Shown: positions 1 to 64,000 of the stretch, in pieces
How the letters are laid out: every line of letters starts with the position of its first letter
Numbering within the stretch: position 1 is the first letter of the stretch
Assembly: GCA_002239025.1 (NCBI GenBank)
Contig: MPNM01000003.1
Span: forward strand, 142,047-206,046
DNA: 64,000 nt
Direction of reading: 5' to 3'
Origin: Chloroflexi bacterium bin125
GTDB lineage: Bacteria; Chloroflexota; Dehalococcoidia; Bin125
Position numbers and translations under genes: made by a program
Notes under the pieces: model-generated
Database searches by the model: none
The model's input: only the letters and a program-made list of their open reading frames with translations
Told to the model about the DNA's origin: nothing

Positions 1-632
1 GCCAGGGACGCGAGATCGAACTGAGCCAACTCAGCGCGACTGTGGCGCTGCTTGGTGCGCAATGGATGCAGTTCGACCAGCTTGGCGAAGACCTGCCGCG
101 TCTCGGCAACTCCGATCCCAACATGTGTCCGCACGGGGTGTTTCCATCGACGGGAGACGATCAGTGGGTCGCCATCGCGCTGGAGTCAGAAGATCAGTGG
201 CCGGCGTTTGCAGAGACCATCGGGCGACCGGAGTGGATCCAGGAGGCATCGCTGCAGTCGGTGGATGGTCGTAGAGCGCGTAACGACGAGGTTGAGGCGG
301 CAATCGGCGAGTGGACATCGCGGCTCACAAAGTGGGAAGCGGCCGAGGCATTGCAGACAGACGGGATCGCAGCCAACGCCGTCGAGGATCTGCGAGACAT
401 GATGGACATCGACGAACACTTCCGCGATCACTACCAGCGCGTCGAGCAGCCGTCGCATCCTGGATTTGGCATTTGGATCGACGGCGGGCCGTGGGAGTTT
501 GCGCACCTGGAAAAACGATTCCTCGAACGAGCGCCAATGCTCGGCGAGCACAACGAGGCAATCCTCGGCGGACTGCTGGGCAAGAGCGAGGCTGAAATCG
601 CCGAGTTGGTCGCTGCCGGCGTCGTAGGCTGA
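1..632 (+). CDS. CoA-transferase family III (CaiB/BaiF-like), C-terminal fragment; the 5' end lies outside the window
   Basis: The reading frame is open from the window edge (codon phase from nt 3) with no upstream stop. The product has the typical C-terminal dimerisation region of family III CoA-transferases and matches the two CaiB-like domains of the 2781..5309 ORF. Confidence 0.7.
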   Translation, partial: QGREIELSQLSATVALLGAQWMQFDQLGEDLPRLGNSDPNMCPHGVFPSTGDDQWVAIALESEDQWPAFAETIGRPEWIQEASLQSVDGRRARNDEVEAAIGEWTSRLTKWEAAEALQTDGIAANAVEDLRDMMDIDEHFRDHYQRVEQPSHPGFGIWIDGGPWEFAHLEKRFLERAPMLGEHNEAILGGLLGKSEAEIAELVAAGVVG

Positions 633-664
633 GCCGCAAATTGGTCCGATCCTGAGGGGGAATC

Positions 665-1627
665 ATGCCCAAGTATGTGATGCTGCCGCCGATCGACGAT
701 GACATGCGCGCCTGGGCAAAGCAGATGCGTGATGAGATTTCGGGGCTCGATGTCGTGGTGGTTGAGGACGAAACAGATGGTCCGCAGGAACTGGCCGATG
801 CCGACGGCGCATACGGCTGGGTTGCTCCTGATGTCCTGCCCAACACCGAGCGCCTGCGCTTGCTGCAAAATCCGTTCGCGGGGCCGCCGGTCGGTTGGTA
901 CTACCCCGAGTTGGCCGAGCATTCGGTCACGGTCAGCAATCCGCGCGGCATCTACTCCGATCACATCGCGCATCACATCATGATGTACATGCTGGCGCTC
1001 TCCCGAGGGCTTCCGTACTACAACGCTAGTCAGACTGAGGGTCGCTGGGATACCCGAGCGCGCAAGCATGGCTACGTCGATCTGACCACATCGACCGTGC
1101 TGATCAACGGGGTCGGCGGCATTGGAGCCGAGGCGGCTCGGTTGTGCGCCGCGTTCGGATCTCGCGTGATTGGCGTCGATCCTCGTCCGGCATACGAAAT
1201 CGAAGGGGAGATCATCGCGCCATCCGAGCTCGACGACCGCCTGCCGGAGGCGGATTTCGTCGTAACAACCGTGCCTCACACCCCCGAGACCGAGTTCATG
1301 TGGAACGCTGATCGCTTCACGGCGATGAAAGACTCCGCCTACTTCATCAACATCGGCCGCGGGATGACCTGCAAGCTTGACGACCTGGTAGCAGCGCTCG
1401 ACAACGGCGAGATTGCTGGTGCCGGACTAGATGTGTTTGAGATCGAGCCGCTCCCCGAAGGACATCCGTTGTGGCAGCTCGAGAACGTGATCATCACCCC
1501 ACACATCGCCGTCGCCGATGCAGAGAACATCCCCGAACGACGCTTCGAGTTGATCCTCGAGAACGCCAGACGCCTCGTTGAGGGTGGCGATTTCGTTAAC
1601 GTCGTCGACAAGGAGAAGTGGTACTGA
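665..1627 (+). CDS. D-isomer-specific 2-hydroxyacid dehydrogenase family, NAD-binding (glyoxylate/hydroxypyruvate reductase-like)
   Basis: ATG at 665 is preceded by GAGGGGGAATC. The product carries the Rossmann motif GVGGIGAEAARLCAAFGSRVIGVD and a C-terminal catalytic His/Glu region typical of the family. Confidence 0.85.
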   Translation: MPKYVMLPPIDDDMRAWAKQMRDEISGLDVVVVEDETDGPQELADADGAYGWVAPDVLPNTERLRLLQNPFAGPPVGWYYPELAEHSVTVSNPRGIYSDHIAHHIMMYMLALSRGLPYYNASQTEGRWDTRARKHGYVDLTTSTVLINGVGGIGAEAARLCAAFGSRVIGVDPRPAYEIEGEIIAPSELDDRLPEADFVVTTVPHTPETEFMWNADRFTAMKDSAYFINIGRGMTCKLDDLVAALDNGEIAGAGLDVFEIEPLPEGHPLWQLENVIITPHIAVADAENIPERRFELILENARRLVEGGDFVNVVDKEKWY

Positions 1628-1656
1628 CACTTCCCCATTAGTGATCGGCGCCCGAG

Positions 1657-2709
1657 ATGAAGATCGTGGAAATGTACGGTGAATCGCGAGTGGGCGTCGT
1701 TGACGTGCCTGAGCCGCAAGCGCGTGACAACTGGGTTGTGGTCAAGGTCATCGCCAGCACTATCTGCGGGACCGAAGCGCGGACCTATCAGATAGACGGC
1801 ACGCGAGGTCGACACGGACATAACTCCGGACACGAGGCGGCCGGCATCGTCTGGAAGGCCGGTCCGACGGCCAAGATTGCGGAAGGAACTCGGGTCGCCG
1901 TGATCGCGCACATCGGCGAGCAATGCGGCCAGTGCTTTTACTGTTACCAGGGTCTCTGGCTGCTCTGCACCAATCTGACCGAGGGCCGAGAGGAGTACCT
2001 AGGCACTCACGCCCAGTACATCTCCCGTCCCGACACCCACTGCATCCCCATGCCCGACGATGTCCCGTTCGAGATCGGCTCGATCTTGGTCGATGCCGTC
2101 GGCACGCCCTACCGAGCCATCCGACGCCTGGGTGTCAATGGATTTGACACGGTGTTGATCACCGGTCTGGGACCGCTTGGCGCATCGGCCGCCATCATTT
2201 GCGAGAAGCTTGGCGCGCGCGTGATCGCCAGTGAGCCCGCCGAGTATCGGCGCAGCAAGGCTCGAGAGTACGGCGTCGAAGTTGCGATTGATCCCGTGGC
2301 AGAAGACGCGCTGCGGCGGGTCATGGATCTCACTGGCGGCCGTGGCCCGGACGTCGCGCTCGATTTCACCGGTTACACCGAGCCGCAGATGCTCTGTATC
2401 GACGCGGTCCGGGTCGGAGGTCGGGTTGGCTTCATCGGGCTCAAGTACGACGAGACCCCCGATGGTCCGGTCCCCCGACCAACGCCGGTCACCGTCGCTG
2501 GTCACCTGTTGCCCAAGGAACTCACACTGATAGGAAGTTGGAGCGTCGCGCCGCACGAGATGCTAGAGCTCTACGACCTGGTCCAGAATGGTTTGCCAGT
2601 CGAACAGCTCATCACGCACCGCTTCAGCATCGACGACTCGCAGCAGGCCTACGAAACCGCCTTCAATCAGCGAGGCTGCAAGGTGATCATCGACCCCTGG
2701 TTGGAGTGA
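1657..2709 (+). CDS. Zn-dependent alcohol dehydrogenase (MDR superfamily; threonine/sorbitol dehydrogenase-like)
   Basis: The product has the catalytic-Zn motif GHEAAGIV, the structural-Zn cysteine cluster CGQCFYCYQG and the NAD fold GLGPLGASAAIICEKLGA. Confidence 0.85.
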   Translation: MKIVEMYGESRVGVVDVPEPQARDNWVVVKVIASTICGTEARTYQIDGTRGRHGHNSGHEAAGIVWKAGPTAKIAEGTRVAVIAHIGEQCGQCFYCYQGLWLLCTNLTEGREEYLGTHAQYISRPDTHCIPMPDDVPFEIGSILVDAVGTPYRAIRRLGVNGFDTVLITGLGPLGASAAIICEKLGARVIASEPAEYRRSKAREYGVEVAIDPVAEDALRRVMDLTGGRGPDVALDFTGYTEPQMLCIDAVRVGGRVGFIGLKYDETPDGPVPRPTPVTVAGHLLPKELTLIGSWSVAPHEMLELYDLVQNGLPVEQLITHRFSIDDSQQAYETAFNQRGCKVIIDPWLE

Positions 2710-2780
2710 CGAAGTGGCCGGACGACGGTCACAGCTGGAGTTGCCGCAAGTCTCTCGCGACCGACCCAGTCATATCTGCG

Positions 2781-5309
2781 CTAGCGAATCACTTCCGAGA
2801 TCATCAGATCCGTCATCTCGTCCTCGCTCAGCCCCAGCACGTGTCGGTAGACCTCTTCGTTGTGCTCTCCGAAGAATGGCGCGCGACGGATCGGCAGACG
2901 TTCGCCGTTCCAGAGGAAGGGCTGATTCTGTGCCATGAACTTCATCCCGATCGGATGATCGAACTCGTGGAAGAACCCGTCTAGCGACGGATCGGATTCA
3001 ACCAGGTCCTGGATGTCCTCATTTGGACCAGCCGGGATGCCCGCCGCTACCAATATCTCCGTCGCTTCCCAGAGATCCTGGCAGGAGGTCCAGGCAGTGA
3101 CGGCCGACTCGATCTCCTCCTCGGCAGCCTTGCGGCCGCTCAACGTTCGTAGATCATCGCGAGCCGCAAGGTCATCGCGTCCAATGACGCGACACAACTC
3201 CAGCCAATCGACCGTGTTGCGCACATCAAGGGCCAGCCATTTGTCGTCGCCCGCGCATTGGAAGTTGCCGTGGGGCGACGACTCGGGTGATCGATTGCCA
3301 CGACGTGGCGGGGTCTCGCCGTTGGCCAGTTGCTCGATCAGTTCCGTGTCGAGCAAGTGGATGCCTGCCTCATACTGGGGAATCTCGACTTCCTGGCCGA
3401 CGCCGGTGCGCTCGCGCTGAATCAGTGCCGAGACGATGGCCGTCACGGCTAATGGCGCGAGTGTGAAGTCGGTGTGCAGCAGCACGCCGGTTGGCTTCCG
3501 ATCGGAGGGGCCGGTGTGTGCAGCCAGGCCACAGAGCGCAACGACGCTATTGCCGATGCCCTTCCACGACGCTTTCGGACCCCAGGTGCCCATCACCGGG
3601 AAACTGGCGCACACGATGCGCGGATTGATCTTCTTCAGGTCGTCATAGCCCAGGCCGAGGCGCTTCATCACGCCGCCGGTGAAGTTGTCGGTGACCACAT
3701 CCGCATCGCGGATCAGGTCGTAGGCGATGCGCAGGCCGTCAGGAGCGCTGAGATTGACATTGACGCTGCGCTTATCGGTGTTGCAGTCCTGGAAGAATGC
3801 CCCGGTCTCAATCGAGGGTGGATCGTGGGCATTGAGCGCGACGCGCAGCGTGTCAATCCGCGCGTCCGACTCAATCTTGATCACATCCGCGCCCAGATTC
3901 GCCATCAGCTCCGTCGTCAAAGGACCTGCCGCCTGCCAGCAGAAATCAATCACTCGAATGCCCTTGAGCGGCAGGTCATCGCGATCGATCGCTCGGCCCA
4001 AATGCGTGCCATTCTGCGCCGCATCAGTCAGAGGGCGTCTGCTCCGCGCGTTCCGCTCTCCCCCCGCTGAGCGGGGGGAGATGCCGAAGGCAGAGGGGGG
4101 TCCAACAACCAGCCCGCTTGCTGCCATTCGCTCATACTCGGCTTCGTCCACATCAAGCAGCTCTGCCAGCACATCAGCCGAGTCCGCTCCCAGCGTCGGC
4201 GCCGGACGCCCGACCGGCTCGTATCCGGTTGAATGGACTGGCAATCGCGGCAAATCAATCGTGCGATCAAACTGCGGATGTTCGACCGGCAAGAATGCGC
4301 CACGTTCGTGGAGATGCGGATCCTCAACAATGTCTTTGACCGAGTTCACCGGCACCACGAGGAAGCCTCGTGACTGTCCCTCGAAACACAGCTCGTCGCG
4401 TGGCAACGTGGCGCAGGCTCGCTGGAATGCCTGGTGCGTCTCGCTGCCCCAGTCAGGCATCCAGATGTCGCCCGGACGCTCAGTCCCAAGCAGCCCGTCG
4501 TAGCCAACCCGTTCATTCAACCACTCGGCGAAGGCGGCGTAGCGCTCGTCGGTGGTCGGCACGAGCCCGAACGTCACCCATTCGCCGTCCTTGGCCTGCA
4601 CGAGGAAGGAAATGTGGCCGCCCGGCCGGTACGCCTTCTCGCCCATGTGAACCCACATGTTCTCGTTGGCGAAGTGGATCGTGGTCGAGAGAATCGCCTC
4701 CTGTAGCGAGATGTACGCGTGGTTGGCTCGGTCGCCGTTGCGACGGTCGTAGAGCATGGCGGCCGCCGTCGCCGCGGCGACCTGGCTGGCCTGCTTGTAG
4801 GCCAGCCGTCCCGCCGGATAGTCGGGTGCGACCTCGGGGAACCCCAGACCCAGCATGAGACCGCCACTGGCGACACCGACAATGTCGGAGGCTGGCGGCT
4901 CTTCGCCACCGCGCCGCATGACGGCGTCAACAACCCCCAGGTGGGGATGCAAACGCTGCAGCCGCTCACGATCAAAGAAGCGGCGAGCGGAGGCAGACTT
5001 GTCCAATGGGGCCAGAACGACGTCGGCACCAGCCAACAGCCGATCAATCAGATCCCATGCGCCCGGCGCATCGAAGTTCAACGCCAGGCTGCGCTTGCCC
5101 GCGTTGTAGAGCAGGTGGCGCAGTCCGCTCTCAGGGTCGTTGTGTCCCTCAAGATGCGGACCAGCAATGCGCAGAGCGTCTCCGGCAGCGGACTCGACGC
5201 GAATCACGTCGGCGCCAAAGTCGGACAGCCAGCGAGCGCCGAGCACCAGGCACTCGTCGCTGAGGTCAATGACGACTGAGCCGGTCAGGGGAAGATCGGA
5301 TCCCTGCAT
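2781..5309 (-). CDS. Two complete CoA-transferase family III (CaiB/BaiF) modules of about 400 aa each in one open frame. This is either a fused didomain protein or two tandem paralog genes joined by an in-frame palindromic repeat.
   Basis: The track ORF 2781..5312 starts at TTG; ATG at 5309 is one codon later and overlaps the stop of the upstream crotonase gene (TGATG). Module 1 spans about 5309..4110 and module 2 about 3995..2781, beginning LPLKGIRVIDFCWQAAGP. The roughly 70 nt linker 4043..4112 is a family-1 repeat translated as PSAFGISPRSAGGE. A TTG start at about 4004 could alternatively begin a separate second gene. Confidence 0.6.
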   Translation of the reverse strand: MQGSDLPLTGSVVIDLSDECLVLGARWLSDFGADVIRVESAAGDALRIAGPHLEGHNDPESGLRHLLYNAGKRSLALNFDAPGAWDLIDRLLAGADVVLAPLDKSASARRFFDRERLQRLHPHLGVVDAVMRRGGEEPPASDIVGVASGGLMLGLGFPEVAPDYPAGRLAYKQASQVAAATAAAMLYDRRNGDRANHAYISLQEAILSTTIHFANENMWVHMGEKAYRPGGHISFLVQAKDGEWVTFGLVPTTDERYAAFAEWLNERVGYDGLLGTERPGDIWMPDWGSETHQAFQRACATLPRDELCFEGQSRGFLVVPVNSVKDIVEDPHLHERGAFLPVEHPQFDRTIDLPRLPVHSTGYEPVGRPAPTLGADSADVLAELLDVDEAEYERMAASGLVVGPPSAFGISPRSAGGERNARSRRPLTDAAQNGTHLGRAIDRDDLPLKGIRVIDFCWQAAGPLTTELMANLGADVIKIESDARIDTLRVALNAHDPPSIETGAFFQDCNTDKRSVNVNLSAPDGLRIAYDLIRDADVVTDNFTGGVMKRLGLGYDDLKKINPRIVCASFPVMGTWGPKASWKGIGNSVVALCGLAAHTGPSDRKPTGVLLHTDFTLAPLAVTAIVSALIQRERTGVGQEVEIPQYEAGIHLLDTELIEQLANGETPPRRGNRSPESSPHGNFQCAGDDKWLALDVRNTVDWLELCRVIGRDDLAARDDLRTLSGRKAAEEEIESAVTAWTSCQDLWEATEILVAAGIPAGPNEDIQDLVESDPSLDGFFHEFDHPIGMKFMAQNQPFLWNGERLPIRRAPFFGEHNEEVYRHVLGLSEDEMTDLMISEVIR
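4056..4100. repeat. Family-1 palindromic repeat unit (CTCTCCCCCC-gctgagc-GGGGGGAG + ATGCCGAAGGCAGAGGGGGG) lying in-frame inside the didomain CoA-transferase ORF
   Basis: Exact match to the family-1 core. The flanking 4043..4112 is the only non-CaiB-like part of the ORF. Confidence 0.85.
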
Positions 5310-6082
5310 CAATCCAGACTAGATTCGTACGGATGTAGCCGATAGAGGTCACTCATTCGATGACCGATCAACTGCATGCGCAGGTCGTCGTCGAGCTGCG
5401 GCCAGAGTGAGCGATTGATCGACTCCTTGACCACGCCGAGATATCCGTGTCGTTCTTGCCCCAGGGCCGACAATCGATTGGCCAGCGCATCGACTTCCTC
5501 TTGCAGCATGCCGGGCTCTGCGACTCTGGTCACCAGCTCAAGTTCGGCCGCTTCCGCGGCCGAGATGAACTGGTCATCCAGAATCAACCTGGTCGCATGT
5601 TTCAGTCCGACGTACTTGGGCAGGAAGGCCGTGGCCGAGATGACCATCCTCAGCTTGGCCTCAGGATCGACGATCGCGTAGTCCGAGGCCAGCATCAGGT
5701 CGAATCCCGATCCCATGCAGTAGCCCTGGACCTGTGCGATCACAATCTGCGGGATGCGTCGGAGCAGCGACTGCAAACGGAAGTAGGGATGCCGCTCGAG
5801 GTTGAACGCCGCGATGTGCGGTGCATGGTACGGATTCTGCCAGGGATAGTCGGGAATGCTGCCGTCGCTGCCCTCGGAGACATCATCGCCCGAGCAAAAT
5901 GAACGTCCAGCCCCAGCCAGGATCAAGACCTGCACCGACGGATCGCGGCCGACCCGATTGACGACATCGACCATGGCGTCGCCGACCTCGGTGTTGATCG
6001 CGTTGTGACGCTCGGGACGGTTAATCGTCAGCCGCGTGACCGGCCCATCCTCGACGATGAGTTCACTGTGTGTCGTGGGCAT
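5309..6082 (-). CDS. Enoyl-CoA hydratase/isomerase (crotonase) family
   Basis: ATG start at 6082. The 257-aa product has a crotonase fold, with the N-terminal pattern LTINRPERHNAIN and the oxyanion-hole region ILAGAGRSFCSGDD. Confidence 0.8.
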   Translation of the reverse strand: MPTTHSELIVEDGPVTRLTINRPERHNAINTEVGDAMVDVVNRVGRDPSVQVLILAGAGRSFCSGDDVSEGSDGSIPDYPWQNPYHAPHIAAFNLERHPYFRLQSLLRRIPQIVIAQVQGYCMGSGFDLMLASDYAIVDPEAKLRMVISATAFLPKYVGLKHATRLILDDQFISAAEAAELELVTRVAEPGMLQEEVDALANRLSALGQERHGYLGVVKESINRSLWPQLDDDLRMQLIGHRMSDLYRLHPYESSLD

Positions 6083-6197
6083 GTTCAGCCTCCAGTACCT
6101 GGCGCGAAGCCTAGATCAGCGAGGCCATGCTTGTTTGTGGTCGCCCTGTCGCTGCTACCTTCGCGCAGAACAGATTGACAATGCTGGAGTTTCCATC

Positions 6198-7052
6198 ATG
6201 GCCGAACGACTGAACAACGTGATTCAACTGATCGAGTCCGACAAGCCTGCCTTCGGGCCCTTCCTGCCCGCCGGATCGATTCCCGACGCAACCTGGATCG
6301 CGTCCTCCGACTACGACTTCGTCGTCTACGAACTGGAACACAATGCGTTCAACCTCAGCGACCTGCGATTGTCGCTGCAGTTCATGCTCGACCGGCGACA
6401 GATACTTGAGTCCGGCTCGCTCGCACCCAGAGTCACGCCGATGGTGCGGATTCCCGTTAACGGACGCGAGCAGAGCCAGTGGATCGTCAAGCAAGTCCTC
6501 GACATCGGCGTCTACGGAATCGTCTTTCCGATGATCAACACGCCCGAGGACGCGGTCGCTGCGTTGCAGGCCGCTCGATACATCCAGGCGGCTGATGCAC
6601 CGGACCAGGAGCCGGTCGGACGACGCGGCCACGCTCCCGGTAACGTGCTGCGCTATTGGGGACTGGATCAACCAGAATACTTCGACCGCGCCGATGTCTG
6701 GCCACTCGATCCGAACGGCGAGATTCTCGCCTGCCTGCAATGCGAGACGATCGAGGGCGTCAATAATCTGCCCGCGATCCTCGACGCCGTGCCCAACCCC
6801 GGGCTAATCCTGATCAGCGAGAGCGACCTGTCGGTCTCGATGGGGCTCAAGGGAGCGCCCGGACCGCAAGTCGATGAGGCCGTCCAACGAGCGCGCGAAA
6901 TCTGTCAGGAGCGAGGCGTCTACTACGGCTCGCCGCAAGTCGACATGGCCAACGTTGAGCAACGAATCAACGAGGGTTTCTCCTTCCTCATGCCCGGCGC
7001 AGCCCGCGTGTCAGAGGCACTGAATCGGGGTAGGGAGTTAGCCGGTCGCTAG
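6198..7052 (+). CDS. HpcH/HpaI-family 2-keto-3-deoxy acid aldolase (class II, pyruvate-releasing)
   Basis: An internal ATG at 6198 (M55 of the track ORF) is preceded by GGAG. The product MAERLNNVIQLIESDKPAFGPF matches the HpcH/HpaI aldolase TIM barrel (VRIPVNGREQSQWIVKQVLDIGVYGIVFPMINTPEDA). Confidence 0.75.
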   Translation: MAERLNNVIQLIESDKPAFGPFLPAGSIPDATWIASSDYDFVVYELEHNAFNLSDLRLSLQFMLDRRQILESGSLAPRVTPMVRIPVNGREQSQWIVKQVLDIGVYGIVFPMINTPEDAVAALQAARYIQAADAPDQEPVGRRGHAPGNVLRYWGLDQPEYFDRADVWPLDPNGEILACLQCETIEGVNNLPAILDAVPNPGLILISESDLSVSMGLKGAPGPQVDEAVQRAREICQERGVYYGSPQVDMANVEQRINEGFSFLMPGAARVSEALNRGRELAGR

Positions 7053-7097
7053 TCAGTGCCTCGGTACAGCGGATGACCGGGAAGTGATCTCGCAAAC

Positions 7098-7276
7098 ACT
7101 CCGTCATTTCCGCGCTTGTCGCGGGAATCTCGATAAGTGGTGCAGAGACGTCATTTCTTGAGGACAAGGCTGTTCGCTCCAGGATGCGGTGGCAGAAGCG
7201 ACCGTTCTTCGTGGTTCGGCGAGATACCCCCGTTCAGGCCTTGGCAGGCTTCGCGGCAGGCGCGGGTATGACGGAG
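7098..7276. mobile_element. Family-2 MITE-like element of about 180 bp with hairpin-containing terminal inverted repeats (ACTCCGTCATTTCCGCGCttgtcGCGGGAATCTCG ... CGAGATACCCCC...GCGCGGGTATGACGGAG)
   Basis: The TIRs read ctccgtcat.cccgcg...cgcgggtatgacggag. A similar element is at 59800..59952, and single arms are at 11231..11266, 23371..23406 and 29011..29040. Confidence 0.65.
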
Positions 7277-7392
7277 GCGGGGATATGCGACTGCCGGAGT
7301 CGCTGCGTCGCGTTGTCAAATTGTGTAGCTTGTGATACGCAGCGCCATACGTTGAGTATGGCTTCGTTTTGGTATGGAATCAGAGGAACGAC

Positions 7393-8814
7393 ATGTCGGC
7401 CATTCAGTCGGAGAAGCAAGAGATCGCCCAGATGGCGCACCTGATGCGCCGGGCTGGGTTTGGCGCGTCCCGCGACGAGCTGGAGCGGCTCGTGGAACAG
7501 GGCTACGAGGAGACCGTCGAGCAGTTGGTCGACCCGCCTGCTCATATTCCCCGAGCTGACCTGCACCAGCTATTCCGCTACATGCCGTCACTCGAGACCG
7601 GCGGCCCCGTGACCGTGCCCGGCGCGGCCAACTGGCTCTACCACCTGATCAATACGCAGCGGCCGCTGGAAGAGAAGATGGCGCTCTTCTGGCACGGTGT
7701 CTTTGCGGTCGGCAACTCTAAGGTCGACAACGACAATCACCTGATCGCGCAGATCGACATGTTTCGCGATCACGGAACGGGTAACTACCGCGACTTGCTG
7801 ATCATGCTGGCCCAGAACCCGGCCATGATTTACTGGCTCGACAACCACGAGAATCACAAGCGCTCGCCCAACGAGAACTGGGGCCGCGAGCTCCTGGAGC
7901 TGTTCTCGATGGGCGTCGGCAACTACACCGAGAAGGATGTCTTCGAGTGCGCCCGTGCCTTCACCGGCTGGACGCTGGGCCCAAAGATCCCGCGCGTTCC
8001 CAACCATCGCTTCTTCTTCCAGTTCGAGTTCCGTCCCGAGGAGCACGACTACGGCGAGAAGGAGTTCCTCGGGCGCAAGGGCAACTTCGACGGCCTCGAC
8101 ATCATCGACATCATCCTCGAAGAAGAGGCCTGCCCGCGTTTCATCGTCCGACACCTGTACAACTTCTTCGTCGCCGACGAGGCCCAGGTTCCGGCCTGGA
8201 ACATCGAACCGCCCAATGATCCAGAGGCGATCGACTACCTCGCCGGCGTGTTCAAGGACTCCAACTTCGAGATCAAGCCTGTCCTGCGGGCGCTATTCAA
8301 CTCCGACTTCTTCAAGGAAGCAACGTTCCAGAAGGTCAAGAGCCCAGTTGAGACCGTCGTCGGCACGCTCCGCCTGACCGAACACATGACTGGTCCGCAG
8401 CTCGACCTGATCAGCCTCGGCCAGGAGTCGGCGCACATGGGTCAGAGTTTGCACAACCCGCCGTCGGTCGAGGGTTGGCAAACCGGTCGCGACTGGATCA
8501 ACTCCGGCGCTGTGGTCGGACGAATCAACTTCGTCGCCGACCGCGTCAGCGACACCGAGATGCCGGGCGTTCAGAAGATCGTCCAGCGCGTTGCTGCGGC
8601 CAATGGCAGGCAGATGAGCCCGGACGAGATGGTCGACCATTGCCTCGACCTGATCGGCCCACTCAATGTGGCGGATGTCACCAGGCTCGAATTGATCGAG
8701 CACGCCTCGGAGCAGGGCGACCTCTCCTGGAGCGACGACTACGACGGTTCCTCCGAGCGCGTCGGCGAGATGCTCGCCCTGATCGCGGCAACGACGGAGT
8801 ACCAATTCGGCTAA
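7393..8814 (+). CDS. DUF1800 family protein
   Basis: The start was chosen at M9 of the track ORF (AGAGGA upstream). The protein is large, conserved and soluble, and is immediately followed by a DUF1501 gene, which is the classic pairing. Confidence 0.7.
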
Positions 8815-8859
8815 CAGAGCCCGATTGATCACTCAGGAGCAGTACAGAGAGTCCCAACC

Positions 8860-10017
8860 ATGACTACCGCGACCAGAAGCAAAGACCCGGTTGTCGTCAT
8901 CATCCAGTTGACCGGCGGCAACGACTACATGAACAGCGTGGTGCCCTACGCGGACGGGCACTATAACGACGCCCGCAACGGCGAGCTCTGCATCGGCGAG
9001 GACGAGGTCCTCAAGATCGACGACCACTTCGGCCTGCACCCGACGATGGCCCCGCTCAAGGAGATCTACGACCAGGGTGAGATGGCGCTGATCCACGGCG
9101 TCGGTTACCCCAACTCGCCGCGATCGCACTTCCGTTCGATGGACATCTGGCACACCTGTGAGCCCAACAAGGTCGGTACCGAGGGCTGGGTTGGGCGTGC
9201 CATCCGCGACCTTGACCCGACCGGTGAGAACCCGGTCACCGGGGTCCACATCGGACAGGGCCTGCCCCGCGCGCTGGTCGTGCCAGGTGTGACGGTCGCA
9301 TCCGTCGCCGACCTCTCGACCTACGGTCTCTTGACCGGCATCGAGCAGCAGCGCCAGCGTGAGAAGATGCTCGAGCGCTTCGTCAATATGTATGGCCGCG
9401 CGATCGGCACCGGCAACGTCAAGGAATACCTCGGCCGCACCGGACTTGACGCGCTCAAGGGCGCCGACATCCTCAAGGAAGGCCTCGGTCGCTACGAGAC
9501 CTCCGTCGAGTGGGGCACCGAGCAGATCTCGCGCAGTCTTAAGGACATCGCCACGATCCACTGCGCCGATCTCGGCACGCGCGTCTTCTACACGCAGCTG
9601 ATCGGCTTCGACACTCACGCCAACCAGAAACCGGTCTTCGAGAAGCTCTGGACTGACCTCTCGCGCGCCATCTCGGACTTCTGGGACGACGTCAAGGCGC
9701 ACGACCGCGATGACAACGTGATCATGATGCTGTTCACCGAGTTCGGCCGCCGCGTGCGAGACAACGGCTCCGGTTCCGACCACGGCGCCGGCGGCGGAGT
9801 CTTCGTGCTCGGCCCGCAGGTCAAGGGCGGTATGCACGGCGAATTCCCGAGCATCAATCCCCGAGATCTCGAACAGGGCGACCTCGTCCCCAACCACGAC
9901 TTCCGCGGTGTCTACTCAACGTTGTTGGAAGACTGGCTACGGCTCGACGCGAAGCCGATCGTTGACGGTGAGTTCGAGAAGCTCAGCTTTATCGAACCGC
10001 TGATGGCAACTGCGTAG
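8860..10017 (+). CDS. DUF1501 family protein (sulfatase/alkaline-phosphatase-like fold)
   Basis: The N-terminal VVIIQLTGGNDYMNSVVPY and the later FDTHANQ are signatures of DUF1501. No Tat or Sec signal is evident. Confidence 0.8.
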   Translation: MTTATRSKDPVVVIIQLTGGNDYMNSVVPYADGHYNDARNGELCIGEDEVLKIDDHFGLHPTMAPLKEIYDQGEMALIHGVGYPNSPRSHFRSMDIWHTCEPNKVGTEGWVGRAIRDLDPTGENPVTGVHIGQGLPRALVVPGVTVASVADLSTYGLLTGIEQQRQREKMLERFVNMYGRAIGTGNVKEYLGRTGLDALKGADILKEGLGRYETSVEWGTEQISRSLKDIATIHCADLGTRVFYTQLIGFDTHANQKPVFEKLWTDLSRAISDFWDDVKAHDRDDNVIMMLFTEFGRRVRDNGSGSDHGAGGGVFVLGPQVKGGMHGEFPSINPRDLEQGDLVPNHDFRGVYSTLLEDWLRLDAKPIVDGEFEKLSFIEPLMATA

Positions 10018-10028
10018 GCAAAACAAAA

Positions 10029-10160
10029 GCTCCCCCTAAGGGGGTCTGTCGAGGTGATCTTTTCTCCCCCCTCTGGGGGGAGATGCCGAAGGCAGAGGGG
10101 GGCGCAGCGCAGAATATCCCCTCTGTCGCTCCGCGACATCTCCCCCGCGAGCGGGGGAGA
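10029..10160. repeat. Cluster of three family-1 repeat units (one short hairpin, one full unit, one inverted partial unit) between the DUF1501 and NHL genes
   Basis: gctccccctaagggggtc; tctcccccctctggggggagatgccgaaggcagagggggg at 10063..10102; cccctctgtcgctccgcgacatctcccccgcgagcgggggaga. Confidence 0.85.
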
Positions 10161-10190
10161 AAATGAGAGATGGTTCGAGGAGACATCGCC

Positions 10191-11213
10191 ATGCTGACCT
10201 ATTCAGTCGCCGGACGAACCTGGCACTTCAGCCACTCGATTGGCTACTTTGTCGGACCCCAGGGATTCACCTATCCGACGCCGATCGCGACCACTGCCAG
10301 CGGCACGATGTACATCGCGAATGTCGGCCTGGCGGAGTACTCGGGTGCGGGCAACCTGGGCTCGAAGATCTACAAGTATCGGATTGAGGATGAGTTCCTC
10401 GGCGAGATGGGCGGAGGCGACTTCCTGTGGCCCGAGGGCCTGGCGCTTGCTCGCGACGGCACCGTCTGGTGCGCCGACGCCTACCATCACCGCATTTTCG
10501 GCTACGACCCAGAAGGATCGCCGGTCGGTGACTGGGGTGAGTTCGGCGATGGCAACGGCCAGTTCAACCGACCCTCCGGGATCGCCTTCGATGCGGACGA
10601 CAACCTACACGTCGTTGACAGCCATAACCACCGGGTACAGAAATTCACCAAGGACGGTGAGTTCCTCGGCGCATGGGGCTCAGAGGGCTGTGAAGATGGA
10701 CAGCTCAATCAACCCTGGGGCATGACCATCGACAACGAGGGCGCACTCTTCATCGCCGACTGGGGTAACGACCGCGTGCAGAAGTTCACGCCCGAAGGCG
10801 AGTTCCTGGGCAACTTCGGCTCCAGATACGAGGACATCGGCATCGACGACGGCGGTAGTCTCAAGCGTCCCGCCGATGTAGCGGTCGACAGCGACGGAGA
10901 TGTCTACGTCTGCGACTGGGGCAACCGGCGGGTTCAGATTTACTACCCCGACGGCGACATCATCTGCAGTCTGCAGGGCGACGCGCACGAGTTCTCCAAG
11001 GCGGCGGCCAACGTCATGGAGGTCAACCCCGAATACGCGCAGGCCTTCAGGAGGGTCACTCCCGTCGAACTGATCAAGTTCGGCATCTTCGACCGTCCCC
11101 GAGGCATCGCAATCGACAGCGAGGACCGGATCGCGATCAGCGACGGCGGCCGAGGCCGGATTCAGGTCTACCACAAGGATCACAACTACCTGCTGCCACA
11201 GTTCAACGCGTAG
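10191..11213 (+). CDS. NHL-repeat beta-propeller protein
   Basis: Repeated NHL blades are present (HVVDSHNHRVQKF, IADWGNDRVQKF, VCDWGNRRVQIY). The start was taken at M8 of the track ORF, where GAGGAG sits 8 nt upstream. Confidence 0.75.
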   Translation: MLTYSVAGRTWHFSHSIGYFVGPQGFTYPTPIATTASGTMYIANVGLAEYSGAGNLGSKIYKYRIEDEFLGEMGGGDFLWPEGLALARDGTVWCADAYHHRIFGYDPEGSPVGDWGEFGDGNGQFNRPSGIAFDADDNLHVVDSHNHRVQKFTKDGEFLGAWGSEGCEDGQLNQPWGMTIDNEGALFIADWGNDRVQKFTPEGEFLGNFGSRYEDIGIDDGGSLKRPADVAVDSDGDVYVCDWGNRRVQIYYPDGDIICSLQGDAHEFSKAAANVMEVNPEYAQAFRRVTPVELIKFGIFDRPRGIAIDSEDRIAISDGGRGRIQVYHKDHNYLLPQFNA

Positions 11214-11362
11214 CCATCTCGAAGGATGGAACTCCGTCATACCCGCGCTCCGACGCGGGTATCTCGAAGAGTCCAGAACGCTCTTCGTGATTGCCGCGAC
11301 AAGCGCGGCAATCACGAGATCGTTGGTTTCAAACTCGATTGAAGCACCATGAAGAGTTCGAG

Positions 11363-12352
11363 ATGACTCTCCGGTTCGGCATCCTCGGAGCTGCCGCGAT
11401 CACGCCGCGCGCGCTGCTCAAACCCGTCGCTGAGTTCCCCGACGTCGAAATCGTCAGTATGGCCGCACGTGACCGCGACCGCGCCGAGACTTTCGCTGCC
11501 AGAGCCGGCATTCCCACTGTCCACGACACCTATGACGAAGTCGTCACGGACCCTGACGTGGACGCGATCTACAACCCGCTCGCCATCAGTGGGCACCGTG
11601 AATGGACGATTAAGGCACTCAACGCTGGCAAGCACGTGCTCTGCGAGAAGCCGTTCGCCATGAACGAGGCCGAAGCGCGAGAGATGGCAGACTGCGCTCG
11701 CGAGACCGGTCTCGTCTGCGCTGAGGCGTTTCACTACTACTACCACCCGCACTCGATGCGGATGCGCGAGATCGTCCGGAGCGGCATCCTGGGCACGATT
11801 TGCTACGCCGACGCCCATTTCCAGAACACGGTGGTCGACGTGCCCAGCCAGATTCGGTACCGGATCGAACTCGGCGGCGGGGCGACGATGGACCTCGGCT
11901 GCTACCCCCTGCACTTTCTCCGCCACGTGTTTGAGGCAGAGCCAGAGGTCGTCTCCGCGAAGGCGGCAACGGTCCATGAGCACATCGACCTCGAGTTGAA
12001 AGCCGAGCTGCTCTTTCCGGGGAACATCCCGGCCAAGATCTGGTCAAGGATGAACGCAGCAGGAGGCTTCTCTGCGGAGGTCAACGTCTACGGCGATCGG
12101 GGGAGGCTCAAAGTCGTCAATCCAATGGTGCCGCACCGCGAGGTGCACCGCATCGAACTCGTGACATCGTGGGGCACGCGCCGGGAAACGTTGACCAGGA
12201 CACCGACGTTCAACTACCAACTGCGCGCATTCATGGACGCGATCGCCGGTGTTCGCCCGATGCCAACCGACGCGGAAGACGGTGTGATCAGTATGCGTGT
12301 GATCGACAACGTCTACCGAGCCGCGGGAATGAAACCACGCGGAGAGATCTAG
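11363..12352 (+). CDS. Gfo/Idh/MocA family NAD(P)-dependent oxidoreductase
   Basis: Starting at M25 of the track ORF gives the family-typical N-terminus MTLRFGILGAAAITPRAL. The consensus EKP motif (CEKPFAM) follows. Confidence 0.8.
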   Translation: MTLRFGILGAAAITPRALLKPVAEFPDVEIVSMAARDRDRAETFAARAGIPTVHDTYDEVVTDPDVDAIYNPLAISGHREWTIKALNAGKHVLCEKPFAMNEAEAREMADCARETGLVCAEAFHYYYHPHSMRMREIVRSGILGTICYADAHFQNTVVDVPSQIRYRIELGGGATMDLGCYPLHFLRHVFEAEPEVVSAKAATVHEHIDLELKAELLFPGNIPAKIWSRMNAAGGFSAEVNVYGDRGRLKVVNPMVPHREVHRIELVTSWGTRRETLTRTPTFNYQLRAFMDAIAGVRPMPTDAEDGVISMRVIDNVYRAAGMKPRGEI

Positions 12353-12364
12353 ACTTCGGACGCT

Positions 12365-13180
12365 ATGACCGACCGCATTCGCGCCATCGATTCACTGATC
12401 AACTCCTCGTTCCTCGATCCCTCGGGCGACACTGCGTTGAGTTATCTGTTCAAGGACATCGAAGGCCGCGGCGCCATCGAGACTCCCGAACAACTCCTGG
12501 AAGTGCTTGACCAGTCCGACATCGGCGCCGGTGTCGTTTCGATCATGCAGCGAGAGCACGCCGAGTGGGTCGGCGATGCACACAAGCAGTTTCCCGACAA
12601 GATCCTGCCCGCGATGATCGTCAATCCGCTCAACGGGTACGACGAAATCCGCAAGGTGGTCGACTACTACGAACGCTACGGAGTCCGCTGCCTGCGCATC
12701 CCGCCGTTCCGCTACGAGTTGCCGCCAACCGACCGCGTCTACTGGCCCTTCTACGTCAAGGCAATGGAACTTGACATCGCGGTCTCGATGAACGCCGGCA
12801 TGCCTGGCCCGCGTCGACCGGGCTGGGTCCAGAACCCACTCCACTACGACGAGGTCGCATATCACTTCCCCGAGCTGCGCCTGATCATGACGCACTGCGG
12901 CCAACCGTGGATCGAAGAGACCATCTCAACGATCGCGCATTGGGATCACGTCTACATGTCATGCACGTCGGTGGCGCCAAAGTACTGGCCACTCAACTTC
13001 GTCCAGTTCATCAACACCCGAGGACGTCAGAGGATGATGTTCGGCACGGAGTACCCAACAATCCCCTGGCCCAGGGCAAGAGACGAGATCCAGGCGCTCC
13101 AACTTCGAGAAACAGTCGTAGACGACTTCTTCGTCGAAAACGCGCGCCGAGCCTATCGCTGGAACGCCGACCCAAGCTAA
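12365..13180 (+). CDS. Amidohydrolase-2 family (PF04909; ACMSD/LigJ/LigW-like TIM-barrel metal-dependent hydrolase or decarboxylase)
   Basis: The 271-aa TIM-barrel hydrolase pattern includes a C-terminal HxG...D metal-ligand arrangement (MTHCGQPW, FGTEYP). A paralog sits at 18882. Confidence 0.75.
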   Translation: MTDRIRAIDSLINSSFLDPSGDTALSYLFKDIEGRGAIETPEQLLEVLDQSDIGAGVVSIMQREHAEWVGDAHKQFPDKILPAMIVNPLNGYDEIRKVVDYYERYGVRCLRIPPFRYELPPTDRVYWPFYVKAMELDIAVSMNAGMPGPRRPGWVQNPLHYDEVAYHFPELRLIMTHCGQPWIEETISTIAHWDHVYMSCTSVAPKYWPLNFVQFINTRGRQRMMFGTEYPTIPWPRARDEIQALQLRETVVDDFFVENARRAYRWNADPS

Positions 13181-13215
13181 ATCGGCTTGATGCCACGGAC
13201 GCTGCGCCATCCTTT

Positions 13216-13267
13216 GCTCCCCCTCGCACGGGGAGCTGCCGAAGGCTGAGGGGGTCCCTGCAGGGTC
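13216..13267. repeat. Family-1 variant repeat (gctccccctcgcacggggagctgccgaaggctgagggggtccctgcagggtc)
   Basis: A GCTGCCGAAGGCTGAGGGGG tail variant. It lies between the amidohydrolase and NIPSNAP genes. Confidence 0.75.
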
Positions 13268-13341
13268 GATTAGGAAGCGAGATTGCCGCGACGGAGCGCG
13301 GCAATGACGCATTTGCCGACTTCTGATGTCGCGGAACGCGA

Positions 13342-14013
13342 TCAGTCGGGCCAATGCGCGTTCATCAACTGGACCCATGTGTGTCGAGTCAACGAGTGCC
13401 GCTCACGCACGCTCTCCTGGAACAGCTTGAGTAACTCCTCGGACACTCCGGAGCCCGGGTCTTGCGGCGTCCGCGTCGCGTGCCAGTTGCCTACGCTGTG
13501 ATAGCCGGCCAGGTTGGTCACTTCCGTGTCGTCGCTCAGCACAGCGTCTTGGAAATTGCCAAGCACCCGATGTCCCATCGCATCCATCGCCGGCCAGACG
13601 CCGAACTCGGTCAGGTAGGAGAACCGCTCCCAGGTGGCCGGATCGATCGTCCAGCGACGCAGGCCATAGACCGCCCGACGGTCGGAGTCGGGAGTCTCCG
13701 CCAGCGGGCGCCCTCCGTAGGGAATCTTCGGCCGCGCCGTCTCATTCACAATCAACGCTCGGCGAGCGTTGCGATAGGCGTCGTCGCCCAGCCCGACCAG
13801 GATTTCCTGTCCACGTCGCCACTCGTCCCATGACGGCACCCCGATAAACGTGTGGACTTCCTCAGGTGTTCCGCCAATCAGCGCATTGAGCAGGCACAGA
13901 GGCCGGAATCCGGCGTCCACCAGACGAGGCCAGGTCTCTCCGAGGAACAGTGCGCGGTACTCGGGAAACCGTTTCGGCTCAATCATCGTGACGCGGTGCT
14001 CGTAGAGATCCAT
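13342..14013 (-). CDS. NIPSNAP-family protein (two dimeric alpha/beta-barrel repeats)
   Basis: Two internally similar halves of about 100 aa are visible (YEHRVTMIEPKRFPEY... and VYGLRRWTIDPATWERFSYLTEFGVWP...), as in tandem NIPSNAP domains. Confidence 0.55.
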   Translation of the reverse strand: MDLYEHRVTMIEPKRFPEYRALFLGETWPRLVDAGFRPLCLLNALIGGTPEEVHTFIGVPSWDEWRRGQEILVGLGDDAYRNARRALIVNETARPKIPYGGRPLAETPDSDRRAVYGLRRWTIDPATWERFSYLTEFGVWPAMDAMGHRVLGNFQDAVLSDDTEVTNLAGYHSVGNWHATRTPQDPGSGVSEELLKLFQESVRERHSLTRHTWVQLMNAHWPD

Positions 14014-14187
14014 GGTTCGACCTTGACAATCTGTGGCATCTATTGGCCCGCAGACTAACTGTGTCTCAAGCTGACTGTTCAGGAAGGGTAATTCGGTTAG
14101 TATGGGCTAACTACCTGATTGCGATTCGGGGCATGGTCGTGCGCCCGGTCGCAACAATTCATCGCAGAGAGAGCGAGATAAGACAGC

Positions 14188-16050
14188 ATGGCAAGAGACT
14201 ATTGGTCACGGATGAAGCGAGAACGACTGAGTCGTAGATCGCTGCTCAAGGCGAGTGCGCGAGCAGGCGTCGGCGCAGCCGGGTTGGCGCTTGTCGGTTG
14301 TGGCGACGATGACGACGATGCGCAGCAGTCGGCGGCGCAGACCCAGCAAGATCAGCAGGCCGAACAACAGGCCATGCAGCAACAGCAGCAGGAACAGTCC
14401 GTTGCGGAGGCCCAGGCCGAGCAACAGGCGCAACAGCAGGCCGCTGCTCAGCAGCAGGCACAGCAGCAAGCCCAGCAACAGGCAGTTGCAGCGGCAGGCG
14501 GCGTCTGGAAGCGTGGCAACACCTCGACGCCGAACTTCATTCGCATCCCGCTGAACACGGCAGGCAACAACACGCCGATCAATCAGAACGGTGGACTGTT
14601 CAACCGCCTGACCCGATGGAGCGGTCCGGTGGGTCTCGACCCCGACGTGGCAAATATGCAGCGCATGGTCGATCCCAACTTCGATCCCTCACCGGACATG
14701 GCAACGGGCTGGGAAACACCAGACGCGACGACCTATATCTTCACCGTCCGCGAAGGCGTCTCCTGGCACTCGGGTCGAGCGTTCTCGGCTGAGGATGTGG
14801 CCTTCACCTACAACGAAATCAAGAACCCCGATTCCGGCGGCGGCGGCTCTCCGTTGCACCTGATGTCCAAGAACATCGACACCGCGACGGCCACTGATCC
14901 CACCACCGCGCGAATCGACCTCACCCAGCCGACCGGCTACTTCTACACGCTGACCTCCTCCACCAACATCACCGACATGGAGACCCTCGACCAGGTTGAG
15001 GACGGTGTGTTGATCGGTACGGGACCTTACAGCTTCGAGAACTACGACCCCAACCGTGGTTACGACCTGGTCAAGGTCCCCGACCACTGGAGTGGCGGCG
15101 GCATCGTCGACAAGATCGAGTACACGATCTTCGCGGATGCCCTGGCCATGGGCGCGGCGCTTGAGACTGGCGACATCCACTCGCACTACGGCGTGCCGAT
15201 CCGAAACCCAGAGGCAGAACAACGGCTCATGGCGTCGGACGAGCACTTCGGCACGATCGGCATTGGCGTCGGCGGCCAGACACTGCGCTTCCGCGTAGAC
15301 TCCCCGCCGTTCACCGACAAGCGTGCCCGACAGGGTGTGTTCCTGCTTGTCGACGGTGTGCGGATCACCGAAGAGTTCGGCGGCAGCTTCGATGTCGCCG
15401 GGCGACTGCCCTGGCAGCCCGGTTCACCGGCCTACAACGCCGAACTGGACAAGCCCATCTTCGACCCGCAGAAGGCCGGAGAGCTGCTCGATGCCGCTGG
15501 CCTGGTCAACAACGACACCGTGCTCAAGGCCGATGTCCTCCCCGAGCGACCCTACGCACCGGCGACCGCCCAGCTGATTCAGCAAGAGCTGGCGCAGTTC
15601 GGCATCGAGATGGAATTGACCAACCGCGAGTACACCGAGATGATCACCCTGCAGACGACCGGATCCTTCGATCACATGATCATCGGCTTCGGCAACTGGG
15701 TGAAGCCTGGTGACCCCGCAGTCACCGTGCTGTTCGCCGACGCCTACGACGGCCGCATGAACGCCGCCGTTCCGAACCAGACCAACGACCCGAACAACGA
15801 AGGCTACGTGCCTCTGCGCGAGCGCGAAGGTGTCCGCGACGAACTCGAGTGGTTGGACATGCTCGAGGCCGCTAAGAACGGAACGTTCATTGACGAGTAC
15901 GGCTCCTGGGATGTCTGGAACGAGAAGTACCTCGACCTCGCCTGGTCGAACCACCTCTTCCGCTCCTACTCGGGCGCCTGGAGTACGACCAACGTCGGCA
16001 TCAACTTCGACTCCGAGGGTTGGCCGTACGTTGATCAGGTGACCGTCTAG
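14188..16050 (+). CDS. ABC transporter substrate-binding lipoprotein, family 5 (peptide/nickel/opine type)
   Basis: A Tat-like RRSLLKASARAGVGAAGLALVGCGDDDDD signal with a lipobox Cys is followed by a low-complexity Gln/Ala linker of about 60 aa and then an SBP_bac_5-like body. Two permease genes lie immediately downstream. Confidence 0.85.
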   Translation: MARDYWSRMKRERLSRRSLLKASARAGVGAAGLALVGCGDDDDDAQQSAAQTQQDQQAEQQAMQQQQQEQSVAEAQAEQQAQQQAAAQQQAQQQAQQQAVAAAGGVWKRGNTSTPNFIRIPLNTAGNNTPINQNGGLFNRLTRWSGPVGLDPDVANMQRMVDPNFDPSPDMATGWETPDATTYIFTVREGVSWHSGRAFSAEDVAFTYNEIKNPDSGGGGSPLHLMSKNIDTATATDPTTARIDLTQPTGYFYTLTSSTNITDMETLDQVEDGVLIGTGPYSFENYDPNRGYDLVKVPDHWSGGGIVDKIEYTIFADALAMGAALETGDIHSHYGVPIRNPEAEQRLMASDEHFGTIGIGVGGQTLRFRVDSPPFTDKRARQGVFLLVDGVRITEEFGGSFDVAGRLPWQPGSPAYNAELDKPIFDPQKAGELLDAAGLVNNDTVLKADVLPERPYAPATAQLIQQELAQFGIEMELTNREYTEMITLQTTGSFDHMIIGFGNWVKPGDPAVTVLFADAYDGRMNAAVPNQTNDPNNEGYVPLREREGVRDELEWLDMLEAAKNGTFIDEYGSWDVWNEKYLDLAWSNHLFRSYSGAWSTTNVGINFDSEGWPYVDQVTV

Positions 16051-16081
16051 TCAACGACGGATACGAACACGTCTCCTCTTG

Positions 16082-16120
16082 CCCCTTCGCCGCGCTCCTT
16101 CCGGGAGTGCGGCGAAGGGC
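16082..16120 (+). terminator. GC-rich hairpin between the SBP and first permease gene of the peptide-type ABC operon (possible partial terminator or attenuator)
   Basis: CCCCTTCGCCGCGCTC-cttccggg-AGTGCGGCGAAGGG. No U-tract follows. Such hairpins commonly tune SBP:permease stoichiometry. Confidence 0.35.
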
Positions 16121-16141
16121 GCTTAGCTTGCCTGCGATCAC

Positions 16142-17101
16142 ATGAGCTACGTCCTCACACGACTCGTTACGCAGCTGATTCCGACCCTCTTCATAGCTTC
16201 GCTGTTGATTTTCGGCGCCGTCCGGCTGATCCCGGGTGACCCCGCTGTCGCCGCCTGCGGGGAGAACTCGGTCGGAACCGACTGCGCGGAGAATCTCCGC
16301 GCCAAGTGGGGCCTCGACAAGCCGTTCTTCGAGCAGTACGGCGACTGGGTGACCGGGATTTTCGAGGGCGACTTCGGCATCTCCAACAAGGGCATCGAAG
16401 TCTGGGAGGTCGTTGCTTCGGCTTTCCCCGCATCGCTGGAACTCACGGTCTTCGCCACGATTGTCGGATTCGGACTGGGCCTCATCTTCGGAGTCTTGGC
16501 TGCGATCAACCGAGGAGGTTTCTGGGATTATTTCGCGGGAGCCTGGGCCGGCTGGAACATTGGTGTGCCCTCGTTCATCGCCGGATTCTTCTATCTGATC
16601 ATCTTCGCCGTCGCGCTGGACGTCTTGCCGTCATTCGGACGCACGCCAATCACCGAAGACTTCGGCGACGCACTGCTGCACTTGCTCATGCCCGGCTTCG
16701 CGCTCGGCGGCATCGTCGCGGCGCAGATTCTCCGATTCACACGTCAATCAATGCTCGACACCCTGACCGAGGATTACATCCGCACCGCGCAGGCCAAGGG
16801 CCTGCGCCGACCAATCGTCATCCTGCGACACGCGCTTAAGCCGTCGCTGATTCCGGTAGTCACCATTATGGCGTTCAACTTCGCCGAGATCCTCGGTGGC
16901 ACGCTGATCATCGAGTCCGTCTTTACCTGGCCTGGAATGGGTCGTGCGCTGGCGGTCGCCGTGCGCGACCGGGACTACGCGATCATCCAAATCATCACGA
17001 TGCTGATCGTGACCATCTTCATGTTCGTTTACCTGATGATCGACGTGCTTTACGTCGCCCTCGATCCGAGAATCCGCGTCGGCGGCAGGGCGTCGGACTA
17101 A
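16142..17101 (+). CDS. ABC transporter permease (DppB/OppB-like)
   Basis: Six transmembrane segments and an EAA-like loop are present. It follows the SBP gene. Confidence 0.85.
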   Translation: MSYVLTRLVTQLIPTLFIASLLIFGAVRLIPGDPAVAACGENSVGTDCAENLRAKWGLDKPFFEQYGDWVTGIFEGDFGISNKGIEVWEVVASAFPASLELTVFATIVGFGLGLIFGVLAAINRGGFWDYFAGAWAGWNIGVPSFIAGFFYLIIFAVALDVLPSFGRTPITEDFGDALLHLLMPGFALGGIVAAQILRFTRQSMLDTLTEDYIRTAQAKGLRRPIVILRHALKPSLIPVVTIMAFNFAEILGGTLIIESVFTWPGMGRALAVAVRDRDYAIIQIITMLIVTIFMFVYLMIDVLYVALDPRIRVGGRASD

Positions 17102-17110
17102 GGATCGGCT

Positions 17111-18010
17111 ATGGCAGCACAGGTCGATCCAGTTCGTCTCGACGATGTAGAGCGTCGCAATCCGCTCAAGCCCGTCTTCGACGAGCTTCGAGGCATCGCG
17201 CGTGAACCGCGCGGTGCGATCGCGCTGGTGCTGCTCTTCGCAGTGTTCTTTTTCTCATTCGTTCTCCCGATCCTCGATCCCACCGACCCCAACTGGTCCG
17301 AACGTGGCTCAAAGCTGCTCAGCCTTTCCTGGGACCACCCGCTAGGCACCGACCACCTGTCACGAGACCTTCTGGCTCGTGTCTCAGTCAGCTCGCGCCG
17401 CACCATCCTGACTGGTTTCAGTGCCGTGCTGATCGGCATGAGCATGGGTATCACCATCGGCTACATCGCAGGCTGGACCGGCCGCGTCACCGACACCCTG
17501 ATCATGCGCGCACTTGATGTCCTTATGGCCTTCCCCGGCCTCGTGTTGGCGATCGTCGTCACCACGATTCTCGGAACCGGACTGTTCTCACTCGCCGTCG
17601 CGATCACCATCTTCAACATTCCGGTCACCGCCCGGCTCGCCCGCGCCGGCGTGTTGCGTGAGCGCGAACGCGACTATGCCCTGGCAGCCCGCACGCTCGG
17701 AGCATCCGGTCGACGCGTGCTCTTCCGTCACGTCGCGGTCAACACGTTCGGCGCGTTCGCCGTTCAGATGCCCATTTCATTCGTGGCATCTGTGCTGGCG
17801 ATGGCGGCCCTCAACTTCCTCGGCGTCGGTATTCAGTTGCCCAACGCGACGCTGGGCACGATGTTGGCCGAGGGTCAGCAGTACATGCAGACGGCTCCGC
17901 ACTTCGTGATCGTGACCACAGTCGTGTTGGCCGTCCTGATGGTTGGACTCAACTTCCTCTCCGATGTCCTCTCCGAGCGACTCGACCCCGTCCGGCGACG
18001 GCGTGTGTAG
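17111..18010 (+). CDS. ABC transporter permease (DppC/OppC-like)
   Basis: The transmembrane pattern includes the BPD_transp_1 motif region. The RBS AAGGATCGG precedes the ATG. Confidence 0.85.
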   Translation: MAAQVDPVRLDDVERRNPLKPVFDELRGIAREPRGAIALVLLFAVFFFSFVLPILDPTDPNWSERGSKLLSLSWDHPLGTDHLSRDLLARVSVSSRRTILTGFSAVLIGMSMGITIGYIAGWTGRVTDTLIMRALDVLMAFPGLVLAIVVTTILGTGLFSLAVAITIFNIPVTARLARAGVLRERERDYALAARTLGASGRRVLFRHVAVNTFGAFAVQMPISFVASVLAMAALNFLGVGIQLPNATLGTMLAEGQQYMQTAPHFVIVTTVVLAVLMVGLNFLSDVLSERLDPVRRRRV

Positions 18011-18068
18011 CTCGCGTCTAACCTAGCCTCCAAATCAACTGACGCATCTCAACCAAGGAGACCTACCT

Positions 18069-18872
18069 ATGGCCGTGCTTGCCAACACGTTTCGCGAGAA
18101 GCTCGACGCCGGCAAACCGACGATCGGCACCCATTTCCTCTTCAACGACCCTGACATCGCCGAACTGATTGGCGACACCGGGCAATTCGACTACGGCGAG
18201 TATGTGGCCGAGTACTCGACCTTCGACATGAAGACGCTCTACCACCTCGCGCGGGCGGCTCAGTGCGGCAATCTGCCGCTGATGATCAAGCTCGACCAGG
18301 CCAACCAGACCTTCTGGGCACAGGCCGCGCTTGGGGCGGGCTTCAAGTCGGTCCTCTACACCGACATCCGCACGCCCGACGATGTCGACGCAGCACTCCA
18401 GTCCATCCGCCCCGATAAGCCGGGCACGCTGGGCGAGATGGGCGGACACATGGGCGTCAAGACGCGACGACCGGCGCTGGCCGGCTACGCCGCTGGAAAC
18501 TATGGCGCAGACCTCGACGGCATCGTCACTGTGATCATGATCGAAAAGCGCGTCGCTCTGAACGACATCGAGGCGATCCTCGAACGCGCTGCCGAACTCG
18601 GCGTCGACATGACCCAGTGGGGTCCGAGCGACTACGGCTTCTCCTTCGACGAGCGACCGAGTCCGGACGAGATTCGCGCCGCCGAAGAGAAGACGATCGC
18701 CAAGTCGCTCGAGTACGGCGTCGCCCCACGCATCGAGATCGGCGCGGTTGAGCAAGCCCAGCGCTACCTCGACCTCGGCGTTAAGCACTTCTGCATTGGC
18801 TGGGACCGCTTCCTGCTCAACCAGGGCTACACCGAGCTCGGCCGTGGCCTGCGCGAACTGATGGGTGAATAG
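18069..18872 (+). CDS. HpcH/HpaI-family aldolase (second paralog)
   Basis: The RBS AAGGAGACC precedes the start. The product is homologous to the 6198..7052 aldolase and to 2-keto-3-deoxy-sugar-acid aldolases. Confidence 0.8.
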   Translation: MAVLANTFREKLDAGKPTIGTHFLFNDPDIAELIGDTGQFDYGEYVAEYSTFDMKTLYHLARAAQCGNLPLMIKLDQANQTFWAQAALGAGFKSVLYTDIRTPDDVDAALQSIRPDKPGTLGEMGGHMGVKTRRPALAGYAAGNYGADLDGIVTVIMIEKRVALNDIEAILERAAELGVDMTQWGPSDYGFSFDERPSPDEIRAAEEKTIAKSLEYGVAPRIEIGAVEQAQRYLDLGVKHFCIGWDRFLLNQGYTELGRGLRELMGE

Positions 18873-18881
18873 GAGTCCAAC

Positions 18882-19895
18882 ATGGTCACCAACAACTTCG
18901 ACTGGCTCGCAACCAACCAGGAGCCCGCATTCGACCCCGACCAGAAAATTATCGACCCGCATCATCACCTCTGGGATGTGCGACCCCATGGTCCCAGTTT
19001 GCGCTATTTTCTCGACGAGTTGCTCGAGGACACTGCCGACCTCAACGTTCGCCAGACGGTATTCATCGAATGCGGCGCGATGTACAACGCCGATGCCACA
19101 GAGGCGATGGCGCCGGTCGGTGAGACCGAGTTCGTGGCCGGCGTCTCGGCGCAGAGCGCCAGCGGACTCTATGGCGAGATCCGAGCCTGCGCCGGTATCG
19201 TTTCGCATGCCGACTTGCTGCTCGGCGCGGCCGTCGGTGAAGTGCTCGACGCGCACATGGAGATGAGCTCCCGCTTCCGAGGCATCCGCCATCACGCAAG
19301 CTGGGATCCGTCGCCCGACGTGCCCAACTCGCGGATCGTGGATCAGCCGCACATCTACCTGAATGACGCCTATCGCGAAGGGTTCGCCGAACTCGGCAAG
19401 CGAGGGCTCAGCTTCGAGGCCTGGCTCTACCATCCCCAGATTCCCGAGCTGACCGACCTCGCCCGCGCCTTCCCCGAGACCACGATCATCCTCAATCACC
19501 TGGGCGGACCGCTTGGCATCGGTCCGTATGCGGGCCGCCACGACGAAGTCTTCGCCGAATGGCGAGACACCATCAGCGAACTCGCCACCTGCGAGAACGT
19601 CGTCGCCAAGGTCGGCGGCATCCAGATGGTGATTAACGGCTTCGGCTGGCACCAGCAGGAGCGAGCGCCATCTTCCGACGAACTGCTGGAAGCCAACCGT
19701 CGCTGGTACGAACACACGATTCAGTCCTTCGGTCCCGACCGCTGCATGTTCGAAAGCAACTTCCCCGTCGACAAGGTCTGCTGCAGCTACACGAACATGT
19801 ACAACCAGTTCTTCAAGCTGGTCGCCGACTATCCCCAGGACGAAAAGGATCAAATGTTCCACGACACCGCACAGCGGGTGTATCGGCTCGATTAG
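18882..19895 (+). CDS. Amidohydrolase-2 family metal-dependent hydrolase (second paralog)
   Basis: The RBS AGGAGT precedes the start. The N-terminal HHHLWD metal-ligand motif is typical of PF04909 enzymes. Confidence 0.8.
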   Translation: MVTNNFDWLATNQEPAFDPDQKIIDPHHHLWDVRPHGPSLRYFLDELLEDTADLNVRQTVFIECGAMYNADATEAMAPVGETEFVAGVSAQSASGLYGEIRACAGIVSHADLLLGAAVGEVLDAHMEMSSRFRGIRHHASWDPSPDVPNSRIVDQPHIYLNDAYREGFAELGKRGLSFEAWLYHPQIPELTDLARAFPETTIILNHLGGPLGIGPYAGRHDEVFAEWRDTISELATCENVVAKVGGIQMVINGFGWHQQERAPSSDELLEANRRWYEHTIQSFGPDRCMFESNFPVDKVCCSYTNMYNQFFKLVADYPQDEKDQMFHDTAQRVYRLD

Positions 19896-19906
19896 GTCCA
19901 ACCGAC

Positions 19907-20020
19907 GAAAAAAGAGCTCCCCCTTTGGGGGAGCTGGCCCGCAGGGTCTGAGGGGGCTCCCGGCGACAAGCACTGTTCGTCGAGCCAGCCCCCTCGCCCG
20001 CTGCGCGGGAGCTCCCCCAA
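19907..20020. repeat. Two inverted family-1 variant units (gagctccccctttgggggagctgg... / ...gggagctcccccaaaggggagc)
   Basis: They lie in the intergenic region between the amidohydrolase-2 and 2-HADH genes. The palindromic arms ctccccc/ggggag are present. Confidence 0.75.
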
Positions 20021-20084
20021 AGGGGAGCCCATTGGATCTGTCCTACCATTCACCCAGCCACTCCAACCAACGAAAGACCCAACC

Positions 20085-21044
20085 ATGCCGACCATCGTCC
20101 AGGCCGTACCGATTGAAGACGAACTCCACGACATGCTCGCTGCCGCCGGCGATGTCCGCGTCGTCGACGGTCGCGACCGCGGCGCGTTCATCGAAGCCGT
20201 CAAGGATGCCGATGGCGTGCTGCTCAACCCGCTCGTCAAGATTGACCAGCAGGTCGTGGACCTCGCGCCAAACTTGAAGGTCGTCGCAACCACCTCAGTC
20301 GGCTTCGACGCCTTCGACGTGCCCTTCCTGACCAGTAACGGCATCGCCCTCTGCAACACGCCTGGCGTGCTCAGCGCTGCCGTCGCTGACTTGACCATGG
20401 CTTTCCTGCTCATGCTCTCGCGACACCTGATGGAGTTCGAGGCCTACAACCGCTCCGGCGGTTGGGGACGGCGCGAGCCCTATCCCGCGCTTGCCAACGA
20501 CCCGCTCGGCAAGACGATTGGGATCGTCGGCTTCGGACGCATCGGCCAGGAGGTCGCCCGACGCGCAAACTTCGCCGGGATGAAGGTGATCTGGTACGAC
20601 ATCTACGACAACCCGCCCGCAGACGCGCCGCCGGCTGAGAAGCGAACCCTTGACGAGCTGCTGGCGGAGTCCGACTTCGTCAGCGTTCACACCGACCTCA
20701 ACCAGTCCTCGCGACACATGATCGGTGCACGCGAGATCGCTCTGATGAAGCCGAGCGCTTACCTGATCAACACCTCGCGAGGCCCAGCCGTTGACCAGAA
20801 GGCGCTACACGACGCGCTCGTCGCCAACCAGATCGCCGGCGCCGGTCTCGACGTGCTCGAAGACGAGCCGCCCGACCCAGACGAGCCCATCGTCAAGCTG
20901 CCCAACGTAATCAGCTTCCCCCACATCGGCACCGCCACCGAGGAAACCCGCTACGCCATGAGAGCCCTGGCGACGCGGAACGTGGTCAACGTGATTCAGG
21001 GAAATCGACCCGAGGCCATCGTCAATCCTGAGGTGTTGGGGTAG
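20085..21044 (+). CDS. D-isomer-specific 2-hydroxyacid dehydrogenase (second paralog; glyoxylate/hydroxypyruvate reductase-like)
   Basis: The product has GIVGFGRIGQEVARRA and a catalytic R...E...H triad region, and is similar to the 665..1627 product. Confidence 0.85.
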   Translation: MPTIVQAVPIEDELHDMLAAAGDVRVVDGRDRGAFIEAVKDADGVLLNPLVKIDQQVVDLAPNLKVVATTSVGFDAFDVPFLTSNGIALCNTPGVLSAAVADLTMAFLLMLSRHLMEFEAYNRSGGWGRREPYPALANDPLGKTIGIVGFGRIGQEVARRANFAGMKVIWYDIYDNPPADAPPAEKRTLDELLAESDFVSVHTDLNQSSRHMIGAREIALMKPSAYLINTSRGPAVDQKALHDALVANQIAGAGLDVLEDEPPDPDEPIVKLPNVISFPHIGTATEETRYAMRALATRNVVNVIQGNRPEAIVNPEVLG

Positions 21045-21079
21045 CAACGATGCGTGAGCATTGAGCTCTCCGCCCTTTT

Positions 21080-21232
21080 GCTCCCCCTCGCAGGGGGAGC
21101 TCCCGCGAAGCGGGTGAGGGGGTCTCTCCGCTGCGACCGCTGAGCCAAGGCAGAGCGGTATCGCTGATCGCGACCGCTGAGCGGACCCCCTCCGTCATTT
21201 CGTGACACCTCCCCCTGCCAGGGGGAGGAAAG
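21080..21232. repeat. Composite repeat cluster combining family-1-like hairpins, a direct repeat (gcgaccgctgagc x2) and a family-2-like ctccgtcatttcg segment
   Basis: ttgctccccctcgcagggggagctcccgcgaagcgggtgagggggtc ... cctccgtcatttcgtgacacctccccctgccagggggagg. Confidence 0.7.
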
Positions 21233-21328
21233 TCAGGCCGCGCCCTGGGTACGCGCTTGTCAAGTGTCTGGCGAACACCGCTATCCTCAATCCCGTACCA
21301 CCCCACACTCGATAGATCGGACTGAACC

Positions 21329-22579
21329 ATGTCCTGGCGACCTAAGCGCATGAAATTTGGACTCTTCCTCGCTCCCTTCCACAGCGTTGGCGAGCACCCC
21401 ACGCTCGCGCTCCAGCGCGACGTTGAATTGATCGAGCACCTCGACGACCTCGGCTACGACGAAGCCTGGATCGGCGAGCACCACTCGTTTGCCCGCGAGA
21501 TCATCTCTAACCCGATGATCTTCATCGCCGCGCTGGCCGAGCGGACCAAGCACATCAAGCTGGGCACCGGCGTCGTCTCGCTGCCCTACCACAACCCCTT
21601 GATGATCGCCGACGACCTGCTCCAACTCGACCACATGACGCGCGGTCGCGTGATGCTCGGCGTTGGTCCCGGCGCACTCACCTCAGACGCGGTGCAGATG
21701 GGCATCGAGCCAACCACCCAGCGCAAGCGCATGGCCGAGGCCTTCGACGCCATCGTCCAACTTGCCCGCGACGAAGAGCCGGTCTCGATGGAGACGGACT
21801 GGTTCTCGTTGACCGAAGCGCGGCTGCAGATGGCCTGGTACTCCGACCCGCATCCCGAGCTGGCCGTCGCCGTGATCCTGACGCCGTCCGGACCGCAGCT
21901 CGCCGGCAAGCACGGTGCGAGCCTGCTCTCCGTCGCCGGAGCCGACTCCGAGGGCATGAAGAACGTCTGGGATTGGTACGAAGAGGCGGCAACCGAGAAC
22001 GGCCACAAAGTCTCGCGCAAGAACTGGCGGGTCGTGACGGCGATTCACATCGCCGAGACCCGAGCCCAGGCAATCGACGATGTCCGCGCCGGATTCCTCA
22101 AGCGCGCTTACGTCGGCGATGTTCGAGATCCCGGCCGCCGAGGCGGCATCGCGCTGCAGATGGCCGACACCATTGAAGAAGCGATCGACAAGAACATGGT
22201 CATCGTCGGTTCCCCCGAGGACGCCGTCGACCAGATCGAGGCGATGCATGATCGCTCCGGCGGCATTGGCGGACTACTCGGCATGCACCACGAGTGGGCC
22301 TCGACCGACGCCACAAAGCGCAGCTTCGAATTGCTGATGCGCTACGTCGCGCCGAAGTACCAGGGTCAGCTCGACCGGCTCGTCGCCTCGCGCGACTTCG
22401 TCGAAGACCGTCAGCTCGATATCTTCGGCGCCGGTCAGAAGGCGATGGCCAAGGCTTTCTCTGACGCCGGCAAGGAACTGCCCGAGGCCTTCAAACAAGC
22501 CGCAGCAGATCGAGCCGCGCTCTCGGCCAACGGCGCAGAAGCCCCAGCAGAAGCCGAGGCAGAGCCGGTCGCCGACTAG
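21329..22579 (+). CDS. LLM-class (luciferase-like) flavin/F420-dependent oxidoreductase
   Basis: The N-terminus MKFGLFLAPFHSVGEHPTLALQRDVELIEHLDDLGYDEAWIGEHH is typical of LLM TIM-barrel monooxygenases or reductases. Confidence 0.8.
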   Translation: MSWRPKRMKFGLFLAPFHSVGEHPTLALQRDVELIEHLDDLGYDEAWIGEHHSFAREIISNPMIFIAALAERTKHIKLGTGVVSLPYHNPLMIADDLLQLDHMTRGRVMLGVGPGALTSDAVQMGIEPTTQRKRMAEAFDAIVQLARDEEPVSMETDWFSLTEARLQMAWYSDPHPELAVAVILTPSGPQLAGKHGASLLSVAGADSEGMKNVWDWYEEAATENGHKVSRKNWRVVTAIHIAETRAQAIDDVRAGFLKRAYVGDVRDPGRRGGIALQMADTIEEAIDKNMVIVGSPEDAVDQIEAMHDRSGGIGGLLGMHHEWASTDATKRSFELLMRYVAPKYQGQLDRLVASRDFVEDRQLDIFGAGQKAMAKAFSDAGKELPEAFKQAAADRAALSANGAEAPAEAEAEPVAD

Positions 22580-22604
22580 GCGCTCCACTAGCGCCAGCCC
22601 TTTC

Positions 22605-22646
22605 CCTTCTGTCCCTTCTCCCTCTGGGAGATGATTAGGGTGAGGG
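22605..22646. repeat. Family-3 repeat (CCCTTCTCCCTCTGGGAGA-tgaTTAGGGTGAGGGC) immediately after the LLM gene stop
   Basis: It matches the copies at 30778, 58336 and 62946. Confidence 0.75.
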
Positions 22647-22678
22647 CCGACCGTCCGAGCGAGCAAACTGGAACTGCA

Positions 22679-23344
22679 ATGCAAGCCGTCGTCGCGCTCG
22701 CGGGCGAAGTCCACGATTCTCCCCTCGTCCGCAGCGCCCTTAACGGCGCAGGACTGATTGTCGCCGCCGACAGCGGCGCAAACCGTCTGCGACAACTCGG
22801 CATTCTGCCGCACGTCGTGATCGGTGATCTCGACTCCCTGGCCGGCGAAGATCTCTTCCACCTCAAGTCCGTCGGCGTTGAATTCGAGCCGCATCCCGAC
22901 CCGGAGCAACGCACCGACGGCGACGTCGCCATCGAGTACGCACTCAGACGAGGCGCAACCAGCATCATCATCGTCGGCCTCTTCGGAGGCCCGCGCTACG
23001 ATCACGCGGTCGCCAACCTCTACCTGCTCACGCACCCAAGTCTCAGGCAAACTCCCACCTGGACCGTCGACGGTTGGACTGCATTCACCGTCCTTAACGG
23101 AGACGGCGTATCCCAAGCCCAGTTCCAGGGCCAAATCGGCGACTACGTGACAATCACAGCTGTCAGCGAGACAGTGGAAGGGATCACGACCGTCGGACTC
23201 AAATGGCCGCTCTCAAACGCAACGTTCACGCGAGGGCTAAACGAAGGCACCTCAAATGAACTGATCAACGATCAAGCCATGATCCAGATCACCGGTGGCA
23301 CCGCCTTTGCCTCACACCATTTTCGCTCTGAACACTTGCCCTGA
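22679..23344 (+). CDS. Thiamine pyrophosphokinase (TPK)
   Basis: The start was chosen at M17 of the track ORF because the upstream 48 nt lie inside a family-3 repeat. Catalytic motifs LIVAADSGAN and VIGDLDS match TPK ADGG/GDFDS, and the length of about 220 aa is typical. Confidence 0.6.
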   Translation: MQAVVALAGEVHDSPLVRSALNGAGLIVAADSGANRLRQLGILPHVVIGDLDSLAGEDLFHLKSVGVEFEPHPDPEQRTDGDVAIEYALRRGATSIIIVGLFGGPRYDHAVANLYLLTHPSLRQTPTWTVDGWTAFTVLNGDGVSQAQFQGQIGDYVTITAVSETVEGITTVGLKWPLSNATFTRGLNEGTSNELINDQAMIQITGGTAFASHHFRSEHLP

Positions 23345-23446
23345 GTCTGGGTCCAAGACGCAGGCACAACTCTCGTCATTCCTGCGCTCCGTCGCGGGAA
23401 TCTCGCCGCTGCCAGCACCTACGCCGTCCTTGCTCGAGCGGTTGTC

Positions 23447-24754
23447 CTACGGATTAAACACGTCCCGCTTGCCATTCCGACTCGACGAGGCCGCAAACGC
23501 AAAGATCCCGCGCGCCATCGACGAATCCTGCTCCGCTGCACGCGCGTCGTAAATCTCCGAGCGCAACTCATGCACATCTGGACTATTCGGAGCAGCCAAG
23601 GCTGCGCCCTCGATCAAATGACATGCCATCTGCAGGTTGCCGTTCTGCATGTGAGCCCGCGCCCGCTCCATCACCGGCTCCAGACCTCCGGCCAGCGTCA
23701 CCCATTCCGCCGCCTCTGCCGAGCGCGGCGCAGGCAGCAGCCGATCCGGCTCGCCCTCGTACCAGCCGCCGAAGTAGCGCCAGACACTGTGCACGATGAA
23801 CTCGGGATGGTCGTAGGCCGAACGCAGCCACGGCTTCTCCAACAGATGCTGCGGCATCTCAATCGAGTGCAGCACACGATCTAGCGTGTAACCCTCATTC
23901 ATCAGCGCCAGCGTCTGACTCTCGACCTCATCCAGCAAGTCGGCGGTGTCGGTCAGCGCCTCGGCGACCCGGTCGGCGCCGAAAATCGGGAAGCCGTGAC
24001 CCGGACTCATCACTTCTGCGCCCTTCGCTGCCATTTGCCGCAGCCCGGTCGCCCACTCACCGGCCCAGCGCTGCACCTTCTGCGGATTGCCTGCGTTCGG
24101 CACGGCCCAGATGAAGAGGTCGCCAGGGAACAGCCACTTCTTTTCCGGGATCCAGGTCCAGGCCGCATCCTCTGTCTCACCCCGCGTATGCGTGACCTCA
24201 AACGTCAGTTCACCAAACGAGAACCGCACCGCGTCGTCGAACGTCACGTCCGGATAGCGAAACTCATCCGGCCAAGGCAACCGCACCTGCGTCGCGTCCA
24301 TGCCCGGACGGATGAACTGCCGAGAATTGATCGCCGTGTTGTAGCCAACAGTCCGCTTGTATCGATCAAAGTGAGCCGGAATGTGCTGCTGTCCATAGAC
24401 CGTCGGACGCGCCTGCCCCTTGCTCGCCGCTTCCTCGTCGAACTTGTTCACGCCAAAGATGTGATCGACATGATGATGCGAGAACACCGCCGCTCGCAAC
24501 GGAGTATCGGGACGCCAATCGCGCACCGCCGAGAACAGCCCCTCAGCGTCCCGAGCCGTCCCCGTATCCAGCATCACCAGACCGTCGCCGGTGTCAATCG
24601 TGTTCATCGACGCCGCGGATTTGATGTAGAGGAAGTCGTCGCCAATCTCTTCCGGCTCACGGTTGTTCCAGGGTGAGGTCACCGGATGCGCCTCGGTGAT
24701 CGTGTCGATCTCGCCGCGCCATAGTCGATCGCAGTAGTCTCGGATATCTGGCAT
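23447..24754 (-). CDS. MBL-fold metallo-hydrolase with an alkyl-sulfatase-like dimerisation domain
   Basis: The product carries the metal-binding motif FSHHHVDHIFG. It is 435 aa and is a tandem paralog of the next gene. Confidence 0.7.
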   Translation of the reverse strand: MPDIRDYCDRLWRGEIDTITEAHPVTSPWNNREPEEIGDDFLYIKSAASMNTIDTGDGLVMLDTGTARDAEGLFSAVRDWRPDTPLRAAVFSHHHVDHIFGVNKFDEEAASKGQARPTVYGQQHIPAHFDRYKRTVGYNTAINSRQFIRPGMDATQVRLPWPDEFRYPDVTFDDAVRFSFGELTFEVTHTRGETEDAAWTWIPEKKWLFPGDLFIWAVPNAGNPQKVQRWAGEWATGLRQMAAKGAEVMSPGHGFPIFGADRVAEALTDTADLLDEVESQTLALMNEGYTLDRVLHSIEMPQHLLEKPWLRSAYDHPEFIVHSVWRYFGGWYEGEPDRLLPAPRSAEAAEWVTLAGGLEPVMERARAHMQNGNLQMACHLIEGAALAAPNSPDVHELRSEIYDARAAEQDSSMARGIFAFAASSSRNGKRDVFNP

Positions 24755-24886
24755 CTGGTTGCTCCTCAGCCACAGCCGCTGCGCAGGGAACGCAGGTCAC
24801 GGTCGTAAGATATGCGCCCGAGCGAGGTCTGAGTTGGGAATCTCAGACAAGCGCGCGATCTCGATTCGTCGGGTCTTGCAACTCCC

Positions 24887-26200
24887 CTATGGATTGAACA
24901 GATCTCGCTTGCCGTCACGGCTCGACATCGCCGCGAATGAGAAGATGCCCCGCGCCATCGAGGAATCCTGCGCCTCGGCGCGAGCGTCGTAGACCTGCGC
25001 ACGCAACGTGTGCACATCCGGACTACTCGGGGCGGCGAGCGCCGCGCCTTCGACCAGGTGACAAGCCAGCTCCAAGTCGCCGTTTTGAAGATGAGTTCTC
25101 GCACGATCAAGTACCCACCCGAGCCCTCCCGCGAGCGTCACCCACTCAGCCGCCTCCGCCGCACGCGGCGCAGGCAACAACCGATCCGGCTCGCCCTCGT
25201 ACCAGCCTCCATAGAGTCGCCAAACGTTGTGGACGATGAACTCTGGACGGTCAAACGCCGACTTCAGCCACGGCTTATCGGTCAAGCGCTTCGGAATCTC
25301 GACGGTCTGCAATACCCGATCCAGGGTGTAACCCTCGTTCATCAGCGCCAACGTGTGACTCTCGATGTGTTCCAGGAGGTCGGCCGTGTCGGTCAGTGCT
25401 TCAGCGATCCGGTCAGCTCCGAAGATCGGCAATCCATGGCCTGGAACCATCAGCTCCGCGCCCTTGCCTGCCATCTGCCGCAGTCCAGCTGCCCACTCGC
25501 CCGGCCAGCGTTGAACCTTCTGCGGATTGCCGGCGTTGGGAACGGCCCAGATGAACAGATCCCCAGGAAACAGCCACTTACGCTCGGGAATCCAGACCCA
25601 GACCGCGTCCTCGGTCTCGCCGCGAGTGTTAGACAGTTCTAGCGTCATATCTCCTACAGAGACACGCAGCTTGTTGTCGAACGTCACATCGGGATAGCGA
25701 AACTCATTCGGCCAGAAGACTTGGCCCGATTCGGCGCTCATTCCCGGCCTGGCGCGCTGACGTGAATTGATCGCCCGGTTGTAACCCCAGGTGCGTCGAT
25801 AGCGATCAAAGTGACCCGGCATGGAGCGGTGCCCATACACCGTCGGCAGGGAGCGTCCCTTCGCGGCCGCCTCCTGCTCGAATGGCGCCATGCCAAAGAT
25901 GTGATCCGTGTGATGATGCGAAAACACAGCTGCTTGCAGCTCCGCCGATGGCCGCCAGTCCCTCACTCCTTCGTAGATGCGCTCGGTGTCATACTCCGTA
26001 CCGGTGTCCAGCATGACCAGTCCGTCGCCCGTATCGATCGTGCTCACCGACGCCACGGTTTTGTAGTACAGCAGTCCCTCTTCGATCTCCTCAGCCTCGC
26101 CGTCGTTCCAAAATCCGATGATCGGATGCAGTTCACGGACGGTGTCGATCTCGCCACGCCACATCCGATCGCAGAATTCCCTGAGATCCGGCATCGGCAT
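24887..26200 (-). CDS. MBL-fold metallo-hydrolase, tandem paralog of 23447..24754
   Basis: About 60% identity to its neighbour is visible along the whole length (MPDLREFCDRMWRGEIDTV... versus MPDIRDYCDRLWRGEIDTI..., both ending ...ARGIF.FAA.SSR.GKRD.FNP). Confidence 0.7.
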   Translation of the reverse strand: MPMPDLREFCDRMWRGEIDTVRELHPIIGFWNDGEAEEIEEGLLYYKTVASVSTIDTGDGLVMLDTGTEYDTERIYEGVRDWRPSAELQAAVFSHHHTDHIFGMAPFEQEAAAKGRSLPTVYGHRSMPGHFDRYRRTWGYNRAINSRQRARPGMSAESGQVFWPNEFRYPDVTFDNKLRVSVGDMTLELSNTRGETEDAVWVWIPERKWLFPGDLFIWAVPNAGNPQKVQRWPGEWAAGLRQMAGKGAELMVPGHGLPIFGADRIAEALTDTADLLEHIESHTLALMNEGYTLDRVLQTVEIPKRLTDKPWLKSAFDRPEFIVHNVWRLYGGWYEGEPDRLLPAPRAAEAAEWVTLAGGLGWVLDRARTHLQNGDLELACHLVEGAALAAPSSPDVHTLRAQVYDARAEAQDSSMARGIFSFAAMSSRDGKRDLFNP

Positions 26201-26301
26201 CCCCCTCCGCGAGCTACGAAATTTCGGCTACCCGTGTCACCGTCGTAAGATTAGTTCGACATCACTCAAACCGCTCCACATCCTCCGGAAAGGAGTCTGC
26301 T

Positions 26302-26610
26302 ATGCCGATGTACGAATACAAGTGCCCCACCTGCACCTACGTCTTCGATATCCTGGCCAAGATGGGCCAGGCCCCAGAGTCACCCGACTGCCCAGCCTGC
26401 GACGACGGAGTCGGCGACCGCGTCTTCGGCGCCGGCGTTGCGATCCACACCGGCTCCGGCGGTTCTTCCTTCGACGACTTCGACATGGGAGCGATGGGAG
26501 ATATGGGCATGCCCGACATGGGCGGCATGGGCATGGGAGGCCACGGTCACGACCACGGCCACAGCCACGACGACTTCGGCATGGGCGACTTCGGCATGGA
26601 CGACTTCTAG
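26302..26610 (+). CDS. FmdB-family zinc-ribbon protein with a Met/His/Asp/Gly-rich C-terminal tail
   Basis: A strong RBS AAGGAG sits 6 nt upstream. The N-terminal MPMYEYKCPTC...CPAC is the FmdB putative-regulatory zinc ribbon. The tail reads GAMGDMGMPDMGGMGMGGHGHDHGHSHDDFGMGDFGMDDF. Confidence 0.7.
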   Translation: MPMYEYKCPTCTYVFDILAKMGQAPESPDCPACDDGVGDRVFGAGVAIHTGSGGSSFDDFDMGAMGDMGMPDMGGMGMGGHGHDHGHSHDDFGMGDFGMDDF

Positions 26611-26660
26611 CCCAACACCAACAGCGCTCCGACCTCTGGGGAGGCTGCTGCCGCTGCTTC

Positions 26661-26740
26661 ATCTCCCCCCGAGGGGGGAGATGCCGCCCTTTCCCCCTTT
26701 CTCCCCCCTCTGGGGGGAGATGCCGAAGGCAGAGGGGGGC
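26661..26740. repeat. Two tandem family-1 units between the FmdB and mini-S26 peptidase genes
   Basis: atctccccccgaggggggagatgccgccc, and the perfect core tctcccccctctggggggagatgccgaaggcagagggggg at about 26700..26739. Confidence 0.85.
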
Positions 26741-26785
26741 TCGCGCCTCGCAACAGAGCCCATCAAGACCCCTCTGACTAGAGCT

Positions 26786-27085
26786 ATGCTCTACTTCCTC
26801 CGACTCCAGGGCGACTCCATGTCTCCCACTCTGCAGGACGGTGATCGCCTCCTCGCACTCTCGACTAACTTGCTCTCCGTTGAACCTGGCCGCATTGTCG
26901 CCTTCCGCCGCAAGACCGACCTCTTCATCAAGCGAGCCCTCAGCCGCGAGGGGGATGGCTGGTACGTCGTCGGAGACAACCCAAGCCGCAGCACCGACAG
27001 CCGACGCTTCGGTGTTGTGCCAGACAACCAACTGCGAGCGGTCGCGGTGCTCAAGCTCCTGCCCATGCCCCGACTGCTGCTCTGA
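26786..27085 (+). CDS. Mini S26-family (signal-peptidase-I-like) serine peptidase without a membrane anchor
   Basis: The start was chosen at M117 of the track ORF; upstream codons are repeat-derived. Signal peptidase I boxes are present: GDSMSPTL (Ser), FIKRALSREGDGWY (Lys) and VVGDNPSRSTDSRRFG. At 99 aa it resembles the SodX-type maturation peptidases. Confidence 0.55.
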   Translation: MLYFLRLQGDSMSPTLQDGDRLLALSTNLLSVEPGRIVAFRRKTDLFIKRALSREGDGWYVVGDNPSRSTDSRRFGVVPDNQLRAVAVLKLLPMPRLLL

Positions 27086-27120
27086 GCGCCTCCGCAAGCA
27101 TGTCGTTGTAGCCGATTTAA

Positions 27121-28893
<1,773 letters not shown>

Positions 28894-28916
28894 GTCCAAC
28901 TAACGGCAACCAACAA

Positions 28917-28952
28917 ACGGGCCGCTCCCCAGGGAGCGGCCCGTTCTGTGTT
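28917..28952 (+). terminator. Intrinsic terminator downstream of groEL
   Basis: A GC-rich hairpin ACGGGCCGCTCC-ccag-GGAGCGGCCCGT is followed by TTCTGTGTT. Confidence 0.6.
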
Positions 28953-29073
28953 CCCTGATCCTCTGACCCCGTCGCGGAGACCCTTCAAAAGAGTCAAGTC
29001 CACGCGAGCAACTCCGTCATACCGGCGCTTTTCGCAGAGCCTGCCCCGGACTTGAGAGTGTGTCTCAAGAGTC

Positions 29074-29191
29074 AAATTTTCCAGTCCCCGCTTTACGCGG
29101 GGACCTGCTCCCTCCCTGTAGGGGACTCCACCACCAGATATCCCGTGTTGCCAGAGCGGGTCCCCGCGTAAAGCGGGGACTGGAATTTGAC
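29074..29191. mobile_element. Family-4 MITE-like element: inverted pair TCAAATTTTCCAGTCCCCGCTTTACGCGGGGAC ... GTCCCCGCGTAAAGCGGGGACTGGAATTTGACC flanking a core of about 50 bp
   Basis: The 33-nt TIRs are near-perfect. Single arms recur at 52337..52372 and 59736..59765. The element lies upstream of pyk. Confidence 0.7.
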
Positions 29192-29332
29192 CAACCAATG
29201 GGACTTCTGAAGCACCCTCTTGAACGGGGGTGTCTCGCCGATTCGAGCACAGACGTCCGTGCAGCACGCTGCAATGACGGAGTTAACCATTCCGCTATCG
29301 GCATAAGCTGAACAGAAGCCAAACTGATCGAT

Positions 29333-30808
29333 GTGCAGATGACTTCCAGACGCCGTGCCAAGATTGTCGCCACCCTCGGACCAGCCTCCAGCGATCCTGC
29401 GACAGTCCTTGAATTGGTCAACGCCGGCCTCGATGTCGCCAGGATCAACTTCTCCCACGGGGATGAATCCTCCTGGACCCGCGCCGTCCAGACCGTCCGC
29501 CGCGCCCAGGCCGAGACGGGCAAGCCTGTGGCCATTCTCGGCGATCTGCAGGGACCGAAGATTCGAATCGGCTCCGTGCCCGACGGCACCGAAATCACGC
29601 GTGGAGAGCGAGTCGACATCCTCGCTGGAAGCGACGCTGAACCCGAGTATGACGGAAACTGCTTGGTCCTCAATTGCAACTATGCGGCCCTCGTCGATGA
29701 GGTCGAGACCGGCGGGCGCGTGTACCTGCGCGACGGCGAACTCGATCTACTGATCGAGGAGATCGTCGGCAGTCGGATCCGCACCACTGTCCGCGGCGGT
29801 GGACTGCTGACCGCTCGGGCCGGACTACACGCGCCCGGGGCCGGCAAACAGTTGCCCGCGGTGACGGAACGCGATCGCGAGCACATCGGCTTTGCCGTCC
29901 GTCACGGCTTCGACTTCCTCGCGCTCTCTTTCGTGCGCAGCGGCCTCGATCTGGCTGAAGCCAGCGCCGCAGTCCACGAAGCAGGCGGTGAACTCCCCTT
30001 GATCGCCAAAATCGAAACCCTCTCCGCCATTCAGGACCTGCAGGAAATCATCGCTGTCTCAGACGGCGTCATGGTCGCGCGCGGCGACCTCGGTGTCGAA
30101 GTCGGACCGGCCGAAGTGCCGGTCCTGCAGCGACACATCATCGAAGCCGCCGGACGCGCTCTGTTGCCGGTCATCATCGCCACACAGATGCTCGAATCGA
30201 TGGTCCAGCGCCAGCGACCGACACGCGCGGAGGCCTCCGATGTCGCCAACGCCGTCTGGGACGGCGCCGACGCCCTCATGCTCTCTGCCGAGACCGCTGT
30301 CGGACGTCACCCGGTTGAGGTCGTCGACATGATGGACGACATCATCCGCCGCGCGGAGTCCAGCGACGCTGGACGGACCGCCGTCGCTCGGCCGATCGAG
30401 CTCAAGGCCGACACCGCTCGAACCGTCGCAGTCGCCGTTGCCGCTGCCGTCGAGCAGCACCCGCAGGTCCGTGCCGTGATCGTCTTCACCATCAGCGGAC
30501 GCTCAGGACGCCTGATCTCCCACGTTCGTCTGCCTGTGCCGGTGCTCGTGCTCGCTCCTGGAGACTCCACCCTCCAGCGACTGGCGCTCATGTGGGGTGT
30601 CCAACCGCGCCACTGCCCACCGCCCGACGATATCGAGGGGATGCTGACAGAAGTCGAACGTGCCTCAGTCGACGCGCTTGACCTCAAGCCAGGCGATCAG
30701 ATCGTCCTCACAGGAGGATTCCCCCTCGGCCAGGGCGAACCAACCAACTTCCTCAAACTCCACCAGATCCCTTCAATCCCCTCTCCCTCTGGGAGAGGGT
30801 TAGGGTGA
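29333..30808 (+). CDS. pyk: Pyruvate kinase
   Basis: The N-terminus RRAKIVATLGPASSDPATVLELVNAGLDVARINFSHG and a full barrel plus C-terminal domain are present. The last 12 or so codons and the stop lie inside a family-3 repeat. Confidence 0.9.
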   Translation: MQMTSRRRAKIVATLGPASSDPATVLELVNAGLDVARINFSHGDESSWTRAVQTVRRAQAETGKPVAILGDLQGPKIRIGSVPDGTEITRGERVDILAGSDAEPEYDGNCLVLNCNYAALVDEVETGGRVYLRDGELDLLIEEIVGSRIRTTVRGGGLLTARAGLHAPGAGKQLPAVTERDREHIGFAVRHGFDFLALSFVRSGLDLAEASAAVHEAGGELPLIAKIETLSAIQDLQEIIAVSDGVMVARGDLGVEVGPAEVPVLQRHIIEAAGRALLPVIIATQMLESMVQRQRPTRAEASDVANAVWDGADALMLSAETAVGRHPVEVVDMMDDIIRRAESSDAGRTAVARPIELKADTARTVAVAVAAAVEQHPQVRAVIVFTISGRSGRLISHVRLPVPVLVLAPGDSTLQRLALMWGVQPRHCPPPDDIEGMLTEVERASVDALDLKPGDQIVLTGGFPLGQGEPTNFLKLHQIPSIPSPSGRGLG

Positions 30809-30817
30809 GGGCGAGGG
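30778..30817. repeat. Family-3 repeat overlapping the 3' end and stop codon of pyk
   Basis: cccctctccctctgggagagggttagggtgagggcgagggc. The TGA stop of pyk lies inside GGGTGAGGGC. Confidence 0.75.
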
Positions 30818-30841
30818 CCCAGGCACACAAAGGAGCATGAC

Positions 30842-31237
30842 ATGACAGACAATGCACCAGAACTCAACGTTCAGATAGGCGACGCCTGCGAAATCGACCC
30901 CGCCGCAGGACCCATCGAGTCCCGTGAGGCCGATCCCAACGCCGAGCGCGACGTCCTCCTCTACATCACTGTCTGGTGCGGCGACTGCCGCCGGGCGGTG
31001 CGCTTTCTCGACGAGTTCGAGATCCCATACCGAACCATCGACATCGAAGAGGACCGGGAAGCAGCTCGAGCGGTCGAGATGCACAACGGTGGTAGCCGCT
31101 CCGTCCCCACCATCCTGATTGATGGCAAACACGTCGCCACCGAGCCCAGCAACACCGAGCTCGCCAGCATTTTCGGCGTCGAGAAAGAATCTAAGCCGGG
31201 GACCAGGAGTCCGTTCAGTCTGCTCCGTCGTCGCTGA
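30842..31237 (+). CDS. Glutaredoxin/NrdH-like thioredoxin-fold protein (WCGDC active site)
   Basis: The RBS AAAGGAGC precedes the start. The product has LYITVWCGDCRRAVRFLDEFEIPYRTIDIE and GSRSVPTILIDGKHV (a glutaredoxin-like cis-Pro region). Confidence 0.6.
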   Translation: MTDNAPELNVQIGDACEIDPAAGPIESREADPNAERDVLLYITVWCGDCRRAVRFLDEFEIPYRTIDIEEDREAARAVEMHNGGSRSVPTILIDGKHVATEPSNTELASIFGVEKESKPGTRSPFSLLRRR

Positions 31238-32321
31238 TCACATGTACGTCCGCCGGCGCAATCCTGGCGACGGCCGCGTCTCCAACCGACAGCCCTAGCT
31301 CATCCCACTTCGTCACCGAAGTATCAACGGTCAGGTGCAGCCGGCCGCTCGTCAGGTCGGCCCGAACCACCGGCCCTCGAGGCCTGATCTTCTGCACAAT
31401 CGCCCGAAGCTGGTTCTCCGTCCCCGCCTCTGAGCGGGTACCCGTTCCCTCCCCGTCCCGAGTCAGCACAATCCGCTCCGGGCGAACGCAGAGCAGCGCC
31501 GGCGAGCCCGGAGCGATCGACTTCGACGTCGACGCCAGACGAATGCCTCCCGCCTCGTAGACGCCCGACTCCGAGCGTCGCCCATGCCACAAGTTTTCCA
31601 TCCCCACAAACTCAGCGACAGCGCGGTCGGCAGGCCGTTCGAAGACCTCCGAGGGAGGTCCAGTCTGCCGCAGTCGTCCATCAATCAGCAGTGCCGCCTC
31701 GTCTCCGAGACGCAATGCCTCATCGCGGTCGTGTGTGACCAACACCGTGGTCGGGCGTGTCTCGGAGAGATTCTCGGCAAAGTCCTCAATCAACCCCTCC
31801 CGAGTCGGCGCGTCGACTCCCGCAAATGGCTCGTCCAGCAACATCACCTGCGGCTGCGAGGCAAAGGCACGCGCCAGACTGACCCGTTGTGCTTCCCCGC
31901 CTGACAACTGTCGCGCATGCCGTCGGGCCAACGAGGCAATCCCAAATCGCTCCAGCCAGTGTTCCGCTAGTTCGCGCCGCCTTCGTTTGTCGACCCCGCG
32001 CAGCCTGAGCGGCAGTTCAACATTTGCCAGTACCGACATGCTCAGCAACAGGGGTTCCTGGAACGCCGCCGACATCCGCCGCCGAGTCGCGACCGGATCG
32101 GCATCCATCGGTTCGCCATCAAGCATCAGTGTCCCCTGAGAAGGATGAAGCACAAGTTGCAGCGCGCCGAGGAGCGTCGACTTACCCGATCCATTGGGGC
32201 CAAGTACTACGGTCACCAATCCGCGAGGGATGTCCAGCTTGTCGATTTCCAGCACCGTCACGCGGCCGCGCTGTACGGCAAGGTCCCGGATCTGCAGATG
32301 AGCGTCAGGGCGCGTTGTCAT
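31215..32321 (-). CDS. ABC transporter ATP-binding protein with a C-terminal TOBE-like domain (molybdate/tungstate/sulfate-type)
   Basis: Walker A GPNGSGKST, signature LSGGEAQRVSLARA and Walker B LLDEP are present. A C-terminal region of about 120 aa is typical of ModC/CysA/TupC transport-associated OB folds. Confidence 0.8.
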   Translation of the reverse strand: MTTRPDAHLQIRDLAVQRGRVTVLEIDKLDIPRGLVTVVLGPNGSGKSTLLGALQLVLHPSQGTLMLDGEPMDADPVATRRRMSAAFQEPLLLSMSVLANVELPLRLRGVDKRRRRELAEHWLERFGIASLARRHARQLSGGEAQRVSLARAFASQPQVMLLDEPFAGVDAPTREGLIEDFAENLSETRPTTVLVTHDRDEALRLGDEAALLIDGRLRQTGPPSEVFERPADRAVAEFVGMENLWHGRRSESGVYEAGGIRLASTSKSIAPGSPALLCVRPERIVLTRDGEGTGTRSEAGTENQLRAIVQKIRPRGPVVRADLTSGRLHLTVDTSVTKWDELGLSVGDAAVARIAPADVHVISDDGAD

Positions 32322-33016
32322 GTGACCGGCCGACGCTGCTGCACGGTCGTCAGCACGAGATTGACGAGGAACGCCAGCAGGACCAACACCAGCGACAGAG
32401 CAATCGCGACCTCAAAGTTGCCACGTCCCGTCTCCAGCACCGTCGCGGTCGTGAGCACGCGAGTCTCGCCAGCGAGATTGCCACCAACCTGCATCGATGC
32501 GCCAACCTCGGAAATCGCTGCCCCAAACCCGGCCATGACTGCCGCCAGCAGGCCGAGTCGTGTCTCGCGTATGAGCAGCCACAACACCTGCAACCGGTTC
32601 GCGCCCATCGCCCACATCTGCCCAATCAATCGAGGATTCACCGACTGAATAGAAGCAAGCGAGAATCCCACAACCATCGGCAGACTCAGCAACAACTGAG
32701 CAACCACCATCGCCGTAGGCGTATAGATCAGGTTCAAGTCACCCAGGGGCCCGGTTCGCCAGAGGATCAGCGCGACCAACAAGCCAATCGCCACCGGAGG
32801 CATGCCCATGCCCGTGTTGACTGCCGCAACGATCAATCCCCGTCCCCAGAATCGCCGCAGAGCCAACACCGCGCCGAGCGGAATCCCGACGATCAGCGCC
32901 AACGCCGTCGCCGAGGCGGAAATCGCCAGTGTCCGCAACGTGATCTCAATGATCTCTCCATCGCCCGACCACCACAGCCGAGCCGCCTCACGAATCCCAT
33001 CCCAGATCAACTCCAT
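32318..33016 (-). CDS. ABC transporter permease (TupB/ModB-like, single module)
   Basis: The 232-aa product has five or six transmembrane segments and a BPD_transp_1 EAA loop. Its stop overlaps the ATPase start. Confidence 0.75.
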   Translation of the reverse strand: MELIWDGIREAARLWWSGDGEIIEITLRTLAISASATALALIVGIPLGAVLALRRFWGRGLIVAAVNTGMGMPPVAIGLLVALILWRTGPLGDLNLIYTPTAMVVAQLLLSLPMVVGFSLASIQSVNPRLIGQMWAMGANRLQVLWLLIRETRLGLLAAVMAGFGAAISEVGASMQVGGNLAGETRVLTTATVLETGRGNFEVAIALSLVLVLLAFLVNLVLTTVQQRRPVT

Positions 33017-33099
33017 GTCGCGATCCTACTTGCGGGTCCGTGCCCACGCGTGCCAACGACTCCATTTGTTCCCCCCTGGAGACCTGTACGCAATCCTCT

Positions 33100-33400
33100 T
33101 TCCTTACCCTTACAGGGGGAGGTGCCGAAGGCGGAGGGGGTTCCACTCGGCCAACCCTTGTCTGGTCGCCACCTCCGAGGGACCCCCTCAGCCACTCCGT
33201 GACAGCTCCCCCTGCGAGAGACTGATGCATATCCTCCGATTCCCCTCTCCCCCTTGCGGGGGGAGATGTCACAGAGTGACAGAAGGGGGGTCGGCTGGCG
33301 ACGACCAAATAGAGCCAACAGGCAGGGAACCCCTCTTCTGCCTTCGGCATCTCCCCCGCAAGGGGGGAGAAGGGGAGTAATGCATCAATCTCTGCGAGGG
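33100..33400. repeat. Nested repeat cluster of about 300 bp (family-1 units in both orientations plus composite element A at 33239..33376) between the SBP and permease genes of the oxyanion ABC operon
   Basis: cccttacagggggaggtgccgaaggcggaggggg; ccccctcagccactccgtgacagctccccc; attcccctctcccccttgcggggggagatgtcacagagtgacagaaggggggtcgg...cccctcttctgccttcggcatctcccccgcaaggggggagaaggggag. Confidence 0.8.
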
Positions 33401-33494
33401 GGAGCGGGTTTACGCGCAGGTCTCGTCTGGGAGAGTGAGAGGGCCGGAGCGCGACAATCACGGTGAATGTGCTCACGACGCCAAGCGCCAGCCC

Positions 33495-34382
33495 TCAGCC
33501 CGATGCCCCACCTCGAGCCGCGATCGACGCCTCAGTCTCGCCCGCAGCCGGGATGAACAACGGTCGACCGTACTCCTCGCGCAAATACTCGCCGATCATC
33601 GCCTGGATGTCCTCGCGCAGCAAGAACTCCGTGAATGCTGCAGACCCGACCGTGTTGATCCGCCCCTTCGCCCCGTCGACCTCCATCACGCTGTAGAAGT
33701 TCAGCAACAGCGGATCACCTTCAACCAGCGGAGTCAGGCCTTTGACATCTTCGGACAACGACAGGTACGTCCCACGGTCAGTCAAGGTGTACGCGCCTCG
33801 TTGGTTGGCGACGGTCAGCGTCGCCGACATGCCCTGTCCCACTTCCAGGTACCACTCGTCGTCGGCCACCGACGGCGACAATCCTGCCTCGTCCCACAGT
33901 GACCGCTCCTTCTTGTGAGTGCCGCTGTCATCTCCGCGCGAAGCAAAGACTGCTTCCGCTCTCGCAATCTGGATCAGCGCCTCGGAAACATCGTCCATCC
34001 CGGCGACACCCGCGGGATCATCCAGCGGCCCGACAATCACAAAGTCGTTGTATGCCACCAGGACCCGGCTCGTCACGTCGCCCGCGTCGACCAGCATCTG
34101 CTCTGAGGTAGGCGCGTGCGTCAACAGCACATCCGCATTGCCTTCGGCCCCCATCCGCAACGCCGCGCCGGTGCCAACCGAAATGATCTTGACCGTGATC
34201 CCTGCTTCGTCTTCGAAGATGGGCACCAGTTCATCGAGCAGTCCTGAGTCATTCAGCGATGTCGTTGTGGCGAGGATTAGCTCGTCCTCGTTGTAACCAG
34301 GGTCACCGCCGCAGGCGGACGTCAGACCGGTCGCCAGGGCGGCGAACAGCAACAACACGCCCAGTACGCGTACTCGGCTCAT
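33495..34382 (-). CDS. Oxyanion-binding ABC substrate-binding lipoprotein (TupA/PBP-like-2 type)
   Basis: A signal peptide with lipobox LTSACGG is followed by ILATTTSLNDSGLL and SRGDDSGTH anion-binding motifs characteristic of tungstate/molybdate/phosphate-type PBPs. Confidence 0.7.
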   Translation of the reverse strand: MSRVRVLGVLLLFAALATGLTSACGGDPGYNEDELILATTTSLNDSGLLDELVPIFEDEAGITVKIISVGTGAALRMGAEGNADVLLTHAPTSEQMLVDAGDVTSRVLVAYNDFVIVGPLDDPAGVAGMDDVSEALIQIARAEAVFASRGDDSGTHKKERSLWDEAGLSPSVADDEWYLEVGQGMSATLTVANQRGAYTLTDRGTYLSLSEDVKGLTPLVEGDPLLLNFYSVMEVDGAKGRINTVGSAAFTEFLLREDIQAMIGEYLREEYGRPLFIPAAGETEASIAARGGASG

Positions 34383-34400
34383 TCCAGCTCCCCCGATGGG

Positions 34401-35714
34401 CTATTCCCCGGAGGTGATCATCCCTGCGCCGACGGTGGCTGATGTCGCTTCATCGATCAGGATGAACGCCCCTGTTTCCCGCGACTCAGCGTATGGGTCT
34501 ACAGACAGTGGAGCCATGAGCCGAAGCCGGACCCGACCGATTTCATTCAAAGACAGTTGAGACGCCGTGAGATCGTACTCGAGCGTGTTGACATCCAGGC
34601 GAGCGCCAACCTCTTCCACCATCGCCCGAGTCGTCTGCGTCGTCTGCTTGACGACCAGCCGATCCCGCGCGCGCAGAGGAACCCGTTCGCTCATCCAGCA
34701 AATGTGAGCGTCAATCGAGGAAGCGGCGACCGGCGGATGCTGGGCCGACACGATCATCGACCCGCGTCGCACATCCAACTGATCGGCCAGCCGCACTGTG
34801 ATCGCCATCGGAGGCGTGGCCTCCGCCAACTGCTGATCGAACGCATCAATCCCGGCAACAGTCGTCTCTGCGCCCGAAGGCATCACCTTCACGCGGTCTC
34901 CAACTCTGAGCACGCCCGAGGCCATCGTCCCCGCATATCCGCGATAGTCGTGAAACTCGTCGCGCAACGGACGAATCACATACTGCACCGGAAACCGCGA
35001 CGCATGATGTTGTGGCGGCTCCGACGCCTCCAACGTCTCCAGCAGTTCCAACAGTGGCGGACCGTCGTACCAGGGCATTCGCTCCGACGGCTCCACGACC
35101 CAGTCGCCAAACTTCGCCGAGATTGGGATCGCCCGCACGTCAGTCACGCCCATCCGCGAGGCAAACCTAGTCAACTCCTCCGTGATCTCGTCAAACACCG
35201 CCTGATCCCAGCCGACCAGGTCCATCTTGTTCACGCAGAGAACGAAGTGTCTGATGCCCAGAAGATTGGACAGATAGGCATGACGTCTCGTCTGCTCCAG
35301 CACCCCACGCCGCGCATCAACCAGCAACAGCGCGGCGTCGGCCGTCGATGCGCCTGTCACCATGTTGCGCGTGTACTGCACGTGACCGGGGGTGTCGGCC
35401 AGAATGAACTTGCGACGTGGCGTGGAAAAGTATCGATACGCCACGTCGATCGTGATGCCCTGTTCGCGCTCCGAGCGCAGTCCGTCTGTCAGATAGGCCA
35501 GGTTGACATCTTCTTCACCGCGAGTCCGCGATGACCGTTCAATCGCTTCCATCTGATCGATGAACGTCTGCTTGGAATCAAACAGCAGGCGACCAATCAG
35601 CGTCGACTTGCCGTCGTCCACCGATCCGGCCGTAGCCAGGCGCAGCAGCGTTCGCTGATCTGGTCCAAGAGGATCAGTAAGCGTGCCATTCAAGCTTGAT
35701 TGCTCAGTCGTCAC
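34401..35714 (-). CDS. cysN: Sulfate adenylyltransferase subunit 1, GTPase (CysN/NodQ-like)
   Basis: The product has the G-domain GSVDDGKSTLIGRLL, DTPGH and NKMD motifs, and beta-barrel domains II and III. Confidence 0.9.
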   Translation of the reverse strand: MTTEQSSLNGTLTDPLGPDQRTLLRLATAGSVDDGKSTLIGRLLFDSKQTFIDQMEAIERSSRTRGEEDVNLAYLTDGLRSEREQGITIDVAYRYFSTPRRKFILADTPGHVQYTRNMVTGASTADAALLLVDARRGVLEQTRRHAYLSNLLGIRHFVLCVNKMDLVGWDQAVFDEITEELTRFASRMGVTDVRAIPISAKFGDWVVEPSERMPWYDGPPLLELLETLEASEPPQHHASRFPVQYVIRPLRDEFHDYRGYAGTMASGVLRVGDRVKVMPSGAETTVAGIDAFDQQLAEATPPMAITVRLADQLDVRRGSMIVSAQHPPVAASSIDAHICWMSERVPLRARDRLVVKQTTQTTRAMVEEVGARLDVNTLEYDLTASQLSLNEIGRVRLRLMAPLSVDPYAESRETGAFILIDEATSATVGAGMITSGE

Positions 35715-36637
35715 TAGAAATACCCCTCGCGCTTGCGATCTTCCATCGCCGCCTCCGAGAATCGGTCATCGGCCCGCGTCTCGCCGCGCTCGGTGATTCG
35801 CGTTGCCGCAATCTCTGCCACCACCGCGTCCAGCGTTTCAGCTTGCGACCGCACTCCGGCTGTACAGGTCATGTCGCCGACTGTGCGAAACCGCACGCGC
35901 GCATCAAACGGATCTTCGTTGGGCAAGCGCGGCACAAAGTCTGAGACGGGAAAGATCATCCCGTCGCGTTCAAACATCGACCGGTCATGCGCGTAGTAAA
36001 TCGACGGAATCTCCAGCCCCTCGCGCTTGATGTACTGCCAGACATCGAGCTCGGTCCAGTTGGACAGGGGAAACGCCCGGATGTGCTCGCCGCGAGTCAG
36101 GCGGCCGTTGTACAGATTCCAGAGCTCGGGGCGTTGATTGGACGGGTCCCACTGCCCAAACGCATCGCGGAACGAAAATATTCGTTCCTTCGCCCGCGCC
36201 TTCTCCTCATCCCGTCGAGCGCCGCCAAAGAGCGCATCAAAGTTGTGCTCCAGCACAGCGTCGAGCAATGTGACGGTCTGCAAGCGGTTACGAGAAGCTC
36301 GCGGTCCTACTTCCTCGACCACCCGGCCCTGATCAATCGATTCCTGCACTGAGGCGACAATCAACTCCAGTTCAAGCTCCGCCGCCCGCCGATCGCGAAA
36401 TTCAATCGCCTCGGGAAAGTTGTGCCCGGTGTCGACGTGCATCACGGGAAACGGAATCCGTGCCGGCCAGAACGCCTTCTCGGCCAGTCGCAGCATGACG
36501 ATCGAGTCCTTGCCGCCCGAGAACAGCAGACACGGTCGTTCCAGTTCCGCCGCGACCTCGCGGATGATGTGGATTCCTTCGGCCTCCAGCCAGGACAGCG
36601 TGTCCAAGGAGGCAGGTCGGCTCGCAGTCGTGGTCAT
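35714..36637 (-). CDS. cysD: Sulfate adenylyltransferase subunit 2 (CysD, PAPS-reductase-like ATP pyrophosphatase fold)
   Basis: The start was chosen at the internal ATG (M13; GGTGAGGA upstream) because the track start is TTG. The product has SWLEAEGIHIIREVAAE and PP-loop LFSGGKDS, and its stop overlaps the cysN start. Confidence 0.85.
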   Translation of the reverse strand: MTTTASRPASLDTLSWLEAEGIHIIREVAAELERPCLLFSGGKDSIVMLRLAEKAFWPARIPFPVMHVDTGHNFPEAIEFRDRRAAELELELIVASVQESIDQGRVVEEVGPRASRNRLQTVTLLDAVLEHNFDALFGGARRDEEKARAKERIFSFRDAFGQWDPSNQRPELWNLYNGRLTRGEHIRAFPLSNWTELDVWQYIKREGLEIPSIYYAHDRSMFERDGMIFPVSDFVPRLPNEDPFDARVRFRTVGDMTCTAGVRSQAETLDAVVAEIAATRITERGETRADDRFSEAAMEDRKREGYF

Positions 36638-36666
36638 CTCGTCCTCACCGCATTCCCATTTCAATC

Positions 36667-36695
36667 TTGACAAACATTACTAGATCACTCATATA
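36667..36695 (+). promoter_or_regulatory. Candidate sigma-70-like promoter in the divergent cysD/MOSC intergenic region
   Basis: TTGACA, a 17 nt spacer and CATATA sit in an unusually AT-rich stretch about 95 nt upstream of the MOSC gene ATG. Strand and target gene are uncertain. Confidence 0.25.
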
Positions 36696-36789
36696 TGAAT
36701 CCACCGACTAACCTGCTTGCCAGTGCAACGAATTACAGATCGGTAACGAATCGACGCCGGTCGCATCAAGACTCGACAAGAGGTGGTCA

Positions 36790-37653
36790 ATGTCAGTAGG
36801 AACCGTGAGTCAGCTCTGGCGTTACCCGGTCAAGTCAATGGGCGGCGAACTGATCGAATCAGCTCAGGTCGACGGAAACGGCCTCGCCGGCGACCGCGGC
36901 TGGGCCATCCGCGAGTCAGGAGAGACCCGGACTGCGCGCCAGATTCCGCAACTGCTGCAATGCGCCGCTCGCTACGACGAAGCGCCAGCAGGTGACCGCC
37001 GCTCCCCGCGAATCGCATTCACGCTGCCCAACAACGAGTCGCTGCTCAGTGACGCCGCCGATATCGACCAGCGCCTCTCGGATGCTCTGGGCAAAGAGGT
37101 TGTGCTCACAGCGCTGCGCCCCGCTGAGGACCTCGAACACTATCGACGTCCGCCAGCAGACCCCAACGCCGATCAGGTCGCCAACATCCGCCAAGTCTTC
37201 GGACTCGAACCGGACGACCCGTTCCCCGACTTTGGCGACCTGCCCCTGGATGTCCTCGCGCAGTTCTCGACTCCGCCTGGCACCTACTTCGACGCCTTTC
37301 CCATCCACATCATGACCACCTCGTCACTCAACACCCTGGCCGACGCCGGCGGAGGAGATGAGGTCGACGTCCGCCGTTTCCGGCCCAACATCTTGATCGA
37401 CACCGGCAACGCCGAGGGCCTGCTCGAAGTCGACTGGACCGGTAAGAAACTGCGCCTGGGAGAGGTCGTGATCGAAATGCGGACCACCACCGTGCGCTGC
37501 TCCATCCCCGCGCACGCCCAGAGAGAATTCGGTTCCAGCCGAGCCGTCGGCCGGGCCCTGATCGAACAGACCAAGCAGCACCTCGGCAGCTACTGCAACG
37601 TCGTCGAAGGAGGCCAGATCAACGTCGGCGACGAAGTCGAACTACTCGACTAA
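36790..37653 (+). CDS. MOSC-domain protein (MOCO-sulfurase C-terminal domain with an N-terminal beta-barrel)
   Basis: LWRYPVKSMGGE is the N-terminal MOSC beta-barrel signature. The C-terminal MOSC domain has a conserved Cys in the ...TTVRCSIP... region. Confidence 0.8.
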   Translation: MSVGTVSQLWRYPVKSMGGELIESAQVDGNGLAGDRGWAIRESGETRTARQIPQLLQCAARYDEAPAGDRRSPRIAFTLPNNESLLSDAADIDQRLSDALGKEVVLTALRPAEDLEHYRRPPADPNADQVANIRQVFGLEPDDPFPDFGDLPLDVLAQFSTPPGTYFDAFPIHIMTTSSLNTLADAGGGDEVDVRRFRPNILIDTGNAEGLLEVDWTGKKLRLGEVVIEMRTTTVRCSIPAHAQREFGSSRAVGRALIEQTKQHLGSYCNVVEGGQINVGDEVELLD

Positions 37654-37713
37654 GGCAACTCGGCGGTCACAGGCTCCCCGCTCCCCCGTTGCAGGGACCG
37701 ATGCGCAACCTCC

Positions 37714-37852
37714 AATTCCGCTCTCCCCCCTTGCGGGGGGAGATGTCACGGAGTGACAGAGGGGGGGTCGGTCGGTGACTAGCAGATAGAAGCTGCGGAC
37801 AGGATCCCCCTCTGCCTTCGGCATCTCCCCCGCAAGGGGGGAGAAGGAGAGG
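37714..37852. mobile_element. Composite family-1 element B of about 140 bp. Left arm CTCTCCCCCCTTGCGGGGGGAGATGTCACGGAGTGACAGAGGGGGGGTCGG, variable core of about 45 bp, right arm CCCCTCTGCCTTCGGCATCTCCCCCGCAAGGGGGGAGAAGGAGAGG.
   Basis: The same architecture with conserved arms and a different core is seen at 33239..33376, 52183..52322 and 57578..57739. Outer flanks share gatgcat...ctcc / gga..tgcatc. Confidence 0.75.
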
Positions 37853-37982
37853 TTTGCATCATTTTCTTCCAGGCACAGCTGCCAAAGAGCCTGCCCCCGG
37901 CTTGAACGGGGTCTGAGGGGGTCCCGCCCCTCTCGGCGAGAAGGTGCAAGGCCCTCCGGCCTACATCACATGTGACCTCGAA

Positions 37983-39506
37983 CTAGCCTTCCCCCGATCC
38001 ACTCTCGAGACCCGCCAACGACACGACCTCGGTGTCAGGATGGAATGCCTGCCAGGCGAACCAGAAGTGGTCCGAGTGAATCACACGTGTGAGTTGCGAA
38101 CCCTCGAGCTCGCCCCGAATCCCACGTCCGAAGATGTCCCAGACCGTGCCGGTCTCGGCATCGAAAAACGTCTGACCTTCTTCATCATCGGGATTTGGCG
38201 CAAAGGTCAACGACCGACCATCCAGCGACGATTCAAACACCGCCGTCGTCCCAACCTCCCGCCCATCGCGCAAAATCCCTGAATCGAGTATCGAGATCGC
38301 GCCCGGCGTCCAGAAGACGACCAGGTCGATGCCGTCAAACGAATCGTGAAGCACGCCCTGAGCCGACAACGCCGACCACGAATACGCGATCGCCGCGCCC
38401 GACGGTCCTTCGATGCTCACGACACGTTCCGCCGGAGGCAGCCGCTCATCAATGCTGTCGCGGTCGAAGAAGAATGAGTAGGGACCACCACTCTCGGGAT
38501 TGTCATAGCCGCGGTACGGATTCTGACCGTAAGACCGGGGCCAACCGGTATCGCGAGACATCACCAGCGCGTCGGGGTAGGCGAATCGCAACTGACCCAG
38601 GGTGACCACCGTCGCCGGCACATACGTGAGCCGCGCGCCAACCATCCGGCCGACAATCGCCCGCCCCGATGACTGTTGCCACAGAGACTCGGTGTTGCGG
38701 TCGTACATGATCAGGTCGGAATTGCGCAGCAAACCCGAGACGCCAAACTTGAAGACCTCTTCGCCAATCTGCGACTCAAACGCAATCGCCGTGTTGCACA
38801 ACGGGCAGAACGTCACAGTCACAGGCATGCCGCCGATGACATCGTTGACGATCTCGTGCCAGGTCATGATCTCCAGCGGGAACGCACGTACGTCGCCGTT
38901 GACGTTCACCTGCACCATCGGCACGTTGTCGGTGTAGTAGTCCGACGCCTCCAGGATCGACACATACAGCGGGCCGGAGATCGCTGGAATCGCGTCACGA
39001 CCAGCGCCCTGCGAGATCTCGGCGAAGTCGACGATCCTGATGCCCCATGCCGTCCCCCAGTCGGTGCCGAAATACTGCGGCCGCTCGGAGTCGCGAATGA
39101 TCGGGATGCCTTCAGGCGTCTCTGCTGCGTCCAGCGGCAAGTATGTGTCTGCCACCATCGCCTGATCAGCCGTCTGCTCCTGAGCATCCTGTTGCTGGGC
39201 CTGACTCTGCTGGGTTTGCTGATCTTGTGCGGACTGTTGCTGCGTCGGCTCCGAGCTTGCTTGCTCGGAATCGTCTGCCGATTGAGCAGCGGAATCTTGC
39301 TGGCTCTGGTCATCCTGTTCGCCCTGCTCGACATCTTGCGCGACCTGGTCCTGTTGCTGCTCAGTGTGGGCCGCGGACTGTTGCTGCGCCGCCTCCTCAA
39401 TATCGTCGCTGCACGCCACCAGCAACAGGCCGACGAATGCGACTGTAACTCCCGCCGTACCGACCGTTCGCGCAAAGTTTCGTATGATTTCCATAACCCT
39501 GAGCAT
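37983..39506 (-). CDS. DUF3179-family lipoprotein with an acidic Gln/Asp-rich low-complexity tether
   Basis: A signal peptide with LLVACSDD lipobox is followed by about 90 aa of Q/D/E/A/S low complexity. The DUF3179 core then shows VTFCPLCNTAIAFE. Confidence 0.7.
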   Translation of the reverse strand: MLRVMEIIRNFARTVGTAGVTVAFVGLLLVACSDDIEEAAQQQSAAHTEQQQDQVAQDVEQGEQDDQSQQDSAAQSADDSEQASSEPTQQQSAQDQQTQQSQAQQQDAQEQTADQAMVADTYLPLDAAETPEGIPIIRDSERPQYFGTDWGTAWGIRIVDFAEISQGAGRDAIPAISGPLYVSILEASDYYTDNVPMVQVNVNGDVRAFPLEIMTWHEIVNDVIGGMPVTVTFCPLCNTAIAFESQIGEEVFKFGVSGLLRNSDLIMYDRNTESLWQQSSGRAIVGRMVGARLTYVPATVVTLGQLRFAYPDALVMSRDTGWPRSYGQNPYRGYDNPESGGPYSFFFDRDSIDERLPPAERVVSIEGPSGAAIAYSWSALSAQGVLHDSFDGIDLVVFWTPGAISILDSGILRDGREVGTTAVFESSLDGRSLTFAPNPDDEEGQTFFDAETGTVWDIFGRGIRGELEGSQLTRVIHSDHFWFAWQAFHPDTEVVSLAGLESGSGEG

Positions 39507-39585
39507 ACGCGCCGACCCAATGATCAGCGTCTCGCACGGGGTTGGTCTTCCAAGTTCACATCTCGCTCGAACCCGGAGCGCTCCT

Positions 39586-40020
39586 ATGTCCGCCGACGAA
39601 TCGAGTCAAGACTCCTCCAACGATCGCGGCGCCGTGCTCGAAGCCAATCGCGCGTTCTATGAGGCATTCAACGCTCGTGACATCGAAGCCATGGCCGACC
39701 TCTGGCAACGCGGCGACGACGTGACCTGCATCCACCCGCATCGCAACGTGACCACAGGACACGCCGACGTCCAGCGCACCTGGCGCGCCATCCTGACGAA
39801 CCCGGACCAGCCCAAAATCGTCTTCGCCGCTGAGGAAGCACGAGTCGTCGGCGATATTGGCATCGTCGCCGGACGCGAGGTCGTCGCCGGCGTGCCGATC
39901 GTGGCGACTAACATCTATCAGCGCTCGCAGAGCGCCGACCTGACCGACAACGCTGACACACCGGTCAACACCTGGCTCCTGATCCATCATCACGGCAGCC
40001 CGGTCCTGCATACCGACTAA
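39586..40020 (+). CDS. SnoaL-like/NTF2-like (DUF4440-type) small protein
   Basis: The start was chosen at M75 of the track ORF. The NTF2-like pattern is LEANRAFYEAFNARDIEAMADLWQ...W (alpha+beta cone fold). Confidence 0.6.
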   Translation: MSADESSQDSSNDRGAVLEANRAFYEAFNARDIEAMADLWQRGDDVTCIHPHRNVTTGHADVQRTWRAILTNPDQPKIVFAAEEARVVGDIGIVAGREVVAGVPIVATNIYQRSQSADLTDNADTPVNTWLLIHHHGSPVLHTD

Positions 40021-40049
40021 ACACACTACCCATCACGAAAGAGAACGCT

Positions 40050-40523
40050 ATGCCCGTCACTCTCGCCAAAGGCGACCAGGCGCCTGACTTCCAACTCCCC
40101 GACCAGGACGGCAAGACGCACAAGCTTGCCGACTATGCCGGCCAGACCGTAGTCCTCTATTTCTACCCCCGCGACGACACCCCAGGTTGCACCAAGCAGG
40201 CCTGCTCGTTCCGCGACGATCTCGCCGAGATCAGCGCCGAAGGCGCCGTGGTGCTCGGCGTCTCAGCCGACGACGCCGACTCACACCAGAAGTTCCGCGC
40301 CAAGTACGATCTCAACTTCCCGCTCCTCGTTGATTCCGATACCGAAGTGTCGACCAGTTACGGCGCCTGGGGCGAAAAGACGCTCTACGGGCGCAAGAGC
40401 ATAGGTATGACCCGTGCTACCTTCATCATCGGACCGGATGGCGTGCTGACGAAAGTCTGGAAACGCGCCAAGGCCGCCGATCATGGCCAGGCGGTCCTCA
40501 AGGCCTTGCGGACAGGCCGCTAA
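40050..40523 (+). CDS. bcp: Thiol peroxidase Bcp (atypical 2-Cys peroxiredoxin)
   Basis: The N-terminus GDQAPDFQLPDQDGKTHKLADYAGQTVVLYFYPRDDTPGCTKQACSFRD has the canonical PxxxTxxC active site. Confidence 0.9.
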   Translation: MPVTLAKGDQAPDFQLPDQDGKTHKLADYAGQTVVLYFYPRDDTPGCTKQACSFRDDLAEISAEGAVVLGVSADDADSHQKFRAKYDLNFPLLVDSDTEVSTSYGAWGEKTLYGRKSIGMTRATFIIGPDGVLTKVWKRAKAADHGQAVLKALRTGR

Positions 40524-40556
40524 CAGCACTCATCGTCCGCCTAGATCGTTTCTTCC

Positions 40557-41801
40557 ATGTCCCGGTTCTTCAGTTGGGCGCTTGTCGCCCTCATAGCGCT
40601 GTCCGTATCGGCAGCGCTCACCATTGGTTGCTCCGACGACGAACAGCAGCAACAACAAGCGGCGGAAAATCAAGAGAGTGAGTCTGCCGCAGAGTCTCGA
40701 ACGAGCACAGCACAACACCAACAACAGCAGGATCCGCCGCCTGCGGACGACGGCGAGCCGCTCAATATCGTGGTTTCCACGCAAGTCATCGCCGACTGGG
40801 TCCGCCAGATTGGTGGAGATCGTGTCAACGTGCGCGCGCTGGTTCCGGCTGGCGCCGACGCTCACACCCTCGAACTGAGCGTCACCGACATCCGAGCCGT
40901 CGCAGACGCTGATCTCGTGATCATCAACGGAGCCGGCCTCGAGGCCTCCTACCAGGATGCCATCCTCGAGAATGCCGAAAGCTTGCTTGACCTGGCAGAG
41001 ACGATCGAAGCGCAAGGCTACGAGCTGCATCCGTTCGAAAGCATGATGTCGCTCGACGACGAGCACGATCAGCAGGAGCACCAACAAGACGATCACGACC
41101 AACACGACCAGGACGATCAACACGACCAGGACGAACAGCAGGAACATCAGCAGGACCACGACGAAGATCAGCAGCAGCATCAACAGGATCACGAGCAGGA
41201 CGACCACGACCAGCAGCAGCATCAACAGGATCACGAGCAGGATGACCACGACCAGCAGCAACACCAGGACGAGCAGGCTCACCAACACGACCACAGCGGC
41301 GAGGACCCGCACTTCTGGTTTGACACCGATTTGGCCCAGGCTGCGATCCAGGTGATCGCTGCGTCGCTAACCGAGTTGATTCCAGCTGCGGAGGATGAGA
41401 TCTCAAAGGGGCTTGAATCGTACCTTGAGGAGATTGGAGCCGCCGATGCCGAGGTCAAGTCGCTGCTGGCCGGCCTTCCGGAGACTCAGCGGCTCCTCGT
41501 GACCTTCCACGATGCCTTTGGCTACTTTGCGCGCCGTTACGGTCTCCAGGTGGCAGGATTCGTAGTCGAAGGACCGGAACAGGGCGTCAGCGCGGAGGCC
41601 TTGACCGAACTGATCGAACTCATCGAACACGAAGGCGTGCAAACGGTATTCCACGAGCCGCAGTTCGACTCAGCAATCCTCGACACCGTCTCTGCTGAGA
41701 CCGGCGCCGGCCGGGGCATTATCTGGTCGCAGCCGACCGATGACAACCCGACCTACATCGGCATCCTCGTCGGCAATGCGAAGGCCATTGCGGAACAATA
41801 G
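40557..41801 (+). CDS. znuA: Metal (zinc-type) ABC transporter substrate-binding protein with a very long His/Asp/Gln-rich loop
   Basis: A signal peptide with lipobox LTIGCSDD is followed by the ZnuA/TroA cluster-9 fold. The flexible loop of about 90 aa, of the DDEHDQQEHQQDDHDQHDQ...HQHDHSGEDPHFWFD type, is characteristic of ZnuA. Confidence 0.8.
   Translation: MSRFFSWALVALIALSVSAALTIGCSDDEQQQQQAAENQESESAAESRTSTAQHQQQQDPPPADDGEPLNIVVSTQVIADWVRQIGGDRVNVRALVPAGADAHTLELSVTDIRAVADADLVIINGAGLEASYQDAILENAESLLDLAETIEAQGYELHPFESMMSLDDEHDQQEHQQDDHDQHDQDDQHDQDEQQEHQQDHDEDQQQHQQDHEQDDHDQQQHQQDHEQDDHDQQQHQDEQAHQHDHSGEDPHFWFDTDLAQAAIQVIAASLTELIPAAEDEISKGLESYLEEIGAADAEVKSLLAGLPETQRLLVTFHDAFGYFARRYGLQVAGFVVEGPEQGVSAEALTELIELIEHEGVQTVFHEPQFDSAILDTVSAETGAGRGIIWSQPTDDNPTYIGILVGNAKAIAEQ
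41060..41300 (+). repeat. Imperfect tandem DNA repeat (unit about 48 nt, 2-3 copies) encoding the His/Asp/Gln loop of ZnuA
   Basis: catcaacaggatcacgagcaggacgaccacgaccagcagcagca is repeated almost exactly, giving the peptide QQHQQDHEQDDHDQQ twice. Confidence 0.6.
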
Positions 41802-41832
41802 CTGACTCGATATGCCGCTAGGCTGAGACGCG

Positions 41833-42411
41833 ATGTCAGATCGCCTCTCAGCCTCTCAGCCGACGCAGTCGAAGCACAACATGGTCTGGATCGACCTCGA
41901 AATGACGGGGCTCGATCCAGGCCGTGACGTGATCATCGAAGCTGCCGTGCTGATCACCGATCCTGAACTCAACATCATCGCCGACGGACCTGACTTCGCC
42001 ATTCAGCGAACCAAAGAAGAACTCAGCGTGATGAACGCCTGGAATCGGCGCACCCATCACGGCTCTGGATTGATCAAGCGAGTCAACGCGTCCGAAGTGT
42101 CGATTGAGCAAGCCCAGGCGGAGATCGTCGAGTTCGTGCAGCAGTGGACCGAAAAAGACAACGCGCCGCTCTGCGGCAACTCGGTCCATCAGGACAAACG
42201 CTTCCTCTATCTGGAGATGCCCCAGTTGGTCGACTGGCTCAGCTACCGAATCGTCGATGTCTCGACAGTCAAAGAGCTGGCCAAGCGCTGGTATCCCGAC
42301 CTGGAGAAGTTCGTCAAGCAAGAACAACACCGTGCCATGGAGGACATCCGCGAGTCCATCGACGAACTGCGCTGGTATCGGGATCGGATCTTCAGGCCCA
42401 CTGGTTTGTAA
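41833..42411 (+). CDS. orn: Oligoribonuclease (DEDDh 3'-5' exonuclease)
   Basis: The product has MVWIDLEMTGLDP (Exo I), HHGSGL and NSVHQDKRFL (Exo III with the catalytic His). The start could instead be M17 at 41881. Confidence 0.85.
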   Translation: MSDRLSASQPTQSKHNMVWIDLEMTGLDPGRDVIIEAAVLITDPELNIIADGPDFAIQRTKEELSVMNAWNRRTHHGSGLIKRVNASEVSIEQAQAEIVEFVQQWTEKDNAPLCGNSVHQDKRFLYLEMPQLVDWLSYRIVDVSTVKELAKRWYPDLEKFVKQEQHRAMEDIRESIDELRWYRDRIFRPTGL

Positions 42412-42431
42412 GACTCAGCAGAAGCGACTGT

Positions 42432-43418
42432 TCAGCGGGGAGTCACGAGTCTCGAGCCGAGGCGGCAGCACGCACCCCAGCACACCCCCCCGATTAGACA
42501 GCAGAGTCCCCAGCACGCGCGAGTCGTGCGTTGCCATGCGGGAATGTCTTCACCCTGGCCAACGTCCGCGCTAAGGCGCAAGTTGGGCAGCGCCTCGCGT
42601 AAGCCTCGCGGGCTGAGAACGAAAATGATCCCTAGCAGCAAGACCGCAGTGAGCACGATCGAAGGCCCGGCCGCAAAGTCGAGGTGGAACGACGCATACA
42701 GGCCAAGCACCGTCGAAACGATGCCGATCAATGCCGCAAACAGCATCATTGTGGTCAACCGGCGGGAGATCAGCACTGCAGCCGCGGCCGGAGTCACCAG
42801 CATCGCAACTGCCAGAATCACGCCGACCAGCCGAAACGCCACCACGGTTGCCAGCGAAATCAGAACGAGCAGTCCGACCTGCATCAGTGTGACCGGCACG
42901 CCCGAGACCGCCGCCACCTCTGGGTCGTAGGCGGTAAAGCGCAGCTCAGGTAGGAAGGCCAAGACCGCGACCAGCACCACCCCGGTCAGGATCGCCATCA
43001 CTATCAGGTCGGTCCAGGAAGCGCCCAGGATGTGACCGACAAGCAACGAACCAAGGTCAACAGCGAAAGTCCGTTGACGAGAGATCAGTAGCACACCCAG
43101 CGCAAAGAACCCGGCGAACATGATCCCAATCGCTGTGTCTTCCCGCAGCCGCCCGCGAATCGTCAGCAGTGCCACGCCCAGCGCCGTCAATACTGCCGCA
43201 ATCCCGGCACCGAGTGTGATCAGGACCGCGCCACCGCCCAGCACCAACGCCACTGCCGCACCAGCGAGCTGCGTATGGGCGACCGCATCGCCCAGAAATG
43301 CCAGGCCGCGCAGGACGACAAACACGCCAACCATGCCCCCAGCCACCGACACCACGATGCCCGCCAGCAGCGCGCGCTGCATGAATTCAAACGACCAGGG
43401 TTCCGTCAGCCAGTCCAC
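42432..43418 (-). CDS. ABC-3 family metal-ion transporter permease (ZnuB/MntB-like) with a Cys-rich C-terminal extension
   Basis: Eight transmembrane segments are predicted, with the conserved LRGLAFLGDAVAHTQLAG region. The last 55 aa or so (..ACWGLCCLIGGVCWGACCRLGS..) extend beyond the usual 270-aa length. No ATPase gene is adjacent. Confidence 0.7.
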   Translation of the reverse strand: MDWLTEPWSFEFMQRALLAGIVVSVAGGMVGVFVVLRGLAFLGDAVAHTQLAGAAVALVLGGGAVLITLGAGIAAVLTALGVALLTIRGRLREDTAIGIMFAGFFALGVLLISRQRTFAVDLGSLLVGHILGASWTDLIVMAILTGVVLVAVLAFLPELRFTAYDPEVAAVSGVPVTLMQVGLLVLISLATVVAFRLVGVILAVAMLVTPAAAAVLISRRLTTMMLFAALIGIVSTVLGLYASFHLDFAAGPSIVLTAVLLLGIIFVLSPRGLREALPNLRLSADVGQGEDIPAWQRTTRACWGLCCLIGGVCWGACCRLGSRLVTPR

Positions 43419-43499
43419 GCCAGCTCTTGCTAGGCCCCGACCTGCAACTCGCCACTACCATCAGCGAAGGCAGGCAACATCTACGGCGGAGGCCCCTAC

Positions 43500-44396
43500 A
43501 TGGTACTTGAGCAACAGGTCACACTGATCACCGGCGCATCCCGCGGCTTCGGCCTCGCCGCTGCCGAGGAACTGATCGCCCGCGGTCATCTGGTCATCGC
43601 CACCATGCGCAATCCCGATCGCGATCGCGACAACCTCTCCAACCTTGATCCAGCGGCCTACGAGATCGCCCAGTGCGATGTCACCGACCCTGCCTCCATC
43701 GAAGGCGCCGTCAGCGCCGGACTCAAGCGCTTCGGCCGCGTCGACGCGCTCTTCAACAACGCCGGCTACGGACTCTACGGACCCGTAGAAGACATGTCCG
43801 ACGACGAGGTCACGCGCCAGATGGACACCAACTTCATCGGCCAGATCCGTATGGCCAGAGCTGTCTTGCCCGCCATGCGAGACCAACATCACGGCAAGAT
43901 CATCAACGTCTCATCACTCGCCGGACGTATCGTCGCCCCGATGATGGGCCTCTACGCCGCCTCAAAGTGGGCCGTCGAAGCCATGTCCGAAGCGCTGCGC
44001 TACGAAGTATCCCGATGGAACGTTGATGTCACGATCCTCGAGCCGGGCATGTACGCCTCCGACTGGCAGACGACAAACCTCGATGTCGCCCAGGCCGTAC
44101 GTGAGGGGCGCTCGCCGTACCAGGAATCCGCCGAGCACGCACTCAACACCTTCCGCACAAGAGCGGCAACCCGCCCCGGCTCCCGCTCCGTCGCCACCGC
44201 CGTCGCCGACATCGTCGAACTCGAACAGCAACTCCCCATGCGCTGGCCCGTCGGAGAAGACACCATCCAAACCATCCGCCTCCGAGAGGCCATGACCGAC
44301 CAAGAATGGGAAGCCCGAGTCCGGGGAGACACCAAAATCTACCGAGGAGCCTTCTTCCACGGAGTCGAGAATCCCATGGAAGACAAACCCCGCTGA
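43500..44396 (+). CDS. SDR-family short-chain dehydrogenase/reductase
   Basis: The product has TGASRGFGLAAAEEL (TGxxxGxG), NNAG, and the catalytic S...YAASK motif. Confidence 0.85.
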   Translation: MVLEQQVTLITGASRGFGLAAAEELIARGHLVIATMRNPDRDRDNLSNLDPAAYEIAQCDVTDPASIEGAVSAGLKRFGRVDALFNNAGYGLYGPVEDMSDDEVTRQMDTNFIGQIRMARAVLPAMRDQHHGKIINVSSLAGRIVAPMMGLYAASKWAVEAMSEALRYEVSRWNVDVTILEPGMYASDWQTTNLDVAQAVREGRSPYQESAEHALNTFRTRAATRPGSRSVATAVADIVELEQQLPMRWPVGEDTIQTIRLREAMTDQEWEARVRGDTKIYRGAFFHGVENPMEDKPR

Positions 44397-44408
44397 GCGG
44401 CTCCCGAC

Positions 44409-44999
44409 TTAACCATGCTTGCCGACCGTCCAGCCCGCCTGCGCCAGGTGCGCATCCGAGAACTCGACCGCGTCCGGCTCTAGCTCGTTCGCCAGCGTGT
44501 CATTGAACCGATTGAGGAATCCGAACATCGAGATCACACAAACGATCTCGACCATCTCCGAATCCGACCAGTACTTGCGCAGTTCATCAAACTGTTCGTC
44601 GCTGGCAGCATTGGGCACACCGCCCGAGTCGCGAGCCACACGCAGCGCAGCACGCTCCGCATCCGAGAACAGCTCCGAAGTCTCGAACGCCCAGACGGCC
44701 TCTACGCGCTCGTAGGTCTCGCCGGCCAGCGAATGCGCGAAATGTCCGGTGTGCGCCTGGCAGTACAGACAGCCCGCTGTCCGCGAGACCACGTGCGCGA
44801 TCAGTTGCTTCAGGCCCGCAGGGACCGTTCCTTCCCGCATAATCGAGCCGAAAAACGGTTGGAAGGCCTCTAGCACCTTCGGTCTGCGTCCTAGCACGTG
44901 GAACGACGTGGGAATGGTGATTCCGTTGTCCTGCATGGCCGATAGGAATGGAGCTGCTTCCAACAGCTCATCGGTGCTCAGCGGTGTAACGCGGTTCAT
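44409..44999 (-). CDS. Carboxymuconolactone-decarboxylase/AhpD-like peroxidase family protein
   Basis: The start was chosen at M50 of the track ORF, where GGAGGA sits 4 nt upstream. The AhpD-core motif is AGCLYCQAHTGH (CxxC...H). Confidence 0.7.
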   Translation of the reverse strand: MNRVTPLSTDELLEAAPFLSAMQDNGITIPTSFHVLGRRPKVLEAFQPFFGSIMREGTVPAGLKQLIAHVVSRTAGCLYCQAHTGHFAHSLAGETYERVEAVWAFETSELFSDAERAALRVARDSGGVPNAASDEQFDELRKYWSDSEMVEIVCVISMFGFLNRFNDTLANELEPDAVEFSDAHLAQAGWTVGKHG

Positions 45000-45862
45000 C
45001 TTGTCCTCCAGCGAATCAACATTTGTTTCGGTTGATCGGGCAACGACCACGAGCCGTCCCGTTCGATCAGTAGCTCCCCCACAGCATCGCGCAACGCGGA
45101 CGTCTTTGCCGAGTCCTCGGCCAGCCACAACCGCCGACGTGCCCATCCCATCGCATCATCGGGCGATCCGAATGCAAATCGCTGCCGGTCGCCCTCGCGC
45201 CCAATCTCCACCACACCGACCTCGGCGCCGCGCGCCTGCAACAGCTCGACAAACTCGTCGGCGCCAGGCAGATGCACTTGTTCCTCGCCATGAATGGCAG
45301 GCCAGACCTCCCAGAACAACGATCCGGGCGAACGGTCATACAGCAGCGCCACGCACTCTCTCGTCGCCGAGCGCTCCAGTGTGTCCAGAAACTCGCCGAT
45401 TGATTCGATGTCGTACGCGACGTGCGAGATCAGCGCCACTTGGGCAATATCGGAGATTGCAGGATCGTCCGACGGCCAGCGATCATCACGCAGATCAATG
45501 TTGGTAATGCCGTGTTCGATTTGAAGGTTGGCAAGTTCTGCCCGCATTGCTGCGGAAGGCTCGATCGCGATCACCTGATGCATGTGCAACGCCAGGGGCA
45601 GCGAGAAGCGACCCGCTCCGGCCCCGACATCGACCCAAACATCATCGTTCAGCGCCATCGCCAGCAGCGAGTCCAATGCGACGTCACCTTGCCTCGTGGG
45701 GTCTGCGCGGAACGCTGCTGCCAATGGGCGATAGTGGTCGCCGCCGTCTGACTCCTCCCTGAGCCGTTCGGCCTGCTCCCGATTTCCCACGACACGCTCA
45801 GCCCAGGCCTGCGTCAACCGCTGCGCCGTTTGGCCGTTGGCGCTGGAGTAAACTTCGCTCAT
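44996..45862 (-). CDS. Class I SAM-dependent methyltransferase
   Basis: Motif I VWVDVGAGAGRFSLPLA and post-I VIAIEPS are present. The stop overlaps the AhpD-like start (ATGA coupling). Confidence 0.7.
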   Translation of the reverse strand: MSEVYSSANGQTAQRLTQAWAERVVGNREQAERLREESDGGDHYRPLAAAFRADPTRQGDVALDSLLAMALNDDVWVDVGAGAGRFSLPLALHMHQVIAIEPSAAMRAELANLQIEHGITNIDLRDDRWPSDDPAISDIAQVALISHVAYDIESIGEFLDTLERSATRECVALLYDRSPGSLFWEVWPAIHGEEQVHLPGADEFVELLQARGAEVGVVEIGREGDRQRFAFGSPDDAMGWARRRLWLAEDSAKTSALRDAVGELLIERDGSWSLPDQPKQMLIRWRTR

Positions 45863-46745
45863 GACCACATCACCTGACCTCAATATCGAGGAACTGCCCA
45901 ATCTCACCGACCCAGTCCTGATTCTGGCCTGGGAAGGCTGGAACGATGCCGGTGAGTCGGCCTCGACTGCCGCCCAGTATCTGATTCAACAACTGGGTGC
46001 GAAGCCGTTTGCCACCATCGACCCAGAAGAATTCTACGACTTCACCGACGCGCGGCCCATGGCTCGTTACCAAAACGGTGAACGTTACATCGAATGGCCC
46101 GACACCCAATTTGTACATTTGCGCCCCTCATCCAGTGGTCGCGACATCGTCGTCGGTATCGGCATCGAGCCGCAGTATCGCTGGAAGCGTTACATGTCGG
46201 CTATGTCCGAACTCGTCGACGAGATCGGAGCCAAGCTGATTCTCTCGCTCGGTTCGGTCGCCGCAGGCACGGCGCACACACAACCAGTTCATGTGCGAGG
46301 GTCGGCAAACAACTCCGAGCTCGCCCAGCGCTACAACATGCACCCATCGCGCTTCGAGGGACCCTCCGGCATGGTCGGCGTCTTCCACGACCACTGCCGA
46401 CGCCGAGGTATCGCAGGAGTGTCGCTCTGGGCTTCAGTGCCGCACTATCTGCCGGGTATCACCAACCCCGTTGGCGCGCAGGCCTTGCTACGAGTCGTCA
46501 GCGACATGACCGGGCTTTCCTTCGACCTCGATCCGCTCGAGCGCGGCATTCAACAGTTCCATTCACAACTGGAAGAAGCGCTGCGTGACAACAATGAGCT
46601 GCGCGACTATGTCGCCCGACTCGAGGCGGCCAGCCCAGCGCCCCAGCAGGAGCAACAACCGGAGGGCGAGCTACCCAGCGCCGACGCCCTGATCGCCGAC
46701 CTCGAGGACTTCTTTAGACAAGGCGGCGACAGCGACAACAACTAG
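45861..46745 (+). CDS. PAC2-family protein (proteasome-assembly-chaperone-2-like)
   Basis: LILAWEGWNDAGESASTAAQYL and the overall pattern of about 290 aa are typical of the bacterial PAC2 family, which is frequent in Actinobacteria. Confidence 0.65.
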   Translation: MTTSPDLNIEELPNLTDPVLILAWEGWNDAGESASTAAQYLIQQLGAKPFATIDPEEFYDFTDARPMARYQNGERYIEWPDTQFVHLRPSSSGRDIVVGIGIEPQYRWKRYMSAMSELVDEIGAKLILSLGSVAAGTAHTQPVHVRGSANNSELAQRYNMHPSRFEGPSGMVGVFHDHCRRRGIAGVSLWASVPHYLPGITNPVGAQALLRVVSDMTGLSFDLDPLERGIQQFHSQLEEALRDNNELRDYVARLEAASPAPQQEQQPEGELPSADALIADLEDFFRQGGDSDNN

Positions 46746-46823
46746 TTGCCAACGTGTCGCAGCGCCAGGTCGTACAGTGAGCTTGCCGACCCAGGAGACG
46801 TTCGGTTAGGCGGGTGGAGCGCG

Positions 46824-47111
46824 ATGACAGATGTTGAGCGAGTCAGTGACGACGATCTGCAACAGGCGTCCGAGAAGAATCTGAATAAGATGCGCAAGTT
46901 CGCGACCAACTTCGCGAACAAGAGCGGCTCCTACCTGCATCCGCAGGAAGACATCACCGAGTTCCTCGTCATCGGACTAGCCAAGCACATTGACGACTAC
47001 GGCCGTCCGCTCTGTCCCTGCAACTTCTACGAGGACAAGGCCGAAGAAGTCAAAGAATCCACCTGGATCTGTCCCTGCGAGGAAATGCAGCGCTGGAAGT
47101 ACTGCCATTGA
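46824..47111 (+). CDS. Ferredoxin-thioredoxin-reductase catalytic-subunit-like protein (FTR-C fold; CPC...CPC...CH)
   Basis: The start was chosen at M27 of the track ORF (GGTGGAG upstream). The Cys pattern RPLCPCNFYEDK...WICPCEEMQRWKYCH matches the Fe-S/disulfide centre of FTR beta. Confidence 0.6.
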   Translation: MTDVERVSDDDLQQASEKNLNKMRKFATNFANKSGSYLHPQEDITEFLVIGLAKHIDDYGRPLCPCNFYEDKAEEVKESTWICPCEEMQRWKYCH

Positions 47112-47292
47112 CTACTCTTCTGCGATGAGGAAGGTCTTCCCATCACCGAGCACCTGCCAGAAGATCACGAGGGCCGCACCATCTACGGCGTCCGCCCCGA
47201 TCCACACCCCGACAAAGGCCGAGCCCTGGGTCGCCTGGAAGAACAAAGCGGTCGAAAGATCGACAAGCGAAAGCGCCGCGACTGATTCAAAG

Positions 47293-47339
47293 ACCTCCCC
47301 CCTTGGGGGAGGTGTTACGAAGTGACGGAGGGGGCTCCC
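47293..47339. repeat. Family-1 left-arm variant (CCTCCCCCCTTGGGGGAGGTGTTACGAAGTGACGGAGGGGGCTCCCC), single copy
   Basis: It lies between the FTR-like gene and rpsN. It has the same GTGACGGAGGGGG tail as the composite elements. Confidence 0.7.
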
Positions 47340-47451
47340 CAGCCGCAATCCAACCCTAAGCGCGCGATTTGTGAACCCCGGTCTAGCCCAACCACTCCGA
47401 TTGCCACTACGCTCATAGCAGCAATTCAAACACCCAACCACTGGACGACGC

Positions 47452-47754
47452 ATGGCCCGAACTTCGAACATCCACCGCGACCTCAAGCGCCGCGAAATGC
47501 ACGCCAAATACAAGAGCCGTCGCGAGGCGCTCAAGCAGCAGCTCAAAGAATCTAACAATCCGCGCGAGAAGCAGAACATCCAGTTCCAGCTCCAGGCATT
47601 GCCGCGCAATAGCTCGCCCACTCGGATCAAGAATCGCTGCGCCGTGACCGGCCGCCCCCGCGCCTACATGCGCAAGTTCGGACTTAGCCGCATCACCTTC
47701 CGCGAGATGGCCTCGCTCGGACTCCTGCCCGGCGTTCGCAAGAGTTCCTGGTAG
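47452..47754 (+). CDS. rpsN: 30S ribosomal protein S14, long non-zinc-binding (C-) form, located outside any ribosomal protein operon
   Basis: The canonical S14 sequence [28 protein letters not shown]...[40 protein letters not shown] has a single Cys, so it lacks the CxxC...CxxC Zn ribbon. Neighbours are non-ribosomal. Confidence 0.9.
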
Positions 47755-47784
47755 GCTCCTAACGAGGCGTTGATCTTCTTTCCT

Positions 47785-47822
47785 CTAAAACTTGCAATAA
47801 ATGCAACATTAGTGAATAATCT
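47785..47822 (+). promoter_or_regulatory. AT-rich operator-like segment with palindrome TTGCA-ataaa-TGCAA upstream of the ferric ABC operon
   Basis: aaacttgcaataaatgcaacattagtgaataatc stands out in the 65% GC background. It sits 60-95 nt upstream of the fbpA-like start and right after rpsN. Confidence 0.4.
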
Positions 47823-47882
47823 GCCTGTCGGCGAATAGAGGCGCAGGTCATCTGCGCTTGCCGGCCAGGAAGTCTCACACCA

Positions 47883-49226
47883 ATGTCTGGACCTTTCCTC
47901 TCCCTGATTCGCTGGCAAGTCTTCCGAGCCCTCGTCGTTCCACTAGCGCTCGTCCTTGCCACTGCGATCGCACTGAGTGCGTGCACCACCGACGACACCG
48001 AAACAAGCGAAGCTGCCGATCGGGCTGCGCAGGCCGCTGAGCGAGCCGCCGACGCCGCGCAACGAGCTGCCGCCGCTGCCGAAGAATCGGGACAAGGCGG
48101 TTCGCAGGCCGACGGTGGCTCCAGCGCCCAGGCTGCGCAGGCCGCCGGTCGCGCTGCTGACGCAGCCACTGACGCTGCCCAGGCCGCCGGCGAGGCCGCC
48201 TCCGCCGCTTCCCAGGCCGCAGACCGAGCCGCTCAGGCCGCGCAGTCCGCATCGGCGGCTGCGAGCAGGGTCGGCCAGGACGAACAGATCGAGGATGAAG
48301 ATCCCGGCGATCTGACCATCTACTCAGGACGCGGCGAATCACTGGTAGGTCCCATCATTGAGCGCTTTGAGGAACTGACCGGCATTGATGTCCGCGTTCG
48401 CTACGCCGGCACCGCAGAACTGGCTGTGGCCATCCTCGAAGAGGGAGATCGGTCCCCAGCCGATGTCTACTACGCACAGGACGCCGGCGCACTCGCGGCG
48501 CTCGCCGAGAACGGCGTACTGAGCCAGCTCCCCAACGACATCATCAGCAGCGTGCCAGCCGAGTTGGCCGACGCCTCAGGTCGCTGGGTCGCGACCTCCG
48601 GCCGTGCCCGCGTGTTGGTCATCTCCCCCGACCGTGTACCGAACCCGCCGACTTCCGTCTTCGATCTTGTCGACCCTGAATGGCGTGGACGAGTCGGTTG
48701 GGCGCCGACCAACGGCAGCTTCCAGGCATTCGTCACCGCCATGCGTCAGATTCATGGCGAAGGCGCCACCGAAGAGTGGCTGCGCGGCATGATCGCCAAC
48801 GATGTCAGGGTCTACCCCAAGAACTCGCCTCAGGTCCAGGCAGTCCACGATGGCGAGCTAGACATCGGACTGGTCAACCACTACTACCTCATTCGCCAGA
48901 CGTCCGTCGATTCCGACTGGCACGGCGTCAACCACTTCACCGATCCAGGAGAGGCGGGCGCTCTGATCAACATCGCCGGTGTCGCATTGCTCAATGCCTC
49001 TGACAACGACGGCAACGCGCTGCGCTTCATTCGATTCCTGCTTAGCGAGGAAGGCCAGACCTACTTCCGTGAGCAGACATTCGAATACCCGGTCGCGGCT
49101 GGCGTCTCGGCCTGGCCAACCCTCGTCTCGCTGGATGAACTCAACCCGCCTTCGCTGGCGTTGACATCGCTCTCCGACCTCGAGGGCACGATCGCGCTGC
49201 TTGAAGAAGTTGGCGCGTTGCCCTAG
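47883..49226 (+). CDS. Ferric-iron ABC transporter substrate-binding lipoprotein (FbpA/AfuA-like) with an Ala-rich tether of about 120 aa
   Basis: A signal peptide with lipobox LSACTTDD is followed by long Ala/Gln/Ser/Asp low complexity. The FbpA-type body then shows LTIYSGRGESLVGPIIERFEELTGIDVRVRYAG and YYLIRQ. Confidence 0.8.
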   Translation: MSGPFLSLIRWQVFRALVVPLALVLATAIALSACTTDDTETSEAADRAAQAAERAADAAQRAAAAAEESGQGGSQADGGSSAQAAQAAGRAADAATDAAQAAGEAASAASQAADRAAQAAQSASAAASRVGQDEQIEDEDPGDLTIYSGRGESLVGPIIERFEELTGIDVRVRYAGTAELAVAILEEGDRSPADVYYAQDAGALAALAENGVLSQLPNDIISSVPAELADASGRWVATSGRARVLVISPDRVPNPPTSVFDLVDPEWRGRVGWAPTNGSFQAFVTAMRQIHGEGATEEWLRGMIANDVRVYPKNSPQVQAVHDGELDIGLVNHYYLIRQTSVDSDWHGVNHFTDPGEAGALINIAGVALLNASDNDGNALRFIRFLLSEEGQTYFREQTFEYPVAAGVSAWPTLVSLDELNPPSLALTSLSDLEGTIALLEEVGALP

Positions 49227-49292
49227 CAAACTGCCCTAGCCGGCTGCTCGAGAGCTGGCCCTCAACTCACCCATCCCCGGTCTCGATGGTAT

Positions 49293-49335
49293 GGCCTCTG
49301 TCGTCGCTTCGCCATGGGGGCGACGGCAGAGGTCC
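49293..49335 (+). terminator. GC-rich hairpin (attenuator or terminator-like) between the fbpA-like and permease genes
   Basis: GGCCTCTGTCGTCGC-ttcgccatgggg-GCGACGGCAGAGGTCC forms an imperfect 15 bp stem. No clear U-tract follows. Confidence 0.35.
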
Positions 49336-49397
49336 ATCCCGGCCTCTACTGGAAGCTCACTTCCACGAGCTAACTCATGAGTATGCAGGCATAGCGT

Positions 49398-49414
49398 TAT
49401 TTCATGGTGAAATA
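49398..49414 (+). promoter_or_regulatory. Perfect AT-rich palindrome TATTTCA-tgg-TGAAATA about 20 nt upstream of the permease start
   Basis: A 7-3-7 inverted repeat lies in a GC-rich genome. Its position is consistent with an operator or a translational control site. Confidence 0.35.
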
Positions 49415-49432
49415 CTCCGATAACCTCGCTCC

Positions 49433-51040
49433 ATGACCATCTTTGGCGGTACCGCCGAGTTCCCGTCTCGACTGCGCTTCAACGTCCCCATCATTTGGAT
49501 GCTCGCTTTGGCCGCAGCCGGCGCCGCTTGCATTCCCCTGGTCTATCTCGTCATCCGAGCCGCCGAGGCCGATGCGGACGCGTGGTCCAAGGTCGTTGCC
49601 GACAGCACATTACGTTTGCTACTGAACACCGCCGGGTTGGCTGCAGCCGTCACCGCCGCCTCCGCCGCGCTGGCGCTTCCAATCGCTTACCTCACCGAGC
49701 GCACAGACCTCCCTTTCGCCCGCGTCTGGCGAACCATCACCATTATGCCCCTCGCCATCCCCTCGTATGTGGGAGCATTCGCATTCATCATTGCCCTCGG
49801 CCCGTACGGTTCCTTGCAGGACCTGCTCGCACCCCTGGGCGTCGAGAACATTCCCAGCATCTACGGATTCGTCGGCGCATGGCTGACCCTGACCCTGTTC
49901 ACCTTCCCCTACCTGTTGCTGGTTGTCCGGGCCGGACTCCGCGATCTCGATCCGGCCATCGAGGAAGCGGCTCGCTCCCTGGGACAATCAGCCTGGGGCA
50001 CATTCTGGCGCGTGACGGTTCCGCAGCTCAGGGTGCCCATCGCTGGCGGCTCTCTGCTTGTCGCGCTCTACGTCATATCCGACTTCGGCGCGGTCTCGAT
50101 GATGCAGTTCGACACCTTCACCAGGGCCATCTATGTGCGCTTCGGTTCGTCGTTCGACCGTTCCAGCGTGGCCGTGTTATCCCTCGTCCTGGTCGCGTTG
50201 GTCGCCCTGGTCCTGGCCATCGACTGGTCCCAACGACGGAGCGCCAAATATCATCGATTGGGTACTGGCGCAGCGAAAACGCCAAGATTGGTCTCCTTGA
50301 GACGCTTCCGTTGGCCGGCGTTGCTCGGGCTATTCGTCGTCTCAGCTGTCGCTCTGCTTGTCCCTATCGGCGTACTGTTTCACTGGCTCTCAGTGGGCCT
50401 GCAAAACGGTGAGACATTCCCCGGTGTCTGGAGCGCAGCGCTCAATTCTGTCTACGCATCAGGACTGGCCGGCGCAGTGACGGTAGCGGTTTCGATTCCG
50501 ATCGCCCTGGTCGTCGTCCGTCGACCTGGATTCCTCTCCCGTATCGTTGATCGAGCCGCGTACGTCGGTTACGCGCTGCCAGGTGTGATCGTCGCATTCG
50601 CATTGATCTTCTTCACCTTGCGGGTTACGCCGGGCCTCTACCAGACCATCGCCACGCTCGTCTTCGCCTATGCGGTGCTCTTTCTGCCGCAGGCGATCTC
50701 CGGTGTGCGCGCCTCAATGGTCCGTGTGCAACCGGGACTCGAAGAAGCGGCTCGCTCACTCAATCGCACTCCCTGGCAAACCTTCTACAGCATCACCTTG
50801 CCGCTCATCGCACCAGGGGTGCTGGCAGCGTTCGCCCTGGTCTTCCTCACGACCATGAAAGAGCTACCCGCTACCCTGCTGCTCGCGCCGATCGAATTTG
50901 ACACCTTGGCGACTACCCTTTGGGGACACCAGGAAGACGTGTTCTTCGCCCGCGCCTCAGCCGCAGCATTGCTCTTGCTCGCCTGCGCCGCACTGCCAAT
51001 GATGATCCTGTTCGGACGCGACCGTGATCTCCGAGCCTAG
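49433..51040 (+). CDS. Ferric-iron ABC transporter permease, duplicated two-module type (FbpB-like)
   Basis: The 535-aa product has two BPD_transp_1 modules of about six transmembrane segments each. Confidence 0.85.
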   Translation: MTIFGGTAEFPSRLRFNVPIIWMLALAAAGAACIPLVYLVIRAAEADADAWSKVVADSTLRLLLNTAGLAAAVTAASAALALPIAYLTERTDLPFARVWRTITIMPLAIPSYVGAFAFIIALGPYGSLQDLLAPLGVENIPSIYGFVGAWLTLTLFTFPYLLLVVRAGLRDLDPAIEEAARSLGQSAWGTFWRVTVPQLRVPIAGGSLLVALYVISDFGAVSMMQFDTFTRAIYVRFGSSFDRSSVAVLSLVLVALVALVLAIDWSQRRSAKYHRLGTGAAKTPRLVSLRRFRWPALLGLFVVSAVALLVPIGVLFHWLSVGLQNGETFPGVWSAALNSVYASGLAGAVTVAVSIPIALVVVRRPGFLSRIVDRAAYVGYALPGVIVAFALIFFTLRVTPGLYQTIATLVFAYAVLFLPQAISGVRASMVRVQPGLEEAARSLNRTPWQTFYSITLPLIAPGVLAAFALVFLTTMKELPATLLLAPIEFDTLATTLWGHQEDVFFARASAAALLLLACAALPMMILFGRDRDLRA

Positions 51041-52133
51041 CCAACCGGACACCACTCCCGCGCTGGTCGTGAGGGAGATCTCCAAGTCGTTTGACGGGAC
51101 TGACGCCGTTAACGACGTCTCATTCCAGGTCGAACAGGGAGAAATTCTCGCTCTGCTCGGCCCCAGCGGCTGCGGCAAGTCAACCACCCTGCGCGTCCTG
51201 GCCGGCTTCGAGCGTCCCAATCAGGGATTGGTCCAGATCAACGGCGAGACCGCAGTCGGTCCCGCTCTGTGGCGCTCACCTGAGCAGCGTCGGATCGGCA
51301 TGGTCGCCCAGGACTTCGCCCTGTTCCCTCACCTCAGCGTCGGTGAGAACATCGCCTTCGGCCTGCCCGATGGCCATCACGCCTGGTGGACGAAGCCGTT
51401 GCGCCGGTTCCGGCGAACTGAGCCGCCGACTCGCGTCCGCCGCATGCTTGAGCTGGTCGGATTAGACGGGTTCGCTGATCGCTATCCGCACGAACTCTCC
51501 GGCGGCGAGGCGCAGCGTGTCGCGCTCGCCCGAGCGCTCGCCCCACAACCGGCCGCCGTCCTGCTCGACGAACCCTTCAGCAACCTCGACCAGAATCTCC
51601 GCGCCAGCCTCAGACTGGCGATGCGCAACATCCTAAAGCAGGCCAACACCGCCGCGGTCTTTGTCACGCACGACCGCGAGGAAGCCCTTTCCCTCGCCGA
51701 CCGCATCGCCGTCATGCGCAACGGCCGGATCGAGCAGATCGGCGCGCCCGACGACATCTACTACCGACCCGAAACCCGATTCATCGGCACATTCGTCGGC
51801 GACGCCAACATCCTGCCAGGGGAACGCGTCCGCGGAGGCGCCGAGACTGAACTAGGCTTCGTCGTCGTCGTGAACCCGGCGGAGGAGACGGCGGGCCAAG
51901 CAATCGATGTGCTGCTGCGTCCCGAGCAAATCGCCCTCAGGCCATGCCGCGACCCCGGTCCCGACTGCGCCAACGTCATCAGCAGCGAGTACTACGGCCA
52001 CGACCAGGTCGTCCGGGTGAGATTGCAGTCGGGCAAGGAAGTCGAAGCCAGACTCCGCACGGAAGTCGTCTGGCAACCAGAAGATCCCGTCGACGTCATC
52101 GTCCTCGACGACGCCATCGCCTTCCCTCGCTAG
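51024..52133 (+). CDS. ABC transporter ATP-binding protein (FbpC/PotA-like) with a C-terminal TOBE-like domain
   Basis: Walker A GPSGCGKST, signature LSGGEAQRVALARA and Walker B LLDEPFSNLD are present. The start overlaps the permease stop. Confidence 0.85.
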   Translation: MISEPSQPDTTPALVVREISKSFDGTDAVNDVSFQVEQGEILALLGPSGCGKSTTLRVLAGFERPNQGLVQINGETAVGPALWRSPEQRRIGMVAQDFALFPHLSVGENIAFGLPDGHHAWWTKPLRRFRRTEPPTRVRRMLELVGLDGFADRYPHELSGGEAQRVALARALAPQPAAVLLDEPFSNLDQNLRASLRLAMRNILKQANTAAVFVTHDREEALSLADRIAVMRNGRIEQIGAPDDIYYRPETRFIGTFVGDANILPGERVRGGAETELGFVVVVNPAEETAGQAIDVLLRPEQIALRPCRDPGPDCANVISSEYYGHDQVVRVRLQSGKEVEARLRTEVVWQPEDPVDVIVLDDAIAFPR

Positions 52134-52182
52134 CGCCTGCTCCCTCCAGCCTCCCCCTTGCAGAGATCGATGCATTAGCTCC

Positions 52183-52322
52183 AATTCCCCTCTCCCCCCC
52201 TTGCGGGGTGAGATGTCACGGAGTGACAGAGGGGGGGTCGGTTGATGTTGACCAGATAGGGCTCCTGAGCAGAGGACCCCCCTCTGCCTTCGGCATCTCC
52301 CCCGCAAGGGGGGGAAGGGGAG
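52183..52322. mobile_element. Composite family-1 element C (about 140 bp) downstream of the FbpC-like ATPase gene
   Basis: attcccctctcccccccttgcggggtgagatgtcacggagtgacagagggggggtcgg ... ccccctctgccttcggcatctcccccgcaagggggggaaggggag. Confidence 0.75.
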
Positions 52323-52531
52323 TGTTTCTAAGGTCTCCGTAAAGCGGGGACTGGGATTCAACCAGCCAATTGAACTTCTGAGACACCCTCCAAGCCCGGG
52401 GCAACGACATCAGACGGGAGTGAAGGAAGAGGAGGCCGCGCCACTCTCAACGCCTGCTGCCCCTCGATTCACTGCCCCTTTACCATGCCAACACCGGCGC
52501 ATCGCCGATGCGCGTGGCAGGAGAAGCACCG

Positions 52532-53509
52532 ATGCGCGTCGCCTTGATGGTCGAAGGACAGAACGATCTCACCTGGGAGCGCTGGCGGCACATCCTCAGA
52601 CTTGCCGACCGGCTCAACTTTCCCTCCCTCTTCCGCAGCGACCACTACTTCACCGGACCGATCGAGACGAACCAGCAGGACAGCCTCGAGTGCTTTCTTA
52701 GCTTCGTCATGGCCGCCGAAGAAACCTCCAACCTGCGCTTTGGACCAATGGTCACACCAGTCACCTTCCGCCGCCCCGTCGACGTTGGTCGTATGGCCGC
52801 CCAGATCGATCAGCTCTCCGGTGGACGCTTCGTGATGGGTCTCGGAGCAGGCTGGAACCAGCCCGAGCACGATGCCTACGGCCTCGATTTCCCCTCAACC
52901 CGCGAACGCTTCGACCGCCTCGAAGACGCAATCAACATGATGCAAGCCCTCTGGAGCCCCGGACAGTCCAGCTACAACGGCGAGTACTACAAGCTCAACA
53001 GCGCCGACTGCTTGCCCATTCCCGACTCAGGCCGCCCGCCAATCCTGATTGGCGGAGGTGGCGAGAAGCGCACGATTCCAATGGCCGCAAAGTACGCGGT
53101 CGAATGGAACTGCGTCTCGCTCACGCCCGACGCCTACGGACACAAGCGCGATGTGATGGCCCGCGCCTGCGACGCTATTGATCGCGATCCCAACGAGATC
53201 GAACACTCAATGATGATGTTCCACGCCGTCGGTCCACCCGAGCTGGTCGAGGCCGGAGGAAAGTTCGCTCAAGGTATGTTCGGTCGACCCGGACAGCCGT
53301 TGGACGAATTTCTGGCCGAGTTCAATTCAATGGGCAGACTCGTCGGCGGAGCTGATCAGGTCGTCGACGCCCTCGGCAAGCTGGCCGAGGCCGGTGTCGC
53401 CGAGGTCCAGTTCCAGCACTTCATGTTCGACCGCGACGACGTGCCCGAGTTCCTCGCCCGAGACGTCGCACCACAGGTCGCCGGCATTGCCATCGGCAGC
53501 CACACGTAA
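52532..53509 (+). CDS. LLM-class F420-dependent oxidoreductase
   Basis: The start was chosen at M9 of the track ORF (AGGAGAAG upstream). MRVALMVEGQNDLTWERW... matches the TIGR03560-like LLM pattern, with the FPSLFRSDHY region. Confidence 0.8.
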   Translation: MRVALMVEGQNDLTWERWRHILRLADRLNFPSLFRSDHYFTGPIETNQQDSLECFLSFVMAAEETSNLRFGPMVTPVTFRRPVDVGRMAAQIDQLSGGRFVMGLGAGWNQPEHDAYGLDFPSTRERFDRLEDAINMMQALWSPGQSSYNGEYYKLNSADCLPIPDSGRPPILIGGGGEKRTIPMAAKYAVEWNCVSLTPDAYGHKRDVMARACDAIDRDPNEIEHSMMMFHAVGPPELVEAGGKFAQGMFGRPGQPLDEFLAEFNSMGRLVGGADQVVDALGKLAEAGVAEVQFQHFMFDRDDVPEFLARDVAPQVAGIAIGSHT

Positions 53510-53517
53510 GGAGCCAC

Positions 53518-54519
53518 GTGATGAAGATCAGTGACAACGTCCGCATGGTCCCCGTCCCCGAGGACCAGCCGATGCGCCCGACCTCGACCAACATCTACAT
53601 CATCGGCCAACGCGGCGGCCAGACGTTGACGATCGACTCCGGCGAGGCGATCGACAAGTTCCGCTGGATGCTACGTGGATACCTCGCCGCCATCGACCAT
53701 TCCGAAATCGGCGTCGCCGCGATCACGCACCACCACTTCGACCACTCCGGCAACCTCAAGCACGTCAACGAGCACCTCAAGGCCGAAATCGCCGTGCCCG
53801 AAAACGGCGTCAAACTGCTGCGCGGACGCTTGCCCAAGGAGGGCGTCAAAACCTACACCGACGGCGACATCATCAACCTCGATGGCGGCATCAAGGTCCA
53901 GGTCATGACCAGCCCCGGACACTCCATCGATTCGCTCTGCTACTACGTCGAGGAAGAAGGCATCCTCTTCACCGGCGACACCATCCTCGGCAACACAACG
54001 ACCGTCGTCGGCGACATCAACTCCTACATGGCCTCGCTCCGCCGATTGCTCGAGCTGCCCAACGTCAAAGTCCTCTGTCCGGGACACGGTCCGCTGATTC
54101 GCGACACCGACGAAGCCAAAGCGCGAGACCGGCTCGAGATGTACGTCAATCATCGCCAGATGCGCGAAGACCAAATTCTCGAGCAACTCCAGGACGGCGA
54201 GCCCAAGACCTCCTGGCAGATCATGGAGACAATCTACGGAGACAGCATCGACAAGCGCCTCCGCCGAGCCGCAGACGGAAACGTCCAGGCTCACCTCAAG
54301 AGCCTGCAAAAGTCAGGCGTTGTCAGAGCCTCCAGAGGAGAAAAGAAAAAGCCAAACCCGGCAACCGTCGCCAAGGACAAGGCCAAAGAACAGGCCAACC
54401 GAAAGATCATCCAACAGGGAAAAAAACTGGACAAAGCCCAGAGAACCAAAATCCTCGCCCAACAAGAAAACCCACCAACCGACCTCTGGAAAAAGCCGCC
54501 GACCTATCAGTTGAGATAA
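53518..54519 (+). CDS. MBL-fold metallo-hydrolase with a winged-helix-like segment and a Lys-rich disordered C-terminal tail
   Basis: HHHFDHSGN is the metal-binding motif. The C-terminal 70 aa or so (RASRGEKKKPNPATVAKDKAKEQANRKIIQQGKKLDKAQRTKILAQQENPP) are encoded by an A-rich stretch containing A7 runs. Confidence 0.7.
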   Translation: MMKISDNVRMVPVPEDQPMRPTSTNIYIIGQRGGQTLTIDSGEAIDKFRWMLRGYLAAIDHSEIGVAAITHHHFDHSGNLKHVNEHLKAEIAVPENGVKLLRGRLPKEGVKTYTDGDIINLDGGIKVQVMTSPGHSIDSLCYYVEEEGILFTGDTILGNTTTVVGDINSYMASLRRLLELPNVKVLCPGHGPLIRDTDEAKARDRLEMYVNHRQMREDQILEQLQDGEPKTSWQIMETIYGDSIDKRLRRAADGNVQAHLKSLQKSGVVRASRGEKKKPNPATVAKDKAKEQANRKIIQQGKKLDKAQRTKILAQQENPPTDLWKKPPTYQLR

Positions 54520-54609
54520 ACGCTCCCCCTTTGGGGGATCTGTCCCGAAGGGACTGAGGGGGCCCGCCTCACATGGCGCAGCCCACCAGCACTGACACAG
54601 GAGCCAACC

Positions 54610-55698
54610 ATGGACTACGGCATCGGAATCCCAAGCTGGATCAACGCCTATCAGGAAGTGCAGCGAGCAGAAGCCGCCGGCTTCACTCACGCCTGGTTCT
54701 ACGACTCGCAGCTCATCTACTCCGATGTCTACGCAGCCATGGCACTGGCGGCGCACCACACATCGACGATCAAGCTGGGCACCCTCGTCGCCATTCCCTC
54801 CAACCGGATCGCGCCCGTCACGGCATCCGCTGTCGCTTCGCTGAACAAACTCGCCCCGGGACGGATCATCCTCGGCATCGGCACCGGTTACACCGGACGC
54901 AACACGATGGGCCTGCCTGCCTATCCGATCAAGCGCTACCGGGAGTACGCCCAGCAGGTCCGAGGACTGCTCAACGGCGAAGACGTGCTCTACACCGACG
55001 ACGTCACTGGCCAGGAGCGCTGGATCCGACTGATCCACGGCCAGCACTCCGAGTTCCTCAACCTCGACGACTTCATTCCCATCTACGTCGCCGCAAACGG
55101 TCCCCGAGCCCTGGAGGTCGTCGGACAGGCTGGCGACGGTTGGGTCACGACCGGTATGGGACTCAACGCCCAGCAGTCCTTCCCCGCCATCGCCGCCGCC
55201 GCCGAAGCTGCCGGACGCTCGACCGAAAAGCCGTACACCGTCGGACTCACAACAGGTCTCGTCTTGCAGGACGGCGAATCATTCGAGTCTGAGCGGGTCA
55301 CCAAGATTCTCGGTCCAGGAATGGTTCCCGGCGTCCACGCGATGTGGGAGGCCGCCTACGGTCCTGGCGCCAACCTCGGCATGGACAACCCCGATCTCGC
55401 CGGCGAGTACCACAACTACATCCGCGAGTACTCCGCTGCCAAAGGCACGCCCGAGGACCGGCTCTACCTCGATGTCCACGAGGGCCACATGGTTTATCTC
55501 AAGCCGGGCGAAGAGCAATTCATCTTCCCCCAGGTCCTCGAGCGCAGCCTGGTCGGCAGCGGCCCCGAGATCATCGAGAAGCTTGAACACCTCGAATCAA
55601 TCGGCGTCGACAACATCGCCCTGACCGCCAACGATCCTGCCGGCGCAAGAGAGATCATCGACGACTTCGCCCGCGAAGTCATCTACAAGCGAAGCTAG
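54610..55698 (+). CDS. LLM-class F420-dependent oxidoreductase (tandem paralog 1)
   Basis: MDYGIGIPSW...AEAAGFTHAWFYDSQLIYSDVYAAMALAA. It is 362 aa. Confidence 0.8.
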   Translation: MDYGIGIPSWINAYQEVQRAEAAGFTHAWFYDSQLIYSDVYAAMALAAHHTSTIKLGTLVAIPSNRIAPVTASAVASLNKLAPGRIILGIGTGYTGRNTMGLPAYPIKRYREYAQQVRGLLNGEDVLYTDDVTGQERWIRLIHGQHSEFLNLDDFIPIYVAANGPRALEVVGQAGDGWVTTGMGLNAQQSFPAIAAAAEAAGRSTEKPYTVGLTTGLVLQDGESFESERVTKILGPGMVPGVHAMWEAAYGPGANLGMDNPDLAGEYHNYIREYSAAKGTPEDRLYLDVHEGHMVYLKPGEEQFIFPQVLERSLVGSGPEIIEKLEHLESIGVDNIALTANDPAGAREIIDDFAREVIYKRS

Positions 55699-55707
55699 GA
55701 GCCAGCC

Positions 55708-56796
55708 ATGGACTACGGACTGCTCGTCCCCACGTACGTCGACATGTGGAAGGAAGTCGTCCGCGCCGAGGAGGCCGGCTTCACCCACGCCTGGTTCCCC
55801 GACTCGCAACTGATCTGGTCCGACTGCTACGCCGCCATGGCGCTGGCCGCTGAGCGAACTTCGACGATCAAGCTCGGCACGCTCGTCTCGATTCCCTCCA
55901 ATCGAATCGCGCCTGTCACAGCCTCGGCGATCGCCACGATTAACAAGCTCGCGCCCGGCCGCACGATCCTCGCGCTCGGCACCGGATACACCGGTCGCAA
56001 CACGATGGGTCTGCCTTCGTACCCGGTCAAGAAGTTCCGCGAGTACGCCCAGCAGGTCCGAGACTTGCTGGATGGCAAGGACATCCGGCACACCGACGAT
56101 GTCACCGGTCGCGAGACCTGGATCCGCCTGATTCACCCGGACCATCCCGACTTCTACAACATCAAGGACCACATCCCGGTTTACATCGCCGCCAATGGAC
56201 CACGAGCAACCGCGGTCGTCGGCGAGGTCGGCGACGGCTTCGTCACCTCAGGTACCGGGCCATGGTTGGACTCAGCATTCCCAATCATCGAGGATGCCGC
56301 CCGTTCCGCTGGACGCACGACCGAAAAGCCATACACCGTCGGCCTGACCGGCGCCTGCGTCATGCAGGAGGGCGAAGAGATCATGTCCGAGCGTGTCATC
56401 CACCGTGCCGGCGCGGTTGCTGCCGTCTACAACCACACGCTCTGGGAGTCCGAGTACGGCGGCTGGGGAGGCAATCTCAAGGGCGTCAACCCCGACGCCG
56501 CGGCCGAGTACAACCAGTACATCACCAAGTATGCCGAGGAGCGCGGACGACCACTCGACCGCCTCTACCTCGATGTCCACGAAGGCCACTACAGCTACCT
56601 CAAAGAAGGCGAGGACCGCTTCATCACCCAGGACCGTCTCGACGACATGATCATCGGCACACCCAATCAGATCATCGAGAAATCCGAGATGGCTCAGGCA
56701 CACGGAGTCGACCACCTGGCGCTGACCGCCCTGGATCCCGCCGCCGCCAACGATCTCGTCGACGAAATGGCCCCAATCATCGCCCGCACGACCTAG
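55708..56796 (+). CDS. LLM-class F420-dependent oxidoreductase (tandem paralog 2)
   Basis: MDYGLLVPTY...AEEAGFTHAWFPDSQLIWSDCYAAMALAA. It is about 65-70% identical to the upstream gene and 362 aa long. Confidence 0.8.
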   Translation: MDYGLLVPTYVDMWKEVVRAEEAGFTHAWFPDSQLIWSDCYAAMALAAERTSTIKLGTLVSIPSNRIAPVTASAIATINKLAPGRTILALGTGYTGRNTMGLPSYPVKKFREYAQQVRDLLDGKDIRHTDDVTGRETWIRLIHPDHPDFYNIKDHIPVYIAANGPRATAVVGEVGDGFVTSGTGPWLDSAFPIIEDAARSAGRTTEKPYTVGLTGACVMQEGEEIMSERVIHRAGAVAAVYNHTLWESEYGGWGGNLKGVNPDAAAEYNQYITKYAEERGRPLDRLYLDVHEGHYSYLKEGEDRFITQDRLDDMIIGTPNQIIEKSEMAQAHGVDHLALTALDPAAANDLVDEMAPIIARTT

Positions 56797-56838
56797 ACCT
56801 CACCCTTCGCGGGAGGTCACACGAACCCCATTGCAGAC

Positions 56839-56883
56839 CTCCCCCTCTGGGGGAGGTGTCACGGAGTGACGGAGGGGGCTCCC
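56839..56883. repeat. Family-1 left-arm variant (CCTCCCCCTCTGGGGGAGGTGTCACGGAGTGACGGAGGGGGCTCCC) abutting the start codon of the alpha/beta hydrolase gene
   Basis: The repeat ends 1-2 nt before the ATG at 56885. Confidence 0.7.
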
Positions 56884-56884
56884 A

Positions 56885-57526
56885 ATGGAAACGCCGCTGA
56901 CCTGGAATCTACCCAAGTCACCCCCAGCCCCAACCCTGGCGCTGACCCACGGCGCAGGTGCGTCGACGAGCCATCCCAACACCGCCGCACTGGCGAAACT
57001 GATCGCCGAGCAAGGCGTCCGCGTCGCCCGCTTCGATTTCCCCTACATGCGCCGAGCCATGGAGACCGGCCGCCGCCCATGGCCGCCCGACGCCGAAGAC
57101 GTGCTCGCCGGGACCTGGATCCAGGTCATGCAACAGCTCGCAGAGCAGGGAGTGCCAACCTCAACCCTGTTCATCGGAGGACGCAGCATGGGCGGGCGCA
57201 TCGCCAGCTACATCGCCGATGCCGCCGAACCCGCCGGTATGGTCTGCATTAGCTATCCCTTCCACGCACCCAACGACCCCTCACGAGCAACCACGTTCCA
57301 CCTCGAACAAATGGCCACGCCCACACTCATCGTCCAGGGAGAACGAGACGAATACGGAACCCGAGAAGAAGTCGAAGCCTACGACCTGTCACCCAACATC
57401 AGACTCCAGTGGATCCCCGACGGAAACCACGGCCTCATCCCCAGAAAACGCTCCGGCCACACCGAGGAAAGCAACCGCGAGCTGGCTGCCAACGCCATCG
57501 CAAACTTCATCAAGAGACTGCTCTAG
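56885..57526 (+). CDS. Alpha/beta-hydrolase family protein (KANL3/Tex30-like, dienelactone-hydrolase-like)
   Basis: LALTHGAGASTSHP (oxyanion region) and the nucleophile elbow GGRSMGGRIAS are present. The start is immediately after a family-1 repeat. Confidence 0.65.
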   Translation: METPLTWNLPKSPPAPTLALTHGAGASTSHPNTAALAKLIAEQGVRVARFDFPYMRRAMETGRRPWPPDAEDVLAGTWIQVMQQLAEQGVPTSTLFIGGRSMGGRIASYIADAAEPAGMVCISYPFHAPNDPSRATTFHLEQMATPTLIVQGERDEYGTREEVEAYDLSPNIRLQWIPDGNHGLIPRKRSGHTEESNRELAANAIANFIKRLL

Positions 57527-57577
57527 CTAACTCAGGAATCTGCTCGCCCTCGGTAGACAGTGATGCAAGACTCCCCA

Positions 57578-57739
57578 TTCCCCTCTCCCCCCATTGCGGA
57601 GGGAGATGTCACGGAGTGACAGAGGGGGGTCGGCTGGTGACGACTAGAAAGGCATGATGGGCAGAGAGCCCCCCTCTGCCCCCGGGTCAAGCCCGGGGCA
57701 GGCTTTCGGCATCTCCCCCGCAAGGGGGGAGAAGGGGAG
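57578..57739. mobile_element. Composite family-1 element D (about 160 bp) between the alpha/beta hydrolase and nitroreductase genes
   Basis: attcccctctccccccattgcggagggagatgtcacggagtgacagaggggggtcgg ... ggctttcggcatctcccccgcaaggggggagaaggggag. Confidence 0.75.
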
Positions 57740-57787
57740 CTATGGATCGGTCACTCGCTGGGGAACCGGCCGCGAAGCGATTGAGAT

Positions 57788-58321
57788 TCACCCCCGCCAA
57801 ATGACCTCAGCCGGCCGACGCTCCGCGGGCATTTCACGCATTTCCTCCGGTGGGTAGCCCAGATACAGATACGCGACAATCCGGTCGTCCTCGCCGATCC
57901 CCAACCAACGCTTCGCCGCCACATTCTCGGCCAGAGCCCCGGTGCTCCACTTCGTCGCCAGCCCCCTTGACGTCGCCGCCAGCATCATGTTCTGCACTGC
58001 ACAGCAGACCGCCGCATAGTCCTCCCGATCGCGCACCGGATCATCCAACACCGCCTGTTGCGTCACCGCGACGAACAGCGGCGACCGCATCAGCTTGCCT
58101 CGAGGATCCTTGGCAAACTCGCCTCCGCCGTCGAGAATCGCGTCGCACATCTCTTCTCGCGCCGCACCCGAGACCACGTGAAACCGCCACGGTTCCGTGT
58201 GCTTGTGATTCGGCGCCCAGCGCGCCGCTTCAATCAGATCCTCGATCACGTCTTGCCCAACGAGGCGATCGGAGAACACTCCGATCGTCCGCCGCTCGCG
58301 GATCGCGCGGTCAACGTCCAT
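57788..58321 (-). CDS. Nitroreductase-family (FMN-dependent) protein
   Basis: The start was chosen at M111 of the track ORF (MDVDRAIRERRTIGVF); upstream codons overlap the MFS gene and a family-3 repeat. The product shows RWAPNHKHTEPWRF. Confidence 0.7.
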   Translation of the reverse strand: MDVDRAIRERRTIGVFSDRLVGQDVIEDLIEAARWAPNHKHTEPWRFHVVSGAAREEMCDAILDGGGEFAKDPRGKLMRSPLFVAVTQQAVLDDPVRDREDYAAVCCAVQNMMLAATSRGLATKWSTGALAENVAAKRWLGIGEDDRIVAYLYLGYPPEEMREMPAERRPAEVIWRG

Positions 58322-58335
58322 CTGTCTGTCTCCAA

Positions 58336-58372
58336 CTCCCTCTCGCCCTGGGAGAGGGCTGGGGTGAGGGCT
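58336..58372. repeat. Family-3 repeat in the divergent nitroreductase/MFS intergenic region
   Basis: ccctctcgccctgggagagggctggggtgagggc. Confidence 0.7.
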
Positions 58373-58412
58373 CACGCGACTCAGTCTGCCGCACAGCATA
58401 CGATCACGGCAC

Positions 58413-59714
58413 ATGATTCGCGCAGGCATTGGACAAACATTCGAAGCCTTCGGCGTCGGCACCTTCCGGCTCCATTGGCTGCTCACCGTGATGGCCTTCA
58501 TGGCCTTCTCGATGAACTTCACCGTTCTGCCGATCGTTGCCTTCGACCTTGGCGGCAACAACTCGTCGGTCGCCATCGCGATGGCCGGCAACGGCGTCGC
58601 CTGGTTCTTCATCGGACCATTCGCCGGAGCGATCACCGACCGACTCTCCAAGCGACGGCTAATAGCCCTGGCCCAGACTGCAATCGCGATTAACTACGCA
58701 CTGATCGGGTTTCTCATCCTGATCGGGCGGATCGAGGTTATCTGGCTGACCGTCAGCACGCTCTTCCTCGGTGCATGTTTCGCCTTCACCGGCCCGTCCC
58801 GCCGAGCCTACGTTGCCGATATCGTCCCGCCCCGGCTCGTCGGCAACGGAGTCGCGCTGCTGCAGACCGGACTCACTTTCCCCCAGTCGGTCGGTCCCGT
58901 GATCGGTTCGCTCCTGCTCTTCGCGCCCTTCATCGGCGCCGATGGTGCATATTTCATCATGGCCGGCATCCTTGTTGTCACCATCTTCTCCCTGTTCCTG
59001 ATGCCGCCGGGCAGCCCGCGTAACGTCCCGCGAGGCTCCGTCACCCGAGAACTGCTGCTCGGACTCCGCTACGCCTGGCGACAACCGAGACTTCGAGTCC
59101 TGCTCGCGACTCTGCTGCTCGTTTCAGCCACTGCCGGTCCCTACCAGAACGTCCTGCCCGGATTGCTCGAGAACGCATTCGGAATCGAGTCGCGAAACCT
59201 CGGACTCGTCTCCTGGCCCATGGGAGTCGGCTCATTTATCGTCGGACTCTCAGTCGCCGGTGTCGTCGGTACCCGTTGGTCCGGAGGCGTGTTGCTCGTC
59301 ATGAGCTGCGCCTTCGGCCTCGGTGTCGCCTTGCTCGGTGTCACCCCGAACGCGATCGTCATGCTGCCCGTCATCTTCCTCGTCGGCTCCGGCTTCTCAG
59401 CCTTCCAGACACTCAACACCGCCGAGGTCATCCGCCAGTCCGAACCCGAGTTCCACGGACGAGTCACCGCACTCACATTCCTCCCCTTCGGAGTCCAGTC
59501 CTTCACCGGACTCGGCTTCGGAGCAGTCGCCGACATCATCGGCGAGCAGGACGTACTGATCATCATGGGCCTGTCGTCCATCGCGATCAGCCTCGTCTTC
59601 GGCACGATGTACCTGAGAATGAAGCCGCCCTCAATCCAGGTCCAGGCCACCGCCCAGAGAGTCATGAGACGAACCCTCAGACCGATCGCCGCAATCACTC
59701 GCCCTCAAAAGTGA
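58413..59714 (+). CDS. MFS transporter
   Basis: Twelve predicted transmembrane segments are present, and the D/GR-x-x-x-R-like loop FAGAITDRLSKRRL lies between TM2 and TM3. Confidence 0.8.
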   Translation: MIRAGIGQTFEAFGVGTFRLHWLLTVMAFMAFSMNFTVLPIVAFDLGGNNSSVAIAMAGNGVAWFFIGPFAGAITDRLSKRRLIALAQTAIAINYALIGFLILIGRIEVIWLTVSTLFLGACFAFTGPSRRAYVADIVPPRLVGNGVALLQTGLTFPQSVGPVIGSLLLFAPFIGADGAYFIMAGILVVTIFSLFLMPPGSPRNVPRGSVTRELLLGLRYAWRQPRLRVLLATLLLVSATAGPYQNVLPGLLENAFGIESRNLGLVSWPMGVGSFIVGLSVAGVVGTRWSGGVLLVMSCAFGLGVALLGVTPNAIVMLPVIFLVGSGFSAFQTLNTAEVIRQSEPEFHGRVTALTFLPFGVQSFTGLGFGAVADIIGEQDVLIIMGLSSIAISLVFGTMYLRMKPPSIQVQATAQRVMRRTLRPIAAITRPQK

Positions 59715-59799
59715 GTGCCGCAACCCAGAGCAAGTCCCCAGTCCCCGCTTCACGCGGGGACCCGCTCCTTCCCCAGTCCCATTCCCTTGTCAGACTGCC

Positions 59800-59952
59800 T
59801 CTCCGTCATACCCGCGCTCCGACGCGGGTATCTCGTTGCACGCGGCACAGAAGGTAAGACCAAGTTGAGAGTATGCGCGCTGCGATTTCCTCAACCGACA
59901 GCGTCTGAGGCGAGCTCGGCGAGATTCCCGCGCCGGAGCGCGGGAATGACGG
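59800..59952. mobile_element. Family-2 MITE-like element of about 150 bp (CTCCGTCATACCCGCGCTCCGACGCGGGTATCTCG ... CGAGATTCCCGCGCCGGAGCGCGGGAATGACGGAG)
   Basis: The 35-nt TIRs are near-perfect and each is itself a hairpin. The element lies between the MFS and S9 peptidase genes. Confidence 0.7.
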
Positions 59953-59986
59953 AGCGGGCATTTCCAAGAGGCTCATCCCCGACGAC

Positions 59987-61972
59987 TCACTTCACATGCC
60001 GATCAAGCCAGGCGATCATCCGCTCGTAGTACTCCTTGACCATCGCCGGATCGCCAACTCTGAACATCGAGTGCGAGCAACCAGGGAACCGCACCATCTC
60101 CGCCGGCTTCCCCCGATACCGAAGTCCGGCGAAGTACTCCTCGCCCTGCGAAATCGGCACCCGCCAGTCCGACTCACCGTGCAAGATCAGTACCGGACAG
60201 CGCACGCTGTCGATATATGTGATCGGTGAGCGCTCCCGATACCAGTCGAAGTTGTCGTCCGGCACATCGCCCCACTGATACGAACCCCATGACGGCCCAA
60301 TATCCGACACGCCCCACATGGACCACAGATTCACCACCGGCGCACCCGCGATTGCCGCCTTGAATCGATTGACGTGCCCTATCAACCAGGTCGTCATGTA
60401 TCCACCATACGAATAGCCATGCACGCCGAGCCGATTGGCATCCACATACGGACGCTCACAAACCGCATCAAGCGCCTCAAGCAAATCGAACGAGTCCTCG
60501 CCGCCCCAATCGACGGTCACTGCATCGGTGAAGTTGGCCCCATACGTCGACGACCCACGAGGATTGACAAACAACACCAGGTATCCCGCGCCCGCGATCA
60601 CCTGGTGCAGAGCATTGAATCCCTCGCCAAAGAACCCATTCGGCCCACCATGAATCTCCATCACCAGCGGATAAGACTGGTCAGGATCAAATCCCGGCGG
60701 GTACATCAATCCACAGGGAATCTCCCACCCATCCCGCTCAACAGTGAAGAACTCAACTGCACCGATCTCGCGAGATTCAACGAAATCGGTAGCTGCATTC
60801 GTCAGCCGGCTCTCTTTTCTCCCCCCCTTGGGGGGAGATGCCGAAGGCAGAGGGGGGCTCCCCGTTTGCACTGACACAACCTCCCCAGGACCATCCGGAG
60901 TCGTTGAAACAACCGCTAGCAACGCTCCATCAGCCGACACGTCAAACCCATTGATCAACTCGGCTTCAGCCCGAATCGTCTCGGGTTCCCCCAAGCCCTC
61001 GGCCGACACTCGGTACACGCCTGAGCGTCCACGTACATCGGCGGCAAACGTGATCCCCTCATCCGTCCAGACCATCTTCGGCGGGCCAGAGATCGGAAAG
61101 AATCCCGATTGCGGATTGACCGAGTCGTCCGTCAGCCGGGTCCGCTCGCCGCTATAGCGCTCAACCCGCTCGAGATACGCCTGGTGGCGCTGCGACATGT
61201 CAGTCACCGATACCGCCAACGACAACCCACCCGGCGACCAACAGGCCCGTCCAGCCGACATCACTCCTGGCGTCAGTCGTTCAACATGCCCGCCGCCAGC
61301 CACGCCCTGAGTCGACATCACGCACAGCTCGGATCCAAACGGACGCCGCCGCTCACGATCCACGTTGCGGTCGGCCGTGAACGCCACCCACCGACCATCC
61401 GGCGAGACCACCGGATGCGCATGGTTGTACGTCCCGCTCGTCAACTGAAGCTCGCAACCAGTCGAGGCGTCAACCCGAAACAGTTGATGCCACGCATCCT
61501 CGCGATAACCCAATACATCGCCCCGATAGTACGTTTCACGCACAACGGTCGTCTTTGAGCCGTCGCGCTGGCCACGATGAGGGTCAATATCCACGACCGC
61601 AATCATTCCCGAGCCGTCCGGCAGCCAGTCAAACCCGGCCACGGAGTGCTCCAGGTTCGTCAGTCGTCGAGCCTCGCCGCCGTCCGTCGGAAGCAACCAG
61701 ATCTGCCGAGGCGCTCCTGCCTCAGCCGAGGACGGCCGCAGAAACGCCAGCACTGATCCGTCCGGAGCCCAAACCGGACTCGAGTCCGAGTCACCCGAAG
61801 TCAGCCCCCTCGATTCGCCACCCTCGAACGGAGCGCACTCAATCCAGGAAACCCGCTTGCCTTCCTGAACTTGGCCGCGAACATAAGCAACCACCAACCC
61901 ATCCGGCGAAATCGCCGGAGCCCCAACCCCACCCAACTCAAACGCAATCTCCGGCCCAATCGGAGTCTTCAT
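59987..61972 (-). CDS. S9-family serine peptidase (prolyl-oligopeptidase/acylaminoacyl-peptidase type) with an N-terminal beta-propeller
   Basis: The start was chosen at M31 of the track ORF; the first 30 codons are repeat-derived. The catalytic domain has GVHGYSYGGYMT (Ser) with downstream Asp and His, and the propeller shows repeated PDG...VA blades. A family-1 repeat is in-frame at the domain boundary at about 60817..60862. Confidence 0.8.
   Translation of the reverse strand: MKTPIGPEIAFELGGVGAPAISPDGLVVAYVRGQVQEGKRVSWIECAPFEGGESRGLTSGDSDSSPVWAPDGSVLAFLRPSSAEAGAPRQIWLLPTDGGEARRLTNLEHSVAGFDWLPDGSGMIAVVDIDPHRGQRDGSKTTVVRETYYRGDVLGYREDAWHQLFRVDASTGCELQLTSGTYNHAHPVVSPDGRWVAFTADRNVDRERRRPFGSELCVMSTQGVAGGGHVERLTPGVMSAGRACWSPGGLSLAVSVTDMSQRHQAYLERVERYSGERTRLTDDSVNPQSGFFPISGPPKMVWTDEGITFAADVRGRSGVYRVSAEGLGEPETIRAEAELINGFDVSADGALLAVVSTTPDGPGEVVSVQTGSPPLPSASPPKGGRKESRLTNAATDFVESREIGAVEFFTVERDGWEIPCGLMYPPGFDPDQSYPLVMEIHGGPNGFFGEGFNALHQVIAGAGYLVLFVNPRGSSTYGANFTDAVTVDWGGEDSFDLLEALDAVCERPYVDANRLGVHGYSYGGYMTTWLIGHVNRFKAAIAGAPVVNLWSMWGVSDIGPSWGSYQWGDVPDDNFDWYRERSPITYIDSVRCPVLILHGESDWRVPISQGEEYFAGLRYRGKPAEMVRFPGCSHSMFRVGDPAMVKEYYERMIAWLDRHVK
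60817..60862. repeat. Family-1 repeat unit lying in-frame inside the S9 peptidase ORF at the propeller/catalytic-domain boundary
   Basis: tctcccccccttggggggagatgccgaaggcagaggggggctcccc. It is translated (minus strand) as ..PPLPSASPPKGGRKES.. Confidence 0.85.
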
Positions 61973-61988
61973 CGCCTGTCCCTTCTTT

Positions 61989-62110
61989 GCTCCCCCTGCA
62001 GGGCGAGCTGCCGAATCAATTTCACGCTTCCCTTGCAAGGCGAATTGCCGAATCGATTTCACGCTCCCCCTTGCAGGGGGAGCTGCCGCAGGCTGAGGGG
62101 GTCCCTCCCC
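61989..62110. repeat. Family-1 variant cluster (gctccccctgcagggcgagctgccgaatcaatttcacgc x2, then ctcccccttgcagggggagctgccgcaggctgagggggtccc) between the S9 peptidase and alpha/beta hydrolase genes
   Basis: The cluster contains a direct duplication of about 38 nt plus a palindromic unit. Confidence 0.75.
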
Positions 62111-62182
62111 ACGTCGCCAGCACTTCGACCCCTATCCTACCCAGCGACAACACCAGTACTTCCACGTCTACGGAGCCGCGAA

Positions 62183-62944
62183 ATGCCCAACATCGATCGA
62201 GACGGCGTCAGCATCCACTACGAGGCGCACGGCGACGGCCCGGCAATCATCCTCTCCCACGGTTACGGCGCCACTTCGCAGATGTGGGCTGGGCAGATCG
62301 ATGTCCTCTCCGCCGATCACCGTCTGATCGTGTGGGACATGCGTGGACACGGACTCACCGACTCACCCGACGATCCCGCCTGCTACAGCGAAGCCGAGAC
62401 CGTCGCCGATATCGCCGCCATCCTCGATGCCGAGGGAGCCGACAGCGCCGTGATCGGCGGCCTTTCACTCGGCGGTTACATGTCGCTCGCCTTCCAGGTT
62501 GCCCATCCTGACCGCACGCGAGCCCTGATGCTCTTCGACACCGGTCCCGGCTACAACAATCCGAAGGCTCGGGAGGGCTGGAACACGGGCATGGCGATCC
62601 CCCGGGCCGAAGCGCTCGAGCGCGATGGCCTCGCCGCGCTGGGCGGCTCCGAGGAAGTCCGAGTCTCTACGCATCGCTCCGCTGAGGGCCTGGCCAATGC
62701 CGCTCGTGGGATGCTCGCCCAGTTCGACAACCGCATCATCCAGTCACTCGCGACCATCCCCCAGCCAACCCTTGTCCTCGTCGGAGAGAACGACAAGCCC
62801 TTCCTCGCTGGCACCGACTACATGGCCAACAAGATCCCCAACAACACCCACGTCGTCATCCCCAACGCCGGACACGCCGCCAACATCGACAACCCGTCCG
62901 ACTTCAACGAGGCTGTGTCCTCGTTCCTTAAGTCGTTCGACTAG
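62183..62944 (+). CDS. Alpha/beta-fold hydrolase
   Basis: The start was chosen at M105 of the track ORF (ACGGAG upstream); earlier codons are repeat-derived. The product has ILSHGYGATSQMW and the nucleophile elbow GGLSLGGYMS. Confidence 0.75.
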   Translation: MPNIDRDGVSIHYEAHGDGPAIILSHGYGATSQMWAGQIDVLSADHRLIVWDMRGHGLTDSPDDPACYSEAETVADIAAILDAEGADSAVIGGLSLGGYMSLAFQVAHPDRTRALMLFDTGPGYNNPKAREGWNTGMAIPRAEALERDGLAALGGSEEVRVSTHRSAEGLANAARGMLAQFDNRIIQSLATIPQPTLVLVGENDKPFLAGTDYMANKIPNNTHVVIPNAGHAANIDNPSDFNEAVSSFLKSFD

Positions 62945-62945
62945 C

Positions 62946-62982
62946 GGCCCTCACCCCATCCCTCTCCCAGAGGGAGAGGGGG
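62946..62982. repeat. Family-3 repeat (inverted orientation) between the alpha/beta hydrolase stop and the LLM gene start
   Basis: gccctcaccccatccctctcccagagggagaggg is the reverse complement of CCCTCTCCCTCTGGGAGAGGGATGGGGTGAGGGC. Confidence 0.7.
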
Positions 62983-63000
62983 TCAGAAACTGGAGCTCCC

Positions 63001-64000
63001 ATGCAGGTCAGTCTCTTCTTCCTCCCATCAGTCGGCACGCGTGAGGACATCGAAGCCGGCATGGCCGGCAATCGTCCAGAGCTCTATCAGGACATGCTCG
63101 CCGACCTCTCCGCCTTCGCCAAAGCCGGTGACGCGCTGGGCTACGACTCAATCGGCTTCACCGAGCACCATTTCCACATCGAGGGCTTCGAGGTTTCGCC
63201 CAACCCGATCATGCTCGACCTCTACCTCGCCATGCAGACCGAGCGCATCCGCGTCGGTCAGCTCGGCCTTGTGCTGCCGGCGCAGAACCCAATCCGCGTG
63301 GCCGAGGACATCGCCATGCTCGACCACATGTCGGGCGGTCGCGCGCTGGCCGGATTCGCACGCGGCTACCAGCGACGCTGGGTCGACACGCTTGCCCAGC
63401 AGATCCACGGCGTCCACGCCGCTCGCCCTGGCGACCATGACGCGATCGACGCCGCCAACCGCGCAGCCTTCGAGGAGCATTTCAACATCATCCGCAAATG
63501 CTGGACCGAGGAGATGATCTCATATCAGGGCGACGCCTGGCAGATTCCACCCGACGGCACGCCCTGGGACATCGAAGCGACGCGCTTGTACGGCAAGGGC
63601 GTCGACGAAAACAACATCGTCCGCGAGATCGGCGTCGTGCCCAAGCCGCTGCAGAAGCCGCACCCACCGCTCTTCCAGCCCTTCGCCTCATCCGAGCGAA
63701 CCATCCGCTGGTGCGCCCGAGAAGGCATCACCGCCATCCTCCCGCCGATGTACCCCGAGCTGCAAAACCGCCTCTACGAGGTCTACCAGGAGGAAGCCGC
63801 CTCAGTCGGTCGAGACCTCAAACCGGGCGAAGGTCTGGGAGTCCTCCGGGACGTGATCATCACCGACACCGACGAAGAGGCCCTCGAACTCTGGCGCCAC
63901 TCCGCGGCCTTCGCCGGAGGAGCCTGGTTCGCTCCCTTCGGCTTCGCCGAAGCCCTCCGCCCACCCGGAGGAGAAATCATGACTCCCGAGCAACAACTGG
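63001..64000 (+). CDS. LLM-class flavin-dependent oxidoreductase (luciferase-like), 3' end outside the window
   Basis: This ORF is absent from the supplied track because no stop occurs before the window edge. My own frame-1 translation from the ATG at 63001 (GGAG 7 nt upstream) is MQVSLFFLPSVGTREDIEAGMAGNRPELYQDML...GYDSIGFTEHHFHIEGFEVSPNPIMLDLYLAMQTERIRVGQLGLVLP..., which is typical of an LLM TIM barrel. Confidence 0.7.
   Translation, partial: MQVSLFFLPSVGTREDIEAGMAGNRPELYQDMLADLSAFAKAGDALGYDSIGFTEHHFHIEGFEVSPNPIMLDLYLAMQTERIRVGQLGLVLPAQNPIRVAEDIAMLDHMSGGRALAGFARGYQRRWVDTLAQQIHGVHAARPGDHDAIDAANRAAFEEHFNIIRKCWTEEMISYQGDAWQIPPDGTPWDIEATRLYGKGVDENNIVREIGVVPKPLQKPHPPLFQPFASSERTIRWCAREGITAILPPMYPELQNRLYEVYQEEAASVGRDLKPGEGLGVLRDVIITDTDEEALELWRHSAAFAGGAWFAPFGFAEALRPPGGEIMTPEQQL

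Follow-up and report, generated by a model that had tools for sequence, protein, structure and literature searches.

A REP-like palindromic unit that probably entered the pre-existing linker of a two-module family III CoA-transferase

How does a palindromic repeat come to lie, in an open reading frame, between the two modules of a CoA-transferase? The question is raised by an ORF in a 64-kb stretch of DNA from Chloroflexi bacterium bin125 (the window, meaning the whole stretch that was analysed; Table 1). A sequence-only reading of this DNA had offered two answers: either the element fused two tandem genes, or it lies in the spacer ahead of a second gene with its own start codon. We consider a third history likely, namely that the segment at 4056-4100 belongs to a G/C-rich REP-like repeat family of high copy number, one unit of which was inserted or copied into the already existing disordered linker of an anciently fused, BbsE-BbsF-type CoA-transferase.

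The 843-codon ORF with two CaiB/BaiF modules was correctly recognised by the sequence-only reading; it lies on the minus strand and matches PF02515 in two stretches (E=7.8e-135, profile search), and the protein occurs with identical sequence on 20 independently assembled contigs. The top PDB match of module 1 is BbsE (9fn0_A, E=1.3e-19, residues 14-384) and that of module 2 is BbsF (9fn0_B, E=9.2e-66), and these matches cover the full length of each module. BbsEF, the succinyl-CoA:(R)-benzylsuccinate CoA-transferase (PDB 9fn0/9fol), is also the best structural and sequence match of the whole protein, with module 1 resembling BbsE and module 2 resembling BbsF at 34% identity (Foldseek). However, BbsE and BbsF are separate subunits whereas the window protein is a single chain, and its gene neighbours (enoyl-CoA hydratase, Zn-ADH and 2-hydroxyacid dehydrogenase) differ from the bbs operon. 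An AlphaFold model (pTM 0.88) gives target TM-scores of 0.8-0.9 against BbsEF, SUGCT, Frc and CaiB chains, consistent with a family III fold. Asp178 of BbsF, the CoA-adduct residue in entry 9fol, aligns with Asp615 of module 2, which is invariant; Asp164 of module 1 is invariant too, but BbsE has no Asp at the aligned position. An NCBIfam search returned sub-threshold matches to single-domain transferases and no equivalog at cut-off.

The two modules share 33% identity over 123 residues and are old, diverged paralogues, not the product of a recent tandem duplication. A third paralogue suspected near the start of the window is indeed present there as the C-terminal part of a CoA_transf_3 protein (ORF 3..632). 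In SAR202-type Chloroflexota, CaiB/BaiF paralogues are known to have expanded, and some of these are DddD-like (PMC5395668).

Between the modules lie 42 codons (126 nt, 3975-4100, instead of the roughly 70 nt estimated earlier), and the repeat provides 15 of these. In the AlphaFold model, residues 409-440 have pLDDT <50 and the ten-residue blocks of 411-440 average 30-33; in the homologue alignment the linker columns are the least conserved and the sole part that cannot be aligned. The string CTCTCCCCCCGCTGAGCGGGGGGAGATGCCGAAGGCAGAGGGGGG at 4056-4100 has a chance expectation of 0. As the earlier reading had it, the repeat is read through without a stop: the minus strand gives ..VVG PPSAFGISPRSAGGE RNA.., where PPSAFGISPRSAGGE represents residues 405-419, and the linker is presumably translated. 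It is no exact copy of the other repeats, though. The 45-mer occurs once in the window even when 3 mismatches are allowed. Exact identity, shared with copies at 10075, 26712 and 60830, is confined to its 3' 28 nt (4073-4100), and its hairpin 1 has a longer stem and another loop. A linker-spanning peptide of the predicted fused product would contain GLVVGPPSAFGISPR.

Table 1. Features of the window (positions count from its first nucleotide)
Feature	Position	Strand	Remarks
Third family III CoA-transferase, C-terminal part	3..632	+	cut by the window edge; ends ..AAGVVG*; PF02515 profile positions 187-366
Two-domain family III (CaiB/BaiF-type) CoA-transferase ORF	2781..5312	-	843 aa; from the ORF list; two PF02515 stretches
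Module 1, BbsE-like	4101..5312	-	residues 1-404; C-terminal end ..ASGLVVG
Inter-module linker	3975..4100	-	residues 405-446; predicted disordered
Module 2, BbsF-like	2781..3974	-	residues 447-843 plus stop; first residues LPLKGIRVIDF
TTG codon (Leu), putative internal start of the earlier reading	3999..4001	-	not supported as a start
Repeat unit in the CoA-transferase ORF	4056..4100	+	forward on the plus strand; the minus-strand ORF reads the reverse orientation
Unit arm 1, CTCCCCCC	4058-4065	+	GC extends the stem
Unit loop TGA	4068-4070	+	between arms 1 and 2
Unit arm 2, GGGGGGAG	4073-4080	+	
Unit hairpin 2, (A)TGCCGAAGGCA	4081-4092	+	
Unit mirror arm 3, GAGGGGGG	4093-4100	+	
Intergenic inverted doublet	10064..10159		units 10064-10101 (+) and 10117-10159 (-)
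Other inverted doublets	19917/19989, 33245/33329, 37721/37806, 52190/52278		
TM_ECO-pattern exact match	30779..30811	+	gives the last ~10 codons and TAG stop of ORF 29333-30808
S9 peptidase ORF with the second in-frame unit	59987..61972	-	PD40 and Peptidase_S9 domains on either side; reads ..GSPPLPSASPPKGGRKE..
In-frame unit in the S9 peptidase	60813..60858	+	46-nt alignment with the intergenic reference copy at 10058: 96% identity
TM_ECO-pattern exact match, second	62948..62980	-	pattern search

Did the repeat make the fusion? In that case, two tandem genes would have become the two-domain ORF when the element inserted across the stop codon and the spacer between them. The unit does start right after ..GLVVG, where the neighbouring single-domain paralogue ends (..AAGVVG*), and unfused adjacent gene pairs are known in some Dehalococcoidia (L062, L063 and L065). 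Still, such an origin is scarcely credible, as the comparison of orthologues that the sequence-only reading had suggested turned up the same didomain architecture with unrelated linkers. Two-domain homologues of 823-890 aa are found down to 44% identity, and their linkers are unrelated and repeat-free. Even the basal branches of the window ORF's own clade in a neighbour-joining (NJ) tree (L015, L021-L028) are fused without any repeat. The same genomes also carry a second two-domain clade, and a two-domain family III class with a variable, poorly conserved linker, whose tandem CoA_transf_3 domains and linker type the window ORF shares, was already described (PMC6006322). The unfused pairs, for their part, overlap by an ATGA stop/start, with gene 1 extending ~14 residues beyond the ..TGL.. 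position and no repeat involved. The existence of such overlapping pairs shows that the two-domain gene arose from two neighbouring paralogues; in the midpoint-rooted NJ tree the unfused pairs fall among fused lineages, which fits one fusion as well as several. Fusion took place long before the repeat arrived.

Equally, the repeat might lie in a functional intergenic spacer, with module 2 translated alone from an internal TTG (4001..3999), as the sequence-only reading held in its second version. This codon is in frame, 10 codons ahead of the conserved LPLKG start motif of module 2. We regard a separate second gene as very improbable, however. The 20 nt upstream of the TTG contain no Shine-Dalgarno-like motif; in the genuinely unfused pairs, by contrast, GGAGG precedes the ATG by 5-8 nt. 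Orthologues at 94-96% identity, moreover, have replaced the TTG (by Pro in P0003 and Ser in L003). Module 1 has no stop codon, and therefore translation from its start must continue into module 2. The linker frame stays open in >100 homologue clusters; >60 different linkers remain open and in frame despite indels and insertions, which would be unexpected without selection on read-through.

In orthologous linkers the unit varies in position (at least two), orientation (both) and subfamily; the frames are always open, and some linkers contain tandem copies. The window-type unit, directly after GLVVG, is present in the window ORF and L007 and is decayed in L003. About 14 codons further on, a unit of a different subfamily (R2 type) is found in L002/6, L008, L010, L013, L017, L032 and L033. 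Forward-orientation (F-type) units occur in L001, L011, L014, L016 and L018, an inverted doublet in L005, and another repeat family in L004, L012 and L031. These states are interleaved on the NJ tree. Among full-length homologues at >=75% identity, all but three (P0056, P0060 and P0061) have an intact or decayed repeat-derived linker; below 72% identity, none does. The window-type allele appears at two places on the NJ tree (the clade of the window ORF and L007), which fits allele exchange as well as repeated insertion. Close relatives show no empty allele of the window-type insertion, so its boundaries cannot be fixed, and the unit replaces a GPNxRS.. segment of other alleles instead of being a clean addition.

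These states could also descend from a single old insertion in the ancestor of the crown clade, diversified later by gene conversion, local inversion, duplication and decay. The R2-type allele, widespread in the crown clade, is possibly the ancestral one, F-type units share roughly one place in the linker with those of R2 type, and repeats are natural conversion substrates, TM_ECO loci being reported as rearrangement-prone (PMC4666352). We nevertheless think a single event unlikely. The window-type unit lies elsewhere in the linker; the F and R2 units come from different subfamilies (A/A TGCC-type versus C/T GTCGC-type), so that a simple inversion cannot link them; and the other repeat family occupies the linker at three separate places on the tree. 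In addition, units have newly arrived in frame elsewhere, namely in an S9 peptidase and in five unrelated proteins.

The S9 peptidase contains its unit at an inter-domain site. At the same site, orthologues have empty alleles (L076, L078) or a forward unit (L077), against the reverse unit of the window ORF; empty and filled alleles have diverged so far that neither boundaries nor a target-site duplication can be read from them. The other five proteins come from a scan of metagenome contigs with the DNA core, in which 5/85 copies of the identical 26-nt core lie in frame within proteins: an ArgRS, a DnaE-type Pol III alpha subunit, an MTS methyltransferase, a DinB protein and a SpoIIE phosphatase, each with Pfam domains on both sides. 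A 15-residue, low-complexity peptide query could not reach significance in protein databases. The core is found in contigs of 33-72% GC, and the unit is read in at least 3 frames or orientations. One further host ORF (L152) looks spurious and was left out of the count. Likewise, the unit at 19917-19956 was not counted as an in-frame genic copy; the ORF around it is dubious, has no Pfam match and includes the unit only at its very 5' end.

We suggest that a unit reached a linker older than itself, either by insertion or as a copy brought in by recombination. The linker is structurally unconstrained, about five of the six frames of a unit are stop-free (5.1/6 on average), and any frame would add a flexible segment with much Pro, Gly, Ser, Ala and Arg (P, G, R, S, L, A and E are the abundant residues of the encoded peptides); for these reasons an insertion may be tolerated. 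Selection would keep only the frame-preserving insertions, which would explain why the copies observed are in frame. The same linker would have been struck several times in related lineages, as would loops of unrelated proteins. The unit is thus presumably mobile or recombinogenic, and the insert is probably neutral for the enzyme. We speak of insertion on the strength of presence/absence patterns, because no target-site duplication or other trace of mobility was found.

Neutrality may be questioned, since the presence of a repeat in the linker of nearly every crown-group orthologue could reflect selection for it. A structured unit might be kept for ribosome pausing, allowing module 1 to fold before module 2 in the presumably interlocked fold, or as a suitable flexible spacer. 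The mRNA at 4040-4115 is predicted to form a very stable hairpin (-47 kcal/mol, z = -3.3) and, judged by eye, the unit is more conserved than the flanking linker between the window ORF and L007. A selected function seems distinctly unlikely to us even so. Position, orientation, subfamily and even repeat family vary by lineage, and many copies are decaying; the deeper fused homologues manage without any unit; units are also found in unrelated proteins; and empty S9 alleles are common. All this speaks for tolerance more than for need.

For annotation, these results correct the tempting story of a repeat-made fusion. They show that units have arrived repeatedly in one and the same protein linker and also, across phyla, in loops of proteins unrelated to it, and they join two separate literatures: that on in-frame 'selfish' palindromic repeats (RPEs and intragenic REPs) and that on G/C-rich intrastrand-triplex motifs, so far described as intergenic. 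If the pattern holds genome-wide, it would offer a testable route by which repeats create or remodel disordered protein segments, as well as a natural experiment on the amount of extra sequence that a domain linker tolerates. A broader proposal is possible but doubtful: that the units are members of a so far unrecognised family of triplex-type modules, mobile or recombinogenic and spread across phyla, which repeatedly colonise genes in frame, generally supplying new disordered linkers and loops and turning those sites into rearrangement hot spots. Were it true, an identical 26-nt core at 33-72% GC would mean horizontal spread or a strongly constrained structure.

About 20 units are spread over the 64 kb of the window; most are intergenic, and they occur singly or paired in inverted doublets (5 of these). 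Rfam gave no match at the gathering threshold, either in the window or in ten metagenome loci carrying the core, and a literature string search for the core sequence found no match. Each unit consists of a pyrimidine arm, a purine arm, a hairpin and a mirror purine arm. This is the layout of known intrastrand-triplex motifs, with the hairpin in place of the second loop. Canonical triads make up 88% in register, compared with 45-58% when arm 3 is shifted, and at the informative non-G positions 78% compared with 3-45%. Junction triads are nearly all T-A*A, G-C*T or C-G*G, and in the CTTC/GAAG/GAAG subfamily all three arms have changed together, a co-variation. The three arms may be able to form an intrastrand purine-motif triplex.

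The class II triplex motifs (PIT elements/TM_ECO) have a common plan of pyrimidine arm, loop, purine arm, loop and mirror purine arm, and the main family of the window obeys their triad rules (C-G*G, T-A*A, T-A*T). However, the second loop of the unit is a hairpin of 12-16 nt, beyond the loops of 1-6 nt used in the ITxF search of PMC4666352, where the second loop of TM_ECO is N3. TM_ECO itself is matched by two minor copies in the window: a search with the published consensus (PMC4666352) gave 2 exact matches versus 0 expected. TM_ECO is proteobacterial and always intergenic in E. coli MG1655 (PMC4666352), whereas units of the window family are also found in frame within genes. Host loci are hypervariable in both; those of TM_ECO reportedly rearrange easily (PMC4666352), and sites with a putative triplex such as the unit's may do likewise. 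Holder et al. 2015 did not detect the TM_ECO triplex in vivo (PMC4666352).

The suggestion that a REP-like element contributes coding sequence here, as Rickettsia palindromic elements (RPEs) do, holds more strongly than proposed, given the open frames, the multiple linker states, and the copies in the S9 peptidase and five other proteins. As far as the account in PMC10969869 goes, RPEs are palindromic and lie in frame in normal protein genes at fold-compatible places (Ogata et al. 2000); they measure ~100-150 bp and are restricted to Rickettsia, with a single frame and a single conserved peptide per family. Against that account, the window-family unit is likewise a small palindrome that adds a peptide segment in frame at fold-compatible sites (a linker with pLDDT <50, the S9 inter-domain site and the five further proteins). 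It differs in its length of ~45 nt, in its unrelated sequence, in its occurrence in Dehalococcoidia and other contigs, and in being read in several frames and both orientations.

A MITE would have terminal inverted repeats and a target-site duplication. The check for such a duplication proposed earlier was run, and none is visible around 4056-4100 (..GTTCCG / unit / TCCAAC..). REPs and REPINs, which are mobilised by RAYT transposases (PMC3733652), resemble the units in being short and palindromic, in their high copy number and mostly intergenic location, and in forming inverted doublets besides singletons. Intragenic REPs are also on record, including different REPs near the same site of Xanthomonas recB (PMC3733652). 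However, the units listed here lack a GTAG or CGTC tag and include two further elements, a small second hairpin and a third arm of purines in mirror image. A different repeat family of the window, D11, starts with CGTC.

The CoA-transferase ORF that carries the ~45-nt REP-like unit in-frame matches PF02515 (CoA_transf_3) in two stretches (Pfam), in agreement with the two CaiB/BaiF-type modules claimed in the sequence-only reading. Module 1 ends at residue 404, module 2 begins at residue 447, and the spacer between them is 42 codons long (3975-4100) rather than about 70 nt as first described. The minus-strand junction reads ..ASGLVVG-PPSAFGISPRSAGGE-RNARSRRPLTDAAQNGTHLGRAIDRDD-LPLKGIRVIDF.., with residues 405-419 encoded by the repeat at 4056-4100. 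This repeat had been taken for an exact copy, but a search of the window with up to 3 mismatches allowed gives a single occurrence of the 45-mer. Its 3' 28 nt (4073-4100) recur unchanged at 10075, 26712 and 60830, and its first hairpin is longer in the stem and differs in the loop. No target-site duplication was seen at unit 4056-4100, nor any transposase among those ORFs of the window that were scanned. The identical 843-aa protein is present on 20 contigs from independent assemblies, and thus the read-through is no assembly error. Modules 1 and 2 share 33% identity over 123 residues.

Comparison of homologues shows that the fusion predates the repeat. In the protein search, full-length homologues with both domains numbered more than 120 (100% to 44% identity), and the genome scan yielded orthologues at 62-94% identity together with a second two-domain clade (41-53% identity) co-resident in the same genomes. 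The sequence-only reading proposed that the repeat had joined two genes, which related loci might still keep apart. An unfused state does exist: in loci L062, L063 and L065 (~nt 4250-4380) the modules are separate adjacent genes, the TGA of gene 1 overlapping the ATG of gene 2 (ATGA), with GGAGG upstream. The basal members of the window's own clade (L015, L021-L028) are fused and repeat-free, and distant homologues have the same architecture with unrelated linkers that lack the repeat, which by that reading's own logic tells against fusion by the repeat; we therefore reject it. In L058, a difference of one C from L062 within a C-run brings both modules into the same frame, separated by an in-frame stop. 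In a midpoint-rooted NJ tree the unfused pairs fall among fused lineages, which is compatible with one fusion plus fission, or with several fusions. The other proposal, a second gene starting at an internal TTG (4001..3999), likewise lacks support, as the codon has no Shine-Dalgarno-like motif upstream and gives way to Pro or Ser in orthologues of 94-96% identity.

The closest match of module 1 is BbsE (9fn0_A; E=1.3e-19) and that of module 2 is BbsF (9fn0_B; E=9.2e-66); BbsE and BbsF together make up the heteromeric benzylsuccinate CoA-transferase. In module 2, Asp615 aligns with Asp178 of BbsF, which bears the CoA adduct in 9fol. No NCBIfam equivalog reached the cut-off for the two-domain CoA-transferase. 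The AlphaFold model (pTM 0.88) gives residues 409-440 a pLDDT below 50, which predicts a disordered linker. The genes around the ORF code for an enoyl-CoA hydratase, a Zn-dependent alcohol dehydrogenase, a 2-hydroxyacid dehydrogenase and a further family III transferase. The host is an uncultured member of the Dehalococcoidia (Chloroflexota), and several related MAGs bear bin names that we take to be those of sponge-metagenome bins. In locus L002, an adjoining CoA_transf_3 gene (6601-8520, minus strand; at least 775 aa) extends beyond the locus end and may be a second two-domain transferase beside the one studied. Expansions of CaiB/BaiF paralogues are known in SAR202-type Chloroflexota (PMC5395668); the lineage here is placed as Dehalococcoidia.

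The unit follows the plan x'-CTCCCCC(C) - loop - (G)GGGGGAG-x - small hairpin - y-GAGGGGG(G). Compensatory substitutions occur in the small-hairpin stem (TGCC/GGCA, TGTCAC/GTGACA, TGTCGC/GCGAC, TGCCCC/GGGGCA), and arm 3 mirrors arm 2 rather than complementing it. Junction positions are almost exclusively T-A*A, G-C*T and C-G*G, and in the subfamily CTTCCCCCC/GGGGGGAAG/GAAGGGGGG the three arms are altered together. Canonical purine-motif triads amount to 88% in register versus 45-58% with arm 3 shifted (78% versus 3-45% at non-G positions). In its sequence pattern, the unit shares the plan of the class II intrastrand triplex motifs PIT and TM_ECO. These fold into triplexes in vitro, are intergenic in E. 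coli according to the published report, and mark rearrangement-prone loci (PMC4666352). Since that survey allowed loops of 1-6 nt only, units with a hairpin as second loop would escape it. Two stretches of the window also fit exactly the TM_ECO consensus, a pattern described from proteobacteria (PMC4666352). On average, 5.1 of the 6 frames of a unit contain no stop codon, and the encoded peptides are rich in P, G, R, S, L, A and E.

Features of the window, and repeat units in orthologous CoA-transferase linkers
Feature	Position	Strand or orientation	Remarks
Two-domain CoA-transferase ORF	2781..5312	-	843 aa
Exact TM_ECO consensus match	30779-30811	+	last ~10 codons (..IPSPSGRGLG) and TAG stop of ORF 29333-30808
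Exact TM_ECO consensus match	62948-62980	-	pattern match
S9 peptidase ORF with in-frame unit	59987-61972, unit 60813-60858	-	read as GSPPLPSASPPKGGRKE
Window-type unit	linker, directly after GLVVG	reverse	window, L007; L003 decayed, with extra insertion
Other subfamily (GTCGC-type second hairpin)	linker, ~14 codons further	reverse	L002/6, L008, L010, L013, L017, L032, L033
Forward-orientation units	linker	forward	read as SPRSAGGDAEGRGG; L001, L011, L014, L016, L018
Inverted doublet adjoining another unit	linker		L005
Tandem copies	linker		L011/P0041, P0043
Different palindromic family	linker		L004, L012, L031

Orthologous linkers were compared at the DNA level, and all variants, whether listed in the table or decayed, are open and in-frame. 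The GTCGC-type reverse unit is partly in another frame, read as PSVASRQLPPEGG. Decayed copies of it occur in L009 and L029, and decayed forward-orientation units in L019, L020 and L030. Arrays of tandem partial units add 40-50 residues to the linkers of L011 (P0041, 890 aa) and P0043 (881 aa), in which ..PSARRDAARASSLS.. and ..RESPHRAGEER.. are repeated. The different palindromic family, GTCCCCGC-loop-GCGGGGAC with a C-rich tail, lies in the window at 29081-29116, 31418-31453 and 59738-59773, and is read in-frame in its three linkers (..PVPASERGPV.., ..NGSPIESGTG..). Among full-length proteins of at least 75% identity, all except P0056, P0060 and P0061 have an intact or decayed repeat-derived linker; below 72% identity none has. 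On an NJ tree that excludes the linker, the linker states are interleaved, so they call for several independent events, whether insertions, replacements or allele exchanges. The unit in the S9 peptidase belongs to the same family and lies between the propeller and hydrolase domains. In orthologues of 79-87% identity the site is either empty or holds a forward-orientation unit read as SPPAERGEMPKAEGG; the reverse unit of the window is also met at this site among the orthologues.

Most likely, a REP-like, triplex-type unit entered the pre-existing disordered linker of an old two-domain enzyme. Frame-breaking insertions would be purged by selection, and frame-keeping ones would persist because nearly all unit frames are open and encode a flexible peptide. 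Retention of a structured unit for a selected role, for instance in pausing ribosomes or setting the length of the linker, fits less well with the diversity in position, orientation and family and with the empty alleles elsewhere, and the same holds for a single old insertion later diversified via gene conversion.

About 20 units lie in the window, mainly intergenic, as singletons and inverted doublets. A contig scan found the 26-nt core of the unit on at least 106 metagenome contigs. Among the matches listed, the GC content of core-bearing contigs is 33-72%, and 5 of 85 core copies lie in-frame in genuine proteins, flanked on either side by Pfam domains (arginyl-tRNA synthetase, DnaE-type Pol III alpha, MTS methyltransferase, DinB-type polymerase and SpoIIE phosphatase). 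Rfam gave no family for unit or core in the window and ten core-bearing metagenome loci. What appears to be new is a triplex-type unit with a hairpin second loop that behaves like Rickettsia palindromic elements (RPEs), in-frame within protein-coding genes, as well as the repeated striking of one linker in related lineages and an identical core in-frame in unrelated proteins across phyla.

The identical core also occurs in further conserved contexts (metagenome contigs L080-L159, e.g. L100, L135, L154), among them a composite of small hairpins of ~100-130 nt with unrelated flanks (..GGTCCGTAGGAC ATCGCCCC-loop-core-TGYATTTCC TCGGCCGTTAGGCCGG..). A separate CGTC-initial palindromic family (CGTCATACCCGCGCTCCGACGCGGGTATCTCG; window 11232-11266, 23371-23405, 59801-59835, 59920-59951) is similar to the CGTC-tagged REP class (PMC3733652). 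ORF 40557-41801 (plus strand) contains a long 9-nt-periodic, low-complexity, H/D/Q-rich segment at 41049-41311 (repeat family D1). Two pairs of adjacent paralogous genes, 54610-55698 with 55708-56796 and 23447-24754 with 24887-26200, show 75-78% identity across stretches of 300 nt (families D2 and D3), and the spacers around the former pair contain repeat units.

What the first reader, a model, noticed from the sequence alone, without database searches (positions are those of the whole stretch)
26661..26740. Extremely dense family-1 GC-rich palindromic repeat (about 20 copies in 64 kb) filling most intergenic gaps
The core TCTCCCCCC-nnnn-GGGGGGAG-ATGCCGAAGGCAGAGGGGGG, or its variant ...ATGTCACGGAGTGACAGAGGGGGGG, recurs at approximately 4056, 10029-10160 (x3), 13216, 19907-20020 (x2), 21080-21232, 26661-26740 (x2), 33100-33400 (x4 or more), 37670-37935, 47293, 52150-52322, 56839, 57578-57739, 60817 and 61989-62110 (x2), in both orientations. 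In the six-frame track the copies show up as recurring spurious peptides (..MPKAEGG.., ..LCLRHLPPEGGE.., ..GISPRKGGE..). Each unit is a hairpin plus a conserved single-stranded tail. This density (about one copy per 3 kb) is comparable to REP/BIME or RPE-rich genomes and will strongly affect assembly, transcript termination and mRNA stability. The tail ATGCCGAAGGCAGAGGGGGG reads as a strong SD-like GGAGG/GGGGG stretch on one strand, which could sequester or mimic ribosome binding sites.
Basis: seen in the sequence. Interest (0 to 1): 0.6.

Follow-up and report, generated by a model that had tools for sequence, protein, structure and literature searches.

The report
Triplex-type GC-rich mini repeat family
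The flagged sequence is a real, very abundant 40-45-base DNA repeat built as hairpin, mini-hairpin and mirror copy of the hairpin's G-arm. This layout is known from the E. coli BoxC/PIT "intrastrand triplex" repeats, but this version is undescribed, occurs in many bacterial phyla and even sits in-frame inside genes.

Summary
The window holds 24 full or nearly full units plus at least 5 fragments, on both strands, against about 0 expected by chance.

The anatomy is more specific than "hairpin plus tail". Each unit reads x-CTCCCCC, loop, GGGGGAG-X, T, a mini-hairpin with a C(GNA)G loop, then X'-GAGGGGG. The last block is the mirror image of the hairpin's purine arm, and three positions covary as T:A·A, C:G·G or G:C·T (165 of 179 units). 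That is the pattern of a class II purine-motif intrastrand DNA triplex, the kind already described as BoxC/PIT/TMECO.

It is genome-wide in Dehalococcoidia genomes. It also occurs in Pasteurellaceae, Rhizobiales, Bacteroidota, Negativicutes, Saccharibacteria, Cyanobacteria and on viral contigs.

Copies turn over quickly between 90-95% identical genomes. Some lie in-frame inside enzymes, including an S9 peptidase in this window. Units avoid divergent promoter gaps, and their orientation follows local GC skew.

No RAYT/IS200 gene and no Rfam family was found. The best reading is a selfish DNA-level repeat whose propagating machinery is unknown. Triplex formation is inferred, not shown.

The parts
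4057..4100 (+). Unit, A-type (T:A·A), mini-hairpin TGCCGAAGGC. It lies inside the 843-aa ORF 2781-5312(-), between two CoA_transf_3 domains, and is read as ..GPPSAFGISPRSAGGE..
10026..10062 (+). Fragment: hairpin 1 only (GCTCCCCCTAAGGGGG) with a decayed 3' part
10063..10102 (+). Unit, A-type, GAA loop. The whole 10018-10170 cluster is absent from the syntenic locus L012.
10118..10160 (-). Unit, A-type, mini-hairpin TGTCGCGGAGCGAC. It is the inverted partner of 10063.
13216..13254 (+). Unit, C-type (G:C·T), GAA loop. L012 has an A-type unit at the same spacer.
19916..19956 (+). Unit, C-type, mini-hairpin TGGCCCGCAGGGTC
19989..20028 (-). Unit, C-type with X'=C, mini-hairpin TCCCGCGCAGCGGG
21080..21122 (+). 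Unit, C-type, mini-hairpin TCCCGCGAAGCGGG
21184..21229 (-). Unit, G-type (C:G·G), mini-hairpin TGTCACGAAATGAC (slightly decayed)
26659..26699 (+). Truncated unit: hairpin 1 plus ATGCCG, broken inside the mini-hairpin. This is the first half of the flagged interval.
26700..26739 (+). Unit, A-type, GAA loop. This is the second half of the flagged interval.
33097..33142 (+). Unit, G-type, with a decayed C-arm (CCTTACCC)
33183..33216 (-). Host unit, C-type. The loop of its hairpin 1 is interrupted by the 177-nt element. The rest of its hairpin (GCGAGGGGGAGC) resumes at 33394-33405.
33217..33393 (.). 177-nt composite element (MITE-like). Its terminal inverted repeats are AGAGACTGATGCAT...ATGCATCAATCTCT. 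It carries two inverted units (33245-33291 + and 33330-33370 -) and is flanked by the 3-bp duplication GCG.
37693..37867 (.). 175-nt composite element carrying units 37722-37767 (+, GGA loop) and 37806-37844 (-, GAA loop). It sits in a GCTCCCCC-GTTGC host hairpin. As ssDNA it folds at -53 kcal/mol, z = -6.7.
47294..47334 (+). Unit, G-type, mini-hairpin TGTTACGAAGTGAC
52162..52345 (.). Composite element with a decayed right end, carrying units 52190-52238 (+) and 52277-52318 (-). It is absent from the 92%-identical locus L123, which keeps an uninterrupted host hairpin there.
54521..54564 (+). Unit, C-type with a decayed G-arm (GGGGGATC), mini-hairpin TGTCCCGAAGGGAC.
56795..56837 (+). Decayed unit-like fragment
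56838..56878 (+). Unit, G-type, GGA loop. L123 has a different, C-type unit in the same spacer.
57555..57755 (.). 201-nt composite element carrying units 57584-57629 (+) and 57670-57735 (-). The second unit has an extra hairpin inserted in its mini-hairpin. The element is absent from L123.
60818..60857 (+). Unit, A-type, GAA loop, in-frame inside the S9 peptidase gene 59987-61972(-). It is read as ..GSPPLPSASPPKGGRKE.. Orthologs lack it or carry a unit in the opposite orientation.
61985..62062 (+). Two truncated tandem copies (hairpin 1 plus CTGCCGAAT..TTTCAC). The copy number is 3 here, 5 in L124 and 1 in L123.
62063..62101 (+). Unit, C-type, GCA loop

Best explanation
Family 1 is a dispersed, fast-turning-over, non-coding DNA repeat of the "intrastrand triplex" kind (class II purine motif, like BoxC/PIT/TMECO).

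Structure of the G-rich strand, in order:
1. A pyrimidine arm, x-CTCCCCC.
2. A free loop.
3. The Watson-Crick purine arm, GGGGGAG-X.
4. One T.
5. A compact mini-hairpin closed by C(GNA)G.
6. A third arm, X'-GAGGGGG, which is the mirror image of the purine arm.

Proposed mechanism: when this strand is single-stranded, the two hairpins stack, and the 3' arm can fold back antiparallel to the purine arm. This would form 8-9 C:G·G and T:A·A triplets, with the mini-hairpin serving as the second loop.

Selection appears to act on this DNA fold, not on a protein or a known RNA. The element behaves as selfish DNA. It multiplies to about one copy per 2.5 kb in some Dehalococcoidia, has crossed phylum boundaries, and is gained, lost, inverted and tandemly amplified between close relatives. 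It is tolerated downstream of genes and in protein surface loops because the commonest forms have no stop codon in any frame.

Shown here: the repeat family, its anatomy, the triplet covariation, the strand-specific GNA loop, the distribution, the turnover, the in-frame insertions and the orientation bias.

Inferred: triplex formation itself, the single-stranded stage, and selfish propagation. The enzyme or host process that copies the units is unknown.
For: Non-random family:
-.

Mirror architecture and covariation:
- X/X' pairs are AA 141, CT 48, GG 30 and other 15, in 234 units.
- Full triplets (x, X, X') are TAA 104, GCT 41, CGG 20 and other 14, in 179 units.
- The three types recur with different mini-hairpins and in unrelated taxa.
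- At a second position, G-arm GGGGAAG goes with third arm GAAGGGG and C-arm CTTCCCC. This holds in both Chloroflexota C-type and Pasteurellaceae G-type units.
- C:G·G and T:A·A are the reverse-Hoogsteen triplets of the antiparallel purine motif (PMC2532714; PMC4666352).

Strand-specific constraint:
- The mini-hairpin loop is always GNA on the G strand, with N being any base.
- The hairpin-1 loop is free and occurs in both orientations: 12 GC-GNA-GC against 13 GC-TNC-GC.
- Stem changes in the mini-hairpin are compensatory: GCC/GGC, GTCAC/GTGAC, GTCGC/GCGAC, GTCCC/GGGAC.

Folding:
- ssDNA folding gives hairpin 1 (9 bp) abutting hairpin 2, with the G tail left free. Energies are -13 to -16 kcal/mol, z = -2.4 to -3.5.

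Precedent:
- The related TMECO oligonucleotide forms a stable triplex by CD and NMR, and purine-motif triplexes do not form in RNA (PMC4666352).

DNA-level asymmetry:
- The G strand of single units lies on the locally C-rich strand 52:16 (p = 1.4e-5).
- This holds in every gene-strand-bias stratum, while the sense-strand skew of genes is about 0.

Mobility and turnover:
- Units are absent or different at orthologous spacers in L012 and L123.
- Tandem copy number is 1, 3 or 5 in close relatives.
- The same S9 peptidase loop is empty, occupied, or occupied in the opposite orientation in different orthologs.

Spread:
- Units occur in low-GC genomes of many phyla, inside MnmE, IMPDH, MetRS and other genes.
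- They also occur in Rhizobiales replicons and on 7 viral contigs.

Negative evidence for alternatives:
- No Rfam family matches.
Against: - No experiment here shows a triplex. For TMECO, no triplex was seen in duplex DNA or by in vivo DMS footprinting (PMC4666352).
- The C-type terminal triplet G:C·T is not a canonical purine-motif triplet. I could not confirm the antiparallel T·CG triplet in the papers I read.
- Three founder subfamilies inherited by descent could produce part of the X/X' correlation.
- No target-site duplication or clean insertion boundary was resolved for single units, because the spacers are too diverged.
- No mobilising enzyme was found.
- The orientation bias rests on 8-kb local skew taken as a proxy for replication direction. 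Its polarity is ambiguous, because in the window the C-rich strand also carries most genes.
- My gene calls in the loci are a crude GC3-based approximation.
Confidence: 0.55

Rival explanations
1. This is a REP/BIME-type element in the strict sense. The units would be the non-autonomous partners of a RAYT/IS200-like HUH tyrosine transposase encoded elsewhere in the genome. That enzyme would recognise the hairpin on single-stranded DNA and cut next to it. The mirror arm would be a guide or cleavage-site sequence rather than a triplex strand.
For: - The units are GC-rich palindromes found as singles and inverted dimers, at high copy, mostly downstream of genes.
- Orientation is linked to strand asymmetry, as expected for elements processed on one replication strand.
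- The GNA mini-hairpin points to a single-stranded DNA form.
- Tagged REP superfamilies are also cross-phylum and sometimes intragenic (PMC3733652).
Against: - There is no GTAG or CGTC tag next to the hairpin. The flanks are simply pyrimidine-rich.
- No tblastn hit to RAYT or IS200 TnpA was found in 1.02 Mb of window plus loci.
- Single copies exist in genomes such as Haemophilus, Flavobacteriaceae and Saccharibacteria, where no partner gene was looked for.
- A guide-sequence role would not by itself predict a full 8-9-nt mirror repeat with triplet covariation.
Confidence: 0.15
2. This is an RNA-level cis element. When transcribed at the 3' ends of genes, the two hairpins would protect mRNAs from 3' exonucleases, or act as terminators or attenuators. 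Under this reading the G-rich tail is the reader's SD-like sequence.
For: - Units are enriched between convergent genes (54) and in tandem gene gaps (88), and are rare in divergent gaps (6).
- There is a mild excess of sense over antisense orientation, 53 against 35.
- Hairpin 1 is a strong 9-bp GC stem.
Against: - Both orientations are common, so there is no single transcribed strand.
- No T/U run follows the hairpins, as the sequences show directly.
- The loop is a GNA triloop, typical of stable DNA mini-hairpins (my own knowledge), rather than GNRA or UNCG.
- The mirror arm and its covariation have no explanation in Watson-Crick RNA folding, and purine-motif triplexes do not form in RNA (PMC4666352).
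- Orientation tracks GC skew independently of gene strand.
- PIT elements showed no promoter or terminator activity (PMC4666352).
- No Rfam match was found.
- Copies inside coding regions are translated, not terminal.
Confidence: 0.12
3. This is a host-beneficial DNA structural element. The fold would be kept because it pauses replication or promotes recombination and local rearrangement ("genome plasticity"), or because it is the binding site of a nucleoid or repair protein.
For: - Spacers carrying units are remodelled between 90-95% identical genomes, while the flanking genes stay conserved.
- TMECO sites are more variable than control spacers in E. coli, and R-type triplexes can arrest polymerases (PMC4666352).
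- Orientation is biased relative to strand asymmetry.
Against: - Copy number ranges from hundreds per genome to one, and the element is absent from E. coli. This fits a parasite better than a conserved host function.
- In-frame insertions in housekeeping enzymes look like tolerated accidents.
- No associated protein was identified.
- Instability is equally expected as a side effect of a selfish repeat.
Confidence: 0.15

Closest known systems
BoxC / PIT elements / TMECO: intrastrand triplex repeats of E. coli and other bacteria (Hoyne and Maher 2000; Holder et al. 2015, PMC4666352)
   Same: - Same strand layout: pyrimidine arm, loop, purine arm, loop, then the mirror purine arm. This is the class II purine motif with C:G·G and T:A·A/T triplets.
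- 8-9-nt arms.
- Multi-copy, mostly intergenic.
- Singles and inverted ("palindromic") pairs.
- No linked transposase.
- Associated with variable spacers.
- The window also carries exact matches to the TMECO consensus itself at 30779-30811 and 62948-62980.
   Different: - Different arm sequence: CTCCCCC/GGGGGAG against CCCTCNCCC/GGGNGAGGG.
- The second loop is T plus a 9-13-nt self-folding C(GNA)G mini-hairpin, 10-14 nt in all. TMECO has 3 nt there, so family 1 falls outside the 1-6-nt loop limit of the ITxF search and at or beyond the 0-10-nt limit of Hoyne et al..
- Its sequences are absent from the supplementary tables held for that paper.
- It is absent from 5,426 E. coli genomes.
- Intragenic in-frame copies exist, whereas TMECO is "always intergenic" in E. 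coli.
- It shows an orientation bias with GC skew, whereas none was reported for TMECO.
REP/BIME elements and their RAYT transposases; GTAG- and CGTC-tagged REP superfamilies (Di Nocera et al. 2013, PMC3733652)
   Same: - Short GC-rich palindromes.
- High copy number.
- Dimers in alternating orientation.
- Location downstream of genes.
- Cross-phylum families, with some intragenic copies.
   Different: - No GTAG or CGTC tag.
- The unit is not a simple palindrome. It has a second hairpin and a mirror arm.
- No RAYT gene was found.
Rickettsia palindromic elements (RPE; Ogata et al. 2000, cited from memory and via PMC3733652)
   Same: Small palindromic repeats inserted in-frame into protein-coding genes and tolerated as extra surface peptide segments.
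   Different: - RPEs are longer (about 100-150 bp) and confined to Rickettsia.
- Some RPEs are CGTC-tagged.
- No triplex architecture has been reported for them.
d(GCGAAGC)-type GNA triloop DNA mini-hairpins (Hirao, Yoshizawa and colleagues; from my own knowledge, not checked here)
   Same: The second hairpin always has a C(GNA)G loop, with any base at N. Many hairpin-1 loops read GCGAAGC exactly.
   Different: That is a structural motif, not a genetic element. Its unusual stability in these units was not measured here.
IS1397/ISKpn1-type insertion into REP loops (from memory); MITEs in general
   Same: - The 175-201-nt composite element has terminal inverted repeats.
- It is flanked by a 3-bp duplication (TGC, CGC or GCG).
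- It sits specifically in the loop of hairpin 1 of a host unit.
   Different: - No full-length autonomous copy was found in the sequence available.
- The composite carries two family-1 units as cargo.

Membership tests
Intrastrand triplex repeats (class II purine motif; BoxC/PIT/TMECO) | Three consecutive blocks on one strand: a pyrimidine block, its Watson-Crick purine complement, and a third block that is the mirror image of the purine block | tested here: met
   All canonical units have this layout, e.g. CTCCCCCC..GGGGGGAG(A)..(A)GAGGGGGG.
Intrastrand triplex repeats (class II purine motif; BoxC/PIT/TMECO) | Triplets follow the C:G·G and T:A·A/T rules over at least 6-8 positions with at most one mismatch | tested here: met
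   There are 8-9 triplets per unit. At the variable end position 165 of 179 units keep TAA, CGG or GCT. A second covarying position was found in two lineages. The G:C·T triplet of C-type units is non-canonical.
Intrastrand triplex repeats (class II purine motif; BoxC/PIT/TMECO) | Short unstructured loops (ITxF 1-6 nt; Hoyne et al. 0-10 nt; TMECO second loop 3 nt) | tested here: not met
   Loop 1 is 2-9 nt. Loop 2 is 10-14 nt and forms its own hairpin.
Intrastrand triplex repeats (class II purine motif; BoxC/PIT/TMECO) | TMECO consensus CCCTCNCCC-N3-6-GGGNGAGGG-N3-GGGNGAGGG | tested here: not met
   Family 1 does not fit this consensus. A different repeat in the window does, at 30779-30811 and 62948-62980.
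Intrastrand triplex repeats (class II purine motif; BoxC/PIT/TMECO) | Triplex formation by the single strand in vitro (CD, NMR, melting) | not testable with these tools
   Nearest-neighbour folding only shows two hairpins and a free G tail.
REP/BIME with RAYT | Conserved unpaired GTAG (or CGTC) tetranucleotide at one end of the palindrome | tested here: not met
   The flank profile of 179 units shows pyrimidine-rich flanks (5' TTCCYC, 3' YYCCCC) and no tag.
REP/BIME with RAYT | A RAYT (Y1 HUH transposase) gene in the genome, typically flanked by the repeats | tested here: inconclusive
   No tblastn hit at E of 1 or less in 1.02 Mb. The queries were recalled from memory, and whole genomes were not available.
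REP/BIME with RAYT | Clusters of units in alternating orientation | tested here: met
   Inverted dimers lie at 10063/10118, 19916/19989 and 21080/21184, and inside the composite elements.
MITE | Terminal inverted repeats and a target-site duplication | tested here: inconclusive
   This is met for the 175-201-nt composite element (3-bp duplication). It is not resolved for the single 40-45-nt unit, because the spacers are too diverged.
Intrinsic (Rho-independent) terminator | GC-rich hairpin immediately followed by a T/U run | tested here: not met
   Hairpin 1 is followed by the mini-hairpin and a G run, and the 3' flank is C-rich.
Any Rfam RNA family | Match at the gathering score | tested here: not met
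   There were 0 matches in the window and in 19 loci, and only chance-level miRNA hits in the E-value mode.

The most novel reading that the evidence does not exclude
A 40-45-nt DNA element is kept intact across at least seven bacterial phyla and on phage-like contigs, because an intrastrand purine-motif triplex clamped by a GNA mini-hairpin is the structure through which it is copied or inserted. The machinery would be either an unknown structure-specific enzyme or a universal replication or repair process. The triplet covariation would then be the first comparative evidence that an intrastrand DNA triplex forms and matters in living bacteria.
Probability: 0.3. Interest if true: 0.8.

Novelty: new variant of a known kind. 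Interest (0 to 1): 0.6.

Why it matters
Whether intrastrand DNA triplexes ever form in living bacteria is unsettled. The E. coli motif folds in vitro but gave no in vivo footprint (PMC4666352).

This family adds a different kind of evidence: three-way covariation, a strand-specific GNA loop, and an orientation bias tied to strand asymmetry. All three point to selection on a single-stranded DNA fold. The result makes the question testable with simple oligonucleotide biophysics and with compensatory triple mutants.

There are also practical consequences:
- The repeat inflates ORF calls, because the commonest forms have no stop codon in any frame.
- It fuses or extends genes and inserts peptides such as PSAFGISP or GEMPKAEGG into real enzymes.
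- It creates variable tandem arrays and breaks assemblies in sponge-type and other Dehalococcoidia genomes.

Its presence in Haemophilus, Rhizobiales, Bacteroidota, candidate-phyla bacteria and viral contigs shows that very small structured repeats can cross phylum boundaries.

Tried and rejected
- **DGR, retron or RT-associated RNA:** considered when the motif turned up in Dialister, Saccharibacteria and Bacteroidota. Rejected because the contexts are unrelated housekeeping genes and spacers.
- **DUF559 endonuclease partner:** the unit overlaps the 3' end of a DUF559 ORF in Aggregatibacter and H. haemolyticus. However, tblastn found DUF559 next to units only in those two loci, and a literature search on DUF559 gave nothing relevant.
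- **Rfam:** no family matched at gathering score in the window or in 19 loci. The E-value mode gave only chance miRNA-like hits.
- **Alternative Watson-Crick pairing of the C-arm with the 3' G-arm (a switch):** at most 5-6 pairs are possible, and this does not explain the X' covariation (own inspection of the sequences).
- **Covariance model of the unit:** abandoned because MAFFT could not keep the C-arm in register across the variable loop 1. Regular expressions and fuzzy matching were used instead.
- **Full-length autonomous copy of the 177-nt composite element:** the only candidate pair of ends, in L027, was spurious.
- **RAYT/IS200 search:** no hits, but the queries were recalled from memory.
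- **Exact insertion boundaries or target duplication of single units:** not resolvable, even against 90-95% identical relatives, because the spacers are remodelled.
- **Rhizobial RIME elements:** a literature search did not settle whether the Rhizobiales variant has a published name.
- **Antiparallel T·CG triplet:** I could not confirm it in the papers read. Only a T·CG triple in the pyrimidine motif is cited there.
Full report
**1. Observation**

The flagged interval 26661-26740 reads CATCTCCCCCCGAGGGGGGAGATGCCGCCCTTTCCCCCTTTCTCCCCCCTCTGGGGGGAGATGCCGAAGGCAGAGGGGGG. It is a truncated copy followed by a full copy.

The family is far beyond chance, judged against dinucleotide-preserving shuffles:
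- The 20-nt tail has 9 matches at 3 or fewer mismatches, with 0.01 expected.
- The hairpin motif has 8 matches, with 0.09 expected.
- The TGTCACGGAGTGAC variant has 5 matches, with 0 expected.

Regular-expression, fuzzy and manual cataloguing gives 17 canonical units, 7 near-full units and at least 5 fragments, on both strands.

Units occupy 13 of 54 intergenic gaps, or 13 of the 32 gaps of 40 nt or more. Two copies lie inside ORFs. The window is 62% GC with a uniformly negative GC skew.

**2. Anatomy**

Every unit reads, 5' to 3' on its G-rich strand:
- x-CTCCCCC (seg 1)
- a loop of 2-9 nt
- GGGGGAG-X (seg 2)
- a single T
- a mini-hairpin G-stem-C(GNA)G-stem-C of 9-13 nt
- X'-GAGGGGG (seg 3)

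These parts are documented.

Seg 1 and seg 2 form a 8-9-bp hairpin. Seg 3 is not a repeat or a complement of seg 2 but its mirror image.

The mini-hairpin stems vary by compensatory changes (GCC/GGC, GTCAC/GTGAC, GTCGC/GCGAC, GTCCC/GGGAC, CCCGC/GCGGG). Its loop is always G-N-A, with all four bases seen at N.

By contrast, loop 1 is free. When it has the GC-NNN-GC form it occurs in both orientations, 12 GNA-type against 13 TNC-type. The GNA loop is therefore constrained on one strand only.

Folded as single-stranded DNA, the two hairpins abut and the G tail stays free. Energies are -13 to -16 kcal/mol, with z = -2.4 to -3.5.

**3. Three-way covariation**

The base after seg 2 (X), the base before seg 3 (X') and the base before seg 1 (x) covary.
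- X/X' pairs are AA 141, CT 48, GG 30 and all others 15, in 234 units.
- Full triplets (x, X, X') are T,A,A 104; G,C,T 41; C,G,G 20; others 14, in 179 units.

The three types are combined freely with different mini-hairpins. Each recurs in unrelated taxa. For example, C/T occurs in Haemophilus, Dialister, Clostridia and Marinilabiliaceae. G/G occurs in Leptobacterium, Phenylobacterium and Anaerolineales. A/A occurs in Flavobacteriaceae, Saccharibacteria and Paceibacterota.

A second position behaves the same way. Seg 2 GGGGAAG goes with seg 3 GAAGGGG and seg 1 CTTCCCC, in Chloroflexota C-type units (L005, L071, L086) and in Pasteurellaceae G-type units (L013, L046, L048). This holds in 7 of about 9 cases.

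T:A·A and C:G·G are exactly the reverse-Hoogsteen triplets of the antiparallel purine ("GA") triplex motif (PMC2532714).

In one cyanobacterial copy (L057) the pyrimidine arm lies downstream of seg 3 instead of upstream of seg 2. That is the mirror arrangement.

**4. Known kind**

A literature search led to Holder et al. 2015 (PMC4666352). That paper describes "intrastrand triplex" repeats.

Its class II purine motifs run from a 5' pyrimidine arm, through a purine arm, to a 3' reverse-Hoogsteen arm. The best studied is BoxC, also called PIT element or TMECO: CCCTCNCCC-N3-6-GGGNGAGGG-N3-GGGNGAGGG.

What that paper reports:
- As an oligonucleotide TMECO forms a very stable triplex (CD, NMR).
- No triplex was seen in duplex DNA or by in vivo DMS footprinting.
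- PIT elements had no promoter or terminator activity.
- TMECO sites sit in unusually variable spacers.
- No transposase is linked to them.
- Purine-motif triplexes do not form in RNA.

Family 1 has the same architecture but a different consensus. Its second loop of 10-14 nt is itself a hairpin. This is outside the 1-6-nt loops searched by ITxF and at or beyond the 0-10-nt limit of Hoyne et al..

The family-1 sequences are not in the supplementary tables held for that paper. The paper contains no covariation analysis.

The window also contains the TMECO pattern itself, at 30779-30811 and 62948-62980, with decayed copies at 22603 and 58327. Similar sequence is present in 5,374 of 5,426 complete E. 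coli genomes. Family 1 is absent from all of them.

**5. Distribution**

Most are Dehalococcoidia or Chloroflexota genomes, several from sponge-type bins. Hits are spread all round complete chromosomes, for example OZ242281.1 from 72 kb to 3.33 Mb. The family is therefore genome-wide there.

The same unit, embedded in locally low-GC sequence, occurs in:
- Aggregatibacter, Haemophilus influenzae, H. haemolyticus and Actinobacillus
- Dialister and Clostridia
- two Saccharibacteria and a Paceibacterota
- Flavobacteriaceae, Aequorivita, Leptobacterium, Lentimicrobiaceae, Paludibacteraceae and Marinilabiliaceae
- a cyanobacterium and Phenylobacterium

Other collections:
- Rhizobiales replicons (Sinorhizobium, Shinella, Rhizobium and others) carry a variant whose mini-hairpin has a GGCA tetraloop.
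- Deposited phage genomes gave no match.
- Seven IMG/VR viral contigs carry units.
- Some Anaerolineales, Bacteroidota-labelled and viral copies have hairpin 1 extended (CCTCCCCCAAAT...ATTTGGGGGAGG) around a variable insert.

**6. Behaviour**

(a) *In-frame copies in genes.* In other taxa the unit sits inside MnmE, an NPPF/Y methyltransferase, IMP dehydrogenase, methionyl-tRNA synthetase, an E2 acyltransferase linker and an RHS protein.

In the window it sits inside an S9 peptidase, read as ..GSPPLPSASPPKGGRKE... Orthologs of that peptidase differ at this loop:
- 82-87% identical orthologs lack the segment.
- 92-96% identical orthologs have it.
- Another clade carries a unit at the same loop in the opposite orientation (SPPAERGEMPKAEGG).

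At the DNA level the net gains are 42 and 39 nt. The commonest A- and G-type units have no stop codon in any of the six frames.

(b) *Turnover.* Locus L123 is 90-94% identical to window 50156-63986 and collinear with it. Every spacer is nevertheless remodelled. There is a different unit type at 56.8 kb. The composite elements at 52.2 and 57.6 kb are absent. L012 lacks the whole 10018-10170 cluster.

(c) *Tandem amplification.* Truncated units, broken within the mini-hairpin, number 3 copies at 61985-62101, 5 in L124 and 1 in L123.

(d) *Position relative to genes.* With the unit oriented as +, the flanking gene arrangements in GC-rich loci are ++ 53, -- 35, convergent 54, divergent 6 and intragenic 19. 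Promoter gaps are avoided, but there is no single transcribed orientation.

(e) *Orientation relative to strand asymmetry.* The G strand of single units lies on the locally C-rich strand 52:16 (p = 1.4e-5). This holds whatever the local gene-strand bias: 39 of 52 against 12 of 42. The sense-strand skew of genes is about 0. All single units of the window follow the rule. This points to a replication-linked, DNA-level asymmetry. Its polarity is uncertain, because the C-rich strand of the window also carries most genes.

**7. A nested element**

Four 175-201-nt composites lie at 33217, 37693, 52162 and 57555. Each consists of terminal inverted repeats AGAGAYYGATGCAY...RTGCATCRRTCTCT around two inverted units. 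As ssDNA one of them folds at -53 kcal/mol, z = -6.7.

In the window and in L061, L075, L091 and L117 they sit in the loop of hairpin 1 of a host unit. They are flanked by a 3-bp duplication, for example C5-T-TGC-[element]-TGC-A-G5, or CGC/GCG.

They behave as MITEs that target the hairpin loop. This is reminiscent of IS1397/ISKpn1 in REP loops (from memory). No autonomous copy was found.

**8. Interpretation**

The best-supported reading is a selfish, DNA-level repeat of the intrastrand-triplex kind. Its conserved feature is a single-strand fold: hairpin, GNA mini-hairpin as a compact second loop, and a third arm able to lie antiparallel on the purine arm.

Shown here:
- the family and its anatomy
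- the covariation
- the strand-specific loop
- the spread across taxa
- the turnover
- the in-frame tolerance
- the orientation bias

Inferred:
- that the triplex forms
- that the relevant state is single-stranded DNA
- that propagation is parasitic

How units are copied is unknown. No RAYT/IS200 gene was detected in 1.02 Mb, with queries recalled from memory. No clean single-unit insertion boundary could be resolved.

Rivals that remain open are a REP/RAYT-type mobilisation, an RNA 3'-end role and an adaptive "plasticity" role. The evidence for and against each is given in the report sections.

Weak points:
- The G:C·T end triplet is non-canonical.
- Descent from three founder subfamilies could explain part of the correlation.
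- My gene calls in the loci are crude.
- Local skew is only a proxy for replication direction.

**9. Verdict**

By its defining architecture, however, the element belongs with BoxC/PIT/TMECO-type intrastrand triplex repeats.

It is a previously undescribed variant of that kind, marked by three things:
- a structured second loop
- its own consensus
- cross-phylum and intragenic occurrence

Noticed in passing
window 30779-30811 (+), 62948-62980 (-); decayed copies 22603-22647, 58327-58371: This is a second repeat family. It matches the published E. coli BoxC/TMECO triplex consensus exactly (CCCTCTCCCTCTGGGAGAGGGTTAGGGTGAGGG). Similar sequence is present in 5,374 of 5,426 E. coli genomes, so the E. 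coli motif also occurs in this Chloroflexota-like genome.
   Followed up: partly
window 11232-11266, 23371-23405, 59801-59835, 59920-59951 (-); also in L123: This is a third repeat family, CGTCATTCCTGCGCTCCGTCGCGGGAATCTCG. It is a palindrome preceded by CGTC and looks like the CGTC-tagged REP superfamily of Di Nocera et al. 2013.
   Followed up: partly
window 29081-29116, 31418-31453, 59738-59773: This is a fourth small hairpin repeat, CCAGTCCCCGCTTTACGCGGGGACC, followed by a C/T-rich tail. It is conserved in L123.
   Followed up: no
window 33217-33393, 37693-37867, 52162-52345, 57555-57755; L061, L075, L091, L117: These 175-201-nt MITE-like elements have ends AGAGAYYGATGCAY. They are inserted in the loop of hairpin 1 of a host unit with a 3-bp target duplication, and each carries two inverted family-1 units. 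No autonomous partner was found.
   Followed up: partly
window 61985-62101; L124 6030-6310 and 4870-5270; L123 9800-10035: Truncated units form tandem arrays whose copy number differs between 90-95% identical genomes (1, 3 or 5). The junction always lies inside the mini-hairpin, after GCCGAA.
   Followed up: partly
window 2781-5312 (-): An uninterrupted 843-aa ORF contains two complete CoA_transf_3 domains joined through a family-1 unit (..GPPSAFGISPRSAGGE..). It is either a real fusion or two genes whose separating stop codon was lost at the repeat.
   Followed up: partly
window 41049-41311, inside ORF 40557-41801 (+): This is a 9-nt periodic coding repeat rich in Asp, His, Gln and Glu codons (GACCAACACGACCAGGACGAT...), that is, a low-complexity acidic/histidine-rich protein segment.
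   Followed up: no
window 26302-26610 (+): A small zinc-ribbon protein (Pfam Zn_ribbon_8) has a Gly/Met/His/Asp-rich C-terminal tail (..MGGMGMGGHGHDHGHSHDDFGMGDF..). It ends about 50 nt upstream of the flagged repeats.
   Followed up: partly
window 1-64000: GC skew is negative in nearly every 2-kb bin, falling from about 0 to -0.22, although about 70% of the predicted genes are on the + strand. The C-rich strand is therefore the gene-rich strand here.
   Followed up: partly
window 54610-55698 / 55708-56796 and 23447-24754 / 24887-26200: These are tandem paralogous gene pairs, 75-78% identical in DNA. The first pair are luciferase-like monooxygenases according to the Pfam labels on the syntenic L123 genes. 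They are separated by short spacers, some of which carry units.
   Followed up: no
L098 7080-7464 (Paludibacteraceae isolate); similar flanks in L017, L100, L106 (Dialister / Paludibacteraceae): A 190-bp block containing a unit plus two other small hairpins is tandemly duplicated in a spacer between a 295-aa ORF and a 152-aa ORF (neither was run against Pfam; from memory their translations look like YicC and ribulose-phosphate 3-epimerase). The same flanking sequence appears in bins labelled as different phyla.
   Followed up: no
L048 640-800 (Haemophilus influenzae M10489): Two units (one C-type, one G-type GAAG variant) lie tail to tail just downstream of rpoB, in what I take to be the rpoB-rpoC spacer. 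The rpoC side was not examined.
   Followed up: partly

Follow-up and report, generated by a model that had tools for sequence, protein, structure and literature searches.

Introduction

The Rickettsia palindromic elements (RPEs) were reportedly described by Ogata et al. in 2000 and 2002. One account (PMC10969869) presents RPEs as non-coding palindromic repeats that occur in frame in functional genes and are seen as tolerated selfish DNA. RPEs are ~100-150 bp long, specific to Rickettsia and reported to encode a conserved peptide. Outside this genus, Di Nocera et al. 2013 (PMC3733652) found intragenic in-frame REPs in many bacteria, including Opitutus, Thauera, Pseudomonas and Stenotrophomonas, and suggested that they lie in flexible linkers and loops. 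A sequence-only reading of the locus studied here had considered such behavior new for a high-GC repeat family, which these earlier cases, high-GC bacteria among them, contradict.

Here we analyzed a 64-kb stretch (the window) of a sponge-associated Dehalococcoidia genome in which a short repeat lies in frame within a gene for an S9 (prolyl-oligopeptidase family) serine peptidase. We consider it highly probable that a structured non-coding REP/MITE-like repeat landed in a working peptidase CDS and survived as a harmless loop. The repeat is similar to RPEs in that it lies in frame inside a working gene (dN/dS 0.09-0.16) and adds a peptide at a place compatible with the fold. However, judged by description, its 40-60 nt lie outside the RPE unit size with no evident sequence resemblance, translation through it uses no fewer than three frames and orientations and yields unrelated peptides whereas the RPE peptide is reported to be conserved, and it resides in a free-standing Chloroflexota genome of 62% GC rather than a reduced intracellular one. 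With REPs it shares GC-rich stem-loops of 20-40 nt, a high copy number, positions after genes or between convergent genes, inverted dimers, occasional in-frame copies in loops or linkers, and rapid turnover between relatives. It differs from the GTAG/CGTC superfamilies of REPs in having no tag at either end (of 233 copies, 5 have GTAG/CTAC and 10 have CGTC/GACG no more than 8 nt from an end), in having two hairpins and a G-run instead of a single stem-loop, and in a 24-nt core that is identical across phyla whereas REP families are mostly lineage-specific. Bacterial MITEs such as Correia/NEMIS, ERIC and Nezha are likewise small non-autonomous repeats capable of in-frame fusions, but the Chloroflexota copies have no clear conventional terminal inverted repeats and no target-site duplications above chance, the length distribution of flanking direct repeats being that of shuffled partners.

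An intact S9 peptidase gene contains the repeat in frame

The peptidase CDS (59987..61972, minus strand; ORF list) encodes 661 aa from an ATG start and reads uninterrupted through the repeat as ..VQTGSPPLPSASPPKGGRKESRLT.., as the sequence-only reading had held. The protein segment across the insert is VQTGSPPLPSASPPK. Pfam places Peptidase_S9 (PF00326) at residues 453-660 (E=6.2e-49) and also matches a PD40 repeat, relatives of solved structure include 8wt1_A (E=3e-89 by sequence) and 5yzm, and the AlphaFold model (pLDDT 90.8) superimposes on the S9 carboxypeptidase 8wt1 with a TM of 0.90. The N-terminal beta-propeller is seen both in the PD40 match and in the model, which is all-beta up to ~residue 390. 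The nucleophile elbow GxSxGG is present as GYSYGG at residue 519, and S521, D602 and H634 are invariant among 70 homologs; from this conservation and knowledge of the family, we infer that D602 and H634 are catalytic residues.

The 46-mer TCTCCCCCCCTTGGGGGGAGATGCCGAAGGCAGAGGGGGGCTCCCC has a single exact match, at 60818..60863 on the plus strand, and none in shuffled sequence; an exact unit within the ORF had thus been correctly recognized, with its coordinates (60817-60862) one base off. The peptidase gene reads this unit antisense. By sequence and minimum-free-energy fold, the unit begins with hairpin 1 (60818..60838, plus strand), made of TCTCCCCCC, a TTG-type loop and GGGGGGAGA, and the fold continues with hairpin 2 (60839..60849, plus strand), TGCC-GAA-GGCA, a 4-bp stem closed by a G-N-A triloop. 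The 3′ GAGGGGGG segment (60850..60857, plus strand) pairs with an upstream C-tract in many intergenic copies, a pairing that is absent in the S9 copy. The RNA fold across the insert region is stable (-31 to -37 kcal/mol), and the repeat core contains 0 stop codons across all six frames.

The repeat family is abundant, structured and widespread

Matches to a 16-nt core pattern number 11 in the window against 0.53 expected, and with a looser pattern based on architecture the copies number 20; density in the genome is ~1 per 3 kb. By a crude ORF map, 15 of these 20 copies lie between long ORFs and 3 more in unsupported ORFs or the first codons of ORFs. As expected of a REP, the repeat is a short GC-rich palindrome, present in high copy and predominantly extragenic. 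In each unit of ~40-60 nt, a C-run/G-run hairpin is followed by a mini-hairpin closed by a G-N-A triloop and then by a second G-run. The closest intergenic copies (family 1; 10064..10102 and 26701..26739, both plus strand) are 96% identical to the S9 copy when taken as 10058-10103 and 26695-26740, and the latter folds into a three-way junction. The G-N-A triloop gives an unusually stable DNA mini-hairpin, and we found such loops in 215 of 228 copies of hairpin 2 on at least 20 distinct stems. Across the family, 92% of hairpin-2 cells are paired and 4 of the 6 pairs have compensatory changes, a covariation matched by 0 of 500 shuffles. Additionally, 6 inverted, REPIN-like pairs occur in the window, including 10064/10118, 33247/33330, 37723/37806 and 52192/52277, together with recurring composite units of ~180 nt at 33217-33399, 37692-37873, 52162-52345 and 57555-57761. 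CGTC-tagged REPs proper also occur in the window (59804-59835 and others) and form a separate family.

Exact matches to the 24-nt core are found in Chloroflexota, Bacteroidota, Bacillota and other phyla, and Rhizobiales hold copies at 85-93% identity. Complete Dehalococcoidia chromosomes with the repeat include OZ242281.1, OZ244584.1 and OZ242948.1. A palindromic element of ~260 nt on contigs of Dialister and Paludibacteraceae has the module within each of its arms and is MITE-like in appearance; the ORF lists around the copies in Dialister, a gut bacterium, contain no transposase. A test for terminal inverted repeats showed that the upstream C-tract and the 3′ G-run can pair in many copies, and no partner or parent IS was found for the Chloroflexota copies. 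Rfam gave no match at the gathering threshold for the window or for 18 loci from other phyla and nothing usable for a 281-nt region at E up to 10, the best sub-threshold match being whalefall-1, which scored 13.4 bits where 37 would be needed. The repeat had no match in a phage collection, a literature search with its sequence string returned no paper, and we found no published name for the family. Annotations of 'AB, C palindromes' in S. meliloti offer an unverified candidate for such a name, and bll1319_ISGA, described as nucleotide-conserved across taxa, is unrelated. A tRNA-like origin was entertained, as the repeat core seems to resemble the 5′ part of type-II tRNAs. We also considered an intramolecular purine-motif triplex formed by the mirror-like GGGGGGAG...GAGGGGGG arrangement. 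We set it aside because the triplex-type combinations (T:A/A, C:G/G and G:C/T) are limited to three subfamilies and because ordinary folding pairs the 3′ G-run with the upstream C-tract, giving a three-way junction in intergenic copies.

The insert replaces a short turn in the last propeller blade

Insert-free orthologs have a 7-residue native turn, G-x-D-S-Q-A-V, in the context ..GEIVAI-G[HND]DSQAV-LT... Codon-level comparison with three of them (L001, L122 and L123) shows that the entire stretch Q369-R389 (60806..60868, minus strand), 21 residues, is unlike this turn. Where orthologs at 82-87% identity make a beta-turn of 9 residues, the window has 23, so that the net gain is 14 residues, or 42 nt, which is a multiple of three; the ~20 added residues of the sequence-only reading are therefore an overestimate. 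Alignment with S9 homologs nonetheless bears out its view that the segment is an extra one: it is repeat-derived and missing from most orthologs, the ORF is not split, and the native turn is short rather than a linker of similar length.

In the AlphaFold model, residues 370-385 form a loop between strands 361-369 and 386-389, with pLDDT <50 at residues 374-383. The insert is therefore predicted to be disordered and to lie at the surface, as an extra loop joining the final two strands of the last propeller blade. It was earlier placed exactly between the two domains. The model instead has propeller strand 386-389 and then hinge helix 395-400 downstream, so that the insert lies ~10-20 residues ahead of the hinge and outside the inter-domain linker proper.

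The insert-bearing genes are under purifying selection (dN/dS 0.09-0.16 outside the insert), whereas the insert itself drifts as if neutral, with dN of 0.17-0.20 against dS of 0.18-0.22. It is found in the four closest orthologs, indicating an insertion older than dS ~0.27, and at the same codon in four independent assemblies from different samples, one of them a 1.1-Mb contig. Its hairpins are decaying in relatives, with a stem-breaking substitution in each of L126, L002 and L125. Old though it is inferred to be, the copy in the window has kept a perfect hairpin, which could be chance or a hint of constraint or conversion. Between the window and L002, genes are 92-94% identical and the S9 copy is kept, while the intergenic repeats are completely different; the intergenic spacers of this pair are too divergent to define insertion boundaries.

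The same loop is empty, filled or reversed among relatives

In related sponge-associated Dehalococcoidia, the S9 loop occurs in empty, forward, reverse and nested states, most orthologs being without the insert. The pattern of states is at odds with the gene tree, and forward alleles are monophyletic in 0 of 200 bootstraps. Three pairs of closest relatives differ in state: the reverse P0025 groups with the forward P0012 (91.5% identity, 100% bootstrap), the forward P0011 with the empty P0009 (91.8% identity, 96.5% bootstrap), and P0020, which is forward and nested, with the empty P0014 (92.2% identity, 90% bootstrap). The two orientations yield unrelated peptides, GSPPLPSASPPKGG and SPPAERGEMPKAEGG, and the element in reverse orientation accounts codon by codon for the loop of the other clade. 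Forward alleles have common junction residues, F before and S-A/P-T after, and hairpin 1 of P0012 and P0025 has the same frame and the same loop orientation. The S9 copy of each genome belongs to the hairpin-1 subfamily common in that genome. Empty sites showed no likeness to the flanks of the element and no shared motif, and sliding-window identity around the insert was too noisy to serve as a test of recombination. Among 120 S9 homologs, element-derived peptides are confined to this one loop, which agrees with the earlier suggestion that copies are tolerated or fixed only in linkers.

Other copies touch genes in the window

We found an in-frame sibling copy (4058..4100, plus strand) in the inter-domain linker of a two-domain CoA-transferase III (2781..5312, minus strand, 843 aa), where it is read as PPSAFGISPRSAGGE. 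Of the two in-frame linker insertions claimed from sequence, this is the one in a true linker, the S9 copy being in a hairpin turn of the last propeller blade. Proteins as distant as 44% identity keep the two-domain architecture, and CoA-transferase orthologs have other subfamilies or orientations at the linker site, a turnover like that of the S9 loop. In GC-rich DNA such as this, a requirement for 80 open codons to either side of a copy was far too permissive; our screen for in-frame copies retained a candidate only if Pfam supported both flanks. The clear coding cases are these two in the window plus a handful at other loci.

Just upstream of the true ATG of the peptidase gene is a cluster of rearranged, partly duplicated units of a sister subfamily (61973..62110, plus strand), which is absent from L125 and L122; insert-free relatives have ~90 nt of plain spacer there. 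Its tail, AAAGAAGGG, occupies the expected Shine-Dalgarno position. Peptidase orthologs begin MKTPIGPE, and the 30 N-terminal codons once credited to the element are an ORF-calling artefact. The C-terminus of pyk had also been attributed to the same element, but this tail belongs to a different repeat family, CCCTCTCCC..GGGAGAGGG..GGGTGAGGG at 30768-30812.

Explanations for the insert

In our main reading, copies would land widely and selection would retain only those in loops and linkers. Entry into the peptidase gene would have been at the expense of 15-21 nt of the native turn without creating a target-site duplication, which would favor recombination or templated repair, or single-strand (HuH-type) transposition, over classic cut-and-paste. 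A copy resident at a site may go on exchanging with the genomic family by inversion, subfamily conversion or gain of a nested hairpin, and alleles may also pass between lineages via homologous recombination. Against this account, no transposase or other mobilizing function was identified, the relevant genomes having been covered as 8-kb pieces, and the coding cases behind a selection filter are few, with two clear ones in the window plus a handful elsewhere. Identical forward junctions in non-monophyletic lineages mean that simple vertical inheritance of a neutral insert is insufficient; such junctions would need recombination or repeated targeted insertion.

The second of these options, a hot spot that receives independent insertions in either orientation at a preferred local DNA, replication or transcription state, is in our view rather unlikely. 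It would fit the differences in loop state between closest relatives, the failure of forward alleles to group in any of the 200 replicates, the absence of element peptides from other positions in the 120 homologs and the local subfamily of each S9 copy. However, empty sites have no shared motif or flank likeness, the common forward junctions fit a single origin spread by recombination, and the shared frame and orientation of hairpin 1 in P0012 and P0025 suggest rearrangement in place over fresh insertion. Equally tentative is a broader reading of the family, in which the repeat would be an undescribed, horizontally spread structured class whose occupied sites, protein loops included, keep turning over by orientation flip, subfamily swap and nested hairpins, the G-N-A triloop pointing to a ssDNA intermediate and a dedicated enzyme. 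If true, related symbiont lineages would be polymorphic for the presence, absence and orientation of such inserts in surface loops of their proteins.

S9 peptidase activity depends on domain opening, and an insert near the hinge could have been exapted, with the loop, or the strong mRNA hairpin that it supplies at about the point where the propeller is complete, gaining a function in gating of the propeller/hydrolase interface, oligomer contacts or a translational pause that aids domain folding. Retention in four lineages while intergenic copies turned over, the filling of the same loop in several other lineages and the stable RNA fold would agree with this; we nevertheless judge it very unlikely, since dN is about equal to dS in the insert, stems are broken in three relatives, the orientations encode unrelated peptides, most orthologs do without it and its pLDDT is <50. 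Metagenome bins are classically prone to misassembly at repeats, and an assembly error, a chimera or a pseudogene open by chance would also place a repeat in an ORF. This is scarcely credible here given the same insert at the same codon in independent assemblies, the dN/dS of 0.09-0.16, the invariant Ser, Asp and His columns and the confidently predicted full-length fold. The propeller-blade turns of S9 peptidases do vary in length, but a native, lineage-specific loop rich in Pro, Gly and Ser, produced by ordinary mutation and repeat-like only in appearance, has practically no probability against a 46-nt exact match to a dispersed repeat, 96% identity to intergenic copies and an opposite orientation that explains the loop of another clade codon by codon.

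Implications

Taken alone, the S9 insertion is one more case of selfish repeats tolerated in protein loops. In-frame repeats inside genes are already known; what is further seen here is that the same loop is empty, filled, or filled in reverse in relatives. For the annotation of Chloroflexota metagenome bins, these repeats are a warning, as they lead to N-termini that are falsely extended, to changed C-termini and to added loops. The near-identical core across distant phyla offers a handle for finding the machinery that moves or recognizes the repeat. If the pattern holds, the S9 loop and the CoA-transferase linker would be natural markers for the rates at which repeats enter, flip and exit in uncultured symbionts, and could tell targeted insertion from selection filtering.

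A palindromic element read in frame through an S9 peptidase

The 46-nt palindromic unit singled out in a sequence-only reading of the window has a single exact match there, at 60818-60863 on the plus strand, one base from where it had been placed. The minus-strand ORF around it (59987..61972) is unbroken and reads the element as ..VVSVQTGSPPLPSASPPKGGRKESRLTN.., as that reading had proposed. Using a 16-nt core pattern, we observe 11 matches in the window versus 0.53 from shuffles. The repeat finder grouped copies at 10058-10103 and 26695-26740 with the S9 copy at 96% identity, and a more permissive search on the architecture (C-run, loop, G-run-AG, short hairpin, GAG-G-run) yields 20 copies in 64 kb, so the repeat family is real. 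Fifteen of the window's copies lie between long ORFs, several as inverted pairs, and two Pfam-supported genes contain the element.

Translation gives a protein of 661 aa with Pfam hits to Peptidase_S9 (E=6e-49) and PD40, and the solved S9 carboxypeptidase 8wt1 aligns over its whole length (E=3e-89), confirming that the host gene encodes an S9 peptidase. Its AlphaFold model has a mean pLDDT of 90.8 and a TM of 0.90 on 8wt1, and S521 (in GYSYGG), D602 and H634 are unvarying in a 70-sequence alignment. Most of ~50 close homologs have a short native turn, ..GEIVAI-G[HND]DSQAV-LT.., in place of the window's 23 residues, bearing out the claim of an extra loop. Insert-free homologs include the sister P0004, at 87% identity, and many others in the 80-84% range, and 8wt1 also lacks the segment. 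At the codon level, the native GGC-NAC-GAC-TCG-CAG-GCN-GTN has become 63 nt, which lengthens the gene by a net 42 nt. In the model the insert forms loop 370-385 (pLDDT <50 at 374-383), flanked by two strands of the final propeller blade, 361-369 and 386-389. Since strand 386-389 is followed by a short helix (395-400) and then by hydrolase strands starting at 406, the insert occupies a turn of the blade close to the hinge and not the linker itself, and the idea that the insert falls exactly between propeller and catalytic domain has to be abandoned.

Architecture of the element

The element core consists of hairpin 1, formed by (T)CTCCCCCC, a loop and GGGGGGAG(A), followed by a dinucleotide spacer, hairpin 2 and a final GAGGGGGG. 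Direct reading of the core finds zero stop codons in all six frames. Among 235 strict copies from the window and fetched loci, the stem of hairpin 2 takes at least 20 distinct sequences, and a G-N-A loop caps it in 215 of 228 cases. When 56 distinct copies are aligned, 92% of cells are paired and four of six pairs show compensatory changes, a covariation reached by none of 500 shuffles. C(GNA)G is an unusually stable DNA mini-hairpin, and the presence of a G-N-A mini-hairpin hints that the element may pass through a single-stranded form. In predicted folds of many intergenic copies, an upstream TTCCCCT tract pairs with the 3′ G-run to give a three-way junction; the S9 copy is predicted to fold without this outer helix. 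A GTAG tag was found in only 5 of 233 copies and a CGTC tag in only 10 of 233, target-site duplication did not rise above the shuffled control, and Rfam gave no match to the element.

Selection and turnover at the S9 loop

The insert occupies the identical codon in the window and three other assemblies (L126, L125 and L002, the last a 1.1-Mb contig). Pairwise comparisons of these insert-bearing genes, with dS reaching 0.27, give dN/dS values of 0.09-0.16 for the sequence outside the insert. Over 24 codons spanning the insert, dN (0.17-0.20) nearly matches dS (0.18-0.22), and each of the three relatives has a stem-breaking substitution. The S9 gene is therefore under purifying selection, while the insert acts as a neutral passenger.

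Other homologs differ in their state at this position. P0011, P0012, P0013, P0019, P0020, P0026 and P0038 carry ..F-x-SPPAERGEMPKAEGGS-AT.., which is, codon by codon, the element in the orientation opposite to the window's (forward, with the window's taken as reverse). P0025 has the reverse orientation, and its nearest relative is the forward-bearing P0012 (91.5% identity). Loci L125 and L124 have an extra 21-24-nt hairpin nested within hairpin 2, a variant also present in the window's intergenic DNA. Bootstrapped neighbour-joining trees, built with the insert region taken out, join P0025 to P0012 (100% support), P0011 to P0009 (96.5%) and P0020 to P0014 (90%), the latter partners both having a loop without the element. 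The window clade has 98% support and its grouping with the likewise empty P0004 95.5%; monophyly of all forward alleles has 0%.

These loop states may reflect recurrent targeted insertion, one or two insertions with later flips in place, or the spread of alleles through homologous recombination. Among 120 S9 homologs we found no element-derived peptides away from this loop. Between P0012 and P0025, hairpin 1 keeps the same frame and loop orientation while the hairpin-2/G-run module lies on opposite sides, so their difference looks like a rearrangement in place.

Insertions in a CoA-transferase linker and other coding copies

ORF 2781..5312 encodes 843 aa with two CoA_transf_3 domains, and the element (4058-4100) is read as PPSAFGISPRSAGGE in the linker between them. 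The two-domain architecture is old, with homologs down to 44% identity all ~830-870 aa long, so this is a true linker insertion. Of the two in-frame linker insertions proposed for the 64 kb, the CoA-transferase copy thus stands, but the S9 copy sits in a blade turn. Orthologs vary at this spot: some hold a reverse-oriented sister subfamily (..SVASRQLPLEGGA..), others the element in forward orientation but read in a different frame (..SPRSAGGDAEGRGG..), and others a version longer by eight residues. Three paralogous CoA-transferase pairs from other genomes (L036, L100 and L108) have an element at the two-domain junction in one open frame. On a sponge Chloroflexota contig, a 943-codon open frame (L102:4426-7254) spans three copies of the element (..RSPRQRGGEMPKAEGG.., ..LPPSGEMPPPSSPLPPSGGEMPQAEGG..); a weak HemN_C match is the sole support for this candidate single gene.

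Hosts and spread

Scanning one genome per species, we found the exact 24-nt core at at least 118 loci. Dehalococcoidia/Chloroflexota bins make up most of the core matches listed, and their names suggest sponges (IRC, RHO and SB isolates). Also among the matches listed are at least 29 loci from other phyla with identical hairpin 1 and AT-rich surroundings, including Dialister, Christensenellaceae, Paludibacteraceae, Lentimicrobiaceae, Saprospiraceae, Chitinophagales, Cloacimonas, Chlorobiota, Abditibacteriales and a gammaproteobacterium, as well as two isolates with the exact core, Aequorivita nionensis and Marinoscillum pacificum. Contigs from bins of different phyla share a ~260-nt imperfect palindrome (L011, L078, L051 and L053; Dialister, Paludibacteraceae) with a CTCCCCC/GGGGGAG/GAGGGGG module in both arms, whose spacers are a TGCC-GAA-GGCA hairpin in one arm and AATCAAAA in the other.

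Replicons of Sinorhizobium, Rhizobium and Shinella carry copies at 85-93% identity, for example at S. meliloti pSymB 802673-802718 (L127) and on a plasmid of Rhizobium sp. ACO-34A (L128). These keep the architecture with other hairpin-2 stems (GGCC-GACA-GGCC, TGCC-GGCA-GGCA), and 81 plasmid or chromid records match the element. The Rhizobiales copies may be the palindromes previously annotated in S. meliloti.

Gene ends and other repeats

Directly 5′ of the S9 start codon, 61973-62110 holds three partly duplicated, rearranged units of a sister subfamily that relatives L125 and L122 lack. The 30 N-terminal codons once attributed to the element overlap this cluster, and relatives start at the same MKTPIGPE without an extension, so that attribution fails. 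In the window and L002, an AAAG(G/A)AAGG tail of the element occupies the position of GGAGG in element-free relatives, suggesting that the repeat may provide the ribosome-binding site. At the end of pyk (pyruvate kinase; ORF 29333..30808, PK_C end at residue 477), a repeat does overlap the C-terminal codons and stop as proposed; however, it belongs to a different family, CCCTCTCCC-TCT-GGGAGAGGG-TTA-GGGTGAGGG, found at 30768-30812, 22603-22647 and 58327-58371.

CGTC-tagged palindromes (CGTCATNCCCGCGCTCCGNCGCGGGNATCTCG) form a family of their own, present at 59804-59835, 59920-59951, 11235-11266 and 23374-23405, and two copies flank the spacer just 3′ of the S9 stop codon. The ends of these palindromes are similar to those of Bradyrhizobium Br-REP2, whose consensus is CGAGATTCC...GGAATGA (quoted in PMC5082802). 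Across 50156-63983, genes are 90-95% identical to L002 at the nucleotide level, and the repeats differ in every intergenic spacer; intergenic repeat turnover is very fast relative to coding divergence. The window also contains imperfect coding 9-nt repeats rich in GAC/CAC/CAG/GAA (41049-41311, ORF 40557..41801), encoding a His/Asp/Gln/Glu-rich low-complexity segment, and tandem duplications as adjacent paralog pairs (54653-54952/55751-56050 and 23446-23745/24886-25185) that share 75-78% identity across 300 nt or more. Nearly all 2-kb bins have a negative GC skew, which falls steadily from about -0.03 to -0.22 toward the right end.

Comparison with known repeat systems

Rickettsia RPEs are palindromic repeats found in frame within functional genes (summarised in PMC10969869), and Di Nocera et al. 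2013 (PMC3733652) documented in-frame GTAG- and CGTC-tagged REPs within genes of many species, already proposing flexible linkers or loops as the sites of inserts. Their hosts of intragenic REPs include high-GC Opitutus, Thauera, Pseudomonas and Stenotrophomonas, precedents that remove the supposed novelty of RPE-like behaviour in a high-GC family. The element works like these repeats, as an in-frame palindrome in a functional gene. However, it falls outside the RPE family, its unit being too small, and outside the tagged REP superfamilies, as the GTAG/CGTC tag is absent; nor is it a classic MITE, as target-site duplication is absent. We found no published name for the family in the literature. 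Overall, the sequence-only observation is confirmed and its interpretation is right in part: the phenomenon is of a known kind, carried by an apparently undescribed repeat family. What is of interest beyond this is the turnover at the same site in two proteins, together with an element core conserved across phyla.
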